Shown here: positions 1 through 64,000 of the stretch, piece by piece | How the letters are laid out: every line of letters starts with the position of its first letter | Position numbering within the stretch: position 1 is the first letter of the stretch | Assembly: GCF_003790525.1 (NCBI RefSeq) | Contig: NZ_CP033635.1 | Length of the DNA stretch: 64,000 nt | Strand: one strand, 5' to 3' | Origin: Escherichia coli | GTDB taxonomy: Bacteria > Pseudomonadota > Gammaproteobacteria > Enterobacterales > Enterobacteriaceae | The notes under the pieces: model-generated | Told to the model about the DNA's origin: nothing | The model's input: only the letters and a program-made list of their open reading frames with translations | Databases searched by the model: none | Translations under genes and position numbers: made by a program

Positions 1-22
1 AAATATAGGGTAAAAACTTCAT
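1..22 (-). CDS. evgS: Sensor kinase EvgS, first 7 codons only (continues off-window)
   Basis: Reverse complement of 1-22 reads ATG AAG TTT TTA CCC TAT ATT (MKFLPYI), the remembered EvgS N-terminus, starting 5 nt after the evgA stop. Confidence 0.6.
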
Positions 23-26
23 GTGG

Positions 27-641
27 TTAGCCGATTTTGTTACGTTGTGCGAATGTGTAAAGATCCATCAGTGATTTGCATTCTAATTTTTCCATCAAGC
101 GACTTTTATACGTGCTGACAGTTTTGTTGCTGATGAACATTTTTTCAGCAATGTCATTATTATCCTTGCCATCAAGAATATACCGCATGACACTAATTTC
201 TTGTTTCGATAAGGAGTCGAGTTTTTGCTGGTCGGACGTTAAACTTCCAACAAACCGGTTGAGAGAGAAGGGGAAATAGCAGTAGCCATTTTTTGCAGCT
301 TCAATAGCCGCAATGATATTGTTCATGCCTTCTTTTTTACTCACGAAACCATTAGCGCCAGCATCAGCACAATGTTTCCCGTAAAAATGGTCATTTTTAG
401 CGGAGACAATAATAATAATTCCGCTATATTGGCGCTTTCTCAGCGTTTCTAACACCTGGATACCGTTAACTCCGGGGATATCGACATCAATGATGACGAT
501 ATCAGGCTTAAGTGTTTCCACCCGCTGAACGGCACTTCCGCCTTCAGTCAACTCTGCTAAGATTTCAATATCGTTTTTGATCAATAAATTACGAATTGCT
601 GCGATAGCAAGAGGATGGTCATCAATAATTATTGCGTTCAT
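27..641 (-). CDS. evgA: Response regulator EvgA (NarL/FixJ family)
   Basis: 204-aa ORF, MNAIIIDDHPLAIAAIRNLL..., receiver domain plus C-terminal LuxR-type HTH; K-12 synteny with emrKY. Confidence 0.95.
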   Translation of the reverse strand: MNAIIIDDHPLAIAAIRNLLIKNDIEILAELTEGGSAVQRVETLKPDIVIIDVDIPGVNGIQVLETLRKRQYSGIIIIVSAKNDHFYGKHCADAGANGFVSKKEGMNNIIAAIEAAKNGYCYFPFSLNRFVGSLTSDQQKLDSLSKQEISVMRYILDGKDNNDIAEKMFISNKTVSTYKSRLMEKLECKSLMDLYTFAQRNKIG

Positions 642-866
642 AGATTATTCCCTTTGCAATGAAGCATCTCCCTTCTCCCTGTAGTAATACAGACATAAGG
701 CATCATCTCATTTTCTCAATAAAAATAAGAAAATTTGAGCTTCCTTTAAGATAATTCGACAAGTATACCATATAAATAGTCGGCATATATGAAATGTCAA
801 CAATAAAATCAGGGATTGTACCGATGATTTATAGTTTCACATTAGCACTATAAGTCTTCTCACTAA

Positions 867-883
867 TCCTACAGGCGTAAGAA
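867..883. promoter_or_regulatory. Candidate EvgA box in evgA-emrK divergent promoter region
   Basis: TCCTACAGGCGTAAGAA resembles the EvgA inverted-repeat consensus (TTCYTACA-N-TGTARGAA) as I recall it; lies in the 415-bp intergenic region. Confidence 0.35.
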
Positions 884-1056
884 TTGTATTGCAAAAGCCA
901 CGGTTTAGTCCTCTGTTGTTTTTTTTGCACCTCATTTAAATTAGGCCTCCAACGTTCCTGGGATAATGTGCAACACATGCACTGTGTTTGATATGAAGAA
1001 TGAATACTCTTTTCATTCAATTCATAAATTTCATCTATGCGAAATGAGAGATAAAA

Positions 1057-2220
1057 GTGGAACAGATTAATTCAAATAAAAAACATTCTGACAGAAAAAA
1101 ATATTTTGCTTTGTTAGCGGTAGTTTTATTTATTGCGTTTTCAGGTGCCTATGCCTATTGGTCAATGGAATTAGAAGACATGATTAGTACAGATGACGCC
1201 TATGTCACGGGAAATGCAGATCCAATTTCTGCACAAGTTTCAGGCAGCGTCACTGTCGTTAATCATAAAGATACGAACTACGTTCGACAGGGTGACATTT
1301 TAGTCTCACTGGATAAGACTGATGCCACTATCGCACTCAATAAAGCTAAAAATAATCTGGCCAATATTGTTCGGCAAACGAATAAACTGTACTTACAGGA
1401 TAAACAATACAGTGCCGAAGTCGCTTCAGCTCGTATTCAGTATCAACAATCTTTAGAAGATTATAACCGTCGTGTACCTTTAGCGAAGCAGGGGGTTATT
1501 TCAAAAGAAACGCTGGAGCATACCAAAGATACGTTAATAAGTAGCAAAGCGGCATTGAATGCTGCTATTCAGGCTTATAAAGCGAATAAAGCTTTAGTAA
1601 TGAACACACCATTAAACCGTCAGCCACAAGTCGTTGAAGCGGCGGATGCAACCAAAGAAGCCTGGTTGGCGCTTAAACGTACGGATATTAAGAGTCCGGT
1701 TACCGGCTATATTGCCCAGCGAAGTGTTCAGGTCGGCGAAACAGTGAGTCCCGGACAATCGTTAATGGCTGTCGTACCGGCACGTCAAATGTGGGTTAAT
1801 GCCAACTTTAAAGAAACACAACTCACGGATGTGCGGATTGGTCAATCGGTCAATATTATTAGCGATCTTTATGGTGAAAATGTTGTGTTTCATGGTCGGG
1901 TGACAGGGATCAATATGGGAACCGGCAATGCGTTCTCCTTATTACCTGCACAAAATGCGACAGGGAATTGGATCAAAATCGTTCAGCGTGTACCGGTTGA
2001 GGTTTCTCTTGATCCAAAAGAACTCATGGAACATCCCTTGCGCATTGGTTTATCGATGACTGCAACTATTGATACCAGGAACGAAGACATTGCCGATATG
2101 CCCGATCTGGCTTCAACCGTGACGTCCATGCCTGCTTATACCAGTAAGGCTTTAATTATCGATACCAGTCCGATAGAAAAAGAAATTAGCAACATTATTT
2201 CGCATAATGGACAACTTTAA
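1057..2220 (+). CDS. emrK: Multidrug efflux membrane fusion protein EmrK (EmrA paralog)
   Basis: 387-aa ORF with N-terminal TM and HlyD-like coiled-coil/barrel region; stop overlaps emrY start. Confidence 0.9.
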   Translation: MEQINSNKKHSDRKKYFALLAVVLFIAFSGAYAYWSMELEDMISTDDAYVTGNADPISAQVSGSVTVVNHKDTNYVRQGDILVSLDKTDATIALNKAKNNLANIVRQTNKLYLQDKQYSAEVASARIQYQQSLEDYNRRVPLAKQGVISKETLEHTKDTLISSKAALNAAIQAYKANKALVMNTPLNRQPQVVEAADATKEAWLALKRTDIKSPVTGYIAQRSVQVGETVSPGQSLMAVVPARQMWVNANFKETQLTDVRIGQSVNIISDLYGENVVFHGRVTGINMGTGNAFSLLPAQNATGNWIKIVQRVPVEVSLDPKELMEHPLRIGLSMTATIDTRNEDIADMPDLASTVTSMPAYTSKALIIDTSPIEKEISNIISHNGQL

Positions 2221-3758
2221 TGGCAATCACTAAATCAACTCCGGCACCATTAACCGGTGGGACGTTATGGTGCGTTACTATTGCATTGTCATTAGCGACG
2301 TTTATGCAAATGTTGGATTCCACTATTTCTAACGTCGCAATACCGACAATATCTGGCTTTCTGGGAGCATCAACAGACGAAGGCACCTGGGTTATCACTT
2401 CGTTTGGCGTAGCAAATGCCATTGCGATCCCTGTTACCGGCAGGCTGGCACAAAGAATAGGCGAATTAAGGTTATTTTTACTTTCAGTCACTTTTTTTTC
2501 GCTGTCTTCCTTAATGTGTAGTTTATCGACCAATCTTGATGTGCTGATATTTTTTAGAGTCGTTCAGGGATTAATGGCGGGGCCGTTAATTCCACTGTCA
2601 CAGAGTTTATTATTAAGGAATTATCCACCAGAAAAAAGAACATTTGCTCTGGCATTATGGTCTATGACCGTGATTATCGCGCCGATATGTGGGCCGATAT
2701 TGGGCGGTTATATTTGTGATAACTTTAGCTGGGGTTGGATATTTTTAATCAATGTCCCTATGGGGATTATCGTCCTGACATTATGCTTAACCTTACTTAA
2801 AGGAAGAGAAACCGAGACTTCACCGGTCAAAATGAATCTACCAGGACTGACCCTGTTAGTGCTCGGTGTTGGTGGCTTGCAAATTATGCTTGATAAAGGG
2901 CGCGATCTGGATTGGTTCAACTCGAGTACAATAATAATACTAACAGTAGTATCAGTTATTTCTCTGATCTCTTTAGTCATTTGGGAGTCGACCTCAGAGA
3001 ACCCGATTCTTGATCTCAGTTTGTTTAAGTCCCGTAATTTCACCATTGGTATTGTGAGTATCACATGCGCGTATTTATTTTACTCTGGAGCGATCGTCCT
3101 TATGCCGCAGTTACTCCAGGAAACGATGGGGTATAATGCGATATGGGCCGGGCTTGCTTATGCGCCCATCGGTATCATGCCGCTATTAATATCACCTTTG
3201 ATAGGACGTTATGGCAACAAAATAGATATGCGGTTGTTGGTGACATTTAGTTTTTTGATGTATGCGGTTTGCTATTACTGGCGTTCTGTGACATTTATGC
3301 CAACGATTGATTTTACAGGCATCATTTTGCCACAGTTTTTTCAGGGATTCGCCGTTGCCTGTTTCTTTTTACCCTTAACAACGATTTCGTTTTCAGGCTT
3401 GCCAGATAATAAATTTGCCAATGCCTCGAGTATGAGTAATTTTTTTCGCACCTTGTCAGGATCAGTTGGTACGTCGTTGACAATGACGCTGTGGGGACGC
3501 CGAGAATCATTACACCATAGTCAGTTGACAGCAACCATCGATCAATTTAACCCCGTGTTTAATTCATCGTCACAAATTATGGATAAATACTATGGTTCGC
3601 TTTCAGGAGTTCTTAATGAAATTAATAATGAAATAACCCAGCAGTCACTTTCTATTTCTGCAAATGAGATTTTCCGTATGGCGGCTATTGCTTTTATCTT
3701 ACTTACGGTTTTGGTTTGGTTTGCGAAACCGCCGTTTACAGCGAAAGGCGTTGGGTGA
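2220..3758 (+). CDS. emrY: MFS multidrug efflux pump EmrY (EmrB paralog)
   Basis: 512-aa polytopic membrane protein, 14-TM DHA2-type; ATGG overlap with emrK. Confidence 0.9.
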   Translation: MAITKSTPAPLTGGTLWCVTIALSLATFMQMLDSTISNVAIPTISGFLGASTDEGTWVITSFGVANAIAIPVTGRLAQRIGELRLFLLSVTFFSLSSLMCSLSTNLDVLIFFRVVQGLMAGPLIPLSQSLLLRNYPPEKRTFALALWSMTVIIAPICGPILGGYICDNFSWGWIFLINVPMGIIVLTLCLTLLKGRETETSPVKMNLPGLTLLVLGVGGLQIMLDKGRDLDWFNSSTIIILTVVSVISLISLVIWESTSENPILDLSLFKSRNFTIGIVSITCAYLFYSGAIVLMPQLLQETMGYNAIWAGLAYAPIGIMPLLISPLIGRYGNKIDMRLLVTFSFLMYAVCYYWRSVTFMPTIDFTGIILPQFFQGFAVACFFLPLTTISFSGLPDNKFANASSMSNFFRTLSGSVGTSLTMTLWGRRESLHHSQLTATIDQFNPVFNSSSQIMDKYYGSLSGVLNEINNEITQQSLSISANEIFRMAAIAFILLTVLVWFAKPPFTAKGVG

Positions 3759-3862
3759 TGGTAAAAGCAAGGGGTTATAGCGGGTAAGACCGGGGATCTT
3801 AAGTCTGCGCCATCGGCAGCATCGCTCACCCAGGGAAAGGATGGCGATGCTGCGTTGAAACG

Positions 3863-5194
3863 TTATGAACGGCCTTTTGCCAGATATTGCTCCATCTCTT
3901 CTTCCGGCACCATTCCACCTCCCGTCGCCCACACCAGATGAGTGGCATTATGCAGTTGTTCTGCGCTGAAACCGTGCATCTGTTGGTAACTTACTGATGC
4001 GCACACGCGCTGAGGCCCAGCCATACCCGCCAGTGCCGAAGGTTCAAGACGAATACCTTCTTCCTGCGCCAGCCAGCCAAGCATGTCATACATGGTTTGA
4101 TCGCTAAGGGTATAGAAGCCATCCAGCAGACGCTCCATCGCCCGCCCGACAAAGCCTGATGCGCGACCAACTGCAAGGCCATCCGCTGCGGTAAGGTTGT
4201 CGATACCAATATCCTGAACAGAAATCTGATCGTGTAATCCTGTATGGACGCCTAACAACATACAAGGGGAGTGCGTTGGTTCGGCAAAAAAGCAGTGAAC
4301 ATGATCGCCAAACGCCAGTTTAAGTCCGAATGCGACGCCACCAGGACCACCACCAACACCACACGGCAGATAGACAAACAGAGGGTTATCAGCATCGACG
4401 ATACGACCTTGCTGGGCAAATTGCGCTTTAAGACGCTGGCCAGCGACGGAATACCCAAGGAACAACGTGCGGGAATTCTCGTCATCAATAAAGAAACAGT
4501 TCGGGTCAGACTGCGCTGCTTTACGTCCTTCCTCGACAGCAACACCATAATCTTGCTCATATTCCACGACTGTAACGCCATGGCTGCGCAGTTTCGCTTT
4601 TTTCCACGTCCGGGCATCAGCAGACATATGCACTGTCACCTTAAAGCCAATGCGGGCGCTCATTATGCCGATTGATAACCCCAGATTTCCGGTTGAGCCC
4701 ACAGCAATGCTGTATTGACTAAAGAACTGTTTAAACTCCGGGGAAAGCAGTTTGCTGTAGTCATCTTCAAGCGTCAGCAACCCCGCTTCCAGAGCCAGTT
4801 TTTCTGCATGTGCCAGGACTTCATAAATCCCGCCGCGTGCTTTTATGGAGCCGGAAATGGGCAAATGGCTATCTTTTTTCAGTAGCAGTTGCCCGCTGAT
4901 CGGTTGTTGATATTCCTTTTCCAGCCGTTTTTGCATAGCCGGAATGGCAACCAGTTCTGATTCAATAATCCCCCCAGTAGCAGCAGTTTCAGGAAATGCT
5001 TTTGCCAGATAGGGTGCAAAACGGGATAAGCGCGCATGGGCGTCCTGAACATCCTGTTCGGTCAGGCCAACATAAGGTAAACCTTCAGCCAATGAGGTCG
5101 TGCCAGGATTAAACCAGGTGGTTTCTTGAAGAGCAACCAGATCCTCTACCAACGGATACTGGGCGATGAGCGAATTCATTTTAGCGTTTTCCAT
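3863..5194 (-). CDS. dsdA: D-serine dehydratase (PLP-dependent)
   Basis: 443-aa [34 protein letters not shown]..., PLP lysine motif region SGSIKARGG. Confidence 0.95.
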
Positions 5195-5211
5195 AGTACG
5201 TCTCTTTGCGC

Positions 5212-6549
5212 TTAGATGATAAATGACAGCAGGAATGTGCCCGCCAGAGCGACGACCGAAGCGATAAATGTCGCGGTCGTATAGTATTTAAATGTTTCAT
5301 TGAGCGTAGCGCCGCAATATTGCTTCACCAGCCAGAAAAGCGAGTCCGTAACGATCGTGCAGCCAATCGCACCTGAACCGATAGCAATCGCAATAATTTC
5401 CGGGCTGATGTCGGGATACAGCGGCAGCATGGGTGCAACAATTGCCGTTGCCCCCATCATTGCCACCGTAGCGGAGCCCACTGCAGCATGCAGAATAAGT
5501 GCCACCAACCAGGCCAGAAGAATCGGGTGCATATGCATATTGGAGAGAATAACTGCCAGCGTATCAGCGAGACTGCTGCTTTTTAAAATGGCGTTGAATG
5601 CGCCTCCGGCCCCGATAATCAGCAAAATATTAGCAATAGAACCGAAGCCATTTTCCGTATGTGTGAGCATTGTCCCCATGCTCATATGCTGGCGTATACC
5701 CAACACATAATAGGCGACAAACACGGCGATAAACATGGCAGTAATAGGGTTGCCAATAAACTCAAGCAAGGTATACAAACCACTCTCACGCGCCATATTC
5801 AATTCGGCAATCGTTTTAACCAACATCAGCGCAATGGGTAGCAGTATGGTGAATAACGTTGCGCCTAATGACGGTAGTGTTTTTTCATCGCGAACTTTGA
5901 GATCGGCAAACTCTGTGGGTACAGGTTTAAAGGGCAGTCGTTGACCCAGAAATTTAAGGAAAAGTGGGCCACCGATCAGTGATGCCATCAGCCCAACCAG
6001 CAAACCGTAGACGATCACCGAACCGATATCTGCGCCCAGCTTATTGGCAACATATAAAGCAGCCGGATGTGGGGGAACCACGCAGTGCACTGCCATCAAT
6101 GCGGTACATAGCGGAATGGCCAGCTTTAACAATGAGGTATTGGTTTTTTTGGCAATTGAAAAAGCCAGAGGAATCAATAGCACGACGCCCACTTCAACAA
6201 ATAGCGTGATGCCGCAAATCAGGCCAACCAGCACCATAATGACATCAGCTGAAAGCCAGCGACAGCGTTGAAGTGTCAGACCAATTCTTTCTGCGGCCCC
6301 GGATACTTCCATCATTTTTCCCAGTATCGTGCCCAGGCCGATAACCGCAGCAAGGAACCCCAGCGTTCCGCCAATTCCACTTTCAATAGCATTTACCATA
6401 TCCAGTGGTCCCATACCCATCATCGTTCCCACGAAGAAGCTGGCCAGCAACAGCGCCAGAAACGGGTGGAATTTGAACTTCACGATGGTCAGTACAATTA
6501 ACACGATGCTGATAAGCAGCGTGCTCACAACCCAGATTTGAGAGTGCAT
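5212..6549 (-). CDS. dsdX: D-serine/gluconate permease (GntP family)
   Basis: 445-aa highly hydrophobic ORF directly upstream of dsdA on the same strand. Confidence 0.9.
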
Positions 6550-6760
6550 ATCTCACCTTCCCCTGTGATTAACCTGATGATATTGGACAAAAAAACAACG
6601 CAGGCTGACAAACGATAAAATTTGCCTTTCACATGAGCTAAATTGCATCAAGGGAGTGATTTACATCTAAAAATGAAGGTGAATTGAGATATGGTTCACT
6701 TTAGCTCACCTTACAGCTGAAATTTTGCCGCTATTTTTTTACACTTAAGAGAAAAATGAG

Positions 6761-7714
6761 GTGATTATGGAACCCCTTCGTGAAATAAGAAATCGACTGC
6801 TTAACGGCTGGCAACTATCAAAACTGCATACTTTTGAAGTGGCTGCCAGGCATCAGTCCTTCGCCCTTGCGGCAGAGGAATTGTCGCTGAGCCCCAGTGC
6901 GGTAAGTCACCGTATCAATCAGCTGGAAGAAGAATTAGGTATTCAGTTGTTTGTTCGTTCCCATCGCAAAGTGGAATTAACGCACGAGGGGAAACGCGTT
7001 TATTGGGCGCTAAAATCGTCGCTGGATACCCTGAACCAGGAAATTCTTGATATCAAAAATCAGGAATTATCGGGAACGTTAACGCTGTATTCCCGGCCCT
7101 CTATCGCCCAATGCTGGTTGGTGCCCGCATTAGGTGACTTTACACGCCGATATCCGTCTATTTCGCTCACCGTGCTCACTGGTAATGACAATGTCAATTT
7201 GCAACGTGCCGGAATCGATTTGGCGATCTACTTTGATGATGCGCCGTCAGCGCAATTGGCTCATCACTTTCTGATGGATGAAGAAATCTTGCCTGTATGT
7301 AGCCCGGAATACGCTCAAAGACATGCTTTAACCAACCAGGTAATTAACCTGCGCCACTGTACGTTGCTCCATGACAGACAGGCATGGAGCAACGACTCCG
7401 GTACGGATGAATGGCATAGTTGGGCGCAACATTATGCGGTTAATTTGCCGACATCTTCTGGGATTGGCTTTGATCGTTCTGATTTAGCTGTTATCGCTGC
7501 GATGAATCATATTGGGGTAGCGATGGGAAGAAAACGCCTGGTACAAAAAAGGCTTGCCAGTGGTGAGCTCGTCGCGCCGTTTGGCGATATGACGGTGAAA
7601 TGCCATCAGCATTATTACATCACCACATTACCGGGCAGGCAGTGGCCAAAAATTGAGGCATTTATTACTTGGTTAAGAGAACAGGTAAGTCAATATGAAT
7701 GTTATACCTTATAA
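6761..7714 (+). CDS. dsdC: LysR-type activator of dsdXA
   Basis: 317-aa ORF with N-terminal LysR HTH (FEVAARHQSFALAAEELSLSPSAVSHRINQLEEELG), divergent from dsdX. Confidence 0.9.
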   Translation: MIMEPLREIRNRLLNGWQLSKLHTFEVAARHQSFALAAEELSLSPSAVSHRINQLEEELGIQLFVRSHRKVELTHEGKRVYWALKSSLDTLNQEILDIKNQELSGTLTLYSRPSIAQCWLVPALGDFTRRYPSISLTVLTGNDNVNLQRAGIDLAIYFDDAPSAQLAHHFLMDEEILPVCSPEYAQRHALTNQVINLRHCTLLHDRQAWSNDSGTDEWHSWAQHYAVNLPTSSGIGFDRSDLAVIAAMNHIGVAMGRKRLVQKRLASGELVAPFGDMTVKCHQHYYITTLPGRQWPKIEAFITWLREQVSQYECYTL

Positions 7715-8108
7715 TACATTAAATCATCTGGTTCCTAAATAACCTTATTATGCACTGTAAGTGTATGTTGGCTTTATAAATTGCAATTTTTATATGGGAA
7801 TTGTTTTGTCAATAGTTACGAAAAGGATAAATAAAATAACCACATCTTCTTGGCGTCGAATATTGGAGAGCGATAATTTATAGTAAACTAGATTACCAGA
7901 GAAAAGATAAGTGGCAATATATTTGCTGGTGGCATTTTTATTAAATATTATATGTGTTGGTTTGTGACTTTAAAAAAATTAATTTTTAATAAAAAGGTGA
8001 TTTATTTCTCATTTTGATTAATATTGAGGATCCATTATGATTATCAGTTGTATGTCATAAAAATGAGAGGCTAAAAGCCTCAATGAATTGAGGCCTTTAG
8101 AACAGGGG

Positions 8109-8678
8109 TTATATCTTCTTTATATCTAACACATCACCCTCCCATACTCGTTTAAATCTTGCTGCATTACTGGCTGTATATAATACCGTATGATGTATAT
8201 TTCTGTGCCCTAAATAATCTTGTATTAGTCTGGTGTCTAACCCTTGATTAGCTAAAGCATACCCACAACCATGCCTAAGCATGTGAGGATGAATATTAAT
8301 ATTCATATTGTGACTATATTTCTTACACATCTTATACACATATTGTCTCGAGATTTTATTTCCTTGACAAGAAAGAAATAAAGAGTCTTCAAAAGGTTTT
8401 TTTACTATGTTATCACGTAGTGCTAGCCATTTTTTTAATAACAGAACAGTTTCTTTTTGCAGGGGATGTACTGTGGATAATCCATTTTTTAAACGCTTGA
8501 TATATATTGCTGACTCTGAAAAGTCAATGTCGCTAATCTTTAGTGCAATAAGCTCGCTTACCCTAAGACCATGTACATATGCCATTTGTAACATGGCTTT
8601 ATCTCTAATTTCATTTTTTGAACCGTTGATGGCTTCAAAAAATAACAACCATTCACTATGAGTAATAAATTTGCGCAT
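8109..8678 (-). CDS. FimB/FimE-family tyrosine site-specific recombinase (ipbA-like)
   Basis: 189-aa ORF; C-terminal HPHMLRHGCGYALANQGLDTRLIQDYLGHRNIHHTVLYT matches the FimB/FimE catalytic region. Confidence 0.8.
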   Translation of the reverse strand: MRKFITHSEWLLFFEAINGSKNEIRDKAMLQMAYVHGLRVSELIALKISDIDFSESAIYIKRLKNGLSTVHPLQKETVLLLKKWLALRDNIVKKPFEDSLFLSCQGNKISRQYVYKMCKKYSHNMNINIHPHMLRHGCGYALANQGLDTRLIQDYLGHRNIHHTVLYTASNAARFKRVWEGDVLDIKKI

Positions 8679-9426
8679 AATATTATCGGTTATACTAATT
8701 AAGTTAAAAAATAAACTATAAATACCAGAGCCTGGTATTATTGCTTGTTTTTTATAAGCAAATAATGAGCTGGGGTTTAAATTATGCCACTAAATGGATA
8801 TTCATCAATACCCCGCCAGAGAGATAGTTGCCCAGCGGGCATAGATCATTATTAGTCAACCAATGAGCATAAATAAGCACAAGGAGGTGTGTATTGCGAA
8901 TAGTAATTCAATGACATGCTGGTGGTTTTTTTGTGGTGAAAATATTTGTACCTTTTTGTTTACGGATGAAAAATAAACAGTCATATTATTTTGGTTAATT
9001 GTTGTGTTAGTTTTAACACTCGGTGATGTTTTTTGTTATAGTGCATTAATTTTTAAATAAAAAAATTCATACATTCATGGATGTAATATATACAAGATAC
9101 AATGTTAATTTTAGATAAAATATTAATTGCATTGGATACTTTTTAAATATGCCGATGTTGAGCTTAATTTTATGAGGGAATACTATTTCGGGTTGTAGGA
9201 CTTTTTTATAATCATCTTATAGGGCTCTTTATATTTACAGGAGGGTTTTGAACGATAGTTACATAACGAAGGTTGTTTATATGCGTTTACAAGCGATTAA
9301 TTAGATTAGGTGAATTTTAATAAATTAATCTATAATCATACAGCAACTATATGAATTATATTATTGACTAAATGTAATTCTTTCATCATAGTTGACATGG
9401 TTATTTTATATAAATAGAGGTGATTT

Positions 9427-10056
9427 ATGCAAAACAGAAAATTTTTAACGCATCATGAAATTAATTTACTACTTCAATCTGTAAGACAAAAGAGTTGCTC
9501 TTCACGCGATGTTTGCATGATTTTATTGGCTTATTTTCATGGTCTGCGTGTTAGTGAGCTCTTATCTCTGCAGTTGTCGGATTTAGAACTAACTACAGAA
9601 AAAATATATATTCAACGGATAAAAAATGGATTCAGTACAGTCCATCCACTTCAAAAGGAAGAGGTGATTGCAATAACAAACTGGCTGAATGAAAGGAATT
9701 CATTAAATGTTAAACATTTCAATGATAACCCGTGGTTATTTGTTTCCCGAACAGGAAAACCATTATCGAGACAACGATTTTATAACATAGTTTCTGCTGC
9801 GGGTAAAAATGCAGGTTTAAATATTAAAGTTCATCCACATATGTTACGCCATGCATGTGGTTATTCACTAGCAGATAATGGTGTGGATACCCGTCTTATT
9901 CAGGACTATCTCGGGCATCGTAATATCAGGCATACGGTAATTTATACTGCTTCTAATTCAATGAGATTTGAAAAAATGTGGGGGAGAGGTGACGCAAAAA
10001 AGCAACATTTTGACCCAAAATGTAAACCCAATCTTTGTTTAGAAATTCTCGTATAG
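9427..10056 (+). CDS. FimB/FimE-family tyrosine site-specific recombinase (ipuA-like)
   Basis: 209-aa ORF; HPHMLRHACGYSLADNGVDTRLIQDYLGHRNIRHTVIYT catalytic motif; paralog of 8109-8678, divergently oriented. Confidence 0.8.
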   Translation: MQNRKFLTHHEINLLLQSVRQKSCSSRDVCMILLAYFHGLRVSELLSLQLSDLELTTEKIYIQRIKNGFSTVHPLQKEEVIAITNWLNERNSLNVKHFNDNPWLFVSRTGKPLSRQRFYNIVSAAGKNAGLNIKVHPHMLRHACGYSLADNGVDTRLIQDYLGHRNIRHTVIYTASNSMRFEKMWGRGDAKKQHFDPKCKPNLCLEILV

Positions 10057-10285
10057 AAAAACATTTTTTTCTATAAAAAACATTAAATTTACTGATTTAG
10101 ATCAATGTGTGACGTCAATCTACACATAAAGAGGTAGGTTTGTCTTCTTTTTAATCTTTGGCGTATAAAGCCAAAATGTAAATAATAATCAAAATTATAT
10201 TCTGAATTAAAATAAATACGCAGGTTTTTTACCTGCGTTTTGTGCTATTTATAGTTAATTAAATTGATGTTGTCAAAATGGGTCA
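10011..10285. promoter_or_regulatory. Candidate invertible promoter switch (ipuS-like)
   Basis: 7-bp inverted repeat TGACCCA (10011-10017) / TGGGTCA (10279-10285), each followed by TGTAAACC; segment lies between recombinase and regulator and contains an intrinsic-terminator hairpin. Confidence 0.4.
10219..10241 (+). terminator. Hairpin plus T-run inside the candidate switch
   Basis: CGCAGGT-TTTTT-ACCTGCG followed by TTTT; A-rich upstream, so potentially bidirectional. Confidence 0.45.
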
Positions 10286-10373
10286 TTTTGTAAACCTGTG
10301 CCTCAAGGTTTGTCTCCCCCCGGTGTGCAAAGCAAAAGGAAATTGGGAAAGGGGATAACAGGAAATTGATTGC

Positions 10374-10994
10374 ATGGTTTTGATTACGACGACAAAAAAT
10401 ATTTTTATAATTCAAGCAATTAAGAGTATGCGTTGGCGGGGTTTTTCGTACGTGAAAGTCATCGCTGTGGACGACTATTCTTCTCTGATTCGTGATTTTG
10501 GCACATCTTGCTTTCGGGATGAGCAATCGTTGTTGTTACCTGTATTCCCTGATAATGATTCTACTACCTGTATACGCTCACTGTATTTCATTCACCAATG
10601 GCTAAAAAGCCAGCCTGTCAATATTCCGTGCCTGGCATGGGGGGATAATGGTGTAGTTAGTAATAAAGGCATACCTTCCATACCGTGGAAATTAACAGCA
10701 GAGCAATTTTGTTTCTATATAGATAAATTTATCAATGGCTGGAGGTGCAAAAAAAATATTCGCGCGAGTCATAAAGTTTCTTTTTTAGAACGACAATTAT
10801 CCCCGAGGGAGAAAAGTATCTTTATATATACCAAGGAAGGAAAAGATATTGCATGGATCTCTAACACCTTGGGTATATCCAGTAAGACTGTGTGGACGCA
10901 TCGTCGTAGAGCTATGGATAAACTCGGGGTAAAACGTTTACATCAATTTATAAATATTCCGCGTTCCCTTATTAGTGAAAATATTCAATTATAA
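10374..10994 (+). CDS. LuxR/GerE-type transcriptional regulator (ipuR-like)
   Basis: 206-aa ORF; C-terminal HTH LSPREKSIFIYTKEGKDIAWISNTLGISSKTVWTHRRRAMDKLGV; immediately upstream of the autotransporter. Confidence 0.7.
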   Translation: MVLITTTKNIFIIQAIKSMRWRGFSYVKVIAVDDYSSLIRDFGTSCFRDEQSLLLPVFPDNDSTTCIRSLYFIHQWLKSQPVNIPCLAWGDNGVVSNKGIPSIPWKLTAEQFCFYIDKFINGWRCKKNIRASHKVSFLERQLSPREKSIFIYTKEGKDIAWISNTLGISSKTVWTHRRRAMDKLGVKRLHQFINIPRSLISENIQL

Positions 10995-11018
10995 TGTACG
11001 TTCAAGAGTATTAGTGTT

Positions 11019-14000
11019 ATGAATAAGATATATAAAGTCATTTGGAACCATACAACCCAAAAATGGGATGTTGTTTCAGAATTGACGAGTTGTAGAAAAA
11101 AATGTAAATCAACTCGCTTAGGAATTGCTTTATCAGCAATGGTTCTGGGGGGCGCTATTGCAATTAATTGCAATAACGCAATGGCAGATGTCATATTGTC
11201 ACCAGACTGGCGTCCGGGTACGAATAACTCGGGTGTTGGGGCTGCAACAGTAAGTGGTAAAACCGAATACATCACTGGTCCAAATGTCGTCCAGTCTGGT
11301 GGGTCAGGTCTTATCTGGATGACTGTAGAACAGGCAATTTTAAATGGTTACACCACTGGAGATAATTTATCCGGATTGATTTACGTCAATACCGGAGAAA
11401 AAACAAAAACCATTACAGTGAAGGATGAGGTTACTGGCGCTTATCAAACACTTCAAGTGTTTGATACTGACTCTTTCTCACAACGCGATGCGGGGACTGG
11501 AGGAAATGAAACCATTCCTGGTTTTAGTGGCACTGCAGATTTTTTCAATGCGACACGTTTTGTAACAGCCAATAATGGCGGTACAGCTATTTTGGATGTG
11601 GGTTCACCAGCAATCGGTAATTTTTTTAAAAATACACAGCTTGCTGTAGCTGATGGAGAAGGTTCCTCTGTTGTATGGAACTCGGTCAATGATTTTTATT
11701 TTCAGCCTGGTGCAACCATGCAGGGGGGCGGCGTTACTCAAAAAATCATTGACTCAATGAAATATGCTGGAACAATTACTGATTGGGCGGGAAAAGTACA
11801 CCATATTAACTCTCTTGATGATTTAAAGCAATATAATCAATATTTGATAAAGTCACTAGAGGACAAAACGCTTTCTTATAAGCAGTATGATGCTGAATTT
11901 AATAAGGCCCTTATTGTCACCAAGCATAATTACAATGTGGATATGACCGCTGGGGGACGTATAGACTCAACTCCTTACAAAGAAAATGTAGGGCTGCTTG
12001 CTGTTCTCCATGCAACCAATAACGCACGAGCAATATTAGGTAAAACGGGTAAATTAACTGGAGTTCTTCCTGCCTATGGGAATGGAGGAGGGATCGTTGC
12101 AACTAATGGTGGGACCGGTGTTAATGAAGGGGTCATTGATGCCATTGGTACTGAAATGATTGCCTATCAAGACAGTACCATTGTTAACGATGGTACACTT
12201 TTTGTTTGGGATAATAATGATAAATATGCTCTCCAGGCAGAGGGGATGGTTGCCGGTAGTAATGGTTCTTCAGCCATTAATAATGGTGTTATTAATATTC
12301 GCCCATTTAAAAATGCTTTCGCTCCAGAGGGGATTAACACCGCAATTGTTGTTAGTAATGGGGGCATGGCAACAAATAAAGGCACAATAAATATTACTGC
12401 CGATGCATCAACTAATGATAATAATGGCAAAACACGAGGTGTAAATGTTGGAGCTGGAGGCTCTTTTATTAACTCGGCCTTCGGGAGCATCAATGTAGGT
12501 ATTGCGGAGGATAAAACTGCGACTCATTCGGCTGTGGGTTCTGTTGCGATTGAAGTACAAAATGGTGCAAACAAAGTCGTTAATGAAGGTACTATTTTTT
12601 TGGGCAGGGGGGCTCAGGGGAACTACGGAATCCTGGCAAAGGATGCCGGGAGTGTTGATGTGGTAAATAAAGGGACTATCACTATTGACGGTTATGACAG
12701 TGATGCACCTGCACTGAATGTTGGCATGCTGGCAAATAATAGCTCCGGGATGAAAAACTCCGGGATTATCAATGTTAATGGTCTGAACAGTACCGGGCTA
12801 CAGGTAATCAATGCAGGGCAATTAAATTCTGACGGTACGATAAATGTTGGCGGCGAGGGTATCAGTAGTGGTTTCCGTAACTATGGTGCCTGGGTGGAAG
12901 GTGCCAGAAGCAATGTTAATGTATCCGGAAAAATCAATCTTTCCGGTACTGGTGCTGTGGGGGTTTTTGCCAAAGATGGCGGCAGTCTTACCTTGTCAGG
13001 CAATGGTGCAGTGCTATTTGGCAGCAGCGATCAGATAGGCTTTTATGTCTATGGAAAGGACTCTGCCATTCATAATACCGGAAGCGGTGTTATGGATGTG
13101 TCCACTGAAAACTCAACATTATTCCGTATTGCCAGCGGTGCGACATTCCAGGGAACTGCAGATGCTTCTTCTGCACTTACGGCGTCTGGTAAGAACTCTT
13201 ATGCACTTATTGCCACGGGGAAATCGGATGGCGGTGTGGCCTCGACAGTAACGTCTGGAGGAATGACCATCAACCTGACGGGGGAGGGGGCTACAGCGAC
13301 TTTAATTGAAGGGGGAGCGCAGGGCACAATTGAAAGTAATGCCATTATCAATATGGATAATGCCAGTGCAATAGCCGGTATTGCGGATGGCAATGGCTAT
13401 GATATTTCCGGCAAACTCATTAATCCGAAGGACAAGACCACACTATTAACGGCGGGGGCTCAGTTAAGTTCCACCCAGGATAAAGTGACCGGGTATATCG
13501 CCCGTAATGGGGCCACTCTAAATAATACCGGTAATATCATCTTTACTGGAAAGAATACAGTGGGCGTCCGGGTTGAGGAGGGTGCTGTTGGTACCAACAG
13601 CGGAAATATTACAGTTCAGGATGGTGGTGTGGGACTAATTGCTAATGCCACACAAGATGTTACAACGATTAATAACTCGGGAAATCTCGTTCTCAAGGGG
13701 GGAGATAATGCTAACCGTACAACGGGTATAAAAGCATCTGGTACAACAACAACGGTTAATATGACCGCGGGTACTATATCTTTGCAGGGACAGGGGGCGA
13801 TTGGCGTTGAGGCCAGCAATAAAGGGACTGTTAACCTTGATGGCTCGGCAGTACCGAACTTTGCTTCTGACGGCTCTGGTATTACCGATCAGATTGCTTT
13901 TCGTATTATCGGAGATGGTGCAACCATTAAGACGAATATTGCACCGGGAACTCTGCTGGATGCCAGTGGGGAACGTTCTGTACTTTTCCGTATTGAAGAT

Positions 14001-17000
14001 GGGGCAAAACAGGCCGGCTCTTTGCTGATGAAAACCTCCGGGACAGGCAGCCGTGGTATCTGGGCCACAGGGAAAGGGAGCAATGTCCTGGCTGATGCTG
14101 GCAGTGATTTCCAGATCCTGGGCGCTCAGGCTCAGGGATTATATGTAACTGGTGGTGCGACAGCGACGCTGAAACAGGGGGCATCAGTTAACCTTGTAGG
14201 GGATGGCGCTGTTGTCGCGGAAGTTGACGGAAATGAATACGCTCTGGATGGCAGTATTACACAAACGAATACTGGCTCGGTTATTACCAATGAGGCAGAT
14301 ATCTCTTCGCCGCTGAATAATGCCAAGGGCTTTATTACGCGTAATCAGGGACTGTTGATTAACAGCGGCAACATTGATTTCACTACCGGTACAGATAATA
14401 TCGGCGTCTGGGTTGATAATGGTCGTTTTGAAAATACAGGAAGCCGTATAGCGGTCAATGGCGTTGCATTATTTGTTGAAGGTGAACACGCTCAGATTAC
14501 CAGCACGGGAGGGGATATCGTCGCTGTGGATGGTGAGGCTGCCATTAAGCTGGGGGCGGGCGCGTCACTGAACCTGGCAGGGAGTGGCCTGGGAACGATC
14601 GAAGGTCAGAAAAATGCGCATGGCATCCTGCTGGATACAGGGGCTGTGGGGCTGGTTATTGATGGTGCGAAAATCAATGTTAATGCTGCAGGTGCGGTCG
14701 GTCACGGGATTGAGAACCGTGCAGAAATTGAAGGCATTCAGTTAACCAATACGACTGAAATTAATGTGGCTGATGGCATTGGTGTGCGAACTTCTGCTTC
14801 TCTGGCCAAGACCAACAGCGGCACTATTAATGTAGACGGCAGTGGAATTGCACTGGCGTTCCAGAAAGCTGACGGAAGTGAAACCGATAATAACCTGGAT
14901 ATGTCTGACTCCGGCGGATTAGTCATTAATCTGAAAGGCACGGGCGGCACGGGTATTTTCGCCAACACTAAAGATGGTGCTGTCGTGAAGAGTGGTGCAA
15001 GTGTCAATGTTACACAGGCCGATGGCGGTTCCGCTCTGGTGGTTAACAATGCGGCCAGTGAAGTGGTTCAGAGCGGTAATCTCATCTCTGCTTCTCTGAG
15101 TCATGCCGTAGTGGATGCTTCAAAAGCACAGTCCTTTACCAATAAAGGTCAGATTAAAGCTGCGTCCGCCACCGGGACTGCAATGGCGTTTGATGACGCC
15201 GTGAATACCACCGTACTGAATGACAGCGGTGCTGAAATTCAGGGGGTTGTGGCTCTGAACGGCGGTGATAACACATTCACCAATAAAGGCAGTATTACCG
15301 GAACCGTCAGTGCAAAAGAGGGTAACAATACATTTTTATTTGATGATGGCAGCATACTGACAGGAGAAGTGGCTGCAGGAAATGGCAATAACAATGTAAC
15401 GCTCAATGGTAAGGCTCATGTTGATAAGGTTACTGCCGGTACCGGGAAGAACACCTTCACCATTAAAGGCGAAGGGGCAACCTGGAACCTGCTGGATGGC
15501 GGGCAGGGAGATTCTGATTCCCTGATTTTTGATAACGCCATTCATACGCTGGATTCTGCTGTAAAACTACGGAATTTTGAACATGTCGGGCTGAAGAACA
15601 GTTCGCTTGTCACTCTGAAGGAAGCTCTTGTGCTGACCGATGGGGGGACCGGCCCGGGTTCCGTCGATATTGAATCGGGCAGCGAACTGGCCATTATTCC
15701 CGCAGTTGCAGGCAACTTTACCTTTGATCCACTGTTAACAGGCAAAGGAACACTGTCTGCCCGTCTTGATGCCGACACATCTGCTTTTGAATTCAGCCAT
15801 AACGTCGGGGATCAATTTGCCGGAACTCTGAAGCTGGGTACCAGTAGCTTTGCTCTGGAAGGGCTGAATACGAGCGGGTTAACCCATGCAATGCTGATGT
15901 CTGAAACCGGGAATATCACAACGGTTGGCTCCGGTGTTCAGCAGATTGGCGGTCTTGGGTTCAATGGCGGAACGCTGATTTTTGGTTCCGTTATGCCGGG
16001 CGATACCATTGCCAGCAACAGTATTGAAACCTCTGCTGCAGGTACGCTGGATATCCGGGGGAAAGGCACAATTCAGGTCACCATGCCAGATGAAGTGATT
16101 AATGATATTCCGGCTGTTGATACCCGTAAGAATTTGCTGGAGCAGGATGATGCGCAGACCCTGGTCACACTGGTGAATGCAGCGGGTACCGTCACCGGTA
16201 CTGGCGGGCAACTGCAACTGGTGGATGAAAACGGGCAGGCTATTTCTCACAGTCAGACGTTTGATGTCACTCAGGGCGGTGAAGTTGTAGCTCAGGGAAA
16301 TTATGACTATAAGCTGCTGGGAAGCTCCGACGGTGTTAAAGGTGACGGACTGTACATAGGCTATGGGCTGAAGTCGCTGGATTTACAGGGAACCGGTGAT
16401 AAAGCGCTGGTGCTGACACCGAGAGCGAATGCCCAGGGACTGCAGACAGATCTTGGTGCACAGTTAACGGGGGCAGGGGATCTGGCCATCGAAGCTGCGG
16501 GGCAGGTTGTCACACTGTCTAACGGCGGTAATAACTACACCGGGGATACGCTGGTGCGCAGCGGCACACTGCAGATGGCAAATGATAATGTGCTTGGCGC
16601 TACAGGTAGCCTGAACGTTGCCAGCAATGCCGTCTTCAGAACAGACGGATACAGCCAGACGGTGGGTGCACTGCAGACAGAAACGGGAGCGCACATTCAG
16701 CTTGATAGCGGTAGTGTACTCACGGTCAGCGGCACGCAGCGTCAGCCGGGCGATGATAATGGTGGCATCATTGAAAACAATGTGCTGACCGGAGACGGTA
16801 CGCTGGCTGTCACGGGCAGCAATCTGACGGTACATGGCACCAATATCGGGTTCACCGGTAATGTCAGCCTTACCCGGGGTTCGCTGGTTGAAATGAACGG
16901 CGCACAGGGGCTGGGAAGCCAGGGCTCCATCAGCTTTGAAAGCCTTAATGATCGCCTGGCGATTGATATCGCCGACGGTAGCGGAGTCAGCAGTAACCTG

Positions 17001-18932
17001 AGTAAATCGCTTTCCGGAAAAGGTTCAGTGGGCATACTGAACACCACTGATCTGACACTTTCCGGAGATAACCGTAATTTCAGCGGTGAATTCCGTGTGC
17101 AGAAAGATGCTGCTCTGCGGGCTTCAGATGAAAAACACCTGGGCACCGGGCTGATTGACAGTGATGGTGTCACCTGGCTTACCGCCAGTGGAAACTGGTT
17201 ACTGAAGAATGATATTACTGGCTCCGGCGCTCTGGTGAAACAGGGGGCGGGTAATCTGATCATTAATCATGAGCTGACTTATACCGGTGATACCACGGTT
17301 GAGAATGGCGTTCTGATTGTCGGTGATGATTCAGTCACCCGTGCCGCTGGCGCGACGTTGTCAGGATCCAAAAACATTCATGTTCTTAATGGCGGCACAC
17401 TGAGTGGGCTGGGGACCGTTTCGGGTCAGGTTAATAACCAGGGAACACTGGCATCACTGAATGCTCTCTCAGGTTATGAAACGGCAGAGGCGGGCAATTT
17501 TACCGTTGGCTCACTGACCAATACCGGCGTCATTCGTCTGGCCGGTGGTAAGACAGGAAATACCCTGACCGTAAATGGCGATTACACTGGTGGCGGTACG
17601 TTAATTATCAATACCGTGCTGGGGGATGATACTTCTGCCACTGACAAACTGATTGTCACGGGTAACACCTCCGGTGATACCGGCGTGGTGGTGAATAATG
17701 TCCGGGGCCAGGGGGCTCAGACCGCTGACGGCATTGAGATTGTGCATGTCGGTGGGCAGTCTGACGGTAACTTCAGACTGCAGAACCGTGCGGTGGCAGG
17801 GGCATGGGAATATTTCCTGCATAAAGGTAATGCGGGTGGTACTGACGGTAACTGGTATCTGCGTTCTGAATTGCCGCCAGAACCACAACCGCAGCCGCAG
17901 CCACAACCGCAGCCACAGCCACACCCCACGCCGGATAAACCTGTACAGAAGGTCTATCGTCCGGAAGCGGGCTCTTATATTGCGAACATAGCGGCAGCCA
18001 ACACGCTGTTCAACATCAGAATGCACGATCGTGAGGGGGAAACTTACTATACCGATGTGTTTACTGGTGAGAAGAAAGCAACAAGTATGTGGATGCGTCA
18101 TATCGGCGGTCATAATCGCTGGAAGGACAGCAGTTCACAGCTGAATACGCAAAGTAACCGTTATGTTGTGCAACTGGGTGGCAGCATTGCGCAATGGACT
18201 GACGGTCAGGACCGTCTGCAACTGGGGATTATGGCCGGTTATGGAAATGAGAAGAGTTCCACGACATCCTCGCTTTCGGGATATAAATCTAAAGGTGCGA
18301 TCAATGGATACAGCACCGGTTTATACGGAACGTGGCAGCAGAATGACGGTAATGACAACGGGGCTTATGTCGATACCTGGATCCAGTACGGATGGTTTAA
18401 TAATACCGTTAATGGTGAAAAACTGGCTGCGGAGTCCTGGAAATCCCGTGGATTTACCGGTTCAGTGGAAGCGGGTTATACCTTTAAAGCCGGCGAATTT
18501 ACCGGTAGCCAGGGTAGTCACTATGACTGGTATATTCAGCCGCAGTCCCAGATCACGTGGATGAATGTAAGAGCCAGTGAGCATACGGAGAAGAATGGCA
18601 CGAAAGTTCAGCTCAGCGGAGACGGTAATATCCAGAGTCGTCTGGGCGTCAGAACTTACCTGAAAGGTAAGAGTGCGTCTGATGATAATAAGGCGCATCA
18701 GTTCGAGCCATTTGTGGAAGTTAACTGGATCCATAATACACGGAGCTGGGGTGTCAAAATGGATAATACGGCACTCAGTCAGGACGGAGCTACAAATATT
18801 GCTGAAGTCAAAACGGGTGTTCAGGGTAAATTGTCAGATAACCTGAATGTCTGGGGCAATGTTGGTGTTCAGGCTGGCGATAAAGGGTACAGTGATGCCC
18901 AGGCAATGCTGGGTATTAAATATATATTCTAA
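11019..18932 (+). CDS. Type Va autotransporter adhesin, AIDA-I/UpaE-like, 2637 aa
   Basis: Extended signal peptide motif MNKIYKVIWNHTTQKWDVVSEL; long Gly/Asn/Thr-rich beta-helical passenger; (PQ)n linker; C-terminal beta-barrel ending ...GIKYIF. Confidence 0.9.
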   Translation: MNKIYKVIWNHTTQKWDVVSELTSCRKKCKSTRLGIALSAMVLGGAIAINCNNAMADVILSPDWRPGTNNSGVGAATVSGKTEYITGPNVVQSGGSGLIWMTVEQAILNGYTTGDNLSGLIYVNTGEKTKTITVKDEVTGAYQTLQVFDTDSFSQRDAGTGGNETIPGFSGTADFFNATRFVTANNGGTAILDVGSPAIGNFFKNTQLAVADGEGSSVVWNSVNDFYFQPGATMQGGGVTQKIIDSMKYAGTITDWAGKVHHINSLDDLKQYNQYLIKSLEDKTLSYKQYDAEFNKALIVTKHNYNVDMTAGGRIDSTPYKENVGLLAVLHATNNARAILGKTGKLTGVLPAYGNGGGIVATNGGTGVNEGVIDAIGTEMIAYQDSTIVNDGTLFVWDNNDKYALQAEGMVAGSNGSSAINNGVINIRPFKNAFAPEGINTAIVVSNGGMATNKGTINITADASTNDNNGKTRGVNVGAGGSFINSAFGSINVGIAEDKTATHSAVGSVAIEVQNGANKVVNEGTIFLGRGAQGNYGILAKDAGSVDVVNKGTITIDGYDSDAPALNVGMLANNSSGMKNSGIINVNGLNSTGLQVINAGQLNSDGTINVGGEGISSGFRNYGAWVEGARSNVNVSGKINLSGTGAVGVFAKDGGSLTLSGNGAVLFGSSDQIGFYVYGKDSAIHNTGSGVMDVSTENSTLFRIASGATFQGTADASSALTASGKNSYALIATGKSDGGVASTVTSGGMTINLTGEGATATLIEGGAQGTIESNAIINMDNASAIAGIADGNGYDISGKLINPKDKTTLLTAGAQLSSTQDKVTGYIARNGATLNNTGNIIFTGKNTVGVRVEEGAVGTNSGNITVQDGGVGLIANATQDVTTINNSGNLVLKGGDNANRTTGIKASGTTTTVNMTAGTISLQGQGAIGVEASNKGTVNLDGSAVPNFASDGSGITDQIAFRIIGDGATIKTNIAPGTLLDASGERSVLFRIEDGAKQAGSLLMKTSGTGSRGIWATGKGSNVLADAGSDFQILGAQAQGLYVTGGATATLKQGASVNLVGDGAVVAEVDGNEYALDGSITQTNTGSVITNEADISSPLNNAKGFITRNQGLLINSGNIDFTTGTDNIGVWVDNGRFENTGSRIAVNGVALFVEGEHAQITSTGGDIVAVDGEAAIKLGAGASLNLAGSGLGTIEGQKNAHGILLDTGAVGLVIDGAKINVNAAGAVGHGIENRAEIEGIQLTNTTEINVADGIGVRTSASLAKTNSGTINVDGSGIALAFQKADGSETDNNLDMSDSGGLVINLKGTGGTGIFANTKDGAVVKSGASVNVTQADGGSALVVNNAASEVVQSGNLISASLSHAVVDASKAQSFTNKGQIKAASATGTAMAFDDAVNTTVLNDSGAEIQGVVALNGGDNTFTNKGSITGTVSAKEGNNTFLFDDGSILTGEVAAGNGNNNVTLNGKAHVDKVTAGTGKNTFTIKGEGATWNLLDGGQGDSDSLIFDNAIHTLDSAVKLRNFEHVGLKNSSLVTLKEALVLTDGGTGPGSVDIESGSELAIIPAVAGNFTFDPLLTGKGTLSARLDADTSAFEFSHNVGDQFAGTLKLGTSSFALEGLNTSGLTHAMLMSETGNITTVGSGVQQIGGLGFNGGTLIFGSVMPGDTIASNSIETSAAGTLDIRGKGTIQVTMPDEVINDIPAVDTRKNLLEQDDAQTLVTLVNAAGTVTGTGGQLQLVDENGQAISHSQTFDVTQGGEVVAQGNYDYKLLGSSDGVKGDGLYIGYGLKSLDLQGTGDKALVLTPRANAQGLQTDLGAQLTGAGDLAIEAAGQVVTLSNGGNNYTGDTLVRSGTLQMANDNVLGATGSLNVASNAVFRTDGYSQTVGALQTETGAHIQLDSGSVLTVSGTQRQPGDDNGGIIENNVLTGDGTLAVTGSNLTVHGTNIGFTGNVSLTRGSLVEMNGAQGLGSQGSISFESLNDRLAIDIADGSGVSSNLSKSLSGKGSVGILNTTDLTLSGDNRNFSGEFRVQKDAALRASDEKHLGTGLIDSDGVTWLTASGNWLLKNDITGSGALVKQGAGNLIINHELTYTGDTTVENGVLIVGDDSVTRAAGATLSGSKNIHVLNGGTLSGLGTVSGQVNNQGTLASLNALSGYETAEAGNFTVGSLTNTGVIRLAGGKTGNTLTVNGDYTGGGTLIINTVLGDDTSATDKLIVTGNTSGDTGVVVNNVRGQGAQTADGIEIVHVGGQSDGNFRLQNRAVAGAWEYFLHKGNAGGTDGNWYLRSELPPEPQPQPQPQPQPQPHPTPDKPVQKVYRPEAGSYIANIAAANTLFNIRMHDREGETYYTDVFTGEKKATSMWMRHIGGHNRWKDSSSQLNTQSNRYVVQLGGSIAQWTDGQDRLQLGIMAGYGNEKSSTTSSLSGYKSKGAINGYSTGLYGTWQQNDGNDNGAYVDTWIQYGWFNNTVNGEKLAAESWKSRGFTGSVEAGYTFKAGEFTGSQGSHYDWYIQPQSQITWMNVRASEHTEKNGTKVQLSGDGNIQSRLGVRTYLKGKSASDDNKAHQFEPFVEVNWIHNTRSWGVKMDNTALSQDGATNIAEVKTGVQGKLSDNLNVWGNVGVQAGDKGYSDAQAMLGIKYIF
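17874..17933 (+). repeat. Pro-Gln dipeptide repeat linker (CCGCAG/CCACAA units)
   Basis: PPEPQPQPQPQPQPQPHPTP in the translation; tandem 6-nt units in the DNA. Confidence 0.85.
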
Positions 18933-18939
18933 TCACACA

Positions 18940-18965
18940 GTGGCAGGAGGGGACCTCCTGCCACC
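18940..18965 (+). terminator. Strong hairpin 3' of the autotransporter
   Basis: TGGCAGGAGG-GGA-CCTCCTGCCA perfect 10-bp stem just after the stop; no clear T-run, so the terminator call is tentative. Confidence 0.35.
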
Positions 18966-18979
18966 TCAGGGTTGTCATA

Positions 18980-19510
18980 ATGAGTTCTGTAATGAAATTT
19001 TCTGTTGTTAATGCAGTAGTGCTGCTGTTGCTGATTGTACTTACTGGTGTTTTTTATATGAAAAAGTCAAAAGAAATTGCAGTTGTTAATATCGATGCTA
19101 TTTATAATCAGTCTGCCGCCGGAGACATGGCCAGAAAACATCTGAATGAGGTTAAGAGTATTCTTGAAAAAGGATATGAGGATGCGCAAAAAGTATTCGC
19201 AGATAACGCGAATAAAGAGGCGCTGCTTCTTGATGCCAGACAAAAACTGGAACGACAATATGTTATTGAGGAAAATAGCGCAAAAATGGTGTTATCCCGT
19301 GCGATAGATAATGCTATAGGCACATGGAGAAAAGACAATCCTAAAAATATTGCCGTATTGTCTTCAGGTGTTGTGCTTGCGCATAACGAGTCAGCTGATA
19401 TCACCAAAGAAGTCATGACTCTGGTTGAAAAAGAAAATCTGGTTTTTAATAAATTACCCAAAGTGGAAGTGCACAATAAGAATGAAGAGAAACCAGAACA
19501 AAGTAAGTAA
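18980..19510 (+). CDS. Skp/OmpH-like periplasmic chaperone paralog
   Basis: 176-aa ORF with signal/TM segment; IAVVNIDAIYNQSAAG and NIAVLSSGVVLAHNESADITKEVMTLVEK resemble Skp IAIVNMGSLFQQVAQ and [29 protein letters not shown] from memory. Confidence 0.55.
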   Translation: MSSVMKFSVVNAVVLLLLIVLTGVFYMKKSKEIAVVNIDAIYNQSAAGDMARKHLNEVKSILEKGYEDAQKVFADNANKEALLLDARQKLERQYVIEENSAKMVLSRAIDNAIGTWRKDNPKNIAVLSSGVVLAHNESADITKEVMTLVEKENLVFNKLPKVEVHNKNEEKPEQSK

Positions 19511-19947
19511 TCACTAGATTCTGACGATTTCCAGAAGGGAGATTCAGCAGGCCAGCATCTGTAATCATTCAGATTTTCTGGCTTGCTGCTAAATATGGTT
19601 GCTGAGAAAAATAGCAGTCCAGTAATTTATTCAGATTACTGAATATAATAATTTTTCAGGAACGGTTATGCTGAAGGTAGTATGTTTAATCGACACAATT
19701 ATTTGCTGTGTCTAATATGAGGTGACATTTTTATGATCACTGACCAGCAAGACTGACCCGTATTGATTAGCCTGATTATTGGCAACTTATTGGGGTAGTC
19801 ATTTTGACATCGAATGGGGGAGGTTTCCAGTTAAGTTCACGAATGCATGATGATTTGCGTTCACATATCGAAGTGCTGGTTGACTATACTAAGGATTTTA
19901 AGATAACTCACTGATTGTAAGTGGGTTATTGCGAGGGGGATGATAAA

Positions 19948-19966
19948 TGGTGTCCCTGCAGAAATC
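19948..19966. repeat. Degenerate copy of argW 3' end (putative distal att of the satellite)
   Basis: TGGTGTCCCTGCAGAAATC versus the argW 3' end TGGTGTCCCCTGCAGGAATC at 32636-32655 (17 of 20); about 12.7 kb from the tRNA. Confidence 0.5.
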
Positions 19967-20183
19967 ATCTTAATTATTATTATGTTGATTTATATGTAGT
20001 TTATTTTTGATTTTTTGTTTTTGTACCCGTTTTGTGCCCGTTTTATTCGATTCCCAATTTAAACTTCGATTCTAGAAAGGTGAGTAGGGGAGGTTATCAT
20101 TTCATGTATCATTATTGTAGACACAGAATAATTACTCGCCTATCCTCACTGTAGACACACAATAGATACAGGAGTTAACCCAC

Positions 20184-20432
20184 ATGCGCACACAGGTTGT
20201 ATTGCAAAAATGGGGTAATAGCATTGCCCTTCGACTAACGGGAAACCTTAAAACCGTTCCGGGGTTTTCAGTGGGTGATATCGTCAACGTTGAAATTAGT
20301 GAAAAGGGGCTTTTTGTAGAAAAGCCTGCACGCCGTCGCCTGAGTGAAGCCGAATTACTCGCCGGGATAACGCCAGTTACAGCGCACGCGGACGAAATTG
20401 CCACCCCATTCAATGAGGAGGTTGATTACTGA
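20184..20432 (+). CDS. MazE/PemI-family antitoxin (AbrB/SpoVT fold)
   Basis: 82-aa ORF MRTQVVLQKWGNSIALRL...; stop overlaps the toxin start. Confidence 0.75.
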   Translation: MRTQVVLQKWGNSIALRLTGNLKTVPGFSVGDIVNVEISEKGLFVEKPARRRLSEAELLAGITPVTAHADEIATPFNEEVDY

Positions 20433-20776
20433 TGTTTGTACCTAAGCGTGGTGATATTTGCTGGCTGGATTTTGAGCCGCAGAAAGGAAAAGAGAGCGGA
20501 AAGTATCGCCCGGCACTCATACTATCCCATGAGCAATATAACCGACTCACCGGGCTTGTCATATGCTGCCCCATAAGTACGAGCATACGAAATGCTCCCA
20601 CAGAAGTTCCGGTAACAAATCTGGACGCCCCCAGCGTGGTAGCAACCACACTCATTCAAACCCTTGACTGGCGTCAGCGGAAAGCGCGCTTAATCACAGA
20701 GGCAGAAGATGGGGTATTTAATGATGTGCTTGAAAGAGTCATTACCCTGATTGGTGGAGAGCATCTGCTTAAGTAA
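20432..20776 (+). CDS. MazF/PemK-family toxin (endoribonuclease)
   Basis: 114-aa ORF MFVPKRGDICWLDFEPQKGKESGKYRPALILS..., PemK/MazF-like N-terminus; coupled to the upstream antitoxin. Confidence 0.75.
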   Translation: MFVPKRGDICWLDFEPQKGKESGKYRPALILSHEQYNRLTGLVICCPISTSIRNAPTEVPVTNLDAPSVVATTLIQTLDWRQRKARLITEAEDGVFNDVLERVITLIGGEHLLK

Positions 20777-20819
20777 AAGGAGGGCTGAGAAGCCCTCAAC
20801 GTTACCAGAAATTTCCTTG

Positions 20820-22091
20820 CTATTCTTTCCAGTCAATCCCATCCAGTAAGCACCCTGCCTCATATTGCCCAACAACCCAGTCAAGATTGCAGGACTCATA
20901 GAAAGCGAGGCGATTATACTGTGGCTCGTTTTTTACCAGACCACGAACGGAGCCGCGTTGCCAGTACAGGCACAGATTGGCAAGAGGTGTGATCAGCACA
21001 GCATTGTCCGGGAAAAATGGAACGGTCACAGCCGGAAGATTCCCCAGCACGGGCTTTTTAATGATTTCCTCGTTAAGCAAAATTTCCTGATTCATCTGCG
21101 ATGGATCAAGACGGTTTATCAAAGGCCATTGTTTACGGACCAGAGTATTGTGACTGCATACGGCCACAATGCCTTCCTGCCACTGTTCATCAATCATGGA
21201 TTGCCAGGCATCCAGAACAAGTGCATCTATTGTATGGTGTGTACCGCGTGTATTGCTTGTCGGCGATGAAACAGAAAGACCGCTGATAACCCTTCCCGCT
21301 GCTTCGTTTCGAAACTTCTGCAACCATCCGACGCCGCAATCGTCACGGCCCGGATATGTTTCAGGATCAGATTGATCGGCATAGTGTGTGCCGTTAAAAC
21401 CAATCTGAATTAAATCCAGCCATTTCCGGCGTTCAAAAGCGGCACGGGCGCTTCCTTCAAGACCATTTGCGGACGCGTGAGCATCGACATTGTCGTAGCT
21501 CAACGCAAAATCAAAATTAACCTGCTCGCAGCGGTAGCCTCTTGAAACCAGTGAATGCGCCTGTAGTGGCGAACGGCGCTCGTGAGGTGGCGATGTACGT
21601 GCCAACGGCCGGGAAGCGTCTACCAGCACAACCTGACCTGATATATCCGTAACAGGCACGGGGGTTATTTCAGCAAGGAAATTTGCCTGCCATCCACTGG
21701 CAAGCGTTGCACTCTGGCGGGGAACGGGTTCAACTTCTGACGAATAGCGCGCAGTATCACCGGAAAAGTGCAAATCCTTCGGATGCTTTCCGGTTATCGA
21801 CTCGATAGCGCAATTGAAAACCATCTGAGACTGTTGATTTCGTTGTGATACAACATAATCAGCAGTGCAATTATAACACTCAATGCCGTCGTTATTACCC
21901 CCACCGCTTGCAGTATGCAGGGTGTGAAGCTCAAGCTCACGCTCCAGTTTTTGATATTCATTGTCCAGCGCGCGACGCGTCTCATCGCTTATGCTTGCTG
22001 TGTTTGCTTTCAGGCGATTCCGGGACATTAACTCCCTGAGTCGGCTCACTATATCAGCGCCGTGCAAATGTGAAATATTCAGACCGCCCAT
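20820..22091 (-). CDS. Hypothetical protein B of a two-gene cargo operon (about 423 aa), no recognisable family
   Basis: Start taken at the internal ATG (MGGLNISHLHG...) that overlaps the upstream gene stop as TAATG; the longer 470-aa ORF is read as an artefactual extension. Confidence 0.6.
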   Translation of the reverse strand: MGGLNISHLHGADIVSRLRELMSRNRLKANTASISDETRRALDNEYQKLERELELHTLHTASGGGNNDGIECYNCTADYVVSQRNQQSQMVFNCAIESITGKHPKDLHFSGDTARYSSEVEPVPRQSATLASGWQANFLAEITPVPVTDISGQVVLVDASRPLARTSPPHERRSPLQAHSLVSRGYRCEQVNFDFALSYDNVDAHASANGLEGSARAAFERRKWLDLIQIGFNGTHYADQSDPETYPGRDDCGVGWLQKFRNEAAGRVISGLSVSSPTSNTRGTHHTIDALVLDAWQSMIDEQWQEGIVAVCSHNTLVRKQWPLINRLDPSQMNQEILLNEEIIKKPVLGNLPAVTVPFFPDNAVLITPLANLCLYWQRGSVRGLVKNEPQYNRLAFYESCNLDWVVGQYEAGCLLDGIDWKE

Positions 22092-22801
22092 TACTGCCAC
22101 CCCCGGCAGAGTTCTCTGCCCTCCGCAAGGTCGCGCATTTTTTCTGGATTCTGTCGCGCCGCGCTCCATTGTACAGGTGAAGGGGCGTTCCTGATTGCGT
22201 GGCTTACCGAATCCGGCAGTTTCTCCGGGCAATAACGAAGCGGATTGGAGGCATCGCTCTCAATATCGTTAATCCGGCCGCGAATCAGCCCGACACTTTC
22301 AACAATATCTGCCATTTTCAGTGTTTCACATATTTTCTTTTCTGCGTTATACAGCGGCTGGCCAAGCAGCTCACATAAACCACGAATCAATAGCAGAGCA
22401 GGGGTCAGCTCGTTAATCAGTCCGGGAAGTGCTTTTGCAAATATCTCTGCCCGCAACTTATTATCAATGCTTTGGTAAGCACAGCCAGCCTCTGCCGCGT
22501 TATAACGACACTCCAGTAACCTGATGCGCGCCTCATCATGCAATACCCGCAGACGCTCAAGATTTTCTCGCGCCACACCCGCCTGAATGCATAATTTTGC
22601 GGAGGCTTCCGTTTTTGCGCCCAGCGCAGACAGGATTGAGTTCTGCCAGTCACGTTCGAGAGACTCCAGCTCCCCTTTCGTCTGTTCGATAGTCGCTTCC
22701 AGATTGGTGATTAATGATTCCTGTTCGCTGAGTTTTGCCATGGCCGTATCAAACTGTGCTTTACATGCCTGATGCCTGGCGCTTGCCTGAGTTATATCCA
22801 T
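22091..22801 (-). CDS. Hypothetical protein A of the two-gene cargo operon (236 aa), predicted coiled-coil N-terminal half
   Basis: Heptad-like, charge-rich N-terminus (KLSEQESLITNLEATIEQTKGELESLERD); no known motif recognised; first gene of the operon. Confidence 0.6.
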   Translation of the reverse strand: MDITQASARHQACKAQFDTAMAKLSEQESLITNLEATIEQTKGELESLERDWQNSILSALGAKTEASAKLCIQAGVARENLERLRVLHDEARIRLLECRYNAAEAGCAYQSIDNKLRAEIFAKALPGLINELTPALLLIRGLCELLGQPLYNAEKKICETLKMADIVESVGLIRGRINDIESDASNPLRYCPEKLPDSVSHAIRNAPSPVQWSAARQNPEKMRDLAEGRELCRGWQ

Positions 22802-22965
22802 TGTTTGCTCCTGTAATACATTTTTTACTTACGCCCATTTTTTCCATATTGCGTAATACATTCCAGCCGATTTTGTTCTCGTAATACGCTCACAATACTG
22901 TTGTATTACGCTTTCTTATATCGCGGGTGTTAAATCCCGGTATAAGCAATCAGGGAGGCAACACG

Positions 22966-23199
22966 ATGAAAAAACAAAAGAAAATGCGATACGTATTACG
23001 CTGTATTCGTATCCCGCACGAAATCGACCATAAAATAAATCAGATATGTAAGGACAGAGAGATGAACTACTCCCAGTGCGTCAGAATGTTTATCTGTCAG
23101 GGAATTAAGGCCGGGGAAACGCAGGAAGAAGACCGCAACGGGCGCAATGTAGCGGGAGATGTGTGGGCCTGGGCAAATGACCAGAACTACACGACGTAA
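22966..23199 (+). CDS. Small hypothetical protein, possibly a ribbon-helix-helix regulator
   Basis: Start taken at MKKQKKMRYVL...; divergent from the cargo operon; beta-strand then two helices by eye. Confidence 0.35.
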   Translation: MKKQKKMRYVLRCIRIPHEIDHKINQICKDREMNYSQCVRMFICQGIKAGETQEEDRNGRNVAGDVWAWANDQNYTT

Positions 23200-23249
23200 T
23201 ACAGAAATAACGTAGCCGGTTACACTCGCTGGCTGCGTTATACAAATCA

Positions 23250-23432
23250 CTATGAAGTTTTCAACTTCCTGCGCTTAGTGATGCGTACAAACGACTCAAG
23301 CGTACAAAAACAAGCCCCACACTCAATATTACTGCACTGGTAATACGTTTTGTAGATGTTTTGTTCGTGCTCTTCCAACGAACGACTACGGGTTCGGGCT
23401 GAAGCGCCACAGGCCGGGCAAGGGAAAGACAT
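23250..23432 (-). CDS. Ogr/Delta-family zinc-finger late-gene activator
   Basis: 60-aa ORF MSFPCPACGASARTRSRSL...YYQCSNIECGACFCTLESFVRIT aligns with P2 Ogr (MFHCPLCQHAAHARTSRYI...YHQCQNVNCSATFITYESVQRYIV). Confidence 0.8.
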   Translation of the reverse strand: MSFPCPACGASARTRSRSLEEHEQNIYKTYYQCSNIECGACFCTLESFVRITKRRKLKTS

Positions 23433-23793
23433 ATCACGCTCCTCTTACTGGTGTGAAATTTGACCTATTATATCTCCTGCCGCCCCCTCTGGCTGTATCA
23501 AATAAACCCGCAGCAGTCGCCGCGTATTACGGACGGACGCACCGTTCCCATGCTCACTCGTCACATTCCCCGTATCAGTTCTCTCTTACCGTAAGAACGG
23601 CTCTGGCTGGCGATAAAACTAACCCGGTCGGGCATTCCCGCAGTCTTTAGAGAAAATGTAATTTACCCCCTGAAACGTGGGCTGTTCCCCCGTCACCTGC
23701 GCGCGAAAAACTCACCGTTTTTTGTGCACGCACGAAATCGCCCTCCGGGTGCGCCAGTACTGGGCCGGATGGGCAAAAAGTTACTCTAAAAAA

Positions 23794-23820
23794 TTGTGCA
23801 AATTTGTGCACTTTTGTGCA
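23794..23820. promoter_or_regulatory. Three direct TTGTGCA repeats at 10-bp spacing (operator-like)
   Basis: TTGTGCA at 23794, 23804 and 23814, with a fourth copy at 23722; helical phasing suggests a DNA-binding protein array. Confidence 0.35.
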
Positions 23821-24042
23821 GATGAACAATAGCGTGAAAAAGAGTGCTTTTGAGAGATTTTTTATGGCAACTGCGCCGCGTGTATTACGTTTTTTACCAT
23901 CCCCGCCGCGCATGTACATACTTCATTTTTCTGCCAGACAACAGGGCAACTCCCCGTGACTGACAGCCCCAAAAAATCAATGATTGATGTTGCATTTTTG
24001 TTAAAGGTTAGACCAGTTGTTTTAGGGCTCTGCCTCATAATC

Positions 24043-24366
24043 CGGTGGGGGGTGCGCAAAGCGGTTACAACGGTTACAACACTCAAAAACACCACTTAAC
24101 AGCATGATTTTAATGGATATTGTTTGTAACCGCTTTGCGGTTACACTGCGGTTACAACGGTTACAGGTTTCAAAAAGCACTTTATTATCAATCAATTAAA
24201 AACTTAACCTGTAACCGCCTGTAACCTAACAAAACGGTTACATGTAACCGCGTTGTAACCGCTTTTATAACTCATCGGACCAGTTATAATATATTGATAT
24301 ATAATACAAAAATAAGTAATTTTAAATTTGTAACCGTTGTAACCGCTTTGCGCACCCCCCCCCAAA
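24043..24366. repeat. Iteron cluster flanked by a ~30-bp inverted repeat (candidate satellite origin)
   Basis: GGGGGGTGCGCAAAGCGGTTACAACGGTTAC (24045-24076) and its reverse complement (24330-24363); at least 8 GGTTACA/TGTAACC copies in both orientations in between. Confidence 0.7.
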
Positions 24367-24611
24367 CTTTAGCGCGACCCTTTAAAATGTTAATTAAACT
24401 CACTTACTCTGTATCTCTCTCGTTAACTCTCTGTTATTGAAATGTATCTCTCCACTGTTTCACTCTTTCTGATAATCAGGGGAAGCAAAAAATTGATGGC
24501 GGCACTACTGCAATATGGCCACCATTGCATTGCTGTTACCGTTGGTTCTGGCCAACAAAAAAGGTCAGCGGGAAACTGACCTCTTTTGCTGTGAATGCGG
24601 CGTTCTGCGGG

Positions 24612-25616
24612 TTACTCTGCTGGCTCTTTTTCTTCGGTGATCACTATGTTGGCTACCGGGTTAAATCTCATGGCATCTGCCAGATAATCCGGTGCAAAAT
24701 GTGCGTATGCCATAGTCTGCTGAATTGTCGCATGCCCAAGGATTTTTTGTAGCGCAAGAATGTTGCCACCGTTCATCACAAAGTGACTGGCGAATGTATG
24801 CCGCAATACATGCGCAGCCTGCCCCCTCGGTAAATCGGGTTTTATTTTTTTTAATGCCCGGCAAAACTCTCTGTACTTCACATCAAACAGTCGCCCGGTT
24901 TCTTTTGTTTTTACGGCATCGCATATTTCCTGCGACACAGGCACCGTTCTTTTTCTACCGTTTTTGGTTTCCAGAAACGTTATTCTGTTATGAACTATTT
25001 GCTCTCCATGCAATCTGCTGGCCTCACTCCAGCGGGCTCCGGTACAAAGACACAAGAGCGCAACCCTTCGTTGATCTCCATTCAGCCCGTCAAGCAACAA
25101 TGTGACCTCGTTTTTTGATAAAAAGGCCATTTCCCGCTGCTTTACATAAAGAACAGGAATACCACGAACCGGATGCTCTGCATCCCACAAACCGATCTTT
25201 TTCAGGGCTGTAAACATCCCCGATAATCTGTTCATGTATCTGTTTGCTGAGGACGGCTTTAATCCTTCCGCAATTTTCTGCGATCGCCATGCAATGATTT
25301 TTAATTTGTTGAGTTCTGCCGCAAACATGTCAGCTCCAAGCTCATTAATAATTTTGCCAAGTTGCTGTTTATCCGTGTTTGCCTTTCGCCTGTGCTGACC
25401 GTGATAGACCCACCACAATTCCAGTAAATCGCTAAGCGTTCTCCGGTCGCGATAGCCCTGTATAAACTCGCGCTTTTCGGCGTTCGCTATGATGTACCGT
25501 TCAGTTGCTGTAGCTATCGATTTTTTGTCAAATATTCTTCTGATGCGCTTCCCTTTACGTCCGCATGGCCTGATATCGAGCAGCCACCGCCCATCATGCA
25601 TCTTTCTGATCGGCAT
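24612..25616 (-). CDS. Tyrosine recombinase (phage integrase family, XerC/D-like)
   Basis: Catalytic region ARWSEASRL ... HVLRHTFASHFVMNGGNILALQKILGHATIQQTMAYAHF; ATG at 25616 with GGAGG upstream, directly after the primase stop. Confidence 0.7.
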   Translation of the reverse strand: MPIRKMHDGRWLLDIRPCGRKGKRIRRIFDKKSIATATERYIIANAEKREFIQGYRDRRTLSDLLELWWVYHGQHRRKANTDKQQLGKIINELGADMFAAELNKLKIIAWRSQKIAEGLKPSSANRYMNRLSGMFTALKKIGLWDAEHPVRGIPVLYVKQREMAFLSKNEVTLLLDGLNGDQRRVALLCLCTGARWSEASRLHGEQIVHNRITFLETKNGRKRTVPVSQEICDAVKTKETGRLFDVKYREFCRALKKIKPDLPRGQAAHVLRHTFASHFVMNGGNILALQKILGHATIQQTMAYAHFAPDYLADAMRFNPVANIVITEEKEPAE

Positions 25617-25618
25617 GT

Positions 25619-28288
25619 TTAACTCCCCTCCTTGTAACTGAATATCCGGCATTTCAGTACTTCCGGCTCTCTGGCCTCGGCGACCCCTCTTCCGGCGTTT
25701 GCCTGTCTGGAGACCTCACTACGAATGGTTTTGCGGCCTGTCAAAGGTCGGGAACGTCCGGCTGCGAGCAACTCAATCATTTCGCGGTCAGTTCGGATCT
25801 CCACGCGGTGAATAGCGGCAGCCTGTGCCAGTTGCGGAATACTGATAGCAATCCCCTCGCGGCATCCCTTGCCGTAGTGGTTTACACCGTATTTTGTTAT
25901 GCCGTCCAGATAGTCGAACGCCTCCCAGAACGCTATTACTTCCGGCAAGTCATCCGTTACCGCTTTAACTTGTTCCGCTGCCATTCGTTCCAGTTCCTGG
26001 CATGTGGCATTAAGCCATTCATCCGGGATATCAATAACGCATTTCAGCGCCCTGACCAGCGCAATAAGTTGCGCGTGATTTTTGGCAATACGGGGATGGA
26101 GAATATTTTCGCAACCGCAAAGGCGGGTCGTTTCAGGCTCTGAGAGCGCCAGAAACATTTCCATAATTGCCCGTTCACGGCTGACTGCCCGATGAATAAA
26201 CCCTGACACCTTCTCAACGGGGTAGAGTTCCAGTCGTCTCGCCGCCAGCCGGGTATCAGACGAGTGGCGCTTTTTATCGGTATATATGCGAATCAGTCGC
26301 TCAATAATTGCAAGTGAGGCGTTTACCCTGGCATTCTGTGCAATCACGATAGCGCCCTTAAAATCCGGGTCATAGGTGTTGTTATTGTTGGTCTTAACGC
26401 CACGAACGCCGATACCGCCGCCGTTATAGAGGCTTTTCAGGTTATCGAAGTCAAACGCACCTCTTTTTTGCGCATTGCCTCCCCTGTCTGCTTCAATCAG
26501 AACAACAGGTAATCCGGCGACCTGTCCAAAGGTGCGCTTCCAGCCCGCCTCTGATCCTTTGGTTGGATCAACGCCTTCATAGTTGTCACGACCGCACAAC
26601 CGCCAGCAAAAATCAATCAATGTTGATTTACCCGTTCCGGGCTCCCCGGTGACTTCAAGGAAGGGGAAGGATTCTTCTTTATCCCGGATTTGTTCGCTGA
26701 ACAGGGAGCCCAACCAGAAAGCCAGGGTAATAATTCCTTTTTCACCAAAAGCCAGCCAGAGATCTTCCACCCAGGACTCTGTAAACTCATCCGGTTTTTT
26801 GTAGTTAATCTGTAATGTGGGTTTTTCGCTTAATGGTTTTGCGTTTATGCCATCAATTTCAAAATAATCTTCGTCATTGATTTCATAAGTTTTTCCCTTG
26901 TAAACAGCAATATCATTAAACAGCCATGCCCCAATCGCCTTGTTGTATCCGATAAAATCCTGACCAATAACCTCTTTTATTGCGGGAAGGTCATTTTTTA
27001 TTAATGCGTCAAGGTGCGCAGTTGTTCCGGTATAAATGCCGCCTTTTGCCACATGCAACAGGCGTTTTTTAAATTCAGATGCGGATGTCAATTGTCCTGA
27101 TGTAAAGGTGTTTTTCACCGTAGCACCATCCGGGAACGTAACACGGAAGTAATACCATGCTTCATCCGTGTCATTATTTCTAATGTAATAAAGCGGCGCT
27201 GGGTTACAGTTTGCGATTTCTTTTACTGCGCCAGATTCCTTAAGTGCAATTTTGCGCGCTTCATCCTCATCAACACTTCTCTCATTCTTGGCACGCTCTA
27301 CAGCTTTCATATAGCGCTCAATGTCCAGTTTGAACCAGAAAACACGGTTATCAAAAGTAAAATGAAATTCCTTCCGCTCACGAAAGGAAAATATTATTAG
27401 CGCCTTATCTCTCGGAGATTTCGCCAGCAATAAATCACCGTAATGACGGTATCTTTTCACATCATGGCCACGCAGCTTTCCGGCGATGTGTAAATCATTC
27501 CAGTCGCGTTTATTGTTGTTTTTACCTGGCAACGCCGCTGCCGTTCTCCAGCCGTCTTCGGCGCTGCGTTCTGCATGTTTTTTCGCGTAACGCTCACCCG
27601 CACGCCCGTTATCCAGCGCCCACACAATAACCGGACGGGGATTATCCCCGCACAGCTTCGCCAGCTCTTCCAGCGCCTTATCAGGGTAGTTCACGGCAGA
27701 CATGACAGAAACGGCCGCAATGCCATTCTGGTTAAGGCTGATGGCATCAAAGATGCCCTCACAAATCCAGATTTCTTTGGCCTTGCTTAAATCTGCTCCC
27801 GGATAAGCCCACCACAACCCCTTGTAGCTGCCGGAAAAATTCGCCTTGCGCGCGAAGCGTCCCGGTCGGTCTATGATGCGCTCCCACCACACGCCGTCAG
27901 CCAGCGTAAAACGCACAGTAGCGGCCTGTTCGCCGTTTTCCTTGTCCTGGTATCGCTCCTGAGTAAATGCGCCCTTCAGTGGCCCCACAGCAATATTGCG
28001 CGCCTCCTGAAGATAAGCTGCCACCGCTGCATATGGCTCGTCTTTCGTGCTGATATAACGATCTGACCATGATGAAAACACATCCGGGTAAAGTTCTTTG
28101 GTCAGCAGGTCTGTACCGCATTTATTTTCGCGCCCACAGTGTACGATGTACGGCCTTTCAAGGCTGGTAAACAACTCTTTCTTTCCACATTGCGGACAAA
28201 CACCATACCGGAGGTAGTTATTTTCTTCTTTGAAGTTGTAATCACGGATAAGACGGTTAATAATCTCTTTTCTGATGTCAGATTTCAT
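25619..28288 (-). CDS. Primase-helicase (P4 alpha / PICI Pri-Rep-like)
   Basis: N-terminal zinc finger CPQCGKKEL...HCGRENKCG, TOPRIM-like region, Walker A GEPGTGKST; start at the ATG with GGTGGAG SD rather than the upstream GTG. Confidence 0.85.
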   Translation of the reverse strand: MKSDIRKEIINRLIRDYNFKEENNYLRYGVCPQCGKKELFTSLERPYIVHCGRENKCGTDLLTKELYPDVFSSWSDRYISTKDEPYAAVAAYLQEARNIAVGPLKGAFTQERYQDKENGEQAATVRFTLADGVWWERIIDRPGRFARKANFSGSYKGLWWAYPGADLSKAKEIWICEGIFDAISLNQNGIAAVSVMSAVNYPDKALEELAKLCGDNPRPVIVWALDNGRAGERYAKKHAERSAEDGWRTAAALPGKNNNKRDWNDLHIAGKLRGHDVKRYRHYGDLLLAKSPRDKALIIFSFRERKEFHFTFDNRVFWFKLDIERYMKAVERAKNERSVDEDEARKIALKESGAVKEIANCNPAPLYYIRNNDTDEAWYYFRVTFPDGATVKNTFTSGQLTSASEFKKRLLHVAKGGIYTGTTAHLDALIKNDLPAIKEVIGQDFIGYNKAIGAWLFNDIAVYKGKTYEINDEDYFEIDGINAKPLSEKPTLQINYKKPDEFTESWVEDLWLAFGEKGIITLAFWLGSLFSEQIRDKEESFPFLEVTGEPGTGKSTLIDFCWRLCGRDNYEGVDPTKGSEAGWKRTFGQVAGLPVVLIEADRGGNAQKRGAFDFDNLKSLYNGGGIGVRGVKTNNNNTYDPDFKGAIVIAQNARVNASLAIIERLIRIYTDKKRHSSDTRLAARRLELYPVEKVSGFIHRAVSRERAIMEMFLALSEPETTRLCGCENILHPRIAKNHAQLIALVRALKCVIDIPDEWLNATCQELERMAAEQVKAVTDDLPEVIAFWEAFDYLDGITKYGVNHYGKGCREGIAISIPQLAQAAAIHRVEIRTDREMIELLAAGRSRPLTGRKTIRSEVSRQANAGRGVAEAREPEVLKCRIFSYKEGS

Positions 28289-28336
28289 ATATAAAACTCC
28301 ACCCCACTGCACCTTTTGCCGTGGGGTTTTTATTAA

Positions 28337-28636
28337 TTACTCGTTACTTATTGCTTTGGCAATCCCGGCGGTTTCAGCACTATGCCATGAAAAAATTCCG
28401 CCAGAAGTATGCATTCCTGACTTAATCACTCGTAATTCCCGATAAAGAATGTTAGTTAATGATTCCATTTCATTAATTTGCACTGGCATTCTCTCACTGG
28501 TATTAATTTCACCTGTCAATGCTGAAATGAGCGCAATAACATTTATTACATCTTCAAGATTCTCAATGGAATCTTCCGTGAAAAAACCAGCGTATTCTTT
28601 TTTGTATATATTGCGGATATTCTGATTTTCAGACAT
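28337..28636 (-). CDS. Hypothetical satellite protein
   Basis: 99-aa ORF in the same-strand gene array upstream of the primase. Confidence 0.4.
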   Translation of the reverse strand: MSENQNIRNIYKKEYAGFFTEDSIENLEDVINVIALISALTGEINTSERMPVQINEMESLTNILYRELRVIKSGMHTSGGIFSWHSAETAGIAKAISNE

Positions 28637-28703
28637 AAAAACTCCCCGACCCGTTAAGATCGAAATATAAATTTAATTCAGTTATCAGTTGGTAATTCGG
28701 TAA

Positions 28704-28922
28704 TCAGTCGGAAAGCTGCGTCACCTTCAACGCTTTGAAATGTGTCATTCCCAGCTCTTCCAGCCCTTCGGCTGCGCGGCGTATGGCTTCGCCCGGTCCC
28801 GTTCCGTATACCGTTGCATGTGCATGTTTGGTTAACCCACGTTTATTAACGGCATAACCCAACACAAAGAAACGTTTTTCACCACTGCCATTATTTTTAC
28901 GGGATATTGAACGGCTTTTCAT
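28704..28922 (-). CDS. Hypothetical satellite protein
   Basis: 72-aa ORF; stop overlaps the next gene. Confidence 0.4.
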   Translation of the reverse strand: MKSRSISRKNNGSGEKRFFVLGYAVNKRGLTKHAHATVYGTGPGEAIRRAAEGLEELGMTHFKALKVTQLSD

Positions 28923-29134
28923 TTCTTCACCCTTACCACTGATGCTGTGAGTTCTTCTGGCAATTGATATTTCGGCGCAATTTCTTCCGTATACCTGATA
29001 GCGTCCCTTGCCGCTTTTCCTTTTGATTTATATTTATATGTGGTGCGGTAGTTTTCTTCCTCTCCTGTTACCACATTACGCAATTTTATATGAATCTCGT
29101 ACATCGTTACCCCTCCATGATTTTTACTGCGCAT
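28919..29134 (-). CDS. Hypothetical satellite protein
   Basis: 71-aa ORF in a compact overlapping array. Confidence 0.35.
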   Translation of the reverse strand: MRSKNHGGVTMYEIHIKLRNVVTGEEENYRTTYKYKSKGKAARDAIRYTEEIAPKYQLPEELTASVVRVKK

Positions 29135-29289
29135 TTGTGGGTTAATCGCCCCTGTTTGTCATTGCGGGAATATGCCATACGACAGGTATCACGCCATGCA
29201 TCGTCATAAGTCGGATATTCCCGGGAATGAATCATCTGGCGAACGTCGCCGTTCTGGTAGTTAATCAGGGTGATAAGGAGCTTAAACAT
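29107..29289 (-). CDS. Hypothetical small protein (about 60 aa)
   Basis: ATG at 29289 (MFKLLITLINYQNG...) preceded by GGAGG; the longer 145-aa ORF is read as an extension. Confidence 0.35.
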   Translation of the reverse strand: MFKLLITLINYQNGDVRQMIHSREYPTYDDAWRDTCRMAYSRNDKQGRLTHKCAVKIMEG

Positions 29290-29719
29290 GGCACGCCTCC
29301 CGGACACGGATACGGGCAACAAAGACCAGACGGGATGCCGGAAGCAGGGCGCGCGCTTCGCGCTCACTGGCAGCGGTAACGGTATGAAGGCGGATATTTT
29401 TACCGTGGCACTGCATAAAGCGCCAGATAAAATCAGGGCGTGTTGATATAGCCATTTTGGCGGCTCCTTGATTAAGTTTACGGAGTCTCGCCAGCACGCT
29501 GTCAAACATGGTGGCGGGACGTAACAGGGTTGACAGACTGGCAATCAAGGAACCAGCGAGCGCAAAGGCTCCCCCATTACGCCCCGCCATAATACGGGGT
29601 AGGGTGGAATTACGGGCACAAAAAAACCGCATTACGGAAATATAGCGGCTACCCGCTTGATTGTTCAGGCTGTCAAACCCGGCACCCGCTTTATGAGGTG
29701 CGGGCAAACGATACGCCAT
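29282..29719 (-). CDS. Hypothetical satellite protein (about 145 aa)
   Basis: Start taken at MAYRLPAPHKAGAGFDSL...; same-strand array between AlpA and the primase. Confidence 0.4.
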   Translation of the reverse strand: MAYRLPAPHKAGAGFDSLNNQAGSRYISVMRFFCARNSTLPRIMAGRNGGAFALAGSLIASLSTLLRPATMFDSVLARLRKLNQGAAKMAISTRPDFIWRFMQCHGKNIRLHTVTAASEREARALLPASRLVFVARIRVREACHV

Positions 29720-30362
29720 GACAAAAAAGCGAGTCAAGCAATATTGCAAATTATTTTTGCGCAATTGCGCTGAGTGATTGATTTTTAAGAGTAAAAAAGT
29801 CATAATCATTTCTGCCTATTGTTTCTTATTGTTGATTTCAGGTGCACTAAATGCACATCCTTGACTGGTTGGCTCGCTGGCTTTAGCGAGCTTCTTTTTT
29901 GCTCTGCTGCCAATACCCGGCCTCCTTCCCTCACATGTAGTCATGTGCTCATTCCAGTCAGGTGGATAATGCTGTATTACCGGACATCCGGTTATGATGT
30001 TTAAAGCGTTTGTTTGTTTATGCCACGTGGAGAATATACCCCCACCGCCATTACTTGTATTTATCATAACAGTTCACCCAATTCGGTTAATGTAACCGGA
30101 ATAACTCAATTTCATACACTGTAAATAAATGCTGATTTTAAACTTAGCTCCTTGGAATATATTTCTTACGTGTGACGCACAGGTGAAAATATCCCTCTGA
30201 TAGTCCATTTTCTTTTATTTTGTCACATCTGTTTACTCCGGTTCCCTTAACAAGGGTAGAGCATCTTTTAAACCATGAATGCATCTTCGGTTAAGTGATG
30301 TTTCTTATTGTATGAAATATTTAGGCGCATATCGCGCCATGCTGACTATAAAATGAAAATAA

Positions 30363-64000: not shown

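Follow-up and report, generated by a model that had tools for sequence, protein, structure and literature searches.

An OFF-oriented ipuS locus in Escherichia coli: sequence analysis of a probable promoter-inversion switch and its Fim-type recombinases

Genes of the Locus

The window analysed here is a stretch of 64,000 nucleotides from Escherichia coli, and by its sequence the part from 8109 to 18932 is the E. coli ipuB / ipuA / ipuS / ipuR / upaE locus. Its genes, a candidate further gene and the spacer between the two recombinase genes are as follows.

8109-8678, minus strand: ipuB, tyrosine-type DNA invertase, 189 aa (ORF)
8679-9426, no strand: ipuB-ipuA divergent intergenic region, 748 bp, AT-rich (28% GC)
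9427-10056, plus strand: ipuA, tyrosine-type DNA invertase, full-length 209-aa (OFF-state) form (ORF)
10374-10994, plus strand: ipuR, LuxR/GerE-type HTH regulator, 206 aa (ORF, Pfam, NCBIfam)
11019-18932, plus strand: upaE, AIDA-I-type autotransporter adhesin, intact, 2637 aa (NCBIfam, RefSeq name)
18980-19510, plus strand: candidate third gene, OmpH/Skp-family protein, 176 aa, N-terminal hydrophobic helix

Sequence comparison shows 100% identity to strains such as SMS-3-5 over 3.1 kb of the locus, and 98.7% identity with 0 indels to CFT073, the strain in which ipuS was defined experimentally (mBio 2018, PMC6083910; mSphere 2019, PMC6458436). The window allele thus belongs to another lineage than that of CFT073, while the gene order dsdC, ipuB, ipuA, ipuS, ipuR, upaE is the same in both (Battaglioli et al., mBio 2018; Russell et al., mSphere 2019). 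RefSeq annotation of identical or near-identical DNA uses the names ipuA, ipuB and phase-variable UpaE. Together with the CFT073 match, these names bear out the sequence-only reading of this DNA, which had likened it to the ipuS - ipuR - upaE phase-variable locus of uropathogenic E. coli; its name for the partner recombinase, ipbA, was wrong, the annotated gene being ipuB and ipbA a separate Fim-type recombinase in the literature listing. The switch was therefore correctly identified as a published system that is already known, and it is no discovery. Collinearity with SMS-3-5 was considered for the whole window and rejected, as the tRNA-Arg gene is offset by 12.7 kb because an island has been inserted; this P4-like island lies between the ipuS locus and tRNA-Arg in the window strain, unlike the description of CFT073.

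On their sequences, IpuA and IpuB fall among the Fim-type (FimB/FimE family) single-domain tyrosine DNA invertases of ~200 aa. IpuB is identical to the CFT073 protein (accession WP_001224626.1); its best NCBIfam match is a tyrosine-type DNA invertase at 204.9 bits, slightly below the cut-off of 221, and its catalytic residues R39, H132, R135, and Y167 are all there. IpuA differs from its CFT073 counterpart by substitutions at residues 20 and 187 only, scores 250.5 bits against NF007370 (cut-off 221) and 238.8 bits against a second invertase subfamily (cut-off 222), and has R41, H138, R141, and Y173 in place. The two proteins share 52% identity and are encoded divergently. The RHRY catalytic residues are intact in both, and all precede the point at which IpuA is truncated by inversion. 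The ORFs, the NCBIfam matches and these residues agree with the proposal, made from the letters alone, of two divergent FimB/FimE-like recombinases. The 748-bp region between the genes presumably holds the promoters of both.

IpuR matches the Pfam GerE family at residues 141-193 (E = 7e-12), and NCBIfam matches cover the HTH part only. Residues 1-135 have no Pfam or NCBIfam match, and no autoinducer-binding domain was detected there, which goes modestly beyond the published papers. Judged by these matches, IpuR is a LuxR/GerE-family HTH protein for which an autoinducer receptor domain is not demonstrable; it differs from CFT073 IpuR by four substitutions. UpaE carries an NCBIfam autotransporter beta-barrel domain (E = 7e-119), is named 'phase-variable autotransporter adhesin UpaE' in RefSeq, and has a computed mass of 270 kDa against a published 271 kDa. 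Its 2637-codon ORF is intact here, whereas upaE is marked as frameshifted in the CFT073 RefSeq record. Surface display and adhesion of UpaE have been published for CFT073.

Recombination Sites and the Invertible Segment

The elements of the switch itself lie between the 3' part of ipuA and ipuR.

10005-10028, no strand: distal recombination site, in ipuA, core TGACCCA at 10011-10017
10018-10278, no strand: ipuS invertible segment, 261 bp between the repeats, 26.5% GC, OFF orientation
10038-10077, minus strand: candidate ipuS promoter, directed toward ipuA in the OFF orientation
10218-10245, plus strand: GC-rich hairpin ACGCAGGT-TTTTT-ACCTGCGT (10218-10238), then TTTTGTG
10255-10262, no strand: sole PacI site TTAATTAA, asymmetric within ipuS
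10268-10296, no strand: proximal recombination site, ipuR side, core TGGGTCA at 10279-10285

The sequence-only reading had placed the ends of the switch at the 7-bp inverted repeat TGACCCA / TGGGTCA, the first copy of which sits within the 3' end of ipuA (gene end 10056). Its coordinates were exact, and this is the published pair, at which two laboratories have sequenced the breakpoints (PMC6083910; PMC6458436). That a reading of raw sequence correctly located the 7-bp breakpoints of a genuine invertible element provides a calibration point. The distal core is flanked by inverted arms (CATTTTG ACC CAAAATG) in a sequence equal to that of CFT073, and the proximal site reads CAAAATG GGT CATTTTG. 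The alignment to the CFT073 ipuS region that had been proposed as a check contains no indels and five SNPs, and the latter leave the repeats, flanks, hairpin stem, and candidate promoter hexamers untouched. The inter-repeat length is 261 bp both here and in CFT073 (NC_004431.1), so the 260 bp given for ipuS in the papers is a matter of counting; the ipuA-ipuR spacer (10057-10373) is 317 bp, equal to the published 317 bp. The PacI site is the basis of the published orientation assay for ipuS (PMC6083910; PMC6458436).

When the segment is inverted in silico, IpuA goes from 209 to 198 aa, with ...HFDPK... becoming ...HFDPF*, a loss of 11 residues and the change K198F. The legend to Fig. 1C of PMC6083910 gives the same 11-residue truncation with a K-to-F end. 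The paper is internally inconsistent on this residue, as its running text has K-L where the legend has K to F.

A 7-bp inverted repeat alone is not significantly above chance in such an AT-rich stretch. Between 9900 and 10400 there are 18 pairs of perfect 7-bp inverted repeats spaced 150-400 bp apart, compared with 7.8 +/- 3.7 in shuffles, and the repeat by itself was therefore rejected as statistical support. The TGACCCA / TGGGTCA pair is singled out by the uniqueness of the 17-nt site around it, by conservation in Salmonella, and by an inversion product that equals the published one. The 17-nt site CAWWWTGACCCAWWWTG occurs only twice in the 64 kb when up to two mismatches are allowed, and both occurrences are the ipuS sites. 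In the Salmonella diarizonae orthologue, the distal site is identical at 24/24 positions and the proximal site at 29/29, while the interior of the switch is only 53% identical; no perfectly conserved run in this comparison is longer than these 24- and 29-nt sites. Such identity between genera argues for continued selection, and the perfect retention of both sites despite a diverged interior is again modestly beyond the papers. A perfect 9-bp repeat that overlaps the 7-bp pair (CATTTTGAC / GTCAAAATG, at 10006-10014 and 10272-10280) was also considered as the crossover and rejected because inversion there would not shorten IpuA by 11 residues to an end in F, as published. Its bases are the arms of the recombination sites.

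The abundance of 7-bp inverted repeats in the local AT-rich DNA raises the question of whether the pair is a chance match and the functional repeats are located somewhere else, such as the 748-bp region between ipuB and ipuA, where the sequence-only reading had allowed that they might be found. Longer imperfect repeats do occur in that region, but these are imperfect AT-rich matches only; a motif scan of 8679-9426 found no recombination-site motif, and they were rejected. The breakpoints sequenced by two groups in effect already refute this explanation, and the predicted change in IpuA and the conservation of the sites in Salmonella amid diverged DNA also speak against it. Moreover, when each recombinase was over-expressed in CFT073, the inversions detected genome-wide were those of fimS, hyxS, and ipuS, and no others (PMC6458436). 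The probability that the true repeats lie elsewhere is close to negligible.

Promoter and Hairpin

The published mechanism of ipuS is an invertible promoter (PMC6083910). By 5' RACE, a transcription start was located inside ipuS in locked-ON cells only; it falls inside the coding sequence of full-length ipuA and is preceded by promoter hexamers that each match at 4 of 6 positions (PMC6083910). In the window, only two minus-strand 4/6 + 4/6 matches would start transcription within the ipuA-coding part of ipuS. The first combines a -35 of TTTATA (10077-10072), 16 nt, and a -10 of TATACG (10055-10050), with a start near 10043; the second combines TAGAAA, 17 nt, and GAGAAT (10050-10045), with a start near 10038. 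We infer the hexamers from these matches, and a stricter consensus promoter scan does not list a 4/6 + 4/6 candidate. After in-silico inversion, the candidate start would be at about 10253-10258, directed toward ipuR.

The segment also contains the hairpin that the sequence-only reading had noticed, together with the suggestion that it blocks or permits read-through depending on orientation. The hairpin stood up to analysis: it folds at -14.8 kcal/mol (z about -4.4) on the plus strand and probably serves ipuA, judging from its sequence, as an intrinsic terminator when the switch is OFF. Orientation-dependent termination as the mechanism did not. According to that model, the switch mainly shows or hides the terminator at 10218-10238, and ipuA transcripts read through to ipuR in one orientation. 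It was one of the two a priori possibilities named by the authors (PMC6083910), the hairpin is real and strong, and its U-tract is better on the plus strand (TTTTGTG vs ATTTATTTTA), so that read-through from ipuA in the ON state could be somewhat leakier. However, both strands of the hairpin look like a terminator, with 8 pairs of which 5 are G-C, and the other strand still folds at -13.0 kcal/mol (z about -4.3). Inversion would move the hairpin to about 10058-10078, upstream of where the promoter region comes to lie, and in the Salmonella orthologue, which retains the sites, no terminator-like hairpin is present. Given also that the RACE product came from locked-ON cells alone, with its start inside ipuS, the terminator model is highly improbable.

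Taken together, these observations leave little doubt that we are dealing with the ipuS promoter-inversion switch and its cognate Fim-type recombinases, IpuB and IpuA, in the OFF orientation. The recombinases would exchange strands at the TGACCCA / TGGGTCA cores and thereby flip the intervening 261 bp, which would carry a weak sigma-70-type promoter near the ipuA end. In the OFF state, this promoter would face back into ipuA, IpuA would be made at its full length of 209 aa, and the ipuA transcript would probably stop at the hairpin, leaving ipuR and upaE silent. In the ON state, the promoter would lie some 120 nt upstream of ipuR, from where it would drive ipuR and upaE, and ipuA would be shortened to 198 codons (...HFDPF) with its inversion ability retained. 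Inversion, breakpoints, acting recombinases, the ON-only start, and induction of ipuR and upaE have all been published for the 98.7%-identical CFT073 allele. There, inversion of ipuS is catalysed by IpuA, IpuB, FimE, FimX, and weakly by FimB (PMC6083910; PMC6458436), and over-expression of IpuB raises ipuR about 1,600-fold and upaE about 33-fold (PMC6458436). The biological importance of the switch has likewise been published already: the CFT073 ON state shows reduced motility, increased adherence to kidney cells, and an advantage in kidney colonisation, and the ipuS recombinases act on fimS too.

Orientation Across Genomes

The OFF orientation seen in the window is the rule among sequenced strains. 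Among complete E. coli genomes, ipuS is OFF in 235 of 236 and ON in none, and all 23 metagenome contigs with ipuS are OFF; natural ON-state copies are thus absent from the 236 genomes and 23 contigs. The same test found fimS flipped in 246 of ~4710 genomes (5.2%), and this difference is a further point modestly beyond the papers. A site scan of one genome per species, in either orientation, gave no match, the locus being absent from the representative genomes.

These counts could indicate a fossil switch, with ipuS effectively locked OFF in the window strain or generally outside CFT073. Some loci have indeed decayed: in SCU-124, ipuA, ipuB, and upaE are frameshifted, and in TUM1586 an IS200C element lies inside ipuS. 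An assembly, however, shows just the orientation that predominates in a culture and hides minority orientations. The window has intact copies of both recombinase genes, the two sites, ipuR, and upaE; its IpuB and its sites match exactly those of CFT073, a strain that switches in culture (PMC6083910; PMC6458436). IpuA is reported to be the most efficient ON-to-OFF enzyme (PMC6458436), so a population dominated by OFF cells is to be expected of a working switch. That the sites are perfectly conserved from one genus to the other further argues against disuse, and a fossil switch appears very unlikely. Sequence data do not document inversion of the window allele or strain, as none of the assemblies is ON; that the window strain itself switches is inferred.

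Related Switches

Similarities to the type 1 fimbrial switch, fimS, are evident. Like ipuS, fimS is a promoter segment (~300 bp) inverted by Fim-type recombinases encoded next to it (FimB/FimE), and the recombinases of the two systems cross-act (PMC6083910; PMC6458436). The fimS IRR has AACATTT, the outer flank of the distal core, and GTCAAAATGG, found in the proximal site, in common with ipuS. The core repeat of fimS is 9 bp (TTGGGGCCA) as opposed to 7 bp, no recombinase gene overlaps with fimS, and what fimS controls is a fimbrial operon instead of a regulator and an autotransporter. In hyxS (FimX; LuxR-type HyxR), as described in the literature, a Fim-type recombinase gene adjoins the invertible promoter of a LuxR-type regulator on a genomic island; the descriptions differ from ipuS in the 16-bp repeats, the single cognate recombinase, and the absence of a downstream autotransporter.

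A Self-Regulating Unit

A more speculative proposal, which we regard as possible but rather unlikely, is that ipuS is a self-regulating, strongly OFF-biased switch as opposed to a simple ON/OFF promoter, and perhaps serves a three-gene unit with a Skp-like chaperone. In the OFF state, the ipuS promoter would fire antisense into the 3' end of ipuA, and every inversion would both swap the C-terminal tail of IpuA and exchange the arms of the two sites. The OFF sites are near-palindromes and the ON sites are hybrids, with the flanks of the ON distal site being those of the fimS IRR. The antisense promoter, tail swap, and arm exchange could together set the directional bias and explain the absence of ON assemblies.

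The third gene of such a unit would be the 176-aa ORF, which has homologues annotated as 'OmpH family outer membrane protein' with PF03938. Its own Pfam OmpH match is weak (E = 0.011), and a sequence search of solved structures returned nothing meaningful. A structural model has a Skp-like topology, and the fold match of highest probability is Skp 1u2m_B (0.63, TMt 0.63; E = 1.1), while hhalign to an approximate sequence of E. coli Skp aligned 20 columns, covering the first strand only. The gene may belong to the ipuR-upaE operon, and a unit of three genes, one of them encoding a Skp-like chaperone dedicated to the 270-kDa adhesin, may be under the control of the cassette common with Salmonella diarizonae. 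The published pUpaE clone stops with the upaE coding sequence and nevertheless displays UpaE in K-12 (PMC6083910), so any contribution of such a chaperone would be one of degree. An OmpH-like gene follows the autotransporter gene in Salmonella and Escherichia sp. too, and its presence after upaE in every place where the adhesin gene is found is the last point that goes modestly beyond the papers.

Identity of the Locus

The sequence-only reading recognized a known, experimentally characterized system; its breakpoints were right, and one gene name and a mechanistic detail were wrong. The small additions made here are an all-OFF census, a footprint in Salmonella, and a linked OmpH-like gene. The ORFs and their NCBIfam and Pfam matches agree with the description of two divergent FimB/FimE-like recombinases upstream of a LuxR-type regulator and an autotransporter:

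8109-8678, minus strand: ipuB, small tyrosine recombinase, 189 aa
9427-10056, plus strand: ipuA, small tyrosine recombinase, 209 aa
10374-10994, plus strand, downstream of the recombinase genes: ipuR, 206 aa, C-terminal GerE/LuxR helix-turn-helix
11019-18932, plus strand, downstream of the recombinase genes: upaE, AIDA-type autotransporter, 2637 aa, 270 kDa
18980-19510, plus strand: OmpH-like ORF, 176 aa, starting 47 nt past the upaE stop

The divergently encoded IpuB and IpuA are 52% identical to one another, retain the R-H-R-Y catalytic residues, and have 'tyrosine-type DNA invertase' subfamilies as best NCBIfam matches, IpuA above the curated cut-offs and IpuB slightly under. The name ipbA, first given to the partner recombinase, belongs to the gene also named fimX at the hyxS locus; the second recombinase is ipuB in the RefSeq annotation. 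In the literature, ipbA is listed as a distinct Fim-type recombinase. The GerE helix-turn-helix at residues 141-193 is the sole detectable domain of IpuR, its N-terminal ~135 residues having no match in Pfam or NCBIfam; IpuR is termed a LuxR-type regulator, and such proteins are described with autoinducer-binding and DNA-binding domains (PMC6083910).

A 3.1-kb query over the recombinase and switch interval is present in 239 of 5426 complete E. coli genomes, chromosomal in every case, with 100% identity to many complete chromosomes (e.g., SMS-3-5). On these, RefSeq names ipuB, ipuA, a helix-turn-helix regulator, and a 'phase-variable autotransporter adhesin UpaE'. CFT073, the strain where the ipuS switch was defined, aligns with 98.7% identity in a 621-bp stretch around the switch, with zero indels and the repeats unchanged. 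The RefSeq names, this alignment, and the published breakpoints all bear out the identification as the ipuS locus. Five positions differ across the 275 bp spanned by the repeats (10110, 10112, 10158, 10186, and 10251), all outside the repeats, flanks, hairpin stem, and candidate promoter. IpuB is identical in CFT073; IpuA carries two substitutions (residues 20 and 187) and IpuR four.

In the CFT073 reference (NC_004431.1), upaE (3720-5621 of the extracted locus) is a frameshifted pseudogene according to RefSeq, while that of the window is intact. A 271-kDa UpaE was detected from CFT073 in published work, and the frameshift likely stems from an error made when the old reference was sequenced. 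In E. coli SCU-124 the locus has decayed, with frameshifts in ipuA, ipuB, and upaE and a shortened ipuR; the two 7-bp repeats nevertheless survive intact, together with their flanks.

Recombination Sites

The 7-bp inverted repeat lies where the sequence-only reading placed it (TGACCCA, 10011-10017; TGGGTCA, 10279-10285). The region is 26-28% GC and holds 18 perfect 7-bp inverted pairs of comparable spacing, against ~8 in shuffles; because such pairs are abundant in AT-rich sequence, this one alone proves nothing. It is singled out by four independent observations, namely the literature, site architecture, likeness to fimS (the type 1 fimbrial promoter switch), and cross-genus conservation.

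Inversion of ipuS to ON is reported to remove 11 residues from IpuA and to put F in place of K at the new C-terminus (figure legend, PMC6083910). In-silico inversion of 10018-10278 replaces the terminal KKQHFDPKCKPNLCLEILV with KKQHFDPF, each followed by the stop, shortening IpuA from 209 to 198 residues with K198F. The paper is internally inconsistent here, the Results text giving a 'K-L substitution' and the Fig. 1C legend 'K-to-F'; the change seen in the sequence is K to F. The 317-bp ipuA-ipuR spacer agrees with the published description, as does the single, asymmetrically placed PacI site (10255), which also agrees with the published assay. The same 7-nt breakpoints were sequenced again by a second laboratory (PMC6458436). 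The repeats are 261 bp apart in the window and, identically, in the CFT073 reference; the published figure of 260 is therefore a counting difference.

Both ends are 17-nt near-palindromes (left CATTTTG-ACC-CAAAATG, right CAAAATG-GGT-CATTTTG), and no further copy of the motif occurs within the 64-kb window with two mismatches permitted. In a strain that has fimS as well as ipuS, the right repeat of fimS is GTCAAAATGGCCCCAAATGTT; it has GTCAAAATGG in common with the proximal (ipuR-side) ipuS site and AACATTT, abutting the core, with the distal (ipuA-side) site. This likeness fits the published cross-activity of Fim recombinases.

The complete module also exists outside Escherichia. In Salmonella enterica subsp. 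diarizonae (GCA_017944985.1, 1-10337 of the locus), an ipuA-like gene for a Fim-type recombinase and an ipuS-like element precede an ipuR-like gene for a GerE regulator, an upaE-like gene for an autotransporter of 2632 aa, and an OmpH-like gene, with the same 7-bp repeats spaced 262 bp apart. The longest perfectly conserved runs in the alignment with the window are the two sites (24/24 at 10005-10028; 29/29 at 10268-10296), and identity falls to 53% over the ipuS interior and 47% over 10091-10267. An AT-only 15-bp perfect palindrome (1037-1069 of the locus) takes the place of the GC-rich hairpin of E. coli. In Escherichia sp. GCA_004212315.1 (700-11200 of the locus), the same autotransporter and OmpH-like pair lies behind PapB- and FaeA-family regulator genes with no recombinase switch upstream, and downstream of it is a short GerE gene. 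From this it seems that differing regulatory modules have been coupled to the adhesin cassette.

Orientation of the Switch

Full-length IpuA defines the OFF state (PMC6083910), and the window, which encodes full-length IpuA, is OFF. The native sequence and an in-silico flipped version were used as queries against all complete E. coli genomes. The OFF arrangement was found end to end in 235 of 236 genomes, and the flipped query found the ON arrangement in 0 of 236. The sole exception, TUM1586, carries IS200C inside ipuS and is still OFF. Metagenome contigs matching a degenerate pattern for either junction (n = 23) were likewise all OFF. With the same procedure, fimS was in one orientation in 4460 genomes and flipped in 246 (5.2%), which shows that inverted switches are picked up by the method. 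In sequenced cultures, as represented by assemblies that reveal the majority orientation only, ipuS is markedly more OFF-biased than fimS. The bias is in line with the published finding that, of the enzymes, IpuA turns the switch from ON to OFF most efficiently (PMC6458436).

The TUM1586 insertion (~720-1425 of the extracted locus; window ~10217), directly 5' of the hairpin, is the only interrupted switch in the 236 genomes.

Promoter and Hairpin

The hairpin reported inside the element is real and stable (10218-10238; -14.8 kcal/mol, z = -4.4), and its position in the OFF state is a good one for terminating ipuA. The sequence-only reading went further, proposing a terminator that blocks or permits read-through depending on orientation. 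The evidence does not support this: the hairpin scores as a terminator in both strands, it shifts in the ON state to ~10058-10078, upstream of the relocated promoter, and the Salmonella element lacks a terminator-like hairpin. Read-through was also tested by the original authors, who found an ON-specific internal start instead (PMC6083910). Because the U-tract is poorer in the reverse orientation, the hairpin may have a minor auxiliary effect.

The published promoter is the favored explanation. 5' RACE gave a product from locked-ON cells only, with the start mapped inside ipuS, in the part coding for ipuA when OFF, and with -35 and -10 elements each matching at 4/6 positions (PMC6083910). Just two minus-strand candidates have a start within 10018-10056:

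Start near 10043, minus strand: candidate ipuS promoter 1 (TTTATA, 16 nt, TATACG)
Start near 10038, minus strand: candidate ipuS promoter 2 (TAGAAA, 17 nt, GAGAAT)

The candidate -10 GAGAAT is kept in Salmonella. Inversion moves the candidate starts to ~10253-10258, which places them about 120 nt ahead of ipuR. IpuB over-expression raised ipuR ~1,600-fold and upaE ~33-fold, leaving dsdC and dsdX unaffected (PMC6458436).

The Linked OmpH-Like Gene

The published ipuR-upaE operon is described as two genes only. In 252 E. coli genomes, S. diarizonae, and an Escherichia sp., the autotransporter gene is followed by the gene for the 176-aa protein, which is preceded here by a GC-rich hairpin without a T-run (18940-18970). 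Its product has a hydrophobic N-terminal helix, and its close homologues carry the name 'OmpH family outer membrane protein'. The Pfam OmpH match is weak (E = 0.011); an AlphaFold model (pLDDT 74.8) has a Skp-like topology, its top-probability fold match being Skp (1u2m), which is not significant.

Other Features of the Window

A 12.7-kb P4-like satellite or island (~19948-32636), missing in SMS-3-5, is inserted at tRNA-Arg(CCT) (32636-32710, minus strand) and carries:

20184-20776: MazE/MazF-like pair
20820-22232: P2-type major-head-like protein
24612-25652: second integrase
25619-28312: P4 alpha-type primase
29507-29594: C4 antisense RNA
29620-29701: isrK
31195-32499: integrase

Between mlaA and fadL, a 415-aa ORF (34946-36193, minus strand), 'hypothetical' in SMS-3-5, had zero matches in NCBIfam and PADLOC. 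A Septu-type defence pair (49893-51894, minus strand) adjoins smrB; for the genes at the equivalent position, the SMS-3-5 annotation goes no further than 'AAA family ATPase' and 'hypothetical protein':

49893-50552, minus strand: PtuB HNH nuclease (PADLOC E = 5e-95)
50536-51894, minus strand: PtuA ATPase (PADLOC E = 2e-168)

Follow-up and report, generated by a model that had tools for sequence, protein, structure and literature searches.

Introduction

The closest described relative of the gene considered here is upaE of Escherichia coli CFT073, whose product is displayed on the surface, promotes biofilm formation, binds extracellular matrix, and confers an advantage in kidney colonization (Battaglioli et al., 2018; PMC6083910). 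Inversion of ipuS, the element upstream, and the resulting expression were demonstrated in CFT073 (PMC6083910), and control of ipuR and upaE by ipuS was confirmed by a second, independent study. The ipuS switch is of the same class as fimS, the switch of type 1 fimbriae, i.e., a promoter on an invertible element of ~0.3 kb, with Fim-type tyrosine recombinases common to both, but it controls an autotransporter operon instead of fimbriae, its repeats measure 7 bp against 9 bp in fimS, and one of them lies within the recombinase gene (PMC6083910).

Other systems share some of these features. Like UpaE, the self-associating autotransporters Ag43 and TibA are phase variable and have biofilm and adhesion phenotypes; UpaE is 2.5 times longer. 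Phase variation of Ag43 is Dam/OxyR-based and not invertase-based. In Bordetella pertussis pertactin, a Pro-Gln repeat, region 2 (PQP)n, lies at the C-terminal end of the passenger and varies in copy number between strains; organism, repeat unit, and protein all differ from those of the (PQ)n tract described below.

Results

Identity of a 2637-residue autotransporter

We analyzed a stretch of 64,000 nucleotides of an E. coli chromosome (the window). Positions 11019 to 18932 form a single, frameshift-free ORF from ATG to stop, and an open frame that long cannot be a chance product, so we regard the ORF as real.

11019..18932, plus strand: upaE, encoding a type Va autotransporter adhesin of 2637 aa; coordinates include the stop codon

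The protein has a calculated mass of 270.2 kDa and is rich in glycine (14.9%), threonine (9.6%), alanine (9.2%), and asparagine (8.4%). An earlier note on this DNA had proposed an alignment with UpaE, and the ORF proved to be UpaE itself. Over its full length it matches CFT073 UpaE (2649 aa) at 2599 of 2649 positions (98%), with 12 gap positions and 38 substitutions, and the predicted masses are 270 and 271 kDa, respectively. At the DNA level, the locus and its counterparts in E. coli SMS-3-5 and other strains show 100% identity across 11.6 kb; in SMS-3-5, RefSeq names the identical CDS "phase-variable autotransporter adhesin UpaE" and annotates its neighbors as ipuB, ipuA, and an HTH regulator. 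Gene order (dsdC, ipuB, ipuA, ipuS, ipuR, upaE, skp-like, argW, yfdC) is common to the window and CFT073, as are the 317-bp spacer and the 7-bp inverted repeats described below, whereas in the window strain, unlike in CFT073, an inserted P4-like satellite separates the skp-like gene from argW. The earlier note would have been contradicted by a truncated or frameshifted allele; here the ORF is intact. We are confident that the ORF is upaE and encodes the classical type Va adhesin of extraintestinal E. coli, phase-variable via ipuS and OFF in the window. Gene, switch, and adhesin role were already known, having been published in 2018 and named by the NCBI annotation pipeline.

We also considered orthology to a different named autotransporter (AIDA-I, YfaL/EhaC, ShdA, MisL, or the ECSE_1600 family). 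NCBIfam matches to all of these are significant but partial, with the best-matching part beginning at aa 1247 in the case of ECSE_1600 and no earlier than aa 2046 in the other four, and each score falls far short of its curated cut-off: 798 versus 2335 bits for ECSE_1600, 465 versus 1297 for MisL, 356 versus 1200 for AIDA-I (NF033176, aa 2046-2637), 227 versus 2249 for ShdA, and 215 versus 1459 for YfaL. AIDA-I shares type Va secretion and a homologous translocation unit (autochaperone plus barrel), the structure of which (4MEE) matches aa 2178-2637. The UpaE passenger, in contrast, is unrelated in sequence to that of AIDA-I and twice as long, and upaE has no adjacent heptosyltransferase gene of the aah/tibC type for glycosylation of passenger repeats, its immediate neighbors being ipuR and the skp-like gene. 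Given these sub-threshold scores and the full-length 98% identity to CFT073 UpaE at the same locus, we rejected orthology to AIDA-I, YfaL, ShdA, or MisL; that the ORF belongs to any named family other than UpaE is extremely improbable.

Domain architecture and the nature of the passenger repeats

Pfam, NCBIfam, and PDB searches together with AF2/Foldseek bear out the architecture that the earlier note had read from the sequence, i.e., an extended signal peptide, a beta-helical passenger, a Pro-Gln linker, and an AIDA-I-like barrel. Positions of Pfam features were renumbered to full-length UpaE.

11019..11186, plus strand: extended signal peptide; ESPR aa 1-43 (Pfam, E 8.5e-13)
11187..17504, plus strand: passenger, aa 57-2162; right-handed beta-helix from ~aa 330; PATR at 1832-1852 and 2072-2101
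17505..17819, plus strand: autochaperone AC_1, aa 2163-2267 (Pfam AC_1, E 8.5e-27)
18087..18863, plus strand: C-terminal beta-barrel translocator, aa 2357-2615 (Pfam Autotransporter PF03797, E 1.9e-39)

Judged from the sequence, the signal peptide is likely cleaved after AMA at aa 56. In an AF2 model of aa 1-900, pLDDT is below 50 over most of residues 20-330, so that the passenger head (aa 57-330) is a low-confidence region, and mostly 80-95 at residues 330-900, where the model shows a three-stranded right-handed beta-helix beginning at about aa 330. The best Foldseek matches of the modeled passenger in the PDB are Ag43a (4KH3), Ag43 (7KOH), TibA (4Q1Q), and Ag43b (7KOB), although identity to Ag43/TibA is only 13-17%; pertactin (1DAB) is a weak fold match (E 0.12). 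Structures of the IcsA autochaperone match UpaE (5KE1, E 9e-20; 3ML3, E 2e-17), and the barrel region is further supported by TIGR01414 (E 7e-119) and the AIDA-I transport unit (4MEE, E 1.2e-91). UpaE thus combines an ESPR-type Sec signal, a beta-helix (modeled for aa 330-900), an autochaperone, and a C-terminal barrel on the same polypeptide, as expected for type Va secretion. The ESPR signal peptide would send the 270-kDa precursor through Sec, the 12-stranded barrel would enter the outer membrane, and the passenger would be exported C-terminus first, with the autochaperone as the base on which it folds to a beta-helical rod of great length. This rod would remain cell-bound, with the Pro-Gln spacer presumably holding it off the barrel.

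A large passenger and an ESPR signal peptide are also found in SPATEs, which raises the possibility that UpaE acts as a toxin or protease released from the cell instead of an adhesin bound to it. Pfam and NCBIfam searches, however, detected no catalytic domain, whether of a protease or of another kind, anywhere along the passenger, the fold matches of the passenger are adhesin beta-helices, and UpaE was detected in cells and absent from supernatants (PMC6083910). We rejected a SPATE-like protease for want of a catalytic domain, and there is almost no chance that UpaE is a secreted enzyme.

The earlier note had described degenerate repeats throughout the passenger. This was only loosely right: neither a DNA repeat nor a clear residue period stands behind it, and PATR is the sole Pfam family matched there. 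Tandem Repeats Finder detected no tandem repeats in the passenger DNA, and residue autocorrelation is weak (≤0.12) with no clear period. Pfam scans of aa 1-1200 and 901-2000 returned only ESPR and PATR, with a release that lacks PF27417 (BigA_3rd), a family listed for homologues in precomputed tables. The repeats of the passenger are beta-helix rungs and not sequence repeats.

The Pro-Gln linker is a hotspot of length variation

Between the autochaperone and the barrel, positions 17874 to 17933 translate as PPEPQPQPQPQPQPQPHPTP (aa 2286-2305), and this DNA is repetitive according to Tandem Repeats Finder, with periods of 6 and 18 nt.

17877..17930, plus strand: Pro-rich linker PEPQPQPQPQPQPQPHPT, with (PQ)6 at 17883-17918; length-polymorphic tandem repeat

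Window UpaE is 12 aa shorter than CFT073 UpaE because it has (PQ)6 where CFT073 has (PQ)12, which accounts for the whole difference. Among 60 sampled genomes, the linker falls into ten length classes, from -24 to +36 bp in multiples of 6, all changes lying within the repeat, and in six intact upaE alleles the difference in whole-gene length equals that of the linker. Both the passenger and the dipeptide tract had been put forward as likely sites of length variation. The latter varies among the 60 genomes, while the passenger is constant in the six intact alleles and has no DNA tandem repeats. With at least ten alleles, the Pro-Gln spacer is a true hotspot at which copy number changes in frame, and the length of the 2100-residue passenger is constant. 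Together, a variable linker and a passenger of constant length suggest selection on the stand-off of the rod from the barrel, or on antigenicity.

The ipuS switch is OFF and upaE is maintained

Upstream of upaE lie two invertase genes, the invertible element, and a regulator gene, all found at the same locus in CFT073.

8109..8678, minus strand: ipuB, Fim-type tyrosine DNA invertase, 189 aa (RefSeq SMS-3-5; NCBIfam tyrosine-type DNA invertase, E 9e-61)
9427..10056, plus strand: ipuA, Fim-type tyrosine DNA invertase, full-length 209-aa OFF-state form (RefSeq SMS-3-5, NCBIfam)
10011..10285, no strand: invertible promoter element ipuS in the OFF orientation, bounded by 7-bp inverted repeats that lie 261 nt apart
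10374..10994, plus strand: ipuR, LuxR/GerE-type HTH regulator, 206 aa, 24 nt upstream of upaE (RefSeq SMS-3-5, NCBIfam, PMC6083910)

The inverted repeats are TGACCCA (10011-10017, within ipuA) and TGGGTCA (10279-10285). Inside ipuS are a PacI site and, at 10218-10238, a hairpin resembling a bidirectional terminator. The spacer between ipuA and ipuR is 317 bp, the same value as in PMC6083910. Inverting ipuS in silico shortens the 209-aa IpuA to a 198-aa form with ...DPF at its end. The published ON-state IpuA has an 11-aa truncation with a K-to-F change (PMC6083910, Figure 1C); since the simulated inversion yields this same truncation, ipuS in the window is OFF, and ipuR and upaE would stay silent until inversion. 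A promoter within the ~260-bp ipuS would be flipped by the Fim-type invertases IpuA, IpuB, FimE, and FimX, and in the ON state UpaE would favor biofilm formation and the binding of fibronectin, laminin, and collagens. The prediction from sequence of an adhesin or biofilm factor under an upstream switch has been established experimentally for the 98%-identical CFT073 protein (PMC6083910).

A search of 236 complete genomes with the simulated ON sequence found no ON form, all being OFF, although an assembly consensus gives only the majority orientation of a culture. Together with frameshifted or truncated upaE alleles in some other strains and an IS200C insertion beside or within ipuA in one, this might indicate a silent relic, with the switch effectively locked OFF and the gene decaying. 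The window upaE, however, is intact across 7.9 kb, and neither inverted repeat and neither invertase gene is damaged. The dN/dS of upaE is 0.17 in the comparison with CFT073 and 0.12 in that with the Salmonella orthologue, and lies between 0.12 and 0.17 in every region (head, helix, autochaperone, and barrel), which shows that upaE is maintained. On these values we rejected a decaying pseudogene, and with inversion and expression demonstrated in CFT073 (PMC6083910), a relic locked OFF is very unlikely. We consider upaE a maintained gene that is OFF in the window.

A Skp-like gene accompanies UpaE-type autotransporters

Directly 3' of upaE, a short spacer with a conserved hairpin precedes a further gene.

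18940..18964, plus strand: GC-rich hairpin, conserved, inside the 47-nt upaE/skp-like spacer, without a U tract
18980..19510, plus strand: Skp/OmpH-like gene, 176 aa, N-terminal hydrophobic helix (AF2 and fold search)

The hairpin has a dG of -24.3 kcal/mol (z -2.9). It is kept in the Salmonella and P1-like copies, and the stem of L018 is preserved through compensatory changes. Sequence evidence for the class of the ORF is weak (Pfam OmpH, E 0.011), and a sequence search of the PDB with the protein gave no Skp match, while 22 of 40 members of its family match Pfam OmpH. An AF2 monomer model has a pLDDT of 91; we assigned the Skp fold, in which long helical arms extend from a small beta core, because the top 10 PDB matches of this model in a fold search are all Skp/OmpH (probability 0.99-1.0).

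This gene always lies directly 3' of UpaE-type autotransporters, with a gap of 47 nt in UpaE-like loci, and the pairing also occurs in Salmonella and on P1-like phage-plasmids. Altogether, Skp-like genes are linked with large autotransporters in five independent contexts. Two remote homologues (L022 and L023) have no adjoining autotransporter, and for two others (L019 and L021) the contig ends at the locus, leaving the neighborhood incomplete. In PLSDB, one phage-plasmid (pAPEC201602) carries the cassette; the other match is a chromosome-sized record of 4.9 Mb. The Skp-like gene goes unmentioned in the UpaE paper (PMC6083910), and literature searches turned up no relevant account either of autotransporters with a Skp-like partner or of P1-like phage-plasmids that carry a UpaE-like gene; the pairing appears to be unreported. 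The Skp-like gene is probably the third gene of the upaE unit.

Discussion

This analysis directly establishes what the gene is, how its domains are arranged, which way the switch points, that the linker is polymorphic, and that the gene is under purifying selection; the evidence for inversion, promoter, surface location, and adhesion comes only from published work on the CFT073 orthologue. The main finding is not new, upaE being a known gene that had been correctly called from its sequence. Two small additions could be of use for work on autotransporters, namely the hotspot in the Pro-Gln spacer and the conserved Skp-like partner gene.

We tentatively suggest, as a possibility slightly short of an even chance, that UpaE-type giants are not strictly "auto" transporters. 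A dedicated Skp paralogue, possibly membrane-anchored, would maintain the 270-kDa passenger in a form competent for secretion during its time in the periplasm, and the phase-variable unit would be ipuR-upaE-skp rather than the published two-gene operon. Autotransporter and Skp-like genes may form a mobile cassette under two different phase-variation systems: on the chromosomes of E. coli and Salmonella a Fim-type invertase, and on P1-like phage-plasmids PapI/PapB. If the Skp-like protein is a dedicated chaperone, it would provide a testable explanation for the survival of very large passengers in the periplasm.

Identification of the 2637-codon ORF as upaE

To establish the identity of the longest ORF, by far, in the whole 64 kb, we compared its sequence and gene neighborhood with those of complete E. 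coli genomes. Positions 11019-18932 (+) form a single unbroken frame of 2637 codons plus a stop, with a Pro-Gln tract where the earlier note had placed it; the calculated protein mass is 270.2 kDa, and the composition is rich in Gly (14.9%) and also in Thr, Ala, Asn, and Ser. When positions 8000-19600 were searched by megablast against 5426 complete E. coli genomes, the upaE region was present in 257 of them (at least 80% coverage in 231). Many strains, including SMS-3-5, were 100% identical to the window and are annotated with ipuB, ipuA, a helix-turn-helix regulator, and a "phase-variable autotransporter adhesin UpaE". We also ran the alignment with UpaE that the earlier note had proposed: 2599 residues are identical to the 2649-aa CFT073 protein, with 12 gap positions. 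The CFT073 locus has the same order as the window (dsdC, ipuB, ipuA, regulator, upaE, a 176-aa gene, tRNA-Arg, and yfdC). The 98% identity to the CFT073 protein, the identical annotated loci, and the shared gene order together show that the ORF is upaE itself, beyond mere alignability with UpaE. The earlier interpretation is thus essentially correct, and its object is already known and named, so the main finding is not new.

We take the probable function of the window UpaE from the literature on CFT073. There, ipuR-upaE transcription starts within the invertible promoter element ipuS in the ON state only, and UpaE was detected solely in cells locked ON, being present in the cell fraction but absent from the supernatant (PMC6083910). 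With ipuS ON, motility decreased, adherence to kidney cells increased, and cells had a five-fold advantage in mouse kidneys (PMC6083910). A second, independent study confirmed that expression of ipuR and upaE, but not of dsd, rises when ipuS inverts.

Frameshifted upaE alleles occur in A41, SC422, and the plasmid copy pAPEC201602, and the 33F4 copy has an N-terminal truncation (among fetched loci L008, L010, L011, and L003). By the Nei-Gojobori method, dN/dS was 0.17 against CFT073 UpaE and 0.12 against an 85%-identical orthologue from Salmonella enterica subsp. diarizonae, with similar values across head, helix, autochaperone, and barrel. Low ratios in all regions indicate purifying selection on upaE, and values of 0.12-0.17 rule out a relic.

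Domain anatomy and predicted structure

Domain features of UpaE (Pfam matches past the N terminus renumbered to the full protein)
aa 1-43: ESPR (Pfam)
aa 1832-1852 and 2072-2101: PATR repeats (Pfam)
aa 2163-2267: AC_1 autochaperone (Pfam)
aa 2287-2304: Pro-rich tract between autochaperone and barrel
aa 2357-2615: autotransporter beta-domain (Pfam)

In a PDB sequence search, the AIDA-I transport unit 4MEE matched aa 2178-2637 (E 1.2e-91) and the IcsA autochaperone matched aa 2070-2296. NCBIfam matches to AIDA-I, MisL, ShdA, and YfaL were confined to the C-terminal ~600 residues or fewer, and that to ECSE_1600 extended back to aa 1247; all scored far under the curated cut-offs, and we rejected membership in these five families. 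Hence, the translocation unit and secretion class justify the label "AIDA-type", although AIDA-I itself is a different protein.

An AlphaFold2 model of aa 1-900, built from an alignment of six sequences, had a pLDDT of mostly 80-95 from about residue 330 on, where a regular pattern of three short strands per turn is that of a right-handed beta-helix. Its best PDB fold matches were the passengers of Ag43a, Ag43 EDL933, TibA, and Ag43b. The N-terminal passenger head (aa 57-330; 11187-12008) had a pLDDT below 50 except for two helices at 266-298, with no beta-helix modelled. It is conserved like the rest of UpaE (dN/dS 0.10-0.11) and is a candidate ligand-binding tip.

Length variation lies in the Pro-Gln linker

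The earlier note regarded both the dipeptide repeat and the passenger as likely sites of length variation. The tract at 17874-17933 encodes PPEPQPQPQPQPQPQPHPTP, with (PQ)6 at 17883-17918, and Tandem Repeats Finder detected tandem repetition there, at period lengths of 6 and 18 nt. The same program found no notable tandem repeat in the passenger DNA, only a 27-nt near-duplication at 15392-15418. We surveyed the linker with an 801-bp probe in 60 of 250 matching genomes, sampled at even steps. Relative to the window, the matched span was equal in 18 genomes, +6 in 12, +30 in 3, -6 in 4, and +36 in 17 (CFT073, Nissle 1917, and 83972 among them), with a single genome each at -24, -18, -12, +12, and +18. 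Differences were multiples of 6 without exception, and all indels fell within the CCN-CAR repeat when one representative per length class was aligned. In six intact fetched alleles (CFT073, 7950 nt; KE51, 7944; 09A19CPO009, 7932; GPT24-02, 7920; TUM14697, 7908; TL20, 7902), the deviation of the whole CDS from 7914 nt equaled the linker difference exactly. Therefore, the expectation was right for the dipeptide repeat and wrong for the passenger.

The ipuS switch is OFF

In CFT073, ipuS is a 260-bp invertible element that lies in the 317-bp spacer between ipuA and ipuR and is flanked by 7-bp inverted repeats, of which one falls within ipuA; OFF gives full-length IpuA, and in the ON state the protein is 11 residues shorter at its C terminus and carries a K-to-F change (Battaglioli et al., PMC6083910). 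The window spacer is also 317 bp.

Features of ipuS in the window
10011-10285: ipuS, with 261 nt between the repeats
10011-10017: repeat TGACCCA
10279-10285: repeat TGGGTCA
10218-10238: bidirectional terminator-like hairpin inside ipuS

The window IpuA is the full-length 209-aa form, and in-silico inversion yields 198 aa ending in ...QHFDPF. Since this reproduces the published change, ipuS in the window is OFF. A 501-nt simulated ON sequence had no contiguous match among 236 complete genomes, and its inner 275 nt matched on the strand opposite to the flanks in every listed genome. Hence, the assembled majority state is OFF in all 236 complete genomes carrying ipuS. When ipuS is OFF, the hairpin lies directly upstream of ipuR and would keep transcription of ipuA from running on into ipuR-upaE. 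In strain TUM1586, an annotated IS200C transposase gene lies at or adjoining the inverted segment, alongside ipuA.

A Skp-like gene downstream of upaE

An ORF of 176 aa (18980-19510, +) starts 47 nt past upaE and is annotated as "hypothetical" or "OmpH family outer membrane protein". The single query matched Pfam OmpH weakly (E 0.011) and had no PDB match by sequence search; 22 of 40 relatives matched OmpH at E <= 0.001. An AlphaFold2 model from the 40-member alignment reached a pLDDT of 91, and its ten best PDB fold matches were all Skp/OmpH chaperones, including E. coli Skp (1SG2 and 1U2M), Caulobacter 4KQT, and T9SS SkpA 8GL8. We are confident, from this model, that the protein has a Skp/OmpH chaperone fold. 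Unlike Skp, it starts with a hydrophobic helix of 25 residues, which lacks an obvious signal-peptidase site and may act as a membrane anchor.

The upaE/Skp-like spacer contains a strong GC-rich hairpin (18940-18964; dG -24.3 kcal/mol, z -2.9, no U tract). It is conserved in E. coli, Salmonella, and P1-like copies, and compensatory changes preserve its stem in the most divergent copy (L018). This hairpin may set the relative expression of the two genes. The UpaE paper describes a two-gene operon without mention of the Skp-like gene (PMC6083910), and we found no description of it in the literature searched. We hypothesize that its product is a dedicated chaperone.

An insert between the Skp-like gene and argW

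About 13 kb (~19600-32630) separates the Skp-like gene from argW and is absent from SMS-3-5 and CFT073.

Features of the insert and its flank
20432-20776: MazF-like toxin
20820-22232: P2-family capsid-like gene
25619-28312: toprim primase
31195-32499: integrase
32636-32710: argW, tRNA-Arg (CCT)

With an Icd-like protein, AlpA, and an Ogr/Delta-like protein also encoded, the insert looks like a P4-like satellite prophage at argW; at least 80% of it is present in only 18 of 5426 genomes.

The autotransporter and Skp-like pair in other contexts

Homologues of the Skp-like protein, down to 31% identity, had a large autotransporter directly upstream in every informative context retrieved; the remaining homologue contigs ended too early or had no adjoining autotransporter.

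Contexts of the pair outside the chromosomal E. coli locus
L012 265-10337, Salmonella enterica subsp. diarizonae contig: Fim-type invertase, GerE regulator, 2632-aa autotransporter (85% identical to UpaE), Skp-like
L003 2269-12657 and L015 729-11183, P1-like phage-plasmids, e.g., pAPEC201602: FaeA/PapI, PapB, UpaE-like 2641-aa autotransporter, Skp-like, GerE regulator
Relaxase-carrying contig: Skp-like protein (44% identical to the window's) downstream of a large autotransporter
Further contig: 31%-identical Skp-like homologue after a 1675-aa AC_1-containing protein

The whole module on the Salmonella contig shows that the upaE-type locus is not confined to E. coli. P1-like copies have FaeA/PapI- and PapB-type regulators upstream, whereas chromosomal E. 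coli upaE has an invertase switch, and their linker is PEPGTKPETKPETKPTP in place of (PQ)n. The phage-plasmid cassette is rare: PLSDB holds a single such phage-plasmid, with a frameshifted autotransporter copy. The conserved Skp-like partner and a mobile autotransporter+Skp cassette under two phase-variation regimes are the only leads here for specialists.

Follow-up and report, generated by a model that had tools for sequence, protein, structure and literature searches.

A distant Skp/OmpH-family gene behind the phase-variable autotransporter gene upaE of Escherichia coli and its candidate role in UpaE display

In the usual description, classical (type Va) autotransporters depend on nothing more than Sec, general periplasmic chaperones and BAM/TAM. 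A review of type 5 secretion and a survey of trimeric autotransporters describe dedicated helpers only for trimeric autotransporters, namely SadB and TpgA, and a literature search found no paper on an OmpH/Skp-like gene behind a classical autotransporter. A sequence-only reading of a 64,000-nucleotide stretch of E. coli DNA (the window) raised the question of whether a classical autotransporter can have a chaperone of its own. It described a 176-aa ORF directly downstream of a 2637-aa autotransporter gene as a periplasmic Skp/OmpH-like paralog, and suggested that it is a dedicated secretion helper rather than the housekeeping Skp. The position of the ORF is as described: it occupies 18980–19510 on the plus strand, starts with ATG and is separated by 47 nt from the stop codon of the autotransporter gene. 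Its product is RefSeq WP_000100042.1, and that of the upstream ORF is named 'phase-variable autotransporter adhesin UpaE' in RefSeq.

The upaE module and the Skp-like gene

The genes of this locus are arranged in the order of dsdC, ipuB, ipuA, the ipuS spacer, ipuR, upaE and the Skp-like ORF, and this is the phase-variable UpaE locus known from CFT073 (PMC6083910). ipuB (8109–8678, minus strand), placed by mapping the SMS-3-5 RefSeq annotation by offset and by the ORF list, codes for a tyrosine-type DNA invertase of the phase-variation module; ipuA (9427–10056, plus strand; ORF list, RefSeq and PMC6083910) codes for a tyrosine-type DNA invertase as well. The spacer between ipuA and ipuR (10057–10373) is 317 bp long, the same length as that reported (PMC6083910), and contains most of the invertible promoter element ipuS, which is placed here to the spacer and not base by base. 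ipuR (10374–10994, plus strand) is the first gene of the ipuS-driven transcript (PMC6083910) and codes for a LuxR/GerE-type regulator, whose C-terminal HTH matches LuxR-type regulators. It is followed by upaE (11019–18932, plus strand), which codes for a 2637-aa AIDA-I-type (type Va) autotransporter adhesin. UpaE matches the beta-barrel domain model TIGR01414 at 397.7 bits and also shows matches to AIDA-I, MisL, ShdA and YfaL. Its N-terminus, MNKIYKVIWN..., is an extended ESPR-type signal peptide, with an ESPR Pfam match on the Salmonella ortholog.

Downstream of the Skp-like ORF, an imperfect partial copy of the 3' end of argW (19948–19966) forms an att remnant, and the identity to SMS-3-5 stops within this tRNA sequence at 19956. 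The upaE module ends at this att remnant, which is also the left border of an inserted element. The intact tRNA-Arg(CCU) gene argW, found by ARAGORN at 32636–32710 on the minus strand, forms the right edge of the element. The region of the Skp-like gene is 100% identical in SMS-3-5 and other E. coli, and the whole upaE module is absent from K-12 MG1655, where the argW–dsdC interval holds the CPS-53 prophage only. The GC content of the Skp-like ORF is 37%, as low as that of ipuB, ipuA and ipuR (33–38%) compared with the window average of 48%, which fits a horizontally acquired module.

Full-length relatives of the Skp-like protein are found in Escherichia, Salmonella, Yersinia, Citrobacter and many metagenomes, and 163 cluster representatives match it at E ≤ 1e-3. 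Comparison with four orthologs gives dN/dS values of 0.13–0.37, indicating purifying selection. The ORF is carried by 252 of 5426 complete E. coli genomes at 258 places, and at least 80% of it is present in 250 of the 252 carriers, nearly all at 95–100% identity. The dN/dS values and this conservation rule out a chance ORF or a pseudogene; as judged by sequence comparison, the ORF is a genuine gene, conserved and subject to purifying selection. The 3' end of upaE (last 1.2 kb) is also found in 252 of the 5426 genomes at 258 places, and for upaE and the Skp-like ORF alike 257 of these places are chromosomal and one is on a plasmid. By these searches, upaE and the ORF always occur together in E. 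coli, in 252 of 252 carrier genomes. The matching counts alone could reflect simple linkage, and diverged relatives, described below, give the stronger evidence.

Skp/OmpH family membership, predicted fold and probable membrane attachment

The sequence of the Skp-like protein by itself gives little. The Pfam OmpH model PF03938 matches residues 33–118 only, with a non-significant score (E = 0.011, 16.3 bits), and BLASTP against E. coli Skp, whose query sequence was confirmed against 1SG2/1U2M, aligns 15 residues (E = 0.055, not significant). NCBIfam models returned noise only, and a phmmer search of the PDB found unrelated weak matches but not Skp. A match to Pfam DUF1993 (E = 0.004) was rejected, being weaker than the noise level and not recurrent among relatives. 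In contrast, PF03938 is matched by 54 of 90 aligned relatives at E ≤ 1e-3 and by 82 of the 90 at E ≤ 0.1. Furthermore, a profile of the family matches the OmpH-like structure 4kqt (E = 6e-5) and the OmpH structures 9yjt, 9nhx and 9yju (E about 5e-4) in the PDB, and E. coli Skp matches the same chains at about 1e-6.

The AlphaFold2 (AF2) monomer model of the Skp-like protein has a mean pLDDT of 89.6. It consists of a helix (residues 9–25), a strand (32–36), a short helix (38–44), two long helices (46–72 and 79–119), a strand (123–128) and a helix (142–150). From strand 32–36 on, the model has the fold of a Skp protomer, in which a long alpha-helical hairpin extends from a small beta-sheet body. 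This Skp-like domain, delimited by AF2 and Foldseek, covers residues 30–165 (19067–19474, plus strand), and its hairpin arm is formed by helices 46–72 and 79–119. The ten best Foldseek matches in the PDB are all Skp, SkpA of the type 9 secretion system (T9SS) or 4KQT, and Skp/OmpH structures are the only ones that the predicted fold matches at high score. AFDB neighbours are also named Skp/OmpH, including an E. coli entry of 98% identity with the name 'Chaperone protein Skp', and newer RefSeq records name the gene 'OmpH family outer membrane protein'. Thus, the Skp/OmpH assignment already exists as automatic annotation in RefSeq and UniProt. Judged from the predicted model and the relatives, the Skp-like ORF is a distant member of the Skp/OmpH family, clear at the level of family and fold and weak on its own sequence. 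The Skp-like blocks that had been read from the letters, and the proposed check against PF03938, hold to the same extent: they stand for the family and the predicted protomer fold and are weak in the single sequence. A model of three copies joined by Gly-Ser linkers (pTM 0.65, domain pLDDT 80–95), judged from its confidence values and secondary structure, is compatible with a Skp-like trimer. Each copy of this linked model has an extra strand (132–135) that is absent from the monomer model.

Comparison with the housekeeping Skp (E. coli HlpA/OmpH; PDB 1SG2/1U2M, Pfam PF03938) reveals the same protomer architecture, with an N-terminal strand, a two-helix arm and then C-terminal strands and a helix. 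The soluble parts are similar in size (136 aa here and 141 aa in Skp), and both proteins have an N-terminal export signal, which is predicted in the Skp-like protein. However, the two are only 15–20% identical in structural alignments and have no significant BLASTP match. The Skp-like gene is not at bamA–skp–lpxD but between upaE and argW on the low-GC accessory module. Its product has a pI of 5.9 (residues 30–165) or 7.05 (residues 28–176), whereas that of mature Skp is 9.52. The arm of Skp comprises about 91 residues in published structures, and that of the AF2 model, about 75 residues long, is about 16 residues shorter. The Skp-like protein also has an additional conserved C-terminal F-x-x-L-P-x-V motif (F-N-K-L-P-K-V, residues 156–162; 19445–19465, plus strand), placed by alignment and pLDDT. 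F156, L159, P160 and V162 are invariant among the 13 aligned closest relatives, residues 151–160 are modelled at a pLDDT of 97, and the motif lies past the section of the profile covered by alignments to solved OmpH structures, which end near profile position 149. By these comparisons, the gene is not a recent skp duplicate but a very distant, horizontally acquired member of the family. The term 'paralog' is therefore apt in the sense of a distant family member but not in that of a duplicate of housekeeping skp, in view of the GC content of 37% and the low identity. That the protein is not the housekeeping Skp is borne out by its place outside bamA–skp–lpxD, the absence of the module from K-12, its presence in 252 of 5426 genomes and its non-basic pI.

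The signal or transmembrane segment noticed in the ORF is confirmed as a hydrophobic segment of residues 7–26, FSVVNAVVLLLLIVLTGVFY (18998–19057, plus strand), which coincides with the AF2 helix 9–25 and is a predicted uncleaved signal anchor. At the N-terminus, a single lysine precedes 21 uncharged residues, FSVVNAVVLLLLIVLTGVFYM. The Kyte-Doolittle mean over 19 residues is 2.67 in this N-terminus, compared with 1.17 in the signal peptide of Skp, and an A-x-A cleavage motif was not found in the N-terminus. Such a long hydrophobic N-terminus predicts a membrane anchor, unlike the soluble Skp. The 'LTG-V' of the protein aligns with the lipobox (L-x-G-C) of many relatives. A rough pattern search gave a lipobox-like motif in 72 of 138 full-length relatives, 29 of these 72 having Asp at position +2; other relatives have cleavable signals of the signal-peptidase-I type. 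Asp at position +2 is the enterobacterial signal for retention in the inner membrane. In SadB, this feature has been used and verified (PMC3953254). We infer that members of the clade are held at the inner membrane on its periplasmic side and that in the E. coli protein an uncleaved signal anchor took the place of the lipid anchor. The earlier 'periplasmic' would thus be better worded as probably inner-membrane-tethered and not soluble, given the N-terminus and the lipoboxes of the relatives. K28, K29 and K31 directly follow the hydrophobic segment, and this lysine cluster is kept in close orthologs; as positioned in the sequence, the three lysines would be unfavourable for export of the C-terminal domain.

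Linkage to autotransporter genes and expression

Skp-like genes occur behind autotransporter genes in several relatives. In S. enterica subsp. diarizonae (63% identity), a recombinase gene, a GerE regulator gene and a gene for a 2632-aa ESPR autotransporter are followed by the Skp-like gene. The P1-like E. coli phage-plasmid pAPEC201602 (76% identity) carries genes for PapI/PapB-type regulators, then an autotransporter broken into two ORFs (917 and 1720 aa) and the Skp-like gene. Two metagenomic contigs (44% and 49% identity) have large ORFs that end in a UpaE-like beta-barrel, followed by the Skp-like gene. On two Yersinia ruckeri plasmids (about 31–33% identity), the same beta-domain precedes the Skp-like gene while the passengers differ, being a frameshifted S6-protease on one plasmid and a 1675-aa PATR/AC_1 protein on the other. 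In a further S. enterica locus (about 28% identity), the Skp-like gene directly follows a BigA-like autotransporter gene that is truncated by an IS, and a Fim-type recombinase gene and a GerE regulator gene are nearby. In Citrobacter sp. (about 30% identity), one small gene (DUF5339) intervenes between the autotransporter gene and the Skp-like gene. In all of these loci but that of Citrobacter, the autotransporter gene is directly upstream and on the same strand. GerE-family regulator genes recur near the relatives, and in several loci the GerE regulator gene does not adjoin the Skp-like gene.

The sample consists of the encoding contigs from 12 look-ups and of tblastn searches of plasmids, and it is small because two profile scans of species-representative genomes gave no confirmed relative. 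One relative's contig has no autotransporter gene upstream of the Skp-like gene, and two relatives that are probably non-enterobacterial, judged by their gene neighbourhoods, have none nearby. A second E. coli paralog adjoins a GerE gene, with an ESPR protein encoded 3 kb away. One relative is uninformative for synteny, both of its contigs ending 30 nt upstream of the gene. A match on an Enterobacter ludwigii plasmid (23% identity, E = 2e-4), about 5 kb from an autotransporter gene, was rejected as too weak and too distant. Judged from gene order, roughly four diverged enterobacterial lineages keep the gene directly behind autotransporter genes with different passengers.

Nearly the whole gap between upaE and the Skp-like ORF is taken up by a GC-rich hairpin with a perfect stem of 11 bp, GTGGCAGGAGG-GGA-CCTCCTGCCAC (18940–18964, plus strand), which begins 8 nt past the upaE stop codon. 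It folds with -24.1 kcal/mol and has no U tract, and a terminator scan did not call it a terminator. Rfam has no family for this hairpin or for the downstream spacer. Because the same stem is kept at the same position with different sequences in four orthologous loci, compensatory changes are indicated. These features suggest that the hairpin is probably an attenuating or mRNA-stabilising stem-loop. In the Y. ruckeri loci, by contrast, the autotransporter gene and the Skp-like gene are separated by a canonical T-rich terminator, whose hairpin carries a T run. The ribosome-binding site of the Skp-like ORF is poor, an AGGG whose last base lies about 10 nt upstream of the ATG. A scan of the plus strand upstream of the ORF gave no promoter-like site. 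The short gap, the lack of an upstream promoter and the hairpin without a U tract make co-transcription of upaE and the ORF plausible. The most economical reading of the sequence is a plausible attenuated read-through from the ipuS promoter, and the Skp-like gene would then be phase-variable together with upaE. ipuR–upaE has been called a two-gene operon (PMC6083910 and PMC6458436), the RT-qPCR panel of PMC6458436 is without the Skp-like gene, and the UpaE papers make no mention of it; UpaE studies and deletion strains have treated the locus as two genes.

Candidate function and alternatives

We propose that the Skp-like protein may be a non-essential holdase of the Skp type that is tethered to the inner membrane and made together with UpaE, a reading to which we give an even chance on the basis of fold, synteny and the predicted N-terminus. 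The protein would be exported through its N-terminal hydrophobic segment, which would be left uncleaved, so that the Skp-like domain would remain attached to the inner membrane on its outer side, in the same manner as lipoprotein relatives with Asp at +2 would be held there. It may assemble as a Skp-like trimer. Read-through of the hairpin after upaE would supply the protein only when the ipuS switch is ON. At the exit of SecYEG, it would receive the long UpaE chain, which would be released slowly owing to the ESPR-type signal peptide, and keep it unfolded and protected until BAM/TAM inserts the beta-barrel. As a result, the yield or quality of UpaE surface display would be improved and general chaperones would be spared. 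The published pUpaE contains upaE only, the reverse primer stopping at the upaE stop codon, and K-12 MS427 carrying it shows a 271-kDa band and surface immunofluorescence, forms biofilm and binds ECM. Because UpaE is displayed from pUpaE without the Skp-like gene, any role of the gene is enhancing and not essential. The sequence-only claim of a dedicated secretion helper thus gains from the co-occurrence with upaE and from about four lineages with the same gene order, but not to the point of a required one. 'Dedicated helper' is a reasonable reading of the conserved synteny, and the word 'dedicated' would draw on linkage only. Other points that speak against the proposed holdase are the poor ribosome-binding site, the three lysines after the hydrophobic segment, the neutral to slightly acidic pI and the relatives that are not linked to autotransporter genes.

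The main alternative is a non-specific extra chaperone, a general-purpose Skp-family holdase that has no cargo specificity and travels on the mobile, low-GC upaE module. Once large adhesins are turned on, it would simply increase the chaperone capacity of the periplasm or buffer stress on the envelope. Fold and family fit a general chaperone, UpaE is displayed without the gene, some relatives are not beside autotransporter genes, and the substrates of housekeeping Skp already include autotransporters such as IcsA (review PMC9820271). However, the position behind an autotransporter gene is kept in lineages that are only 30–45% identical to each other and whose passengers are of different types (UpaE-like, S6 protease, PATR-repeat and BigA-like). 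Together with the perfect co-occurrence with upaE in E. coli, this is not predicted by hitch-hiking alone, and we regard a non-specific holdase as unlikely, with perhaps one chance in four. The protein could also be a membrane-anchored Skp-fold protein other than a holdase, for example one that retains the autotransporter at the inner membrane or times its release, or one that serves as a sensor or partner of LuxR/GerE-type regulators. The recurrence of GerE-family regulator genes near relatives is in keeping with such a role, as are the neutral pI, the shorter arm and the invariant extra F-x-x-L-P-x-V motif, all of them unlike Skp, and the RefSeq label of one ortholog, which is merely 'membrane protein'. 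But no regulatory domain was found in the protein, the Skp fold accounts for its whole soluble part, and the regulator gene is not adjacent in several loci, so that this role appears improbable.

Two further explanations question the premises of the proposed holdase, namely that the gene is expressed and that its domain is exported. The strong upstream hairpin, the weak Shine-Dalgarno sequence and the failure to find a promoter-like site would all fit a passenger gene that is expressed poorly or not at all and currently has no function in E. coli, as would the T-rich terminator between the two genes in the Y. ruckeri loci and the neglect of the gene in the literature. Such a gene would hardly be expected to show dN/dS values of 0.13–0.37 across orthologs, a frame intact in 250 of 252 genomes at 95–100% identity, and conserved N-terminal and C-terminal motifs; we consider it quite improbable. 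Even less probable, to a degree that we would call very low, is an inverted topology with the N-terminus outside and the Skp-like domain in the cytoplasm, where it could not act on a periplasmic export intermediate. With one lysine before the hydrophobic segment and K28, K29 and K31 after it, the positive-inside rule favours a cytoplasmic C-terminal side. Nevertheless, the homologous domains of relatives sit after lipoboxes or cleavable signal peptides and are thereby exported, and all structural relatives are periplasmic chaperones.

If the tethered Skp-like holdase made with UpaE is taken as one case of a wider arrangement, enterobacterial type Va loci may repeatedly carry their own Skp-family chaperone, held at the inner membrane through a transmembrane or lipid anchor, for the hand-over of an ESPR-type passenger from Sec to BAM/TAM, a generalisation that we hold as tentative and somewhat less than evenly probable. 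It would add an unrecognised third component to some 'self-sufficient' classical autotransporter systems and would extend the idea of dedicated helpers to the largest class of autotransporters. In E. coli, chaperone and cargo would then be switched ON and OFF jointly by the invertible promoter ipuS. Such a chaperone would explain how a 271-kDa adhesin stays export-competent when the phase switch sharply raises transcription. Surface display based on large autotransporters could be improved by co-expression of the Skp-like gene.

Among known systems, SadB and the Skp-like subunit of the type 9 translocon are precedents for the proposed holdase. SadB (PMC3953254) resembles the Skp-like protein in its genetic setting. 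It is encoded by a small gene that adjoins the ESPR-type autotransporter gene sadA and is lost together with it, and the intergenic gap is 44 bp there compared with 47 nt between upaE and the Skp-like ORF. SadB is a trimeric inner-membrane lipoprotein facing the periplasm, whereas tether and trimer are only predicted for the Skp-like protein. SadA still reaches the surface in the absence of SadB, but its display is weaker and the protein is more sensitive to protease (PMC3953254). SadB thus enhances display without being required, and any role of the Skp-like protein would likewise be enhancing. However, the fold of SadB, a coiled coil with a MATH-like domain, is unrelated, SadB is encoded upstream of its cargo whereas the Skp-like ORF is downstream of upaE, and its cargo is a type Vc trimeric autotransporter whereas UpaE is a type Va monomeric one. 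The OmpH-like protein CC_1914 of Caulobacter crescentus (4KQT) is a structural-genomics entry with no known cargo and is 12–14% identical to the Skp-like protein. SkpA is a Skp-like subunit of the type 9 translocon of Bacteroidota (8GL8) and thus belongs to another secretion system and another phylum, with an identity of 9–12%. The function of SadB has been shown experimentally and the association of SkpA with the translocon by cryo-EM, whereas the Skp-like protein is known here from sequence and models. TpgA, the helper of AtaA, is periplasmic and co-transcribed with its autotransporter gene, and it raises the surface level of the trimeric autotransporter AtaA. It differs from the Skp-like protein in having BamE-like and OmpA-like domains of dissimilar fold, in binding peptidoglycan and in acting at the outer membrane.

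Possible passenger exchange and mobility of the autotransporter/Skp-like cassette

The beta-domain and the Skp-like protein form a cassette on two Yersinia ruckeri plasmids (L012, 3706-10372; L013, 1280-6859), where this one cassette is found with two passengers, an S6 serine protease and a passenger made of PATR repeats. Because two passengers are joined to the same beta-domain/Skp-like cassette, recombination that exchanges the passengers while retaining the pair of barrel and chaperone is suggested at these loci. In both Y. ruckeri autotransporters the reading frame is shifted close to the 3' end, and a SapC-family gene comes after each of the two cassettes.

A second version of the upaE + Skp-like cassette is located at 3388-12543 of the P1-like IncY phage-plasmid pAPEC201602 (L011, NZ_CP127299.1), with identities of 93% in the beta-domain and 76–77% in the Skp-like protein. 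This cassette is preceded by PapI/PapB-type regulators in place of the ipu recombinase switch. Its autotransporter is split into two ORFs (917 and 1720 aa), and the gene table of the plasmid does not list it. Among complete E. coli genomes, the upaE/Skp-like pair matches 258 places in 252 genomes, and therefore a few genomes have two copies of the pair; one of these places is on a plasmid.

LuxR/GerE-type regulator genes repeatedly adjoin autotransporter/Skp-like pairs: ipuR in the window (10374-10994) and genes at the S. enterica diarizonae locus L002, at L009, whose contig ends just upstream of the Skp-like gene, at the Citrobacter locus L015, at the BigA-like S. enterica locus L019 and at L021, a second Skp-like paralog locus of E. 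coli. Small Fim-type tyrosine recombinases also recur at some of the loci with such regulators, and the arrangement of switch, regulator, adhesin and chaperone as a whole may be a mobile unit. The second E. coli Skp-like paralog, P0086 (214 aa), is very different; it adjoins a GerE gene, and an ESPR protein lies near it.

The intergenic stem-loop and the lysine cluster of the Skp-like protein

A GC-rich stem-loop lies directly 3' of the autotransporter stop codon (window 18940-18964), and stem-loops are present in orthologous loci at L002 (9757-9783), on the metagenomic contigs L004 (5694-5719) and L006 (2710-2736), and on pAPEC201602 (11961-11985). The stem sequences differ among these loci while the stem-loop is kept, indicating compensatory changes. 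The stem-loop of the E. coli/Salmonella clade has no U tract, and the Y. ruckeri counterpart has a T run. The structure may act as an attenuator, an mRNA 3' stabiliser or a processing site.

In the Skp-like protein, the hydrophobic N-terminal segment runs straight into a conserved lysine cluster, KKSKE (residues K28-E32; window 19061-19075), which is at odds with the positive-inside rule and is unusual for an exported domain.

The element inserted at argW and a neighbouring gene

The tRNA-Arg(CCU) gene argW is the insertion site of an element of about 12.7 kb (window 19948-32710). Its left edge is an imperfect copy of part of the tRNA (19948-19966), and its right edge is intact argW (32636-32710). 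E. coli SMS-3-5 lacks this element, and its argW lies 438 nt downstream of the Skp-like ORF. On the minus strand, the element encodes a P4-type integrase (31195-32499), an Icd-like protein (29282-29809) and a second tyrosine recombinase (24612-25652). Two further minus-strand products are a protein of 897 aa for which no family match was found (25619-28312) and one of 470 aa that contains a P2-family major-capsid domain (20820-22232). The element resembles a phage satellite or a P4-like island. Elsewhere in the window, a 415-aa ORF (34946-36193, minus strand) between mlaA and fadL is annotated in SMS-3-5 only as 'hypothetical protein' (WP_000937808.1).

Follow-up and report, generated by a model that had tools for sequence, protein, structure and literature searches.

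A 12.7-kb satellite-like element at the argW hotspot lies between the ipu-upaE adhesin module and the tRNA gene in Escherichia coli

Integration at the 3′ end of a tRNA gene with duplication of a short core, the position of the newest element closest to the tRNA, and the role of argW as a hotspot are already established. At argW, KplE1, HK620, Sf6 and Kapi1 use a 16–17 bp core, (A)ATGGTGTCCCCTGCAG (PMC8787464), and the csc genes are also found at this hotspot (PMC4366372). A phase-variable UpaE locus with an ipuS-UpaE switch has been described (PMC6083910), and the island is listed as PAI-CFT073-argW (PMC7545054). Satellite phage P4 offers one of the closest known integration systems: in its annotated attP, two 12-bp arm repeats are followed by 54 bp, a 20-bp core identical to the leuX 3′ end, a further 113 bp, a second pair of arm repeats and then int. 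P4-like satellites are defined in the literature by seven core components, namely int, alpA, alpha, epsilon, delta, sid and psu (PMC8628076). The locus described here adds an unremarkable example of tRNA-gene integration at a hotspot already known in E. coli. It defines precisely where a mobile element begins and ends at a much-used integration site and places the phase-variable UpaE adhesin island outside the satellite element, which is useful for annotation, island typing and the study of element stacking at argW.

The window (the whole stretch of 64,000 nucleotides of E. coli contig NZ_CP033635.1 that was analysed) contains a single tRNA gene, argW, according to ARAGORN. Gapped local alignment of the argW 3′ region against the rest of the window, on both strands, gave its best match, ATGGTGT-CCCTGCAGAAATC, at 19947–19966. 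This segment very probably represents the attL core of a 12.7-kb phage-satellite-like element that entered the argW 3′ end by means of its own P4-family tyrosine integrase (31195–32499). The paired features are as follows.

32636–32710, minus strand: argW, tRNA-Arg(CCT), the integration target, intact (ARAGORN)
32635–32655: attR core, the 3′ end of intact argW together with one base of flank, reading ATGGTGTCCCCTGCAGGAATC on the plus strand
19947–19966: attL core, a hybrid junction of bacterial flank, then ATGGTGTCCC (19947–19956), then element-borne TGCAGAAATC (19957–19966)

The attL core copies the last 20 nt of argW and one flanking base, and agrees with 32635–32655 at 19 of 21 positions, the exceptions being a 1-nt gap in the C-run and one G-to-A mismatch; ATGGTGTCCC is the 10-bp identity block, at 19947–19956, that attL and the argW 3′ end have in common. 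A sequence-only reading of this DNA had reported a copy of the argW 3′ end at 19948–19966, coordinates that are correct, with the A at 19947 matching as well. It had also placed the copy between a Skp-like gene and a toxin-antitoxin pair and not beside dsdC, and the core does sit between the OmpH/Skp-like gene (18980–19510) and a MazE/MazF-like pair (20184–20776), about 12.2 kb from dsdC. Taken by itself, the match is weak evidence, marginally better than chance. Its score of 30 exceeds the 25 of the next best real match in the window (the other top matches to the argW 3′ end score 24–25 and lie at unrelated places), and 2 of 100 mononucleotide shuffles of the window scored 30 or more. Ungapped repeat and pattern searches with up to three mismatches did not recover the argW copy at 19947–19966, because of the 1-nt gap. 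Both observations would fit a coincidental match of 19–20 nt with the real boundary of the element elsewhere. What gives the segment its significance is its position, since homology to the insert-free genome of SMS-3-5 breaks there and integrase arm-type repeats follow next to it.

The region to the left of argW in the window is made up of the following features.

6761–7714, plus strand: dsdC
7689–19946: older accessory module, part of the published PAI-argW
8109–8678, minus strand: ipuB
9427–10056, plus strand: ipuA, 209-aa form
10374–10994, plus strand: LuxR-type regulator (ipuR)
11019–18932, plus strand: upaE
18980–19510, plus strand: OmpH/Skp-like gene
19957–32634: body of the integrated satellite-like element, the att-to-att unit being 12,688 bp

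When window positions 18900–20900 were compared by BLAST with 5426 complete E. coli genomes, the match in many genomes ended exactly at 19966 and continued into tRNA-Arg. In one of these, SMS-3-5, the gene order is dsdC-ipuB-ipuA-regulator-upaE-ompH-argW-yfdC. Over about 14 kb on the left (5900–19966) the window differs from SMS-3-5 by one mismatch and one gap, both within the att copy, and over about 13 kb on the right (32635–45655) the alignment is 100%. The two flank alignments overlap on the 21-bp core, at positions 14048–14068 of the fetched SMS-3-5 locus, and the sole difference between the two sequences is the 12,688-bp att-to-att unit. The window is therefore an SMS-3-5-like chromosome plus one 12,688-bp unit, a clean before-and-after pair that gives the boundaries of the insert directly. 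The target is duplicated, the argW 3′ end being present at both ends of the insert with intact argW at one of them. An insert-free allele, with the ipu-upaE module joined directly to argW without a satellite, was found in 186 of the 5426 genomes; in this allele, as seen in SMS-3-5, just one core connects the two flanks.

The element itself is present over at least 80% of its length, at 92–99% identity, in 19 genomes in a search of the 5426, and the int/att module is located at argW in all 19 genomes that carry it. We compared the junctions of ten copies (the window and nine fetched genomes), which represent four left-flank types and three P′-arm variants. GF60 has upaE-ompH as its left flank, as the window does. 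In HNSQ2209 and TOE17 the flank is dsdC with 95 bp of spacer; ETEC1701, ETEC4067, K_EC180 and E92 have the IntS arm of a KplE1-type prophage there, and PEC240 and HCP5S3_I2 a csc/DUF4942 remnant. Behind all four types the junction is constant: flank, then (A)TGGTGTCCC(C), then TGCAGAAATCATC, or in its longer form (A)TGGTGTCCC(C)TGCAGAAATCATCTTAATT at all junctions examined. The cross-genome alignment of argW islands that the sequence-only reading had proposed thus bears out the satellite boundaries, through SMS-3-5 as well as through the four flank types. That reading had itself named coincidence of the 19-bp match as the outcome that would overturn it. This possibility is refuted by the SMS-3-5 alignments, whose homology ends exactly here with a 21-bp overlap, and by the recurrence of the same junction behind four unrelated flanks; arm-type repeats at P4-like distances also speak against it, and we give it practically no credence.

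The integration module comprises the following features.

19967–20099: P′ arm of the att site, specific to the argW integration module of this element
20023–20033 and 20034–20044: tandem arm-type repeats of the P′ arm, GTACCCGTTTT and GTGCCCGTTTT, respectively
31195–32499, minus strand: P4-family tyrosine integrase with arm-binding domain, 434-aa ORF
32500–32634: P arm, between the integrase start and the core
32502–32513 and 32514–32524: tandem arm-type repeats of the P arm, ATACCCGCTTTT and ATACCCATTTT, respectively

The integrase gene is intact and adjoins argW, and arm-type repeats lie on both sides of the core. Aligned with P4 Int over 417 residues, about 94–95% of either protein, it shows 53% identity (E = 2e-155), and its match to NCBIfam NF007246 is below the curated cutoff (215 vs 434 bits). 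The homology is full-length and takes in the arm-binding N-terminal domain as well as RSSELRFARW, HGFRTMA and SH..VRAAY, which are conserved in the alignment with P4 Int and which we take to be the catalytic motifs of tyrosine recombinases. Translation probably starts at 32457, giving the 420 aa annotated in GF60. An arm-repeat motif defined after looking at the arms, [AG]T[AG]CCC[AG][CT]?TTTT, has only four matches on both strands of the 64-kb window: two tandem copies 57 bp inside attL, and two tandem copies that directly precede the int start, some 110 bp from attR. The likeness to the P4 system thus extends from the full-length homology of the integrases to a core that corresponds to about the last 20 nt of a tRNA gene, to two tandem arm repeats some 55 bp away on one side and two some 110 bp away on the other, directly upstream of int, and to the final position of int beside the intact tRNA. 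The two differ in target, leuX for P4 and argW for the element in the window. Unlike that of P4, the core of this element is imperfect with respect to its target (a 1-nt gap and one mismatch), the sequence of the arm repeats is different, and the gene order relative to int-att is reversed. In related satellites with other integrases, shared homology runs only from 20100 to about 29940, so 19967–20099 and the int side together form one exchangeable integration cassette.

Two differences separate the attL core from argW, which always reads CCCC and GGAATC in the genomes compared. The G-to-A change is identical in 10 of 10 junctions, whatever the flank or P′-arm variant, and is therefore element-borne (attP/P′ arm) and not a product of decay; the sequence-only reading had called the copy degenerate, and "hybrid attL with element-borne differences" describes it better. 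In eight junctions the C-run has three residues (CCC), and in the other two, those of E92 and PEC240, it has four (CCCC); these two genomes carry nearly the same satellite as HNSQ2209, which has CCC. Because the run is polymorphic among near-identical satellites, the case for an element-borne deletion with a crossover left of the C-run is not clean. CCC was also found in the attL of a different satellite, which carries psu and sid and has another P′ arm, beside upaE in CH4811, and a satellite of N3 at the same site has CCCC.

The junction could instead be a decayed scar, in which attP was originally a perfect argW 3′ end, the crossover lay deeper in the tRNA gene, on the T-loop/T-stem side, and the missing C and/or the G-to-A change arose after integration, maybe locking the element in place. 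The polymorphism of the C-run, which extends to members of the same flank type, fits such decay, as does the CCCC of N3, and no excised form was found in the collections searched. But the G-to-A change behind four flank types and with three P′-arm variants is as invariant as expected of an element-borne base, the CCC of CH4811 stands in a different satellite with a different P′ arm, and decay would require the same C to be lost at least four to five independent times, against about two changes if CCC was carried in attP. On these grounds decay appears improbable, and it would be more parsimonious for the C deletion to have been carried in attP.

We propose that the attP of the element carried an imperfect copy of the last 20 nt of argW, with integrase arm-type repeats on both sides in a P4-like layout. 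Integration would have left argW intact at the integrase-proximal end (attR, 32635–32655) and produced a hybrid at the far end, composed of bacterial flank, the shared block ATGGTGTCCC, the element-borne TGCAGAAATC and the P′ arm. The mismatch is constant on the element side, so strand exchange must have taken place to its left, within (A)TGGTGTCCC(C)TGCAG. Most probably the crossover fell in the terminal 7–10 nt of the tRNA gene, (A)TGGTGT(CCC), a position that we infer from these junctions. The element may still be able to excise, in which case the predicted attP would read ...AAGTTGCG-ATGGTGTCCC(C)-TGCAGAAATCATCTT... and the predicted repaired attB ...GGGGGATGATAA-ATGGTGTCCCCTGCAGGAATCGAAC.... 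BLAST of the reconstructed 403-bp attP against the 5426 complete E. coli genomes and against plasmid and phage collections gave no excised or circular form, and exact attP junction patterns, in both CCC and CCCC forms, gave none among IMG/VR viral contigs and JGI metagenome contigs.

The module to the left of attL is the adhesin locus described earlier, since ipuB, ipuA, ipuR and upaE all lie between dsdC and argW. Window positions 5900–19956 are identical to SMS-3-5, in which PGAP names IpuB, IpuA and UpaE, as it does in GF60. The window thus has in 7689–19946 the same genes as PAI-CFT073-argW (ipuB, ipuA, the LuxR-type ipuR and upaE) but differs from it in that the module is separated from argW by the satellite. 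The ipuA product of 209 aa has the length annotated in SMS-3-5 and GF60 and presumably represents the full-length form; no inversion of 9900–10450 relative to these two genomes was seen. In the published switch, the OFF orientation of ipuS goes with full-length IpuA (PMC6083910).

Module and satellite are adjacent and both lie between dsdC and argW, an arrangement that would also be expected of a single composite island moving as one unit. They are separable in both directions, however. The module is joined to bare argW in the 186 genomes mentioned above, the satellite occurs at argW without the ipu-upaE module in at least eight genomes (including HNSQ2209, TOE17, ETEC1701, E92 and PEC240), and other elements occupy the same nucleotide beside the module in CH4811, N3 and LWY24. 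Sequence identities are discordant too: the module of the window is 99.99% identical to that of SMS-3-5 and 98.4% identical to that of GF60, against 99.3% for the satellite and its copy in GF60. The bare-argW genomes and the four-flank junctions refute a composite island, which we consider hardly conceivable. From the 186 bare-argW genomes and the other elements found at the same nucleotide it follows that the module lies outside the satellite and predates it here. The sequence-only reading had seen the copy as an att-like junction of two modules, with the recombinase/autotransporter module outside the satellite, and on both points it was right. In our proposed order of events, the ipu-upaE module would already have stood beside argW and would then have been pushed 12.7 kb away by the satellite. 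GF60 is the only genome among the 5426 with the same junction of upaE and satellite, and its identities suggest either a separate acquisition of the satellite or its transfer between backgrounds. An IS21-family (ISSso4-like) insertion, which the window lacks, is present in the GF60 satellite (fetched GF60 locus 19648–21955).

How the module itself arrived is a separate matter. Its dsdC-ipuB junction is common to 236 of the 5426 genomes, and its left edge lies inside the 3′ end of dsdC, at about 7689, and not at a repeat; dsdC homology stops at about 7688–7692 in about 2470 of 2707 matching genomes. Because this edge lies inside the gene, the last 8–9 dsdC codons (from about 7689) differ from the K-12 type, so that the protein has the tail EQV-SQYECYTL in the window but EQV-KTTS in genomes of the K-12 type. 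The 95-bp spacer of those genomes is missing from the window at this edge. The module might descend from an earlier site-specific insertion at argW whose integrase and distal att copy were later lost. Its right edge coincides with the argW 3′ end to the nucleotide, it is present in only about 236 of 5426 genomes, parts of it are AT-rich (29–33% G+C in 7715–10994), and it is listed in the literature as PAI-CFT073-argW (PMC7545054). To the left, however, neither a distal att repeat nor an integrase or its remnant was found. A search of 7660–8120 on both strands for the argW 3′ end and for the K-12 dsdC-flank/KplE1 core gave only 8–10-nt chance matches, which includes the interval 7715–8108 where a further att remnant had been suspected, and nowhere else in the window was there a further att-like sequence above chance. 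Searches of 7600–20000 by tblastn with the satellite Int, IntS and P4 Int gave no integrase fragment except weak matches to ipuB. The only exceptions in this interval are the FimB-type invertases ipuA and ipuB. With the last codons of dsdC and the 95-bp spacer replaced, the dsdC edge fits homologous or illegitimate replacement as well as it fits a decayed insertion. A site-specific origin for the module is accordingly a possibility that we entertain with some doubt, and of the successive insertions suggested for argW only that of the satellite is shown.

In upaE-type genomes, the 6 nt directly to the left of the argW 3′ end are TGATAA (window 19941–19946), and the same bases belong to the KplE1 P arm in K-12 (fetched locus 24707–24712), which could be counted in favour of a site-specific origin. 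As a remnant of a KplE1-type P arm the hexamer was rejected and left as a coincidence, homology not extending beyond these 6 nt and the core; chance could account for it, as could an ancestral core of greater length or an earlier IntS-type element that left this trace.

The gene content of the element is as follows.

20184–20776, plus strand: MazE/MazF-like pair, beside attL
20820–22091, minus strand: P2 gpN-type major capsid homologue with an N-terminal extension
22091–22801, minus strand: 236-aa ORF beside the capsid homologue, where P4 has psu and sid
23250–23432, minus strand: Ogr/Delta-like zinc finger
24612–25652, minus strand: second tyrosine recombinase, 346 aa, Xer/integron-integrase-like
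25619–28312, minus strand: Toprim DNA primase, 897 aa, phrog_1139
29282–29809, minus strand: Icd-like protein
30363–30584, minus strand: AlpA/Vis-type excisionase-regulator candidate

When all 13 P4 proteins were compared with the element, matches were obtained only for Int (53%), Vis (36% over 45 aa), a weak Ogr/Delta finger (E = 3e-4) and a 27-aa patch of alpha, which is the only trace of a P4-type alpha primase-helicase. P4 Psu, Sid and Epsilon gave no match to 19900–32700 (tblastn, E ≤ 0.01), and no P4 cos was found in the element. The label "P4-like satellite" was therefore rejected for the element as a whole, which is without psu, sid, epsilon and a P4-type alpha. The element integrates in the manner of P4 but falls outside the seven-component definition of P4-like satellites, and "satellite" is a reasonable but putative functional label for it.

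The capsid homologue belongs to PHROG 70 (E = 2e-77) and is 32–39% identical to the capsids of P2-type phages such as 186 and PSP3; the adjacent 236-aa ORF gave no PHROG or other family match. A gene similar to the capsid homologue is also present in the N3 element. Satellites of this kind, which bring a helper-type capsid gene of their own, may form a family separate from P4-like elements. Like the P4-like satellites that carry a defence hotspot (Rousset et al. 2022; Moura de Sousa and Rocha 2022), the element is small and integrative, encodes an integrase, AlpA and an Ogr/Delta-like finger, and has a toxin-antitoxin-like cargo pair at one end, adjoining the att site. Unlike them, it lacks psu, sid and epsilon and has a P2 gpN-type capsid homologue, and its MazEF-like pair is not recognised by PADLOC; the PADLOC models likewise recognised neither the capsid homologue nor the second recombinase as defence proteins. 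Rather speculatively, the element might belong to an undescribed family of P2-helper satellites that combines a P4-type int/att cassette with a primase of another type, one more tyrosine recombinase and a P2 gpN-type capsid protein of its own, and whose attP core is imperfect by design, confining strand exchange to the last 7–10 nt of argW; we think this unlikely as a whole. Another satellite that targets argW has these core differences, the lost C and the mismatch, in part as well.

Several smaller features were noted within the element. The second tyrosine recombinase gene (24612–25652) lies directly downstream of the primase gene and is kept in related satellites that have other integrases and other sites; it might serve to resolve dimers of a plasmid state. 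A 29-nt direct repeat, 79% identical and with a spacing of 34 bp, contains TGTAGACACA and lies a short way upstream of the MazE-like gene (20107–20135 and 20141–20169); it is probably the operator of the toxin-antitoxin pair. A further direct repeat, with GCGGTTACAACGGTTACA, has its copies 87 bp apart in non-coding DNA downstream of the second recombinase (24061–24089 and 24148–24176), and is a candidate replication-origin iteron comparable to P4 ori/crr.

The IntS-type argW prophages (KplE1/CPS-53, HK620, Sf6 and Kapi1) resemble the element in using the same target at the same nucleotide position, with a core that overlaps that of the element. They differ in the family of their integrase (IntS, 385 aa) and in the perfect duplication of their core, (A)ATGGTGTCCCCTGCAG being present at both prophage ends in K-12; unlike the element in the window, they are also lambdoid/P22-like prophages, complete or cryptic, whose far end carries TorI/Xis. 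True tandem arrays at argW, in which a KplE1-type IntS prophage is followed by the satellite, were found in ETEC1701 and E92. In both, the joint is a hybrid att composed of the P arm of the IntS phage, the core and the P′ arm of the satellite (about 2981–3000 of the ETEC1701 locus and about 2480–2500 of the E92 locus), and both arrays fit the expected rule that the newest element lies beside the tRNA. In E92, IS5/IS903 insertions disrupt the satellite integrase.

What the first reader, a model, noticed from the sequence alone, without database searches (positions are those of the whole stretch)
20184..20776. MazEF/PemIK-like toxin-antitoxin pair as satellite cargo beside the unknown operon
An overlapping antitoxin (AbrB-fold) and PemK/MazF-like toxin sit directly inside the distal att remnant. 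They could act as an addiction module for the satellite or as an abortive-infection module, and reinforce the defence-hotspot reading of this end of the element.
Basis: partly seen in the sequence, partly recalled or inferred. Interest (0 to 1): 0.4.

Follow-up and report, generated by a model that had tools for sequence, protein, structure and literature searches.

The report
MazEF toxin-antitoxin fixed in a satellite
This is an ordinary-looking MazE/MazF toxin-antitoxin gene pair, already annotated as such in public E. coli genomes. The mildly interesting point is that it is a permanent end-piece of one family of phage satellites, not swappable defence cargo.

Summary
Two ORFs (82 aa at 20184-20432, 114 aa at 20432-20776) overlap by one base, and each has a Shine-Dalgarno site. 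They lie about 215 bp inside a 20-nt copy of the tRNA-Arg (argW) 3' end that marks the far end of a ~12.7 kb phage satellite.

The 114-aa protein is a PemK/MazF-family endoribonuclease (Pfam E 1e-24) and keeps the catalytic Arg and Ser/Thr. The 82-aa protein is a full-length but distant MazE homologue (profile E 1e-5 to E. coli MazE).

The pair travels with the satellite. It is present in all 56 E. coli genomes (59 copies) that carry this satellite's late operon, at two different chromosomal sites with different integrases. It sits in the same slot in Salmonella relatives whose capsid-like gene is only 52% identical.

So it is a fixed terminal module, not variable hotspot cargo. It gave no hit to PADLOC defence models. 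Its nearest relatives are on plasmids (toxin 93% identical).

The most likely role is addiction/stabilisation of the satellite. Abortive infection remains possible but untested.

Novelty is low: a new member of a known kind.

The parts
19947..19966 (.). Distal att copy (attR core) of the satellite: ATGGTGTCCCTGCAGAAATC, an imperfect repeat of the tRNA-Arg 3' end
   Evidence: Local alignment to 32635-32655 shows one indel and one mismatch. Similarity to strain ETEC1701, which has a different left flank (intS prophage), starts at about 19941.
20019..20040 (+). Two tandem copies of TTTTGT(A/G)CCCG, candidate arm-type integrase sites. They are specific to the argW-type integration module and are not part of the TA cassette.
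   Evidence: Read from the sequence. This stretch is shared with the argW-inserted ETEC1701 element but not with the hpt-inserted elements. The function is inferred.
20107..20135 (+). Direct repeat 1 (candidate MazE operator). Contains the -35-like TAGACA at 20118-20123.
   Evidence: the repeat finder family D1: 29 nt, 79% identity, 34-nt spacing. The core TGTAGA(C/T)AC is conserved upstream of E. coli, Salmonella, plasmid and Brenneria homologues while surrounding sequence has diverged. Promoter-like site TAGACA-17-TATCCT.
20141..20169 (+). Direct repeat 2 (candidate MazE operator). Begins with the -10-like TATCCT at 20141-20146.
20184..20432 (+). mazE-like antitoxin gene, 82 aa (RefSeq WP_001260304.1: 'AbrB/MazE/SpoVT family DNA-binding domain-containing protein')
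   Evidence: ORF. NCBIfam MazE 3.5e-4 and ChpS 4e-3. PDB MazE chains 7d2n_E 8.7e-5 and 1mvf_D 3.3e-4. A profile of 12 homologues hits 1mvf_D/1ub4_C at 1e-5 over residues 6-70. PHROG 4324 at 1.3e-9. RefSeq annotation.
20432..20776 (+). mazF-like toxin gene, 114 aa (RefSeq: 'type II toxin-antitoxin system PemK/MazF family toxin')
   Evidence: Pfam PF02452 1.2e-24. NCBIfam MazF 1.1e-26, 92.9 bits, below the curated 120. PDB K. pneumoniae MazF 7bye_B 3.7e-20 and E. coli MazF about 1e-17. PHROG 1936 'MazF-like growth inhibitor' 6e-27. R26 and S49 align with the catalytic Arg28/Thr51.
20780..20797 (-). GC-rich hairpin GAGGGCT-TCTC-AGCCCTC between the convergent mazF and capsid-like genes. The T-run is on the minus strand only, so it is mainly the terminator of the satellite late operon.
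   Evidence: Terminator scan and sequence.
20820..22091 (-). Neighbour (context): satellite gene for a P2-family major-capsid homologue, convergent with mazF
   Evidence: NCBIfam TIGR01551 4e-39. PHROG 70 'major head protein' 1.5e-77 over residues 119-422. RefSeq annotation.
32636..32710 (-). tRNA-Arg (CCT), argW: the proximal attachment site of the satellite
   Evidence: ARAGORN. Integrase, AlpA-type excisionase, primase, second integrase and Ogr/Delta lie between it and the TA pair.

Best explanation
**Identity.** The locus is a type II toxin-antitoxin operon of the MazEF family.

**Shown by sequence and comparison:**
- The downstream 114-aa protein is a PemK/MazF-fold, metal-independent endoribonuclease with its catalytic Arg (R26) and hydroxyl residue (S49) intact.
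- The upstream 82-aa protein is a MazE homologue. It has the N-terminal KWGNSxAxRL DNA-binding motif and a conserved acidic C-terminal tail (AHADE...E..Y).
- The genes overlap by one base, so they are presumably co-transcribed and translationally coupled.
- The cassette lies inside the satellite's att boundary and is present in every copy of this satellite lineage.

**Inferred from the known MazEF mechanism:**
- A MazE dimer binds the two conserved 29-nt repeats that overlap the -35/-10 region and represses the operon.
- Its C-terminal tail threads over the MazF dimer and blocks the RNA-binding groove.
- MazE is labile. When its synthesis stops, MazF is freed, cleaves single-stranded RNA and arrests growth.

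**Inferred role.** Because the cassette is fixed at the satellite's end and its closest kin are plasmid modules, its main job is probably to penalise loss of the satellite. Loss could follow excision without reintegration, failure to inherit the plasmid-like replicating form, or deletion. That makes it an addiction/stabilisation module. Any anti-phage effect would be a by-product.
For: **Toxin family and active site**
- R26 is nearly invariant and S49 invariant in 21 homologues from Escherichia to Legionella. These residues align with Arg28/Thr51 of K. pneumoniae MazF. Mutating those two residues abolishes RNase activity and toxicity (PMC8086154).

**Antitoxin homology:**

**Selection:** dN/dS is about 0.02 for mazF against the plasmid copy.

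**Autoregulation candidate:** the repeats are conserved across homologues that have otherwise diverged, and they overlap a promoter-like site.

**Satellite-borne and fixed**
- 56/56 genomes and 59 copies carry it.
- It occurs at both the argW and hpt-gcd sites with unrelated integrases.
- It holds the same convergent position in Salmonella satellites, whose capsid-like, 241-aa and delta proteins are only 52%, 34% and 43% identical.
- Within E. coli the TA proteins are the most conserved satellite proteins: 98-100% identity, against 89-98% for the 236-aa protein.

**Plasmid kinship**
- The toxin is 93% identical on 14-15 E. coli plasmids, next to a MobA relaxase.
- The subfamily is common on Vibrio and Aeromonas plasmids.

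**Precedent for a TA stabilising an excisable integrated element:** mosAT of SXT (PMC2654960).
Against: - No experiment exists. Toxicity, neutralisation, MazE lability and operator binding are all inferred.
- The antitoxin fails the Pfam PF04014 threshold, and its AlphaFold model is poor (pLDDT 55). The AbrB fold therefore rests on sequence homology alone.
- A single-copy chromosomal element is rarely lost, so the benefit of addiction may be small.
- In the circular form the cassette lies between the late operon and the integrase. That is topologically the interval which in P4 holds gop-beta-cII, a probable toxin-antitoxin pair with proven anti-phage activity (PMC9122126).
- In some Salmonella copies a second TA (RelB/ParE) has landed in the same slot. 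That looks more like a cargo site.
Confidence: 0.55

Rival explanations
1. The pair is an abortive-infection / anti-phage module carried as satellite defence cargo. Infection by a non-helper phage shuts off host transcription, MazE decays, and MazF destroys RNA so that the phage burst fails. This protects sibling cells that carry the satellite.
For: - Satellites of P2 do carry defence genes next to the end of their late operon. P4's own occupant there (gop-beta-cII) behaves as a TA and protects against lambda and P1 (PMC9122126).
- E. coli MazEF has been linked to phage exclusion in the literature (papers listed, e.g. PMC12151602 for RNA phages).
- The slot accepts another TA in Salmonella.
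- PHROGs files the toxin with phage-borne 'MazF-like growth inhibitor' morons.
Against: - There is no turnover at the locus: 56/56 genomes carry the same pair, and Salmonella relatives do too. P4 hotspots show more than 300 gene arrangements.
- There is no PADLOC match.
- No close homologue exists in 50,697 phage records; the best is 44% identity.
- The nearest relatives are plasmid maintenance-type modules.
Confidence: 0.25
2. The pair is a tool in the satellite-helper conflict. When a P2-like helper activates the Ogr/Delta-dependent late operon, transcription converging on mazF-mazE (or helper-induced shut-off) lowers MazE. The freed MazF then trims helper or host mRNAs to favour the satellite.
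For: - The convergent arrangement with the late operon and the 43-nt gap are strictly conserved from E. coli to Salmonella.
- The only terminator between the two operons faces the late operon.
- The fixed presence suggests a role in the satellite's own life cycle.
Against: - This is pure inference; there are no expression data.
- Satellite genes show no depletion of ACA or related motifs relative to synonymous shuffles. The z scores run from -1.6 to +2.1, and the only strong depletion is TAG (z -7), which I took for general compositional bias.
- In one Salmonella locus (L007) the pair is not adjacent to the late operon.
Confidence: 0.07
3. The pair is an anti-addiction module. The chromosomal satellite-borne MazE neutralises the 93%-identical plasmid MazF, so the host can lose the plasmid without dying.
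For: - Strain GF60, the closest match to the window, carries both the satellite copy and the plasmid copy (pGF60-A).
- The toxins are 93% identical.
Against: - The antitoxin tails that should contact the toxin differ: ADEIATPFNEEVDY versus ADEAATLLDKESEF. This suggests insulation rather than cross-protection.
- Only 15 plasmid copies were found, against 59 chromosomal ones.
- The pair is also fixed in Salmonella satellites.
Confidence: 0.05
4. The pair is a decaying, non-functional remnant that merely hitch-hikes at the satellite's end.
For: - TA loci often persist as orphans.
- In Brenneria the pair sits among transposase debris.
- In some Salmonella copies mazE is truncated.
Against: - Both ORFs are intact in all inspected E. 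coli copies at 98-100% amino-acid identity.
- dN/dS is about 0.02.
- The catalytic residues, both Shine-Dalgarno sites and the promoter repeats are conserved.
Confidence: 0.03

Closest known systems
MazE/MazF of Klebsiella pneumoniae plasmid pKPN7 (PDB 7BYE) and chromosomal MazEF of E. coli (PDB 1UB4, 1MVF)
   Same: - Gene order is the same: antitoxin first, with overlapping genes.
- Sizes are similar: 82 and 114 aa, against 82 and 111-112 aa.
- The toxin has the PemK/MazF fold, and the Arg plus Thr/Ser catalytic pair is present.
- The antitoxin has the KWGNSxAxR N-terminal motif and a C-terminal toxin-binding tail.
   Different: - It is not the same orthologue. It scores 92.9 bits against the NCBIfam MazF equivalog, below the curated cut-off of 120.
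- It is about 43% identical to plasmid 'mazF' genes of Klebsiella and Yersinia.
- It has Ser rather than Thr at the second catalytic position.
- The antitoxin is too divergent for Pfam PF04014.
- The cleavage specificity is unknown.
PemI/PemK (Kis/Kid) of plasmid R100/R1 and ChpBI/ChpBK of E. coli
   Same: Same toxin superfamily, and the same logic of plasmid addiction.
   Different: They are more distant than MazF. Kid (1m1f) scores E 3.9e-7, against 1e-17 to 4e-20 for MazF chains. The ChpB equivalog scores 51 bits against a cut-off of 129.
Plasmid-borne MazEF homologue next to MobA relaxase on E. coli plasmids such as pGF60-A
   Same: It belongs to the same subfamily. The toxin is 93% identical and the antitoxin 76% identical. 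The upstream TGTAGA(C/T)AC repeats are the same.
   Different: - It is on plasmids, not in a satellite.
- Synonymous sites are nearly saturated (pS 0.71-0.79), so the split is old.
- The antitoxin C-terminal tail differs.
gop-beta-cII in the psu-int hotspot of satellite P4
   Same: It is a probable toxin-antitoxin pair carried by a P2-dependent satellite, in the interval between the end of the late operon and the integrase.
   Different: - The proteins are unrelated.
- The P4 locus is hypervariable and lies next to cos. Here the locus is invariant, and no P2/P4-type cos was found in the window with up to 3 mismatches.
- This satellite gave no PHROGs match to psu or sid.
mosAT of the SXT integrative conjugative element
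   Same: It is a TA carried by an integrated, excisable element that promotes the element's maintenance (PMC2654960).
   Different: The toxin family and the type of element are different. Regulation of mosAT by excision is documented there and is unknown here.

Membership tests
MazEF / PemIK type II toxin-antitoxin | Toxin matches the PemK/MazF profile over its full length | tested here: met
   PF02452 at E 1.2e-24, model positions 1-107 of 109. 28 solved MazF/Kid/EndoA chains hit at E <= 1e-3.
MazEF / PemIK type II toxin-antitoxin | Catalytic Arg and Thr/Ser of the MazF active site are present | tested here: met
   R26 and S49 align with Arg28/Thr51 of K. pneumoniae MazF (residues defined in PMC8086154). 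S49 is invariant and R26 is >=90% conserved in 21 homologues.
MazEF / PemIK type II toxin-antitoxin | Small antitoxin gene immediately upstream, co-directional and overlapping or abutting | tested here: met
   82-aa ORF with a 1-nt overlap (TGATG). Both ORFs have Shine-Dalgarno sites.
MazEF / PemIK type II toxin-antitoxin | Antitoxin has the AbrB/SpoVT/MazE swapped-hairpin DNA-binding domain | tested here: inconclusive
   - Sequence homology to solved MazE chains is significant but modest: 8.7e-5 for the single sequence and 1e-5 for the profile.
- NCBIfam MazE gives 3.5e-4, far below its cut-off.
- Pfam PF04014 is not significant.
- The AlphaFold model gives a beta-beta / beta-beta / helix / disordered-tail pattern, but pLDDT is 55, so no fold search was run.
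MazEF / PemIK type II toxin-antitoxin | Membership in the E. coli MazF, ChpBK or Agrobacterium MazF orthologous groups (NCBIfam equivalogs) | tested here: not met
   Scores of 92.9, 51.3 and 36.3 bits fall below cut-offs of 120, 129 and 150. It is a separate subfamily within the family.
MazEF / PemIK type II toxin-antitoxin | Toxin arrests growth, and antitoxin binds and neutralises it | not testable with these tools
   Indirect support only: strong purifying selection on both genes and conservation of the antitoxin tail motif AHADE.
MazEF / PemIK type II toxin-antitoxin | Autoregulated promoter with antitoxin operator sites | tested here: inconclusive
   Two 29-nt direct repeats overlap a promoter-like site. 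Their core is conserved in divergent homologues. Binding was not tested.
Satellite / prophage defence-hotspot cargo (as defined for P4 and P2 by Rousset et al. 2022) | Gene content of the locus varies between closely related elements | tested here: not met
   The same pair occurs in 56/56 E. coli genomes and 59 copies, in Escherichia sp. (L014) and in Salmonella relatives. The only variation seen is a RelB/ParE insertion in some Salmonella copies.
Satellite / prophage defence-hotspot cargo (as defined for P4 and P2 by Rousset et al. 2022) | Locus lies between psu and int, adjacent to cos | tested here: inconclusive
   In the circularised element the pair lies between the late-operon end and int1. 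However, PHROGs gave no psu or sid match, and no P2/P4 cos was found with <=3 mismatches.
Satellite / prophage defence-hotspot cargo (as defined for P4 and P2 by Rousset et al. 2022) | Proteins match known defence-system models, or protect against phage | tested here: not met
   There is no PADLOC hit for either protein. Protection itself is not testable here.
Cargo of the integrated satellite (inside its att boundaries) | Lies between the att repeats and moves with the element to other integration sites | tested here: met
   The att copies are at 19947-19966 and 32635-32655. An identical cassette with the same satellite core lies between hpt and gcd under a different integrase.

The most novel reading that the evidence does not exclude
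The MazEF pair is an obligatory core gene of an undescribed family of P2-dependent satellites, those that encode their own P2-type capsid homologue instead of Psu/Sid. It is wired to the helper: activation of the convergent Ogr/Delta-dependent late operon, or helper-induced shut-off, releases MazF. MazF then reshapes the transcriptome in favour of satellite packaging. This would be a TA used as a life-cycle switch rather than for addiction or defence.
Probability: 0.07. Interest if true: 0.6.

Novelty: new member of a known kind. Interest (0 to 1): 0.22.

Why it matters
By itself it matters little. It is a standard MazEF-type module that RefSeq already labels correctly.

Two points are of modest value. 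First, it is a clean example of a toxin-antitoxin pair that is a fixed, terminal component of a phage satellite, across two integration sites and two genera. That argues that not every small module at a satellite's end is interchangeable defence cargo. It also offers a tractable system for asking whether satellites, like plasmids and ICEs, use addiction to resist loss.

Second, the satellite itself may deserve more attention than the pair. It has an Ogr/Delta gene plus a P2-type capsid homologue, and PHROGs gave no Psu or Sid match.

Tried and rejected
1. **AlphaFold2 on the antitoxin.** Run with a 12-sequence alignment, it gave pLDDT 54.7. That is too poor for a fold search, so none was run.
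2. **Pfam scan of the antitoxin and its homologues.** No significant PF04014 hit.
3. **PADLOC.** No hit for either protein.
4. **Search for the P2/P4 cos core** GGCGAGGCGGGGAAAGCAC with up to 3 mismatches. No match in the window. A loosely similar stretch at 20079-20097 was judged by eye to match about 11 of 19 positions. It is not conserved between the argW-type and hpt-type elements, so it was rejected.
5. **Motif depletion in satellite genes.** Tested ACA and related MazF-type motifs, plus all 3- to 5-mers, against synonymous-codon shuffles. There was no specific signal. The strongest depletion was TAG (z -7), which I took for general compositional bias rather than a MazF motif.
6. **Scan of one genome per species for relatives of the capsid-like protein.**
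   - It found one close relative (Escherichia sp., with the TA present).
   - It also found six hits at 35-37% identity that match none of the other satellite or TA proteins used as queries. These are presumably true P2-like phage capsid genes.
   - The scan therefore added little about variation in the slot.
7. **Phage records.** No close homologue of the toxin; the best is 44% identity in a Pantoea phage.
8. **Literature.** No paper mentions WP_000497967. The P4-satellite papers checked do not mention MazEF or a capsid homologue.
9. **Minus-strand ORFs over the locus** (93 aa at 20132..20413, 81 aa at 20410..20655). They were set aside, because the plus-strand frames carry the homology and the purifying selection.

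Full report
**1. The observation**

The ORF list gives 20184..20432 (+, 82 aa) and 20432..20776 (+, 114 aa), exactly as reported. The sequence shows the stop of the first ORF and the start of the second sharing one base (TGATG). AGGAG lies 9 nt before the first ATG and GAGGAGG 10 nt before the second.

These are genuine coding frames. Compared with a plasmid homologue, the toxin gene has dN 0.043 against pS 0.71. The antitoxin gene has dN 0.16 with saturated synonymous sites.

**2. Where it sits**

The window is E. coli chromosome; its closest match is strain GF60. A single tRNA gene, tRNA-Arg(CCT) (argW), lies at 32636-32710 on the minus strand.

From there leftwards the genes are:
- an arm-type integrase;
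- an AlpA-type excisionase;
- an Icd-like/repressor protein;
- small ORFs;
- an 897-aa primase;
- a second tyrosine recombinase;
- a 90-aa ORF;
- an Ogr/Delta zinc-finger protein;
- a 236-aa protein with no PHROGs match;
- a 423-aa homologue of the P2 major capsid protein.

The TA pair follows, convergent with the capsid-like gene. A hairpin at 20780-20797 lies between them, and its T-run serves the minus strand.

A 20-nt imperfect copy of the tRNA 3' end, ATGGTGTCCCTGCAGAAATC, lies at 19947-19966. The element is therefore about 12.7 kb, and the pair is its last gene cassette, 218 bp inside the distal att copy. To the left lie the UpaE autotransporter and an OmpH-family gene, which belong to a different island.

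**3. Is it really part of the satellite?**

Yes. In strain ETEC1701 the same element sits at argW but abuts an intS prophage instead of the UpaE island, and similarity begins at the att copy. In ETEC6334, 2-1 and 600468 the same satellite core lies between hpt and gcd, with the same pair at its end, under an unrelated integrase (24% identity).

An alignment of the junctions shows where the shared sequence starts: about window 20100, some 85 bp upstream of the antitoxin ATG. Everything to the left is specific to the integration module.

**4. What the proteins are**

*Toxin*
- Pfam PemK_toxin scores 1.2e-24 over essentially the whole model.
- The NCBIfam MazF equivalog scores 1.1e-26, but 92.9 bits is under the curated 120. 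The ChpB and Agrobacterium MazF equivalogs score lower still.
- The best solved structures are K. pneumoniae MazF (7bye_B, 3.7e-20) and MazF 7d28 (1.1e-19). E. coli MazF scores about 1e-17 and Kid 3.9e-7.
- In K. pneumoniae MazF, Arg28 and Thr51 are required for RNase activity and toxicity (PMC8086154). In the HMMER alignment these fall on R26 and S49 of the query.
- In 21 homologues spanning Escherichia, Salmonella, Yersinia, Photorhabdus, Vibrio, Legionella and others, S49 is invariant and R26 nearly so.

It is thus a distinct MazF subfamily with an intact active site.

*Antitoxin*
- Single-sequence evidence is weak but consistent: NCBIfam MazE 3.5e-4 and ChpS 4e-3, and PDB MazE chains from 8.7e-5 to 3.6e-4.
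- A profile of 12 homologues improves the match to E. coli MazE to 1e-5 over residues 6-70.
- Pfam PF04014 never reaches significance.
- The AlphaFold model is unreliable, with pLDDT 55.
- The invariant LQKWGNSIALRL motif and the conserved AHADE tail fit a MazE-type protein with an N-terminal DNA-binding domain and a C-terminal toxin-binding tail.

RefSeq already annotates the two genes as 'AbrB/MazE/SpoVT family DNA-binding domain-containing protein' and 'type II toxin-antitoxin system PemK/MazF family toxin'.

**5. Regulation**

Two 29-nt direct repeats (20107-20135 and 20141-20169, 34-nt spacing) overlap a promoter-like TAGACA-17-TATCCT. Their core, TGTAGA(C/T)AC, recurs twice at similar spacing upstream of the Salmonella, plasmid and Brenneria homologues, although the surrounding sequence has diverged. 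This is a phylogenetic footprint of an operator. Binding by MazE is inferred.

**6. Distribution: fixed, not variable**

- Among 5,426 complete E. coli genomes, the satellite late operon occurs in 56 (60 BLAST places, one of them a split copy).
- The TA occurs at >=95% identity in 59 chromosomal places.
- A query spanning the TA-capsid junction is contiguous in 56 of 56 genomes and 59 places.
- A sensitive blastn found no more distant versions of the late operon in E. coli.
- In Salmonella enterica, satellites with a 52%-identical capsid-like gene, a 34%-identical 241-aa protein and a 43%-identical Delta carry the homologous pair (toxin 78%, antitoxin 71%). It has the same position and orientation. 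Synonymous sites are saturated, so the association is old or has been repeatedly restored.
- Within E. coli the TA proteins are the most conserved proteins of the element.

This pattern is the opposite of a defence hotspot, which is recognised by turnover; the P4 psu-int locus has more than 300 arrangements (PMC9122126). Neither protein matches a PADLOC model.

One sign of plasticity exists. In two Salmonella loci a RelB/ParE cassette has replaced the 5' half of mazE, leaving a 40-codon ORF for the C-terminal tail.

**7. Relatives elsewhere**

- The nearest non-satellite relatives are on E. coli plasmids, beside a MobA relaxase. The toxin is 93% and the antitoxin 76% identical, with a different antitoxin tail. 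One such plasmid is in GF60 itself.
- The subfamily is frequent on Vibrio, Aeromonas, Marinobacter and Xenorhabdus plasmids.
- It is absent from phage records at close range.
- In Brenneria the pair sits among transposase and CcdA debris.

**8. Mechanism and role**

The molecular mechanism follows from family membership. MazF is an RNA endonuclease, it is neutralised by MazE, and the operon is autoregulated. This is well supported but untested here.

For the biological role I favour addiction/stabilisation of the satellite, for three reasons:
- the cassette is invariant;
- it sits at the end of the element;
- its kin are plasmid modules.

There is precedent in mosAT of SXT (PMC2654960).

Abortive infection is the main rival. 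In the circularised element the pair lies between the late operon and the integrase, which is topologically where P4 keeps gop-beta-cII, a probable TA with anti-phage activity.

A helper-linked switch through convergent transcription is conceivable but has no support. Satellite genes show no depletion of ACA-type motifs.

**9. Verdict**

The 'defence hotspot' reading is not supported by the distribution. The finding is a new member of a known kind and of low interest in itself.

Noticed in passing
window 20820-23432 (minus strand): The satellite's late operon is Ogr/Delta (60 aa), a 236-aa protein with no PHROGs match, and a 423-aa homologue of the P2 major capsid protein. The capsid homologue hits PHROG 70 at 1.5e-77 over residues 119-422 and has a ~118-aa N-terminal extension. 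PHROGs gave no Psu or Sid match. This operon is found in 56 of 5,426 E. coli genomes and, at 52% identity, in Salmonella. I found no description of a P2-dependent satellite that encodes its own capsid homologue in the P4 papers I checked.
   Followed up: partly
L009 7274-8001 and L012 7274-8001 (Salmonella enterica): A RelB/ParE toxin-antitoxin cassette on the opposite strand has replaced the 5' half of mazE. Only a TTG-initiated 40-codon ORF for the MazE C-terminal tail remains, upstream of an intact mazF. Either the tail alone suffices to neutralise MazF, or the toxin is silenced in some other way.
   Followed up: partly
L006 6001-6593 (plasmid pGF60-A) versus window 20184-20776: The strain closest to the window carries a second, plasmid-borne copy of this TA subfamily beside a MobA relaxase. 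The toxin is 93% identical, but the antitoxin is only 76% identical, with a different C-terminal tail. Synonymous sites are near saturation. This raises a question of cross-talk versus insulation.
   Followed up: partly
window 24612-25652 and 31195-32499 (minus strand); L002-L005: The satellite carries two tyrosine recombinases. The tRNA-proximal one is swapped wholesale between the argW-type and hpt-gcd-type elements (24% identity). The internal one varies from 52% to 99% identity between otherwise ~95%-identical elements.
   Followed up: no
L001 23948-26255 versus window ~23500-23650: Strain GF60 has an IS21-family element (istA/istB) inserted between the Ogr/Delta gene and the 90-aa ORF. 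The window lacks it: its tRNA lies about 2.6 kb closer than the GF60 coordinates predict, which is roughly the size of the insertion. The window therefore comes from a close relative of GF60, not from GF60 itself.
   Followed up: no
L012 1-7059 (Salmonella enterica): The Salmonella satellite directly abuts a P2/186-like prophage end (GPA replication protein, CI repressor, Fil, CP76, integrase). This is consistent with a P2-like helper living next door.
   Followed up: no
L007 7753-16345 (Salmonella enterica): Here the TA pair (toxin 83% identical) is followed directly by the 92-aa ORF, the internal integrase and the primase. A Phage_cap_P2 gene lies only beyond the early genes. This is either a rearranged element or two elements in tandem.
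   Followed up: no
window 20019-20040: Tandem TTTTGT(A/G)CCCG repeats lie between the att copy and the TA cassette. They are probably arm-type binding sites for the argW-type integrase, and they are absent from the hpt-type elements.
   Followed up: no
window ~8100-19510: Left of the satellite lies the UpaE island. By correspondence with GF60 it contains the invertases ipuA/ipuB, a LuxR-type regulator, the 2,637-aa phase-variable autotransporter UpaE (11019-18932) and an OmpH-family gene (18980-19510). In other strains an intS (CPS-53-type) prophage occupies this flank instead.
   Followed up: no

Follow-up and report, generated by a model that had tools for sequence, protein, structure and literature searches.

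Comparative analysis of a 64,000-nucleotide stretch of Escherichia coli DNA (the window) indicated that a cluster of short repeats at positions 24044-24363 is probably the vegetative replication origin of a P4-style satellite of ~12.7 kb, at which the satellite's own primase-helicase would bind. A primase-bound satellite origin had already been proposed from the letters of this DNA alone (the sequence-only reading), and our comparisons favour it: the cluster co-varies with the primase gene and not with rec2, the gene for a second tyrosine recombinase that lies between the two, and it is from such comparisons that we infer binding and firing. The origin-type features found together here are a repeat cluster in both orientations, an AT-rich tract, a co-inherited gene for the putative initiator and repeats that are specific to each element.

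The host element is a satellite-type island. It runs from tRNA-Arg(CCT) (32636-32710), at the 3′ end of that gene, to a degenerate repeat of this 3′ end at ~19948-19967, and is thus ~12.7 kb long. The following features were identified in it, with the strand given in brackets:

31195-32499 (-), P4-type integrase
30363-30584 (-), AlpA
29282-29809 (-), Icd-like ORF, with a C4 antisense RNA and isrK at 29507-29701
coordinates not mapped (-), small ORFs of the island
25619-28288 (-), primase-helicase of 889 aa, with Zn-ribbon, toprim, P-loop NTPase and a C-terminal small alpha/beta domain
24612-25616 (-), rec2, second tyrosine recombinase, kin to P2-like phage integrases
24553-24591, bidirectional terminator hairpin with T-runs on both sides, which ends the primase-rec2 operon before the cluster
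24044-24363, iteron cluster
23250-23432 (-), Ogr/Delta-like zinc finger
22091-22801 (-), 236-aa ORF
20820-22091 (-), P2-family capsid homologue
20184-20776 (+), MazEF

Terminase, portal and tail genes were not found in the island. The satellite context assumed by the sequence-only reading is therefore borne out by the integrase, AlpA, C4/Icd, the Ogr/Delta-like gene, the primase and tRNA-Arg together with the lack of those three gene classes, and its placement of the cluster also holds, 3′ of the primase and recombinase genes and past the terminator hairpin.

The cluster is bracketed by a 36-nt inverted repeat, recovered by a repeat search, with arms at 24044-24079 and 24328-24363 that are complementary at 35/36 positions (97%) and separated by 248 nt; a 31-nt string, GGGGGGTGCGCAAAGCGGTTACAACGGTTAC, at 24047-24077 has its reverse complement at 24331-24361. 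An inverted repeat of ~30 bp had been noticed before, and it is present, the coordinates first quoted for it being off by 1-3 nt. The heptamer GGTTACA occurs 18 times in the 64-kb window, compared with 6.9 ± 2.6 times in shuffled versions (0/100 shuffles reached 18), and 13 of these copies are packed into 282 bp (24063-24344), where ~0.03 would be expected by chance. The many copies in both orientations that the sequence-only reading had described were thereby counted, between the outer iterons of the arms, as six on the + strand (24063, 24072, 24139, 24150, 24159 and 24236) and seven on the - strand (24125, 24210, 24220, 24243, 24254, 24329 and 24338), with neighbours spaced 9-11 bp. Across the 64 kb, no interval other than the cluster holds any 7-mer at more than five copies per 350 bp, and elsewhere in the island GGTTACA is found as singletons at 23218, 27202 and 30091. 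The AT-rich stretch noted earlier was likewise confirmed, with a GC content of 0.28 at 24250-24349 and 80-90% AT at 24280-24319. The IHF consensus WATCAANNNNTTR has seven matches in the whole window, two of them inside the cluster, at 24186-24198 (+) and 24287-24299 (-); no DnaA box was found in the cluster, and a promoter scan gave nothing above chance. This anatomy of 13 iterons, AT-rich tracts, two IHF-consensus sites and no DnaA box is typical of iteron origins. The parts of the cluster, in order, are:

24044..24079, primase-distal terminal arm, with a G-run, GCGCAAAGC (the family's CGGAAA box) and two direct GGTTACA 9 bp apart (24063, 24072)
24125..24165, internal iteron group 1, inverted at 24125 and direct at 24139, 24150 and 24159, at spacings of 11 and 9 bp
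24186..24198 (+), central IHF-consensus site TATCAATCAATTA, within an 85% AT tract
24210..24260, internal iteron group 2, inverted at 24210, 24220, 24243 and 24254, with a direct copy at 24236 forming the palindrome GGTTACATGTAACC
24262..24328, primase-proximal AT-rich tract, candidate unwinding region, holding the IHF-consensus site at 24287-24299 (-)
24328..24363, primase-proximal terminal arm, with two inverted iterons (24329, 24338), GCTTTGCGC and then a C-run

Among 5426 complete E. coli genomes, the segment is present in 61 (megablast) to 64 (blastn), always on the chromosome, and megablast of the segment against plasmid and phage DNA collections returned no match. Terminal inverted repeats, arms that change together between elements and a single-strand fold of -86 kcal/mol (z = -13.9) might also describe a MITE, a structured RNA or a single-stranded DNA hairpin unrelated to replication, a reading that we consider barely credible. 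The strong fold arises from the repeats of the segment, and the weak interior symmetry of the whole segment (z about 2.4) stems from the iterons. A MITE is contradicted by the absence of a target-site duplication, the flanks CTCATAATCC and AAACTTTAGC being different, and by the single fixed position per satellite in so small a share of E. coli genomes; no Rfam family matched at the segment; and hairpin pairing cannot account for 12-14 identical copies, which include direct repeats without an in-register partner.

The architecture extends well beyond E. coli. A primase-alignment scan of one genome per species yielded 80 loci, and a strict signature was defined by a 5-mer repeated in tandem at 8-12 bp, by the inverted tandem pair at a distance of 230-300 bp from it and by 8 or more core copies in the interval. 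The window and 17 primase-bearing loci (18 sources) each contain this signature a single time, with no second match in 1.8 Mb (±10 kb per element) and none in shuffled sequence, and the outer-repeat span is 251-282 bp in all signature-bearing elements; exact 7-mer counting was uninformative in GC-rich prophages. Fifteen clusters, from E. coli, Erwinia-like, Pectobacterium, Xenorhabdus, Providencia and Citrobacter elements, ESSI2_ev239, a Neisseriales MAG, Alkalilimnicola and phiCTX, align over their full ~290-310 bp with conserved iteron positions and orientations. The primase-distal arm of the window aligns with the equivalent arm in the 14 other elements, and the positions of internal iteron group 1 are kept. 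Features running through the alignment are a G-run and a CGGAAA box on the outer side of each terminal pair (in the window, the variant GCGCAAAG), an AT-rich block of ~55 bp that has ATTGAT as its core, adjoins the primase-proximal arm and keeps the equivalent position in all aligned elements, a central TAAC-N4-TTGAT site and an AAATCAT motif ahead of the distal arm. In a reverse search with the terminal motif CGGAAANNGGTTACAANGGTTACA, 18 viral contigs were retrieved, and the cluster has a primase homologue (40-89% identity) as its neighbour in 16/16 informative ones, the other two being a contig cut by its end and one of 1.9 kb only. The cluster is a conserved module that travels with the phiCTX-type primase family in satellites and complete phages alike. 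Two plasmid-borne primase homologues were also fetched (Sphingomonas and Azospirillum), both of which lie in phage-derived contexts.

Among the complete phages, ESSI2_ev239 carries CGTCACA/CATCACA repeats flanked by CATCGGAAAACCGTCACAAACATCACA and its complement (L002:538-830), and phiCTX carries GGTAAT(T) repeats with matching inverted terminal pairs; in both, the cluster is 4-5 kb from the primase gene (4.4 kb in phiCTX), a separation that counts against the origin assignment. In phiCTX-type prophages, the cluster is located past attP and falls beyond the 10-kb flanks. The RefSeq record of phiCTX (NC_003278) labels positions 35100-35390 as "containing R3 repeats" and places two "IHF binding site" features there, with no function given. 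We defined an R3-type module by alignment in this analysis, with terminal pairs 250-282 bp apart, and the window shows its inverted terminal tandem pairs, 10-15 cores, CGGAAA-like box, G-run and IHF-like sites. The two regions align over their full length and match in repeat number, position and orientation, with inverted terminal pairs in both, an outer-repeat span of 274 bp in phiCTX against 282 bp in the window, and IHF sites at equivalent places, the central IHF-consensus site of the window aligning with the second annotated site of phiCTX. They differ in that the phiCTX core is GGTAAT(T) and its region lies between attP and cosR. On this alignment, the window cluster and the phiCTX R3 repeat region are evidently one and the same module. 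Our literature search retrieved no paper assigning a function to the phiCTX R3 repeats and no described origin for the phiCTX-type primase family; in the paper on Ralstonia phage RSY1, the protein is named only as a DnaG-type primase.

Within an element, one core is found at all sites, and the cores vary between elements. Seven were recorded:

GTTACA, the window and most enterics
GTCACA, E. coli STEC313 (12 GTCACA, 0 GTTACA)
ATCACA / GTCACA, ESSI2_ev239 and Citrobacter
CTTACA, Arsenophonus
GTAACA, Neisseriales
GTGAGA, Alkalilimnicola
GTAATT, phiCTX

The window holds 13 GTTACA and 0 GTCACA, and it shares its layout with STEC313, to whose primase its own is 91% identical. That the 12-14 sites stay mutually identical while their shared core drifts implies one common sequence-specific reader. 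Pairing of the arms fails to explain this concerted change, because direct copies without an in-register partner change as well.

One candidate for such a reader is the recombinase. Rec2 is encoded immediately upstream of the cluster in the same operon, the inverted repeat is long and nearly perfect, and Rec2 is homologous to the integrases of P2-like phages, in which attP lies just 3′ of int. The cluster could then be a substrate of Rec2, as an invertible segment, an attP with heptamer arm sites or a multimer-resolution site, and a recombinase substrate had been the second suggestion of the sequence-only reading for the inverted repeat. However, in each E. coli record a single place on one strand accounts for 80% or more of the query, and an inverted core could reach about 59% at most; with this coverage and a single orientation there is no sign of inversion, and all 64/64 records are collinear with the query. 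The three most divergent E. coli copies (L004, L005 and L006), read base by base, have the same polarity as the window. The arms also persist with no recombinase next to them. The cluster directly follows the primase gene in the Pectobacterium satellites L010 and L014 and in satellite L093, and no recombinase gene separates the two in the Providencia, Arsenophonus and Xenorhabdus prophages (L012, L019, L020, L024 and L011) or in most viral contigs of the reverse search, the architecture being identical throughout. Moreover, the attP sites of phiCTX and ESSI2_ev239 carry separate repeats of their own: GTTCCCA beside int in phiCTX, read directly in the sequence, and probably GTCCACA in ESSI2_ev239, deduced from a 7-mer cluster beside the integrase gene.

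The history of rec2 also differs from that of the cluster. In Erwinia-type satellites, its product is 66-68% identical to ESSI2 Int, and allele B is 57% identical to the Int of Citrobacter/Cedecea prophages. Fifteen E. coli copies fall into three cluster types with matching primase types and carry three rec2 alleles (55-60% nucleotide identity), and every allele (A, B or C) is seen with cluster type I as well as with type II, the two main types. Among these 15 copies, pairwise identity of the cluster correlates with that of the C-terminal part of the primase at a Pearson r of 0.85 and with that of the rest of the primase at 0.80, compared with 0.16 for rec2. The same mosaicism is seen between the window and L005, in which rec2 is 96-100% identical, the primase C-terminus 70-85% and the cluster 70-78%. 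The cluster, which tracks the primase and is uncorrelated with rec2, is therefore co-inherited with the primase gene, although a freely swapped gene lies between the two. Taken together, the recombinase alleles reassort independently of cluster type, and Rec2 evidently neither reads the iterons nor is functionally tied to the cluster; rec2 appears to be a freely exchanged cassette. The inversion switch or attP reading is largely refuted, and we regard any role of the cluster as a Rec2 substrate as very improbable.

A second function that the position of the cluster may suggest is packaging. On the far side of the cluster from the primase gene, the following feature was located:

23680..23830 (-), P2/P4-type cos region, with TGCAC repeats at 23790-23830 and 23725-23735 and the cos-like site GGCTGTTCCCCCGTCACCTGCGCGC at 23680-23704

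A distance of ~340 bp separates this region from the distal arm; it can be aligned with the cos regions of phiCTX, L011, L014 and L033 and, by eye, resembles the right end of P4. Only that alignment brought the cos-like site to light: a search of the window for the P2/P4 cos 19-mer, with as many as 3 mismatches allowed, found none, and short-word BLAST of the cos-proximal regions of ESSI2-like prophages against the island gave no match. In phiCTX, L025 and L033, the cos motif GGCGNGGCGGGG is 170-180 bp from the cluster. The cosB site of lambda likewise has IHF sites and repeats in both orientations, and the cluster could by analogy be an accessory packaging site at which the small terminase subunit of a helper and IHF bind the repeats and position terminase at cos. 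We consider this quite unlikely. The cohesive-end motif (resembling GGCGNGGCGGGG) is absent from the cluster itself, and a distance of 2.1-5.5 kb separates cos from the cluster in L011, L012, L014, L020 and L024, while the gap between the cluster and the primase gene there is 0.1-1.1 kb. The TGCAY repeats near cos, which P4 also has, are conserved as a block of their own, and the P4 genome end that was examined has this block without such an iteron cluster. Finally, near-identical E. coli satellites lacking terminase differ in core (GTTACA versus GTCACA), as do their primases. With the favoured assignment of the cluster as an origin, the candidate origin, cos and terminator of the satellite fit into about 900 bp of non-coding DNA.

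The comparisons above point to the primase-helicase, which we propose as the initiator and the reader of the iterons, with recognition presumably residing in its C-terminal domain. A Toprim_2 domain (E = 1.8e-12) and, around residue 554, a P-loop were identified in the protein, which is matched by phrog_1139 (E = 2.4e-297). Members of its family are found in phiCTX, Ralstonia phage RSY1 and Escherichia phage ESSI2_ev239 (41-51% identity; 41% for phiCTX). It shares its domain order with P4 alpha, to which it shows collinear weak matches at the Zn-ribbon, the toprim domain (E = 0.004) and Walker A (E = 2e-4). The last ~130 residues are the most variable part among the E. coli copies, and the last 91 are predicted to form a small beta-alpha-alpha-beta-alpha-beta domain (pLDDT 88.7). 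A fold search with the last 200 residues gave a weak match to the SaPI Rep and SCCmec Cch helicases; winged-helix matches of the primase were of low significance, and the origin-binding domain of P4 alpha was absent among its fold-search matches. PDB sequence searches with the primase and with a C-terminal profile returned nothing useful.

Among 32 primases with a known core, residue 877 is the sole column of ~890 that separates the T-core primases from the others. In 26 elements this position holds V/I/Q and in 6 it holds T; the invariant Cys of the last strand follows three residues later. The STEC313 primase groups with its E. coli relatives at each of the remaining 31 columns that discriminate lineages. 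Control swaps gave 0-2 separating columns for most sequences and more for some, so that the association of residue 877 is statistically weak and is to be read as a lead and not as proof. In addition, because the correlation with the cluster is nearly as strong for the N-terminal part of the primase as for the C-terminal part, the covariation indicates linkage to the primase gene and not to a particular domain.

We suggest the following course of initiation. The satellite's own primase-helicase would recognise the GGTTACA iterons, probably via its C-terminal domain. These are laid out as 12-14 sites at 9-11-bp spacing, with facing tandem pairs at the ends, ~265 bp apart, and inner groups in both orientations. 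The iterons would nucleate primase oligomers, plausibly two hexameric helicase rings, and IHF may bend the DNA at two or three conserved sites and so compact the ~290-bp module. The AT-rich tract of ~65 bp beside the primase-proximal arm would then melt, the helicase would load there and the toprim domain would prime. Replication would subsequently be of the theta type and independent of DnaA, as for P4.

Bound repeats might instead serve control, through handcuffing, incompatibility, partition or as a crr-like enhancer, with the true start of replication elsewhere. Besides ori, P4 requires crr, another iteron block, which is situated immediately 3′ of alpha; the window cluster occupies a crr-like position, and the iterons of plasmids also act in copy control. 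This alternative is unlikely in our view: no second GGTTACA cluster is present in the island, a single signature match was obtained per element within ±10 kb, and the module has an AT-rich tract and IHF sites of its own.

If the cluster is indeed the origin, its layout allows a more specific and rather doubtful proposal, namely that the module is a self-contained, portable loading platform for two helicase hexamers. The 12-14 sites would correspond to 2 x 6 C-terminal domains, the terminal pairs would place the two rings in a head-to-head arrangement, with the intervening DNA folded by IHF, and specificity could be re-programmed by very few changes, for example V to T at residue 877 together with T to C in the iteron. 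Were this true, co-resident phages and satellites could keep orthogonal replicons, and the family would represent natural, mutually compatible minimal origins.

Several known systems resemble the one described here. P4 and the island are both satellites with an integrase, AlpA, a C4/CI-type immunity RNA with Icd, an Ogr/Delta-like activator and cos. Like P4 ori and crr, the window cluster has short iterons in both orientations and tandem pairs 9 bp apart, and in common with P4 crr (4291-4590), it is a ~300-bp array of iterons that closely follows the primase gene, past a terminator; the P4 core GGTGAACA also looks like GGTTACA. In contrast to P4, the window primase is distantly related to alpha, its best BLASTP segments being the toprim and Walker A matches given above, and belongs to the phiCTX type (phrog_1139); the core is GGTTACA in place of the Type I octamer TGTTCACC; the island has a single cluster, whereas P4 has ori plus crr; this cluster is bracketed by inverted terminal pairs and not built of two 120-bp direct repeats; and the module adds conserved CGGAAA boxes and G/C runs. 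By analogy, the cluster would work like the P4 alpha/ori-crr system while falling outside that family in the strict sense.

In the origins of SaPI/PICI and of Vibrio PLE, iterons flank an AT-rich region and are bound by the island's Rep helicase or RepA. These systems differ in using another helicase family and have no sequence similarity to that of the window. The fimS switch (FimB/FimE) is also a segment of ~300 bp with inverted-repeat bounds and an adjacent tyrosine recombinase gene; unlike it, the window segment has one orientation in 64 genomes, its repeat is kept without the recombinase, and the alleles are uncoupled. The kind of system is thus familiar, and what is new is the family-wide definition of the module, the evidence for switchable specificity, the uncoupling from rec2 and the location of the satellite cos.

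If our assignment is true, it would provide a function for a phiCTX repeat block that has been in GenBank for decades and a defined origin for the phiCTX-type primase group of P2-like phages and enterobacterial satellites. At about 300 bp plus one gene, the module is small; it occurs with several natural specificities in one species, and it could serve as a source of orthogonal replicons.

The satellite, a phage-satellite element of about 12.7 kb at tRNA-Arg(CCT), is bordered by two att repeats:

19948-19967 and 32634-32655: the island's att repeats, which duplicate the 3' end of tRNA-Arg(CCT) in degenerate form

With these borders, UpaE and the OmpH-family gene are not part of the satellite, and MazEF falls barely within its far end. 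The closest relative, E. coli GF60 (L001), has a copy that is 99% identical apart from an IS21-family insertion; this element (istA/istB; L001:12005-14312) separates the Ogr-like gene from the cos region. Related satellites occupy different sites (hpt-gcd; near dsdC), with a different main integrase in each.

The satellite encodes its own P2-family major capsid homologue (within window 20820-22801), extended at the N-terminus by about 140 aa; in STEC313 (L004) the capsid module is placed elsewhere within the island. The 236-aa ORF of window 20820-22801 displayed no family match, and neither Sid nor Psu was recognisable in the satellite. A P2/P4-type cos region was also identified:

23680-23830, minus sense: P2/P4-type cos region, comprising TGCAC repeats and a cos-like site
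23790-23830 and 23725-23735, minus sense: TGCAC repeats of the cos region
23680-23704, minus sense: cos-like site GGCTGTTCCCCCGTCACCTGCGCGC

The 23680-23830 segment can be aligned with the cos regions of phiCTX and of Xenorhabdus, Pectobacterium and Alkalilimnicola elements. It is overlapped by a RefSeq 'hypothetical protein' ORF (23647-23919), which is probably no real gene.

Further repeats surround the GGTTACA iteron cluster (24044-24363). GTAATAC occurs nine times, in both orientations, within 1.1 kb (22813-23888) of the stretch that separates the 236-aa ORF from the cluster, and 20 times in the window as a whole, where 5.9 copies are expected; candidate readers of this motif are the Ogr/Delta-like protein and the 90-aa ORF at 22927-23199. 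In addition, a 19-nt direct repeat, TCTGCC(TC/AG)ATAATCCGGTG, was found at 24029-24047, touching the primase-distal arm of the cluster, and at 24676-24694, within the 3' end of the second tyrosine recombinase gene (rec2); the two copies are identical at 17 of 19 positions, and the repeat is more poorly preserved in L005, another E. coli satellite. Separately, a Providencia rettgeri prophage carries a lone additional right-hand terminal arm, GTAACCATTGTAACCGTTTTCCG (L020:5265-5290), about 120 bp ahead of its complete cluster, which hints at rearrangement or duplication at the module ends.

Three rec2 alleles, sharing 55-60% nucleotide identity, were distinguished in the window and loci L004-L006, L096, L097 and L109-L116, and these reassort freely among E. 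coli satellites that are otherwise alike. Each allele is similar to integrases of P2-like prophages (57-68% aa). Among other possible roles, rec2 may serve a second integration site, resolve multimers or act on the helper.

Within the primase, residue 877 (window about 25655-25657, minus strand) is the sole alignment column that splits the proteins by repeat core, being V, I or Q with T-core repeats (n=26) and T with other cores (n=6, STEC313 among them), although the statistics are weak. As a target for mutagenesis, residue 877 is a specific candidate.

Finally, Rfam searches returned three RNA matches, located inside or alongside an Icd-like ORF:

29507-29714: C4 antisense RNA (74.6 bits), isrK (50.6 bits) and, sub-threshold, a c4-a1b1 target (30.8 bits against a gathering score of 46.7)

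This segment is a P4/P1-type RNA immunity system, and the satellite that carries it has a replication module that is not P4-like.

Follow-up and report, generated by a model that had tools for sequence, protein, structure and literature searches.

An internal P2-family integrase gene behind the replicase of P4-like satellites, with alleles that parallel the integrases of P88-like phages and a possible role at helper attachment sites

P4, through its epsilon function, derepresses its P2 helper and thus provides a precedent for a satellite that acts on a helper prophage. To our knowledge, P4 has one integrase and no comparable gene after alpha. P2-like prophages are without integrase after derepression, and integrase is limiting for their excision. 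The protein described here, Int2, shares its family, its domain plan and the catalytic residues R-K-H-R-H-Y with P2 integrase (PDB 5C6K/5DOR) and with the integrases of the phages Chuche, P884B11 and P88. XerC and XerD belong to the same tyrosine recombinase superfamily and have the same catalytic motif, and our locus resembles those of Cre/loxP, ResD/rfsF of F and FimB/FimE, resolution or inversion recombinases located by origins or switches, in that a tyrosine recombinase gene adjoins an origin with inverted repeats on both sides. Plasmid resolution systems are often located by origins. In surveys of P4-like satellites, a single integrase per element is taken for granted and any additional one is discarded (PMC8628076, PMC10085698), so that a conserved internal integrase has escaped examination; our literature search, which covered satellite surveys and a 2026 preprint, yielded no earlier account of a P4-like satellite with a second integrase in its interior.

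We analysed a window of 64,000 nucleotides of Escherichia coli DNA, which contains a P4-like satellite of approximately 12.7 kb at tRNA-Arg(CCT) beside yfdC (Table 1). Its left boundary, given by the partner of the att repeat, is also backed by a loss of homology in the satellite loci L144 and L145. The gene order is outer P4-type integrase, AlpA, isrK and C4 RNAs, Icd-like gene, small ORFs, primase, int2, origin, cos, ogr/delta, a 236-aa protein, a P2-family capsid homologue and mazEF. The tRNA-adjacent P4-type integrase, AlpA, the CI-type C4/isrK immunity RNAs, the Icd-like gene, the primase, the ogr/delta homologue and the helper-type cos are the features by which the element resembles P4 and belongs with the P4-like satellites. 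In contrast to P4, it has a second integrase and a P2-family capsid homologue, the latter instead of Psu, Sid and epsilon, none of which is among its annotated products. The first-pass annotation of this DNA had named an att-proximal P4-type integrase, and this assignment is confirmed: the outer integrase lies beside tRNA-Arg(CCT) and is the satellite's own chromosomal integrase. Rfam matches to the C4 antisense RNA (74.6 bits) and to isrK (50.6 bits) lie side by side at 29507-29701 on the minus strand, in or beside the Icd-like ORF, and this stretch is the P4-type CI immunity region.

Table 1. Coordinates of int2 and of the features discussed in the text (window positions; aa, residues of Int2)
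Feature	Coordinates	Strand	Description
int2	24612..25616	minus	334-aa P2-family tyrosine integrase; ORF 25616 to 24612 of 334 codons plus stop; 100% identical annotated CDS in strain GF60
Int2 protein domains	aa ~1-55; 57-154; 165-308		Arm-binding N domain; core-binding Int_N; catalytic domain
Shine-Dalgarno sequence AAGGAGGGGAG	25623..25633	minus	Within the final primase codons
Primase-helicase gene	25619..28312	minus	Toprim; PHROG 1139; 897 codons; upstream of int2 in the same operon
Hairpin and T-run	24553..24591	minus	Stem 24562-24582, followed by T-run; ~20 nt past the int2 stop
Allele-replacement segment	24840..25608	minus	Codons ~3-260: arm-binding, core-binding and first two thirds of catalytic domain
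Origin-like iteron field	24044..24363	none	13 GGTTACA in both orientations, AT-rich core, 36-nt inverted repeat at the edges
cos-region homology	23655..23821		78-83% identity to P88-like (Xuanwuvirus) phages
AAAATCCTTGTTGATGAAAA	63191..63210	plus	pdxB start; empty attB core of the phage integrases most similar to int2
att repeat	32635..32655		3' end of tRNA-Arg(CCT) (32636-32710); partner 19947-19966
Outer integrase gene	31195..32499	minus	P4-type, with arm-type DNA-binding domain; adjoins tRNA-Arg(CCT)

The primase gene ends with a TAA codon (25621-25619), and after the two-nucleotide spacer AC the ATG of int2 (25616-25614) begins at the third base past this stop, with the GGAGG of AAGGAGGGGAG positioned 10 nt 5' of the ATG. 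An earlier reading had the recombinase gene start right past the primase stop with its own Shine-Dalgarno sequence, which this TAA-AC-ATG arrangement bears out. A second in-frame ATG is present farther upstream at 25652; the int2 homologues all begin with MPIRK or MSIRK, and the RefSeq start of the 100% identical gene of strain GF60 is the same as ours. From the geometry of stop codon, Shine-Dalgarno sequence and start codon we infer that primase and int2 are translationally coupled. Other alleles keep this geometry, with TAA-GT-ATG in L146-149, an ATGA overlap in L144/L145 and a 7-nt gap in L061; coupling is not universal, because 455 nt of iterons lie between primase and int2 in the Salmonella relatives. 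The hairpin downstream of int2 is likely the terminator of the primase-int2 operon.

Int2 is matched by the Pfam families Int_N (PF24624, E=1.5e-23) and Phage_integrase (PF00589, E=6.7e-19) and by PHROG 1 (E=2e-74); the best solved structure is that of P2 integrase (5c6k, E=5e-80, residues 49-322), followed by HP1 integrase (1aih, E=4e-48). In an alignment of 11 sequences, the residues R195, K218, H269, R272, H295 and Y304, which align to P2 Int, are invariant, as are 18 residues of the N domain, and the N-terminal residues M1...Y41 are conserved with the phage integrases. A comparison with phage genomes found 81% identity to the integrases of Chuche, Xuanwuvirus P884B11, PhiR44_2 and Shae_phiSM, and approximately 50% identity to other P2-like phage integrases, including P2 Int. 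With the catalytic R-K-H-R-H/W-Y residues in a Phage_integrase fold, Int2 falls into the tyrosine recombinase superfamily, and with homology over the full length, including the arm-binding and core-binding domains, into the P2 family; it is a full-length heterobivalent phage integrase with all catalytic residues intact. The first-pass annotation was thus correct in describing a second intact tyrosine recombinase besides the att-proximal one, with R-H-R-Y conserved on alignment, but not in calling it XerC/D-like. The NCBIfam models score Int2 at 72.9 bits for XerC (cut-off 335) and at 72.5 bits for XerD (cut-off 330); these cut-offs and the homology to P2 Int, with its N-terminal arm-binding domain, rule out XerC/D identity. 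Unlike XerC and XerD, Int2 has the extra arm-binding domain, and no dif- or cer-like site was identified. A role in defence was also considered and rejected, as PADLOC gave no defence-system match for Int2.

Where Int2 differs from the integrases of P2- and P88-like phages is in its surroundings. The gene is not located at the end of the element beside the C repressor/Cox switch and has no adjacent attP; it lies inside the element, in the order primase-int2-origin, behind a satellite primase, and its C-terminal tail is without the phage P-arm sites. This position is shared widely. In every related satellite examined, int2 is directly downstream of the replicase gene, and the ORF is intact in each locus inspected, so that the primase-recombinase pair seen in the window recurs in related satellites from E. 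coli, Salmonella and metagenomes. The replicases that precede it are of three unrelated types, namely Toprim (897 aa), DUF927 (889 aa) and D5_N/Pox_D5 (596 aa). Pfam Toprim_2/Toprim_3 were found on the primase homologue of L061, which is 90% identical to the primase of the window. In E. coli MIN10 and ETEC1747 the same backbone has another outer integrase and is located between hpt and gcd, the Salmonella homologues of int2 (62-76% amino acid identity) follow the DUF927 primase or the D5_N/Pox_D5 replicase, and in a metagenomic satellite an int2 allele of 55% identity follows the same Toprim primase. An outer integrase of the Arm-DNA-bind_3 (P4) type is also present wherever the locus reaches the att end.

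Next to int2 lies the iteron field, which holds 13 of the 18 GGTTACA motifs of the 64-kb window (24063-24344); a count of 18 was reached by none of 100 shuffles. The inverted repeat at its edges (24044-24079 and 24328-24363) is 97% identical over 36 nt. The inverted repeats and iterons pointed out previously beside the recombinase gene are therefore real, and they had been offered as its substrate, for origin inversion, multimer resolution or a second integration specificity. That Int2 resolves satellite multimers at the iteron region, or inverts it, would agree with the inverted repeat itself and with the location of int2 beside the origin both in E. coli satellites, where int2 is flanked by the origin downstream, and in Salmonella satellites, where the origin is upstream. 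We nevertheless regard it as highly improbable. Of 5426 complete E. coli genomes, 61 contain the origin region, and all 61 are collinear in one piece over 23960-24460; this single orientation argues against origin inversion and against an invertible DNA switch of the FimB/E type. The E. coli origin is approximately 96-97% identical at the nucleotide level across satellites whose Int2 DNA-binding domains are only 38-51% identical, and the same origin is found with three very different int2 alleles, which argues against origin-linked multimer resolution, as the recombinase and the neighbouring site do not diverge together and vary independently. Rather, iteron sequence and position track the replicase family: Salmonella satellites with another primase have iterons of the sequence GGTGTAACA or GGTGATACA, located between primase and int2, and the iterons change from GGTTACA to these sequences together with the replicase, at an Int2 identity of still 62-76%. 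Furthermore, no conserved DNA beside int2 could be aligned between E. coli and Salmonella satellites outside the int2 ORF, and simple resolvases do not typically have an arm-binding domain such as Int2 retains. In contrast to Cre/loxP, ResD/rfsF and FimB/FimE, site and recombinase do not vary together here, and no inversion polymorphism is seen. The pattern indicates that the iteron field is the origin of the primase and not a substrate of Int2, and the proposals of a recombinase substrate, of origin inversion and of multimer resolution can largely be set aside. Int2 is neither the chromosomal integrase of the satellite nor a recombinase for the adjacent iterons.

A clue to its function comes from the variation within the gene. 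When the window is compared with L145/L144, L061 and L073, a segment of int2 is only 32-65% identical between satellites, whereas the flanks are 90-100% identical; with L145, the backbone is 93-96% identical at the nucleotide level on both sides and the replacement is confined to the segment listed in Table 1, within the ORF. The replaced cassette contains no non-coding DNA, its junctions lie in conserved coding motifs, and the C-terminal tail ending in ...RFNPVANIVITEEKEPAE is shared. In the arm- and core-binding domains, the identity between alleles is 38-51%, against 61-64% in the catalytic domain. The allele of the window is present in only 28 of the 61 origin-bearing E. coli genomes; in the genomes examined, the same slot is otherwise occupied by the L144/L145 type (336 aa) or by the L146-149/L073 type (333 aa). 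All four combinations of int2 allele and outer att module were seen, as expected for independent assortment. The DNA-recognition part of Int2 thus behaves like a swappable cassette, and since int2 alleles swap on a shared backbone and outer att modules mix freely, a cis-acting site in the conserved backbone is unlikely. The window allele is at least 99.1% identical at the nucleotide level in 27 E. coli genomes, against only about 96% for the 2.2 kb around it, which suggests either a recent spread across diverged backbones or an unusually strong constraint.

The cassettes have counterparts among phages of one genus. The nearest phage relative of the window allele is the Chuche/P884B11 integrase (81% amino acid identity), that of the L145 allele is the P88 integrase (77%), and that of the L146-149/L073 allele is the integrase of the phage L090 (85%, and 97% in the catalytic domain); the gpA region of L090 is 95% identical to that of Chuche at the nucleotide level. 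In a neighbour-joining tree, the satellite alleles fall at five or more positions among the phage integrases, and dS between the window allele and the Chuche int gene is saturated. In these comparisons, the int2 alleles of the satellites mirror the integrase alleles of the P88-like helper genus. The choice of helper genus comes from the cos homology, where P88, Chuche, Shae_phiSM and PhiR44_2 match at 78-82%. We take this stretch as the cos region, because the match in P884B11 is split over two places, one of them at the start of the record, and it probably identifies the helper genus as P88-like Xuanwuvirus. The cos-like sequence occurs, unannotated, in approximately 420 E. coli genomes, inside prophages and about 10-12 kb from their int gene, and prophages with a Chuche-type or an L090-type integrase have it at this distance.

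One might speculate that Int2 is a second integration module, which inserts the satellite at the attB of the related phages, i.e. at pdxB for the window allele. Int2 is a complete integrase with an arm-binding domain, and the attB at pdxB into which its phage relatives insert is empty in this genome; the attB core occurs once in the 64-kb window. Prophages with 74-81% identical integrases have a Cox-C-Int border, and those of Citrobacter and Salmonella (74-79% identical to Int2) sit at the 5' end of pdxB, exactly at this core. In Chuche, attP consists of the 20-nt core AAAATCCTTGTTGATGAAAA flanked by tandem CGTGGACA arm pairs, and the P-arm pair lies within the phage-specific 3' end of int; the phage attP also brings a replacement 5' end of pdxB (MSETEKGLKILVDE...). 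In the satellite, similarity to the phage DNA ends inside the ORF, 60 nt short of the int2 stop, and the tail that bears the P-arm sites in the phage is replaced. A k-mer scan of the window with Chuche attP found the pdxB start only, and the pdxB core, searched for in three variants with up to 3-4 mismatches, is absent from the satellite of the window and from 13 other satellite loci. When three phage att regions were compared with these 14 loci by blastn, the sole match was one of 21 nt in Salmonella L058/L059 (E=0.007), which we take as a chance match. The swapped cassette comes without non-coding DNA, and the satellite loci that reach an att end all sit at the sites of the outer integrase, none being at pdxB or permuted. 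As the pdxB core is absent from the satellite loci, integration of the satellite at the helper's site is not supported; we consider this function of Int2 unlikely, and the second integration specificity suggested in the first-pass annotation is likewise unsupported.

The arm-binding domain could alternatively serve binding alone. About 50 nt downstream of the outer int stop, at 31127-31145 on the minus strand, we found the arm-like tandem CGTGGACA-ATA-TGTGGACA, which fits both the P2-type arm-site consensus tgTGGaCa (PMC3448106) and the 11-nt spacing of the Chuche attP arm pairs. Together with further arm-like sites at 31381 and 31433, it forms a group of four same-strand sites within 320 nt, which was reached by none of 300 shuffles. 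Int2 might mainly be a sequence-specific DNA-binding or architectural protein, for example at this tandem, that regulates the outer int and alpA or assists the excision of the satellite. The tandem is kept in L001, L144 and L061 despite their three different int2 alleles. It goes, however, with the argW outer integrase module and is absent from L002, L145 and L010, which have the hpt/gcd module and retain int2; it may be a site for the outer integrase just as well as for Int2, and pure binding would not need the six catalytic residues that are conserved. For these reasons, we think a mainly architectural role unlikely.

It could further be argued that int2 is a passenger, that is, helper DNA that was repeatedly acquired by recombination and plays no role in the life cycle of the satellite, as the alleles do not form a single clade but are intermixed with phage integrases, and the replacement junctions lie in conserved coding motifs. 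The dN/dS ratio of int2 is approximately 0.1-0.16 (0.09-0.16 between satellites), which shows purifying selection, and the ORF is intact, with the Shine-Dalgarno and stop-start geometry preserved for every allele. The gene is also retained next to three different replicases, in satellites from E. coli and Salmonella as well as in metagenomic ones, and the window allele is conserved to at least 99% in 27 genomes whose flanks are conserved to about 96%. With these observations against it, the passenger reading appears quite improbable to us.

In our preferred reading, which we put forward tentatively and with somewhat less than even confidence, int2 encodes a functional helper-type integrase, forms the last gene of the satellite replication operon and acts in trans on the att sites of the helper. 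When the primase operon is switched on, Int2 would be made together with the primase. It would then bind the arm and core sites of a matching helper, either attP and attB at pdxB in the case of the window allele, or attL and attR of a resident prophage, and drive recombination of the helper in trans. Most plausibly this would be excision together with the Cox protein of the helper, with Int2 as the source of the integrase that P2-like prophages lack after derepression; in the alternative direction, Int2 would drive integration of the helper. Co-expression with the primase, activity in trans at the att sites of the helper and the direction of this activity are what we infer. Extended to the satellites as a group, it is conceivable, though we hold this with slightly greater reserve, that they carry a specificity-matched helper integrase which recombines the helper genome in trans, and that anciently diverged alleles are kept by selection for matching to helpers. 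The identity to the helper integrases is 77-85% and not near 100%, so that a shared att specificity is not assured, and the mirrored polymorphism could in part stem from gene flow during co-replication rather than from selection for matching.

The co-occurrence of satellites and prophages was compared with this proposal. At least 11 of the 28 genomes with the window allele hold another P2-type int gene, clonal strains among them, and in at least nine genomes, clonal strains included, an L090-type phage int is accompanied by a second place of lower identity, which was taken as the satellite allele. Among the matches listed, most satellite-bearing genomes are without a matching resident prophage, pdxB is empty in the present genome as well, and the enrichment of co-resident matching prophages is weak and confounded by clonal strains. 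In STEC316, the one case inspected, phage tail genes start right after flk, at the position of pdxB in the window, and the satellite is located approximately 30 kb away.

An integrase gene that is intact and under selection, fixed after the replicase and exchanged as a precise intragenic cassette, with alleles parallel to those of the helper genus, is what one would expect to see in a specificity module that engages the helper. If the proposal is true, it would define a new class of satellite-helper interaction, in which piracy extends beyond capsids and gene regulation to the site-specific recombination of the helper, and activity of Int2 at the att sites of the helper would account for the way in which satellites cope with P2-like prophages that are poorly inducible. 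For the delimitation of satellites in genomes, rules that select the integrase closest to the marker genes can draw the wrong borders for such elements.

Several further features of these elements were noted. In L054, the D5-type replicase and int2 are separated by an ORF of 84 aa (5638-5892) with 84% identity to the C-terminal end of the DUF927 primase from sister satellites, and it is a remnant that shows replacement of the replicase with retention of iterons and int2. Some P2-like prophages with a Cox-C-Int context (L014, L077, L079, L121) carry a homologue of the satellite Toprim primase of approximately 50% amino acid identity, and gpA was undetected in their fetched flanks; the satellite replicase family thus also belongs to some Peduoviridae. 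The DNA just 3' of int2 in the Salmonella satellites is variable cargo, consisting of a Gp49/HigB-like gene with an HI1420-like antitoxin gene or of a MazE-like gene (L006/L058, 9079-9763; L059, 18589-18804; L054, 7518-7688), so that the interval between int2 and ogr may be a minor hotspot for accessory genes. The satellite's own P2-family major capsid homologue (20820-22232, minus strand) has an N-terminal extension and matches PHROG 70 and, below the cut-off, TIGR01551 (E=4e-39); it is preceded by the 236-aa protein (22091-22801, minus strand), which has no family match, and in L058, L061 and L150 this pair adjoins AlpA instead. Just beyond the left end of the satellite, a 2637-aa autotransporter with a (PQ)n run is encoded on the plus strand (11019-18932), which is annotated in GF60 as the phase-variable adhesin UpaE. 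The GF60 locus (L001) is otherwise 99.8% identical to the window and contains an IS21-family insertion with istA/istB between ogr and the cos region (8905-11212 in L001, corresponding to ~23440-23650), which is absent from the window.

What the first reader, a model, noticed from the sequence alone, without database searches (positions are those of the whole stretch)
28337..29719. Compact array of five small overlapping genes between AlpA and the primase
Tightly packed same-strand ORFs (60-145 aa) with overlapping stop/start codons, typical of phage or satellite regulatory and helper-interference genes. None is recognisable by eye, and some could be helper-phage hijacking factors.
Basis: inference. 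Interest (0 to 1): 0.25.

Follow-up and report, generated by a model that had tools for sequence, protein, structure and literature searches.

The report
Satellite RNA immunity switch plus small genes
The "first gene" of this five-gene cluster is mostly a known kind of antisense-RNA switch (as in phages P1 and P4) that gates a short cell-division-inhibitor gene, four real but uncharacterised small genes and the replication primase of a phage satellite: a well-preserved but ordinary control region.

Summary
All features lie on the minus strand, in a satellite island at tRNA-Arg (argW). Five same-strand ORFs exist as described, but the upstream "145-aa gene" is not an ordinary gene. It spans a promoter, an isrK/a1b1-type leader, a C4/CI-type antisense RNA (Rfam 74.6 bits; P4's own CI scores 74.9) and its second target, which lies over the ribosome-binding site of a 57-aa Icd/Kil-like ORF. 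Its N-terminal 88 codons show no amino-acid constraint (pN/pS 0.87). In 13 loci the antisense loop matches its own downstream target by 6-10 Watson-Crick bases. In the 11 P1-type loci it also matches the upstream target (7-8). Non-cognate pairs usually reach 3-5. This satellite family alone has six loop combinations. The other four ORFs (60, 61, 72 and 99 aa) are real genes (pN/pS 0.21-0.49, Shine-Dalgarno sites, in-frame indels), present wherever the region was recovered in 15 close relatives. ORF60 and ORF72 persist beside a 52%-identical primase. ORF61 is probably a duplicate of ORF60. ORF99 is fast-evolving and sits where distant relatives carry a P4 epsilon-family helper derepressor, without detectable homology to it. 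Gene order mirrors the P4 left operon. Verdict: a new member of a known kind. Functions of the four small proteins remain unknown, and any helper-hijacking role is untested.

The parts
29708..29737 (-). Promoter-like site TTGACT-18 nt-TATCGT (analogue of P4 PLE and P1 P51b), internal to the long ORF. Predicted transcription start near 29701.
   Evidence: The hexamer positions line up with promoter-like hexamers in PICI and P1-like relatives in alignment A6. The isrK model match starts at 29701.
29620..29701 (-). isrK / a1b1-type leader RNA. It carries the first target pair (b1 TTGACAG 29670-29676; a1 CAATCAAG 29656-29663) and ends in a hairpin followed by a U7 tract.
   Evidence: Rfam isrK 50.6 bits (gathering score 50) and c4-a1b1 30.8 bits (below its gathering score of 46.7). 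Complementarity to the C4 loop and linker. Fold.
29507..29594 (-). C4/CI-type antisense RNA. The a' loop is CTTGATTG (29542-29549) and the b' linker is CTGTCAA (29530-29536).
   Evidence: Rfam RF01695 74.6 bits (gathering score 45), E 2e-13. Folding energy -45.8 kcal/mol, z -5.9. P4 CI scores 74.9 bits with the same model.
29464..29505 (-). Second target pair: b2 TTGACAG (29499-29505) and a2 TAATCAAGGAG (29464-29474). a2 includes the Shine-Dalgarno site of the Icd-like ORF.
   Evidence: The local hairpin that sequesters GGAG folds at -17.2 kcal/mol, z -2.7.
29282..29455 (-). Icd/Kil-like ORF, 57 aa. It is nested in frame at the 3' end of the long open frame 29282-29809.
   Evidence: NF033153 55.7 bits (cut-off 25). 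pN/pS 0.29. The C-terminus of P4 'cI 137 aa' matches the same model at 73.9 bits.
29282..29809 (-). It is kept open, but its N-terminal part shows no amino-acid constraint.
   Evidence: Each of 13 sequences with the full region has one frame with 0 stops, against 3-11 stops in the other two frames. Leader pN/pS is 0.87, 0.64 and 0.96 in the three frames. The P4 eta/kil logic is described in PMC10111431.
29107..29289 (-). ORF60, a small protein. Its start overlaps the Icd-like stop by 8 nt. It is conserved next to this primase type.
   Evidence: pN/pS 0.47. It has 8 clusters at 90% identity. Homologues of 63-64 aa sit in L024, L025 and L026, directly upstream of ORF72 homologues.
28919..29104 (-). 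ORF61, a probable diverged tandem duplicate of ORF60.
   Evidence: hhalign A7 against A5 gives probability 84%, E 7e-6, with residues 1-40 aligned in register. pN/pS 0.45 and an in-frame 3-nt indel. It is absent from L024-L026.
28704..28922 (-). ORF72: a basic, disordered N-terminal tail followed by a compact beta-beta-alpha-beta domain.
28337..28636 (-). ORF99: a helical protein with a hypervariable centre (residues 33-56), sitting in the 'epsilon slot' immediately upstream of the primase.
   Evidence: It has 50 clusters, named hits from E. coli or Salmonella only, at 55-97% identity, with an in-frame 5-aa indel. pS is 0.38, against 0.11-0.17 for neighbouring genes; pN/pS is 0.49. AlphaFold2 pLDDT 71.5, all helical.
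28301..28327 (-). Conserved GC-rich hairpin followed by GGAG and a U-rich stretch, between ORF99 and the primase start.
   Evidence: -17 kcal/mol, z -3.4, 0 of 200 shuffles fold as well. It is conserved in relatives, and the G-tract after it varies in length.
25619..28288 (-). Toprim primase with a P-loop, 889 aa. It is the last large gene of the operon.
   Evidence: Pfam Toprim_2 and Toprim_3; phrog_1139 E 2e-297. It is 52% identical to the L024 primase.
30363..30584 (-). AlpA-family regulator/excisionase upstream of the cassette.
   Evidence: PF05930 61.8 bits. It is 35% identical to P4 ORF88.

Best explanation
The region is the early, replication-control operon of a P2-type-helper satellite, built like the P4 left operon. 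A promoter inside a long open frame (about 29737-29708) makes a leader carrying target sites a1/b1. Some transcripts probably stop at the isrK-type hairpin and U7 tract. Read-through transcripts contain a C4/CI-type RNA (29507-29594). By analogy with P1 C4 and P4 CI, this RNA is processed out. Its loop (a') and linker (b') then pair with a2/b2 just downstream, where a2 covers the Shine-Dalgarno site of a 57-aa Icd/Kil-like ORF. Blocking that ribosome-binding site, with the polarity or termination that follows, keeps the downstream genes silent while the satellite is integrated. Those genes are translationally linked: ORF60, ORF61 and ORF72, then ORF99 and the primase. The upstream a1/b1 copy acts as a cis or trans competitor, as IsrK does in Gifsy-1. 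Transcription from upstream (AlpA or a helper-activated late promoter) that allows translation of the long frame would override the block, as eta does in P4. Shown here: RNA family membership, target complementarity with covariation, coding constraint, gene order and conservation. Inferred: processing, repression, polarity and override. For the proteins, ORF60/61 and ORF72 are accessory factors that travel with this primase type. ORF99 is the best candidate for a helper-directed factor, as a positional analogue of P4 epsilon or Cnr; that assignment on its own is about 25% likely.
For: Rfam matches C4 at 74.6 bits and isrK at 50.6 bits. P4 gives 74.9 and 60.8 bits with the same models in the same order. 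The Icd-like model NF033153 matches both the window ORF and the C-terminus of P4 'cI 137 aa'. In 11 loci, including a P1-like plasmid, the a' loop and b' linker each find complements at fixed offsets upstream (-69, -82) and downstream (+2, +33, over GGAG), although a' differs between loci. In the 13-locus matrix, cognate strict Watson-Crick matches to the downstream target are 6-10 nt (9 nt in the window). Cognate matches to the upstream target are 7-8 nt in the 11 P1-type loci. Non-cognate pairs usually reach 3-5 nt. Exceptions are loci with the same or a related loop and a few cross-matches of 6-9 nt. The leader shows no coding signal (pN/pS 0.87, variable columns 20/22/23), while the Icd-like part scores 0.29. 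The RNA stretch is about 80% identical to P1-like plasmids, where no CDS is annotated over it. The long frame is open in all relatives and the promoter lies inside it, as PMC10111431 describes for P4 eta. Gene order AlpA, RNA/Icd ORF, 8-nt overlap, small ORFs, primase matches P4. All four small ORFs have Shine-Dalgarno sites and purifying selection in frame, and matched in every one of 15 relatives where the region was recovered (ORF99 only weakly in L016, where the recovered homologous stretch ends). ORF60-like and ORF72-like genes, followed by a PF25738 protein, precede a 52%-identical primase in L024 and L025.
Against: No expression, processing or repression data exist for this element. The c4-a1b1 model scores below its gathering threshold (30.8 against 46.7), and the isrK match only just passes (50.6 against 50). 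The isrK-type terminator was not picked up by the simple terminator scan. The four small proteins match no family of known function in Pfam, NCBIfam, PHROGs, PADLOC or PDB. ORF99 shows no homology to P4 epsilon, to Cnr, or to small ORFs of another PICI. The 67-nt and 48-nt gaps and the hairpin before the primase could mean separate regulation of ORF99 and the primase.
Confidence: 0.75

Rival explanations
1. All five are ordinary protein genes, as the first reader and PGAP assume. On this view the 145-175-aa product (Ash/Eta/'CI repressor'-like) is a functional regulatory protein along its whole length.
For: The frame is open in all relatives and in P4. PHROG 'transcriptional repressor/regulator' families and Pfam Phage_ASH match translations of this stretch. 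P4 eta is reported to be translated from a late transcript (PMC10111431).
Against: The 88 N-terminal codons show no amino-acid constraint (pN/pS 0.87; variable columns evenly spread at 20/22/23). The same DNA scores 74.6 bits as a structured RNA whose loops covary with two targets. The predicted promoter lies inside the ORF. P1-like plasmids keep the RNA without any ORF annotated over it. The database matches probably descend from the old P4 'cI protein' annotation.
Confidence: 0.12
2. The cassette works mainly as an IsrK-type activator, as in Gifsy-1. The long transcript is folded shut, and the short terminated leader RNA acts in trans to open it and switch on translation of the Icd-like ORF and downstream genes. 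On this view it is not a C4-type repressor that confers immunity.
For: The leader reaches the isrK gathering score. The Icd ribosome-binding site lies in its own hairpin. In Gifsy-1, IsrK activates orf45-anrP by binding a nucleotide-conserved 'orf45' that yields a processed RNA of about 80 nt (PMC4825925).
Against: The downstream partner here is a replication operon, as in P4, not an antiterminator. The a2 complement covers the Shine-Dalgarno site itself, which is the P1 repressor geometry. The two modes are not exclusive and may be two faces of one switch.
Confidence: 0.3
3. The four small proteins are helper-interference, hijacking or anti-phage factors, not parts of the satellite's own replication control.
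Against: No PADLOC match and no homology to epsilon. ORF60 and ORF72 travel with the primase across 52% divergence, which suggests a role tied to the replicon. The fold matches are generic; the best is ribosomal protein eL20.
Confidence: 0.25
4. The small ORFs are chance open frames in a transcribed leader and are not genes.
For: They are short, and ORF60, ORF61 and ORF99 have no database family.
Against: Each has its lowest pN/pS in its own frame (0.21-0.49), a Shine-Dalgarno site and in-frame indels. They recur in 15 relatives and, for ORF60 and ORF72, at 39-47% identity in distant loci. ORF72 gives a confident fold.
Confidence: 0.03

Closest known systems
Satellite phage P4 left operon and immunity region (PLE, seqA, CI RNA, seqC, eta/kil, epsilon, orf151, cnr/orf106, alpha)
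   Same: It has the same order: AlpA-type gene (P4 ORF88), a long ORF spanning the RNA cassette and ending in an Icd-like domain, an 8-nt overlap with the next small gene, further small genes, then the primase. The same Rfam models hit in the same order with near-equal scores. The promoter lies inside the long ORF (PMC10111431).
   Different: The RNA sequence is of the P1 subtype, not the P4 subtype, and the leader-to-C4 spacing is shorter. None of ORF60, 61, 72 or 99 resembles epsilon, ORF151 or Cnr. The primase is only distantly related to alpha (E 4e-4). The long ORF is not adjacent to alpA; a 550-nt gap separates them. The element carries a P2-family capsid gene, and the ORFs tested gave no Sid or Psu match.
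Phage P1/P7 immI operon (c4 antisense RNA, icd, ant)
   Same: The RNA stretch is about 80% identical in DNA to P1-like plasmids. The a1/b1, C4, b2/a2 layout is the same, with a2 over the ribosome-binding site of an Icd-like ORF. Loop variants would be expected to define heteroimmune types, as for P1 versus P7 (my own knowledge of Citron and Schuster 1990/1992, which the paper library does not hold).
   Different: Downstream cargo is a satellite replication operon, not the Ant antirepressor (a Rha-family gene in L006). The Icd-like ORF is shorter (57 aa against 74 aa).
Gifsy-1 isrK-orf45-anrP locus (Salmonella)
   Same: An isrK-class leader with a terminator lies upstream of a nucleotide-conserved, amino-acid-variable 'ORF' that yields a processed RNA of about 80 nt, and translation is coupled to the next gene (PMC4825925).
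   Different: Regulation there is described as activation by the short RNA, and the cargo is an antiterminator. Neither has been tested here.
P4 epsilon (Pfam PF25738, Derepression protein family)
   Same: ORF99 occupies the same slot: after the ORF72 homologue and immediately before the primase. In L024 and L025 that slot holds a PF25738 protein (92 bits). The sizes are similar (99 aa against 95-111 aa).
   Different: There is no Pfam match even at E 10, and hhalign gives probability 0.2%. Membership is not supported; only a functional analogy is proposed.
Gram-negative PICIs with C4/isrK hits in their 'Bro zone' (PMC10111431)
   Same: The integrase, AlpA/HTH, RNA cassette plus Icd-like ORF, small ORFs, primase layout is shared. 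C4 and isrK hits were found in three other E. coli islands, L007-L009.
   Different: Those islands have other primases or helicases and other small ORFs. Only the Icd-like ORF is shared.

Membership tests
C4/CI antisense-RNA immunity cassette (Rfam RF01695 with RF01394/RF03163; P1 immI, P4 immunity) | A structured RNA of about 77-88 nt that matches the C4 covariance model above its gathering score | tested here: met
   74.6 bits against a gathering score of 45, full-length match 1-87. z -5.9.
C4/CI antisense-RNA immunity cassette (Rfam RF01695 with RF01394/RF03163; P1 immI, P4 immunity) | An upstream target (a1/b1, or seqA) complementary to the loop and linker of the RNA | tested here: met
   8-nt and 7-nt complements at -69 and -82 that covary with the loop across the 11 P1-type loci. 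isrK scores 50.6 bits (gathering score 50), but c4-a1b1 scores only 30.8 (gathering score 46.7).
C4/CI antisense-RNA immunity cassette (Rfam RF01695 with RF01394/RF03163; P1 immI, P4 immunity) | A downstream target (b2/a2, or seqC) that covers the translation start region of the next ORF | tested here: met
   b2 at 29499-29505. a2 at 29464-29474 includes AAGGAG, 8 nt before ATG 29455. It covaries in every locus examined.
C4/CI antisense-RNA immunity cassette (Rfam RF01695 with RF01394/RF03163; P1 immI, P4 immunity) | The RNA is processed from the operon transcript and represses downstream genes, conferring immunity | not testable with these tools
   This needs northern blots or RNA-seq and reporter fusions.
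Icd/Kil-like small protein (NCBIfam NF033153) | Match to the family model above its cut-off | tested here: met
   55.7 bits against a cut-off of 25 for residues 9-51 of the 57-aa ORF.
Icd/Kil-like small protein (NCBIfam NF033153) | Inhibits host cell division, or kills the cell, when expressed | not testable with these tools
[quoted passage not shown] | Integrase and AlpA | tested here: met
   Pfam Phage_integrase with Arm-DNA-bind_3, and Phage_AlpA at 61.8 bits.
P4-like satellites (integrase, psu, delta, sid, alpha; PMC8628076) | Delta (Ogr/Delta zinc-finger activator) | tested here: met
   ORF 23250-23432(-) matches PF04606 at 43.9 bits.
[quoted passage not shown] | Alpha-type primase-helicase | tested here: inconclusive
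   It has a Toprim domain and a P-loop in the same layout, but only local similarity to P4 alpha (E 4e-4). It belongs to phrog_1139.
[quoted passage not shown] | Epsilon (PF25738) | tested here: not met
   No PF25738 match in any ORF of the cluster. ORF99 profile against the epsilon family gives probability 0.2%.
[quoted passage not shown] | Sid and Psu capsid-size and decoration proteins | tested here: not met
   The late-region ORFs tested gave no Sid or Psu match. Instead there is a P2-family major capsid protein (PF05125, 248 bits) and a 236-aa coiled-coil ORF. Not every ORF of the island was scanned.

The most novel reading that the evidence does not exclude
ORF99 is a non-homologous replacement of P4 epsilon. 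On this reading it is a small helical protein whose hypervariable centre (residues 33-56) sets which P2-like helper repressor, or other helper factor, the satellite can neutralise. The ORF60/ORF61/ORF72 set are obligate partners of this 889-aa primase. Together with six RNA loop combinations in one satellite family, this would describe a satellite lineage that diversifies its self-immunity (RNA) and its helper specificity (ORF99) independently.
Probability: 0.2. Interest if true: 0.5.

Novelty: new member of a known kind. Interest (0 to 1): 0.3.

Why it matters
There are three practical points. First, genome annotation (PGAP 'Icd-like protein, 173-175 aa', PHROG 'transcriptional repressor', Pfam Phage_ASH) still reads an RNA immunity cassette as a protein. 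This window is a clean example of how to correct that. Second, the loop and target covariation gives a ready-made set of predicted heteroimmune RNA types within one satellite family, which could be tested for cross-immunity. Third, the locus defines two small protein families (ORF60/61 and ORF72) that travel with a widespread satellite primase, and it names a candidate (ORF99) for helper derepression in satellites that lack epsilon. None of this changes current understanding of satellites.

Tried and rejected
1. Pfam, NCBIfam, PHROGs and PADLOC scans of ORF60, 61, 72 and 99 found nothing meaningful. The one exception is that three remote ORF72 relatives match phrog_3672, which has no known function.

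2. tblastn of ORF99, ORF72 and an ORF60 homologue against 50,697 phage records gave no real hit.

3. Profile searches against PDB sequences for ORF60, ORF61 and ORF72 gave nothing below E 0.05.

4. The ORF99 AlphaFold2 model has pLDDT 71.5, and only one of the five models was confident. Foldseek against PDB gave no hit with E below 1, only generic helical bundles.

6. My by-eye idea that ORF60, 61 and 72 are three paralogues was only partly right. ORF61 against ORF60 is supported (probability 84%). ORF72 against either is not (probability 0.1%; BLASTP).

7. A by-eye resemblance of ORF99 to small helical ORFs of another PICI (L009) and to P4 Cnr was rejected (probabilities 0.2-0.5%).

8. BLASTP of all window ORFs against P4 epsilon, ORF151 and ORF106 gave nothing significant.

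9. Distant primase relatives at 43% identity (L020-L022) have no Rfam C4 or isrK match, and none of the four small ORFs found a significant match among their ORFs.

10. A search for a second copy of the tRNA-Arg 3' end, to fix the island's far border, found none at 3 or fewer mismatches over 22 nt.

11. The 67-nt gap between ORF72 and ORF99 has no significant structure (z +1.3).

12. The original P1 papers (PMC196329, PMC312442) are not held in the paper library.
Full report
CONTEXT. All relevant features are on the minus strand. The window carries an island beside tRNA-Arg(CCT) at 32636-32710, next to yfdC and mlaA. Read in the direction of transcription, the island contains:
- an integrase (31195-32499);
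- AlpA (30363-30584; PF05930 61.8 bits);
- a 550-nt gap;
- the region of the finding;
- a Toprim primase of 889 aa (25619-28288; phrog_1139, E 2e-297);
- a second tyrosine recombinase;
- an iteron field;
- an Ogr/Delta gene, a coiled-coil ORF and a P2-family capsid gene;
- MazEF.
The stretch 20100-29940 is 95.8% identical to an island in E. coli strain 600468 that uses a different integrase and regulator module at another chromosomal site. The 1.5-kb finding region is present in 107 of 5426 complete E. coli genomes by megablast. PGAP annotates it there as 'Icd-like protein' plus four hypothetical proteins.

CHECKING THE OBSERVATION. Five same-strand ORFs exist at the stated coordinates.
- Real overlaps are 8 nt (Icd-like/ORF60) and 4 nt (ORF61/ORF72).
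- The 28-nt overlap of the '71-aa' ORF is an artefact of taking the longest ORF. ATG 29104 follows GGAGGGG and lies 2 nt after the ORF60 stop. PGAP uses the equivalent start in relatives.
- ORF72 and ORF99 are 67 nt apart, and ORF99 and the primase are 48 nt apart.

THE UPSTREAM '145-aa GENE' IS AN RNA CASSETTE PLUS A SHORT ORF.
- Rfam finds a C4 antisense RNA at 29507-29594 (74.6 bits, gathering score 45), an isrK-type RNA at 29620-29701 (50.6 bits, gathering score 50) and a sub-threshold c4-a1b1 match.
- Only the last 57 codons match a protein family (Icd-like NF033153, 55.7 bits).
- I compared the window with 13 other distinct relatives. The leader, read in the ORF frame, has pN/pS 0.87 (0.64 and 0.96 in the other frames) and evenly spread variable columns (20/22/23). 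The Icd-like part has pN/pS 0.29.
- The RNA stretch is about 80% identical to P1-like plasmids, where nothing is annotated over it. In those plasmids it precedes icd and a Rha-family gene in the position where P1 has ant.
- The frame nevertheless stays open in every relative: 0 stops, against 3-11 in the other two frames. The promoter-like site TTGACT-18-TATCGT (29737-29708) lies inside it.
- That is the arrangement PMC10111431 describes for P4: a constitutive promoter inside eta, seqA and CI RNA, a nested Kil, and translation of full-length eta from an upstream late promoter that overrides termination.
- P4 itself, run through the same tools, gives C4 74.9 bits, isrK 60.8 bits and a1b1 44.1 bits. 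Its old 'cI gene product (137 aa)' ends in the same Icd-like domain (73.9 bits).

EVIDENCE THAT THE RNA PAIRS WITH ITS TARGETS.
- In the window, the loop CTTGATTG (29542-29549) and linker CTGTCAA (29530-29536) are complementary to CAATCAAG and TTGACAG upstream (29656-29663 and 29670-29676). They are also complementary to TTGACAG and TAATCAAGGAG downstream (29499-29505 and 29464-29474).
- The downstream a2 site includes the Shine-Dalgarno site, 8 nt before ATG 29455.
- Across 11 loci (six from this satellite family, four copies from three other E. coli islands, and one P1-like plasmid) the loop sequence differs. In each locus both targets change with it, at the same offsets.
- In a 13 x 13 matrix, cognate strict Watson-Crick matches to the downstream target are 6-10 nt (9 nt in the window). 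Cognate matches to the upstream target are 7-8 nt in the 11 P1-type loci.
- Non-cognate pairs usually reach 3-5 nt. The exceptions are loci that share the same or a related loop, and a few chance cross-matches of 6-9 nt.
- For P4 and L026 the upstream target lies farther away than the stretch I scored, so their upstream values are low.
- This satellite family alone shows six a'/b' combinations, which would be predicted heteroimmune types.
- The Icd start region also folds into a hairpin that sequesters GGAG (z -2.7). This is compatible with the activating mode described for IsrK in Gifsy-1, where 'orf45' is conserved in nucleotides but not in amino acids and yields a processed RNA of about 80 nt (PMC4825925).

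THE FOUR OTHER ORFs ARE REAL GENES.
- Each has a Shine-Dalgarno site and its lowest pN/pS in its own frame: ORF60 0.47, ORF61 0.45, ORF72 0.21, ORF99 0.49.
- Indels are in frame, apart from one frameshifted ORF60 copy in L015.
- Homologues were found in all 15 loci with a primase at least 89% identical. For ORF99 the match in L016 is weak, because the recovered homologous stretch ends there.
- All are narrow families. ORF99 has 50 clusters at 90% identity, with named hits only from E. coli and Salmonella. ORF72 has 15 clusters, including Yersinia. ORF60 has 8 clusters.

ORF61. It aligns in register with the ORF60 family (hhalign probability 84%, E 7e-6) and is absent from the distant loci. It is probably a lineage-specific tandem duplicate of ORF60.

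ORF99. Its ends are conserved and its centre is hypervariable, including a 5-residue indel. Its synonymous divergence (0.38) is two to three times that of its neighbours. The model is all helical (pLDDT 71.5). It occupies the slot that holds an epsilon-family protein in L024 and L025, but shows no detectable homology to epsilon, to Cnr, or to small ORFs of another island.

HOW IT MOST LIKELY WORKS.
- Shown: the RNA family membership; the complementarity and covariation of the loop with two targets, one of them over the Icd ribosome-binding site; the tight linkage of the Icd-like ORF, ORF60, ORF61 and ORF72; the conservation of the whole array with the primase; and the P4-like gene order.
- Inferred from P1 and P4: the RNA is processed from the operon's own transcript. 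It blocks Icd-like translation. Through polarity or termination it also keeps the small genes and the primase silent in the integrated state. The leader copy of the target modulates this. Transcription from upstream, after helper or AlpA activation, overrides it.
- The four proteins have no assigned function. ORF60/61 and ORF72 probably serve this replicon. ORF99 is the best candidate for a helper-directed factor.

COMPARISON AND NOVELTY. This is a new member of the P4/P1-type RNA immunity system, in a satellite that meets only part of the P4-like definition of PMC8628076. Integrase, AlpA and Delta are present. The primase is only distantly related to alpha. Epsilon was not found, and the ORFs tested gave no Sid or Psu match. 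PMC10111431 had already noted that C4 and isrK models hit Gram-negative PICIs. What this analysis adds is the target covariation within one family, the evidence that the long ORF is unconstrained in sequence yet kept open, and the definition of the small-gene families and their synteny. Interest is modest.

Noticed in passing
window 20100-29940, especially 20820-22801 and 23250-23432: The satellite core (95.8% identical to an island in strain 600468) encodes its own P2-family major capsid protein (PF05125, 248 bits; a 423-aa ORF with an N-terminal region of about 130 residues that lies outside the PF05125 match). It also has a 236-aa coiled-coil ORF that overlaps the capsid gene, and an Ogr/Delta activator. 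None of the ORFs tested matched Sid, Psu or epsilon. It may be a capsid-forming satellite that depends on a P2-type helper. A literature search found no description of one.
   Followed up: partly
window 24044-24363: A dense field of CGGTTACA-type repeats in both orientations: three direct-repeat families and eleven inverted pairs, including 36-nt arms that are 97% complementary. It lies between the second recombinase and the Ogr/Delta gene and is a candidate replication origin for the primase.
   Followed up: partly
window 28289-28336 (hairpin 28301-28327): A conserved GC-rich hairpin (-17 kcal/mol, z -3.4) followed by GGAG and a U-rich stretch lies between ORF99 and the primase start. The G-run after the hairpin differs in length among relatives, from GGGG up to ten G, which changes the Shine-Dalgarno context of the primase.
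   Followed up: partly
window 29778-29900, plus strand: A promoter-like site (TTGATT-17-CATAAT) and a terminator-like hairpin with a T-run (29871-29900) could give a small RNA of about 85 nt. It would be divergent from the cassette promoter and antisense to any transcript that enters the long ORF from alpA. The block up to about 29940 is conserved even in relatives with a different integrase and regulator module.
   Followed up: partly
window 29940-32500, compared with L001, L004 and L005: The integrase plus regulator module is exchangeable. Relatives with the same core sit either at argW with an AlpA-type 73-aa regulator, or between hpt and gcd with a 106-aa HTH protein and an extra ORF of about 350 aa. 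The breakpoint is near 29940, or near 29810 in L014, L015 and L018.
   Followed up: partly
window 24612-25652 (minus strand): A second tyrosine recombinase (346 aa; Int_N and Phage_integrase domains) begins 34 nt before the end of the primase gene, so it appears co-transcribed with the replication operon.
   Followed up: no
window 29456-29719, and the annotation of L026 and L008: PHROG families labelled 'transcriptional repressor/regulator' (6928, 995, 821), Pfam Phage_ASH and PGAP 'ash family protein' match translations of the RNA cassette. These protein families probably descend from the old reading of the P4 CI RNA region as a protein.
   Followed up: partly
window 28809-28826 (ORF72 codons 33-35) and relatives P0125 and P0126: An in-frame His-Ala repeat (CATGCA units) expands from HAHA to HAHAHAHA in some ORF72 relatives.
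   Followed up: no
window 20184-20776 (plus strand): A MazE/MazF-type toxin-antitoxin pair (PemK_toxin, 87 bits) sits at the far end of the satellite core.
   Followed up: no
window 11019-19510 and 34946-36193: A 2637-aa autotransporter-like ORF and a Skp-like ORF lie just beyond the satellite. An AT-rich 415-aa ORF of unknown function lies beside mlaA.
   Followed up: no
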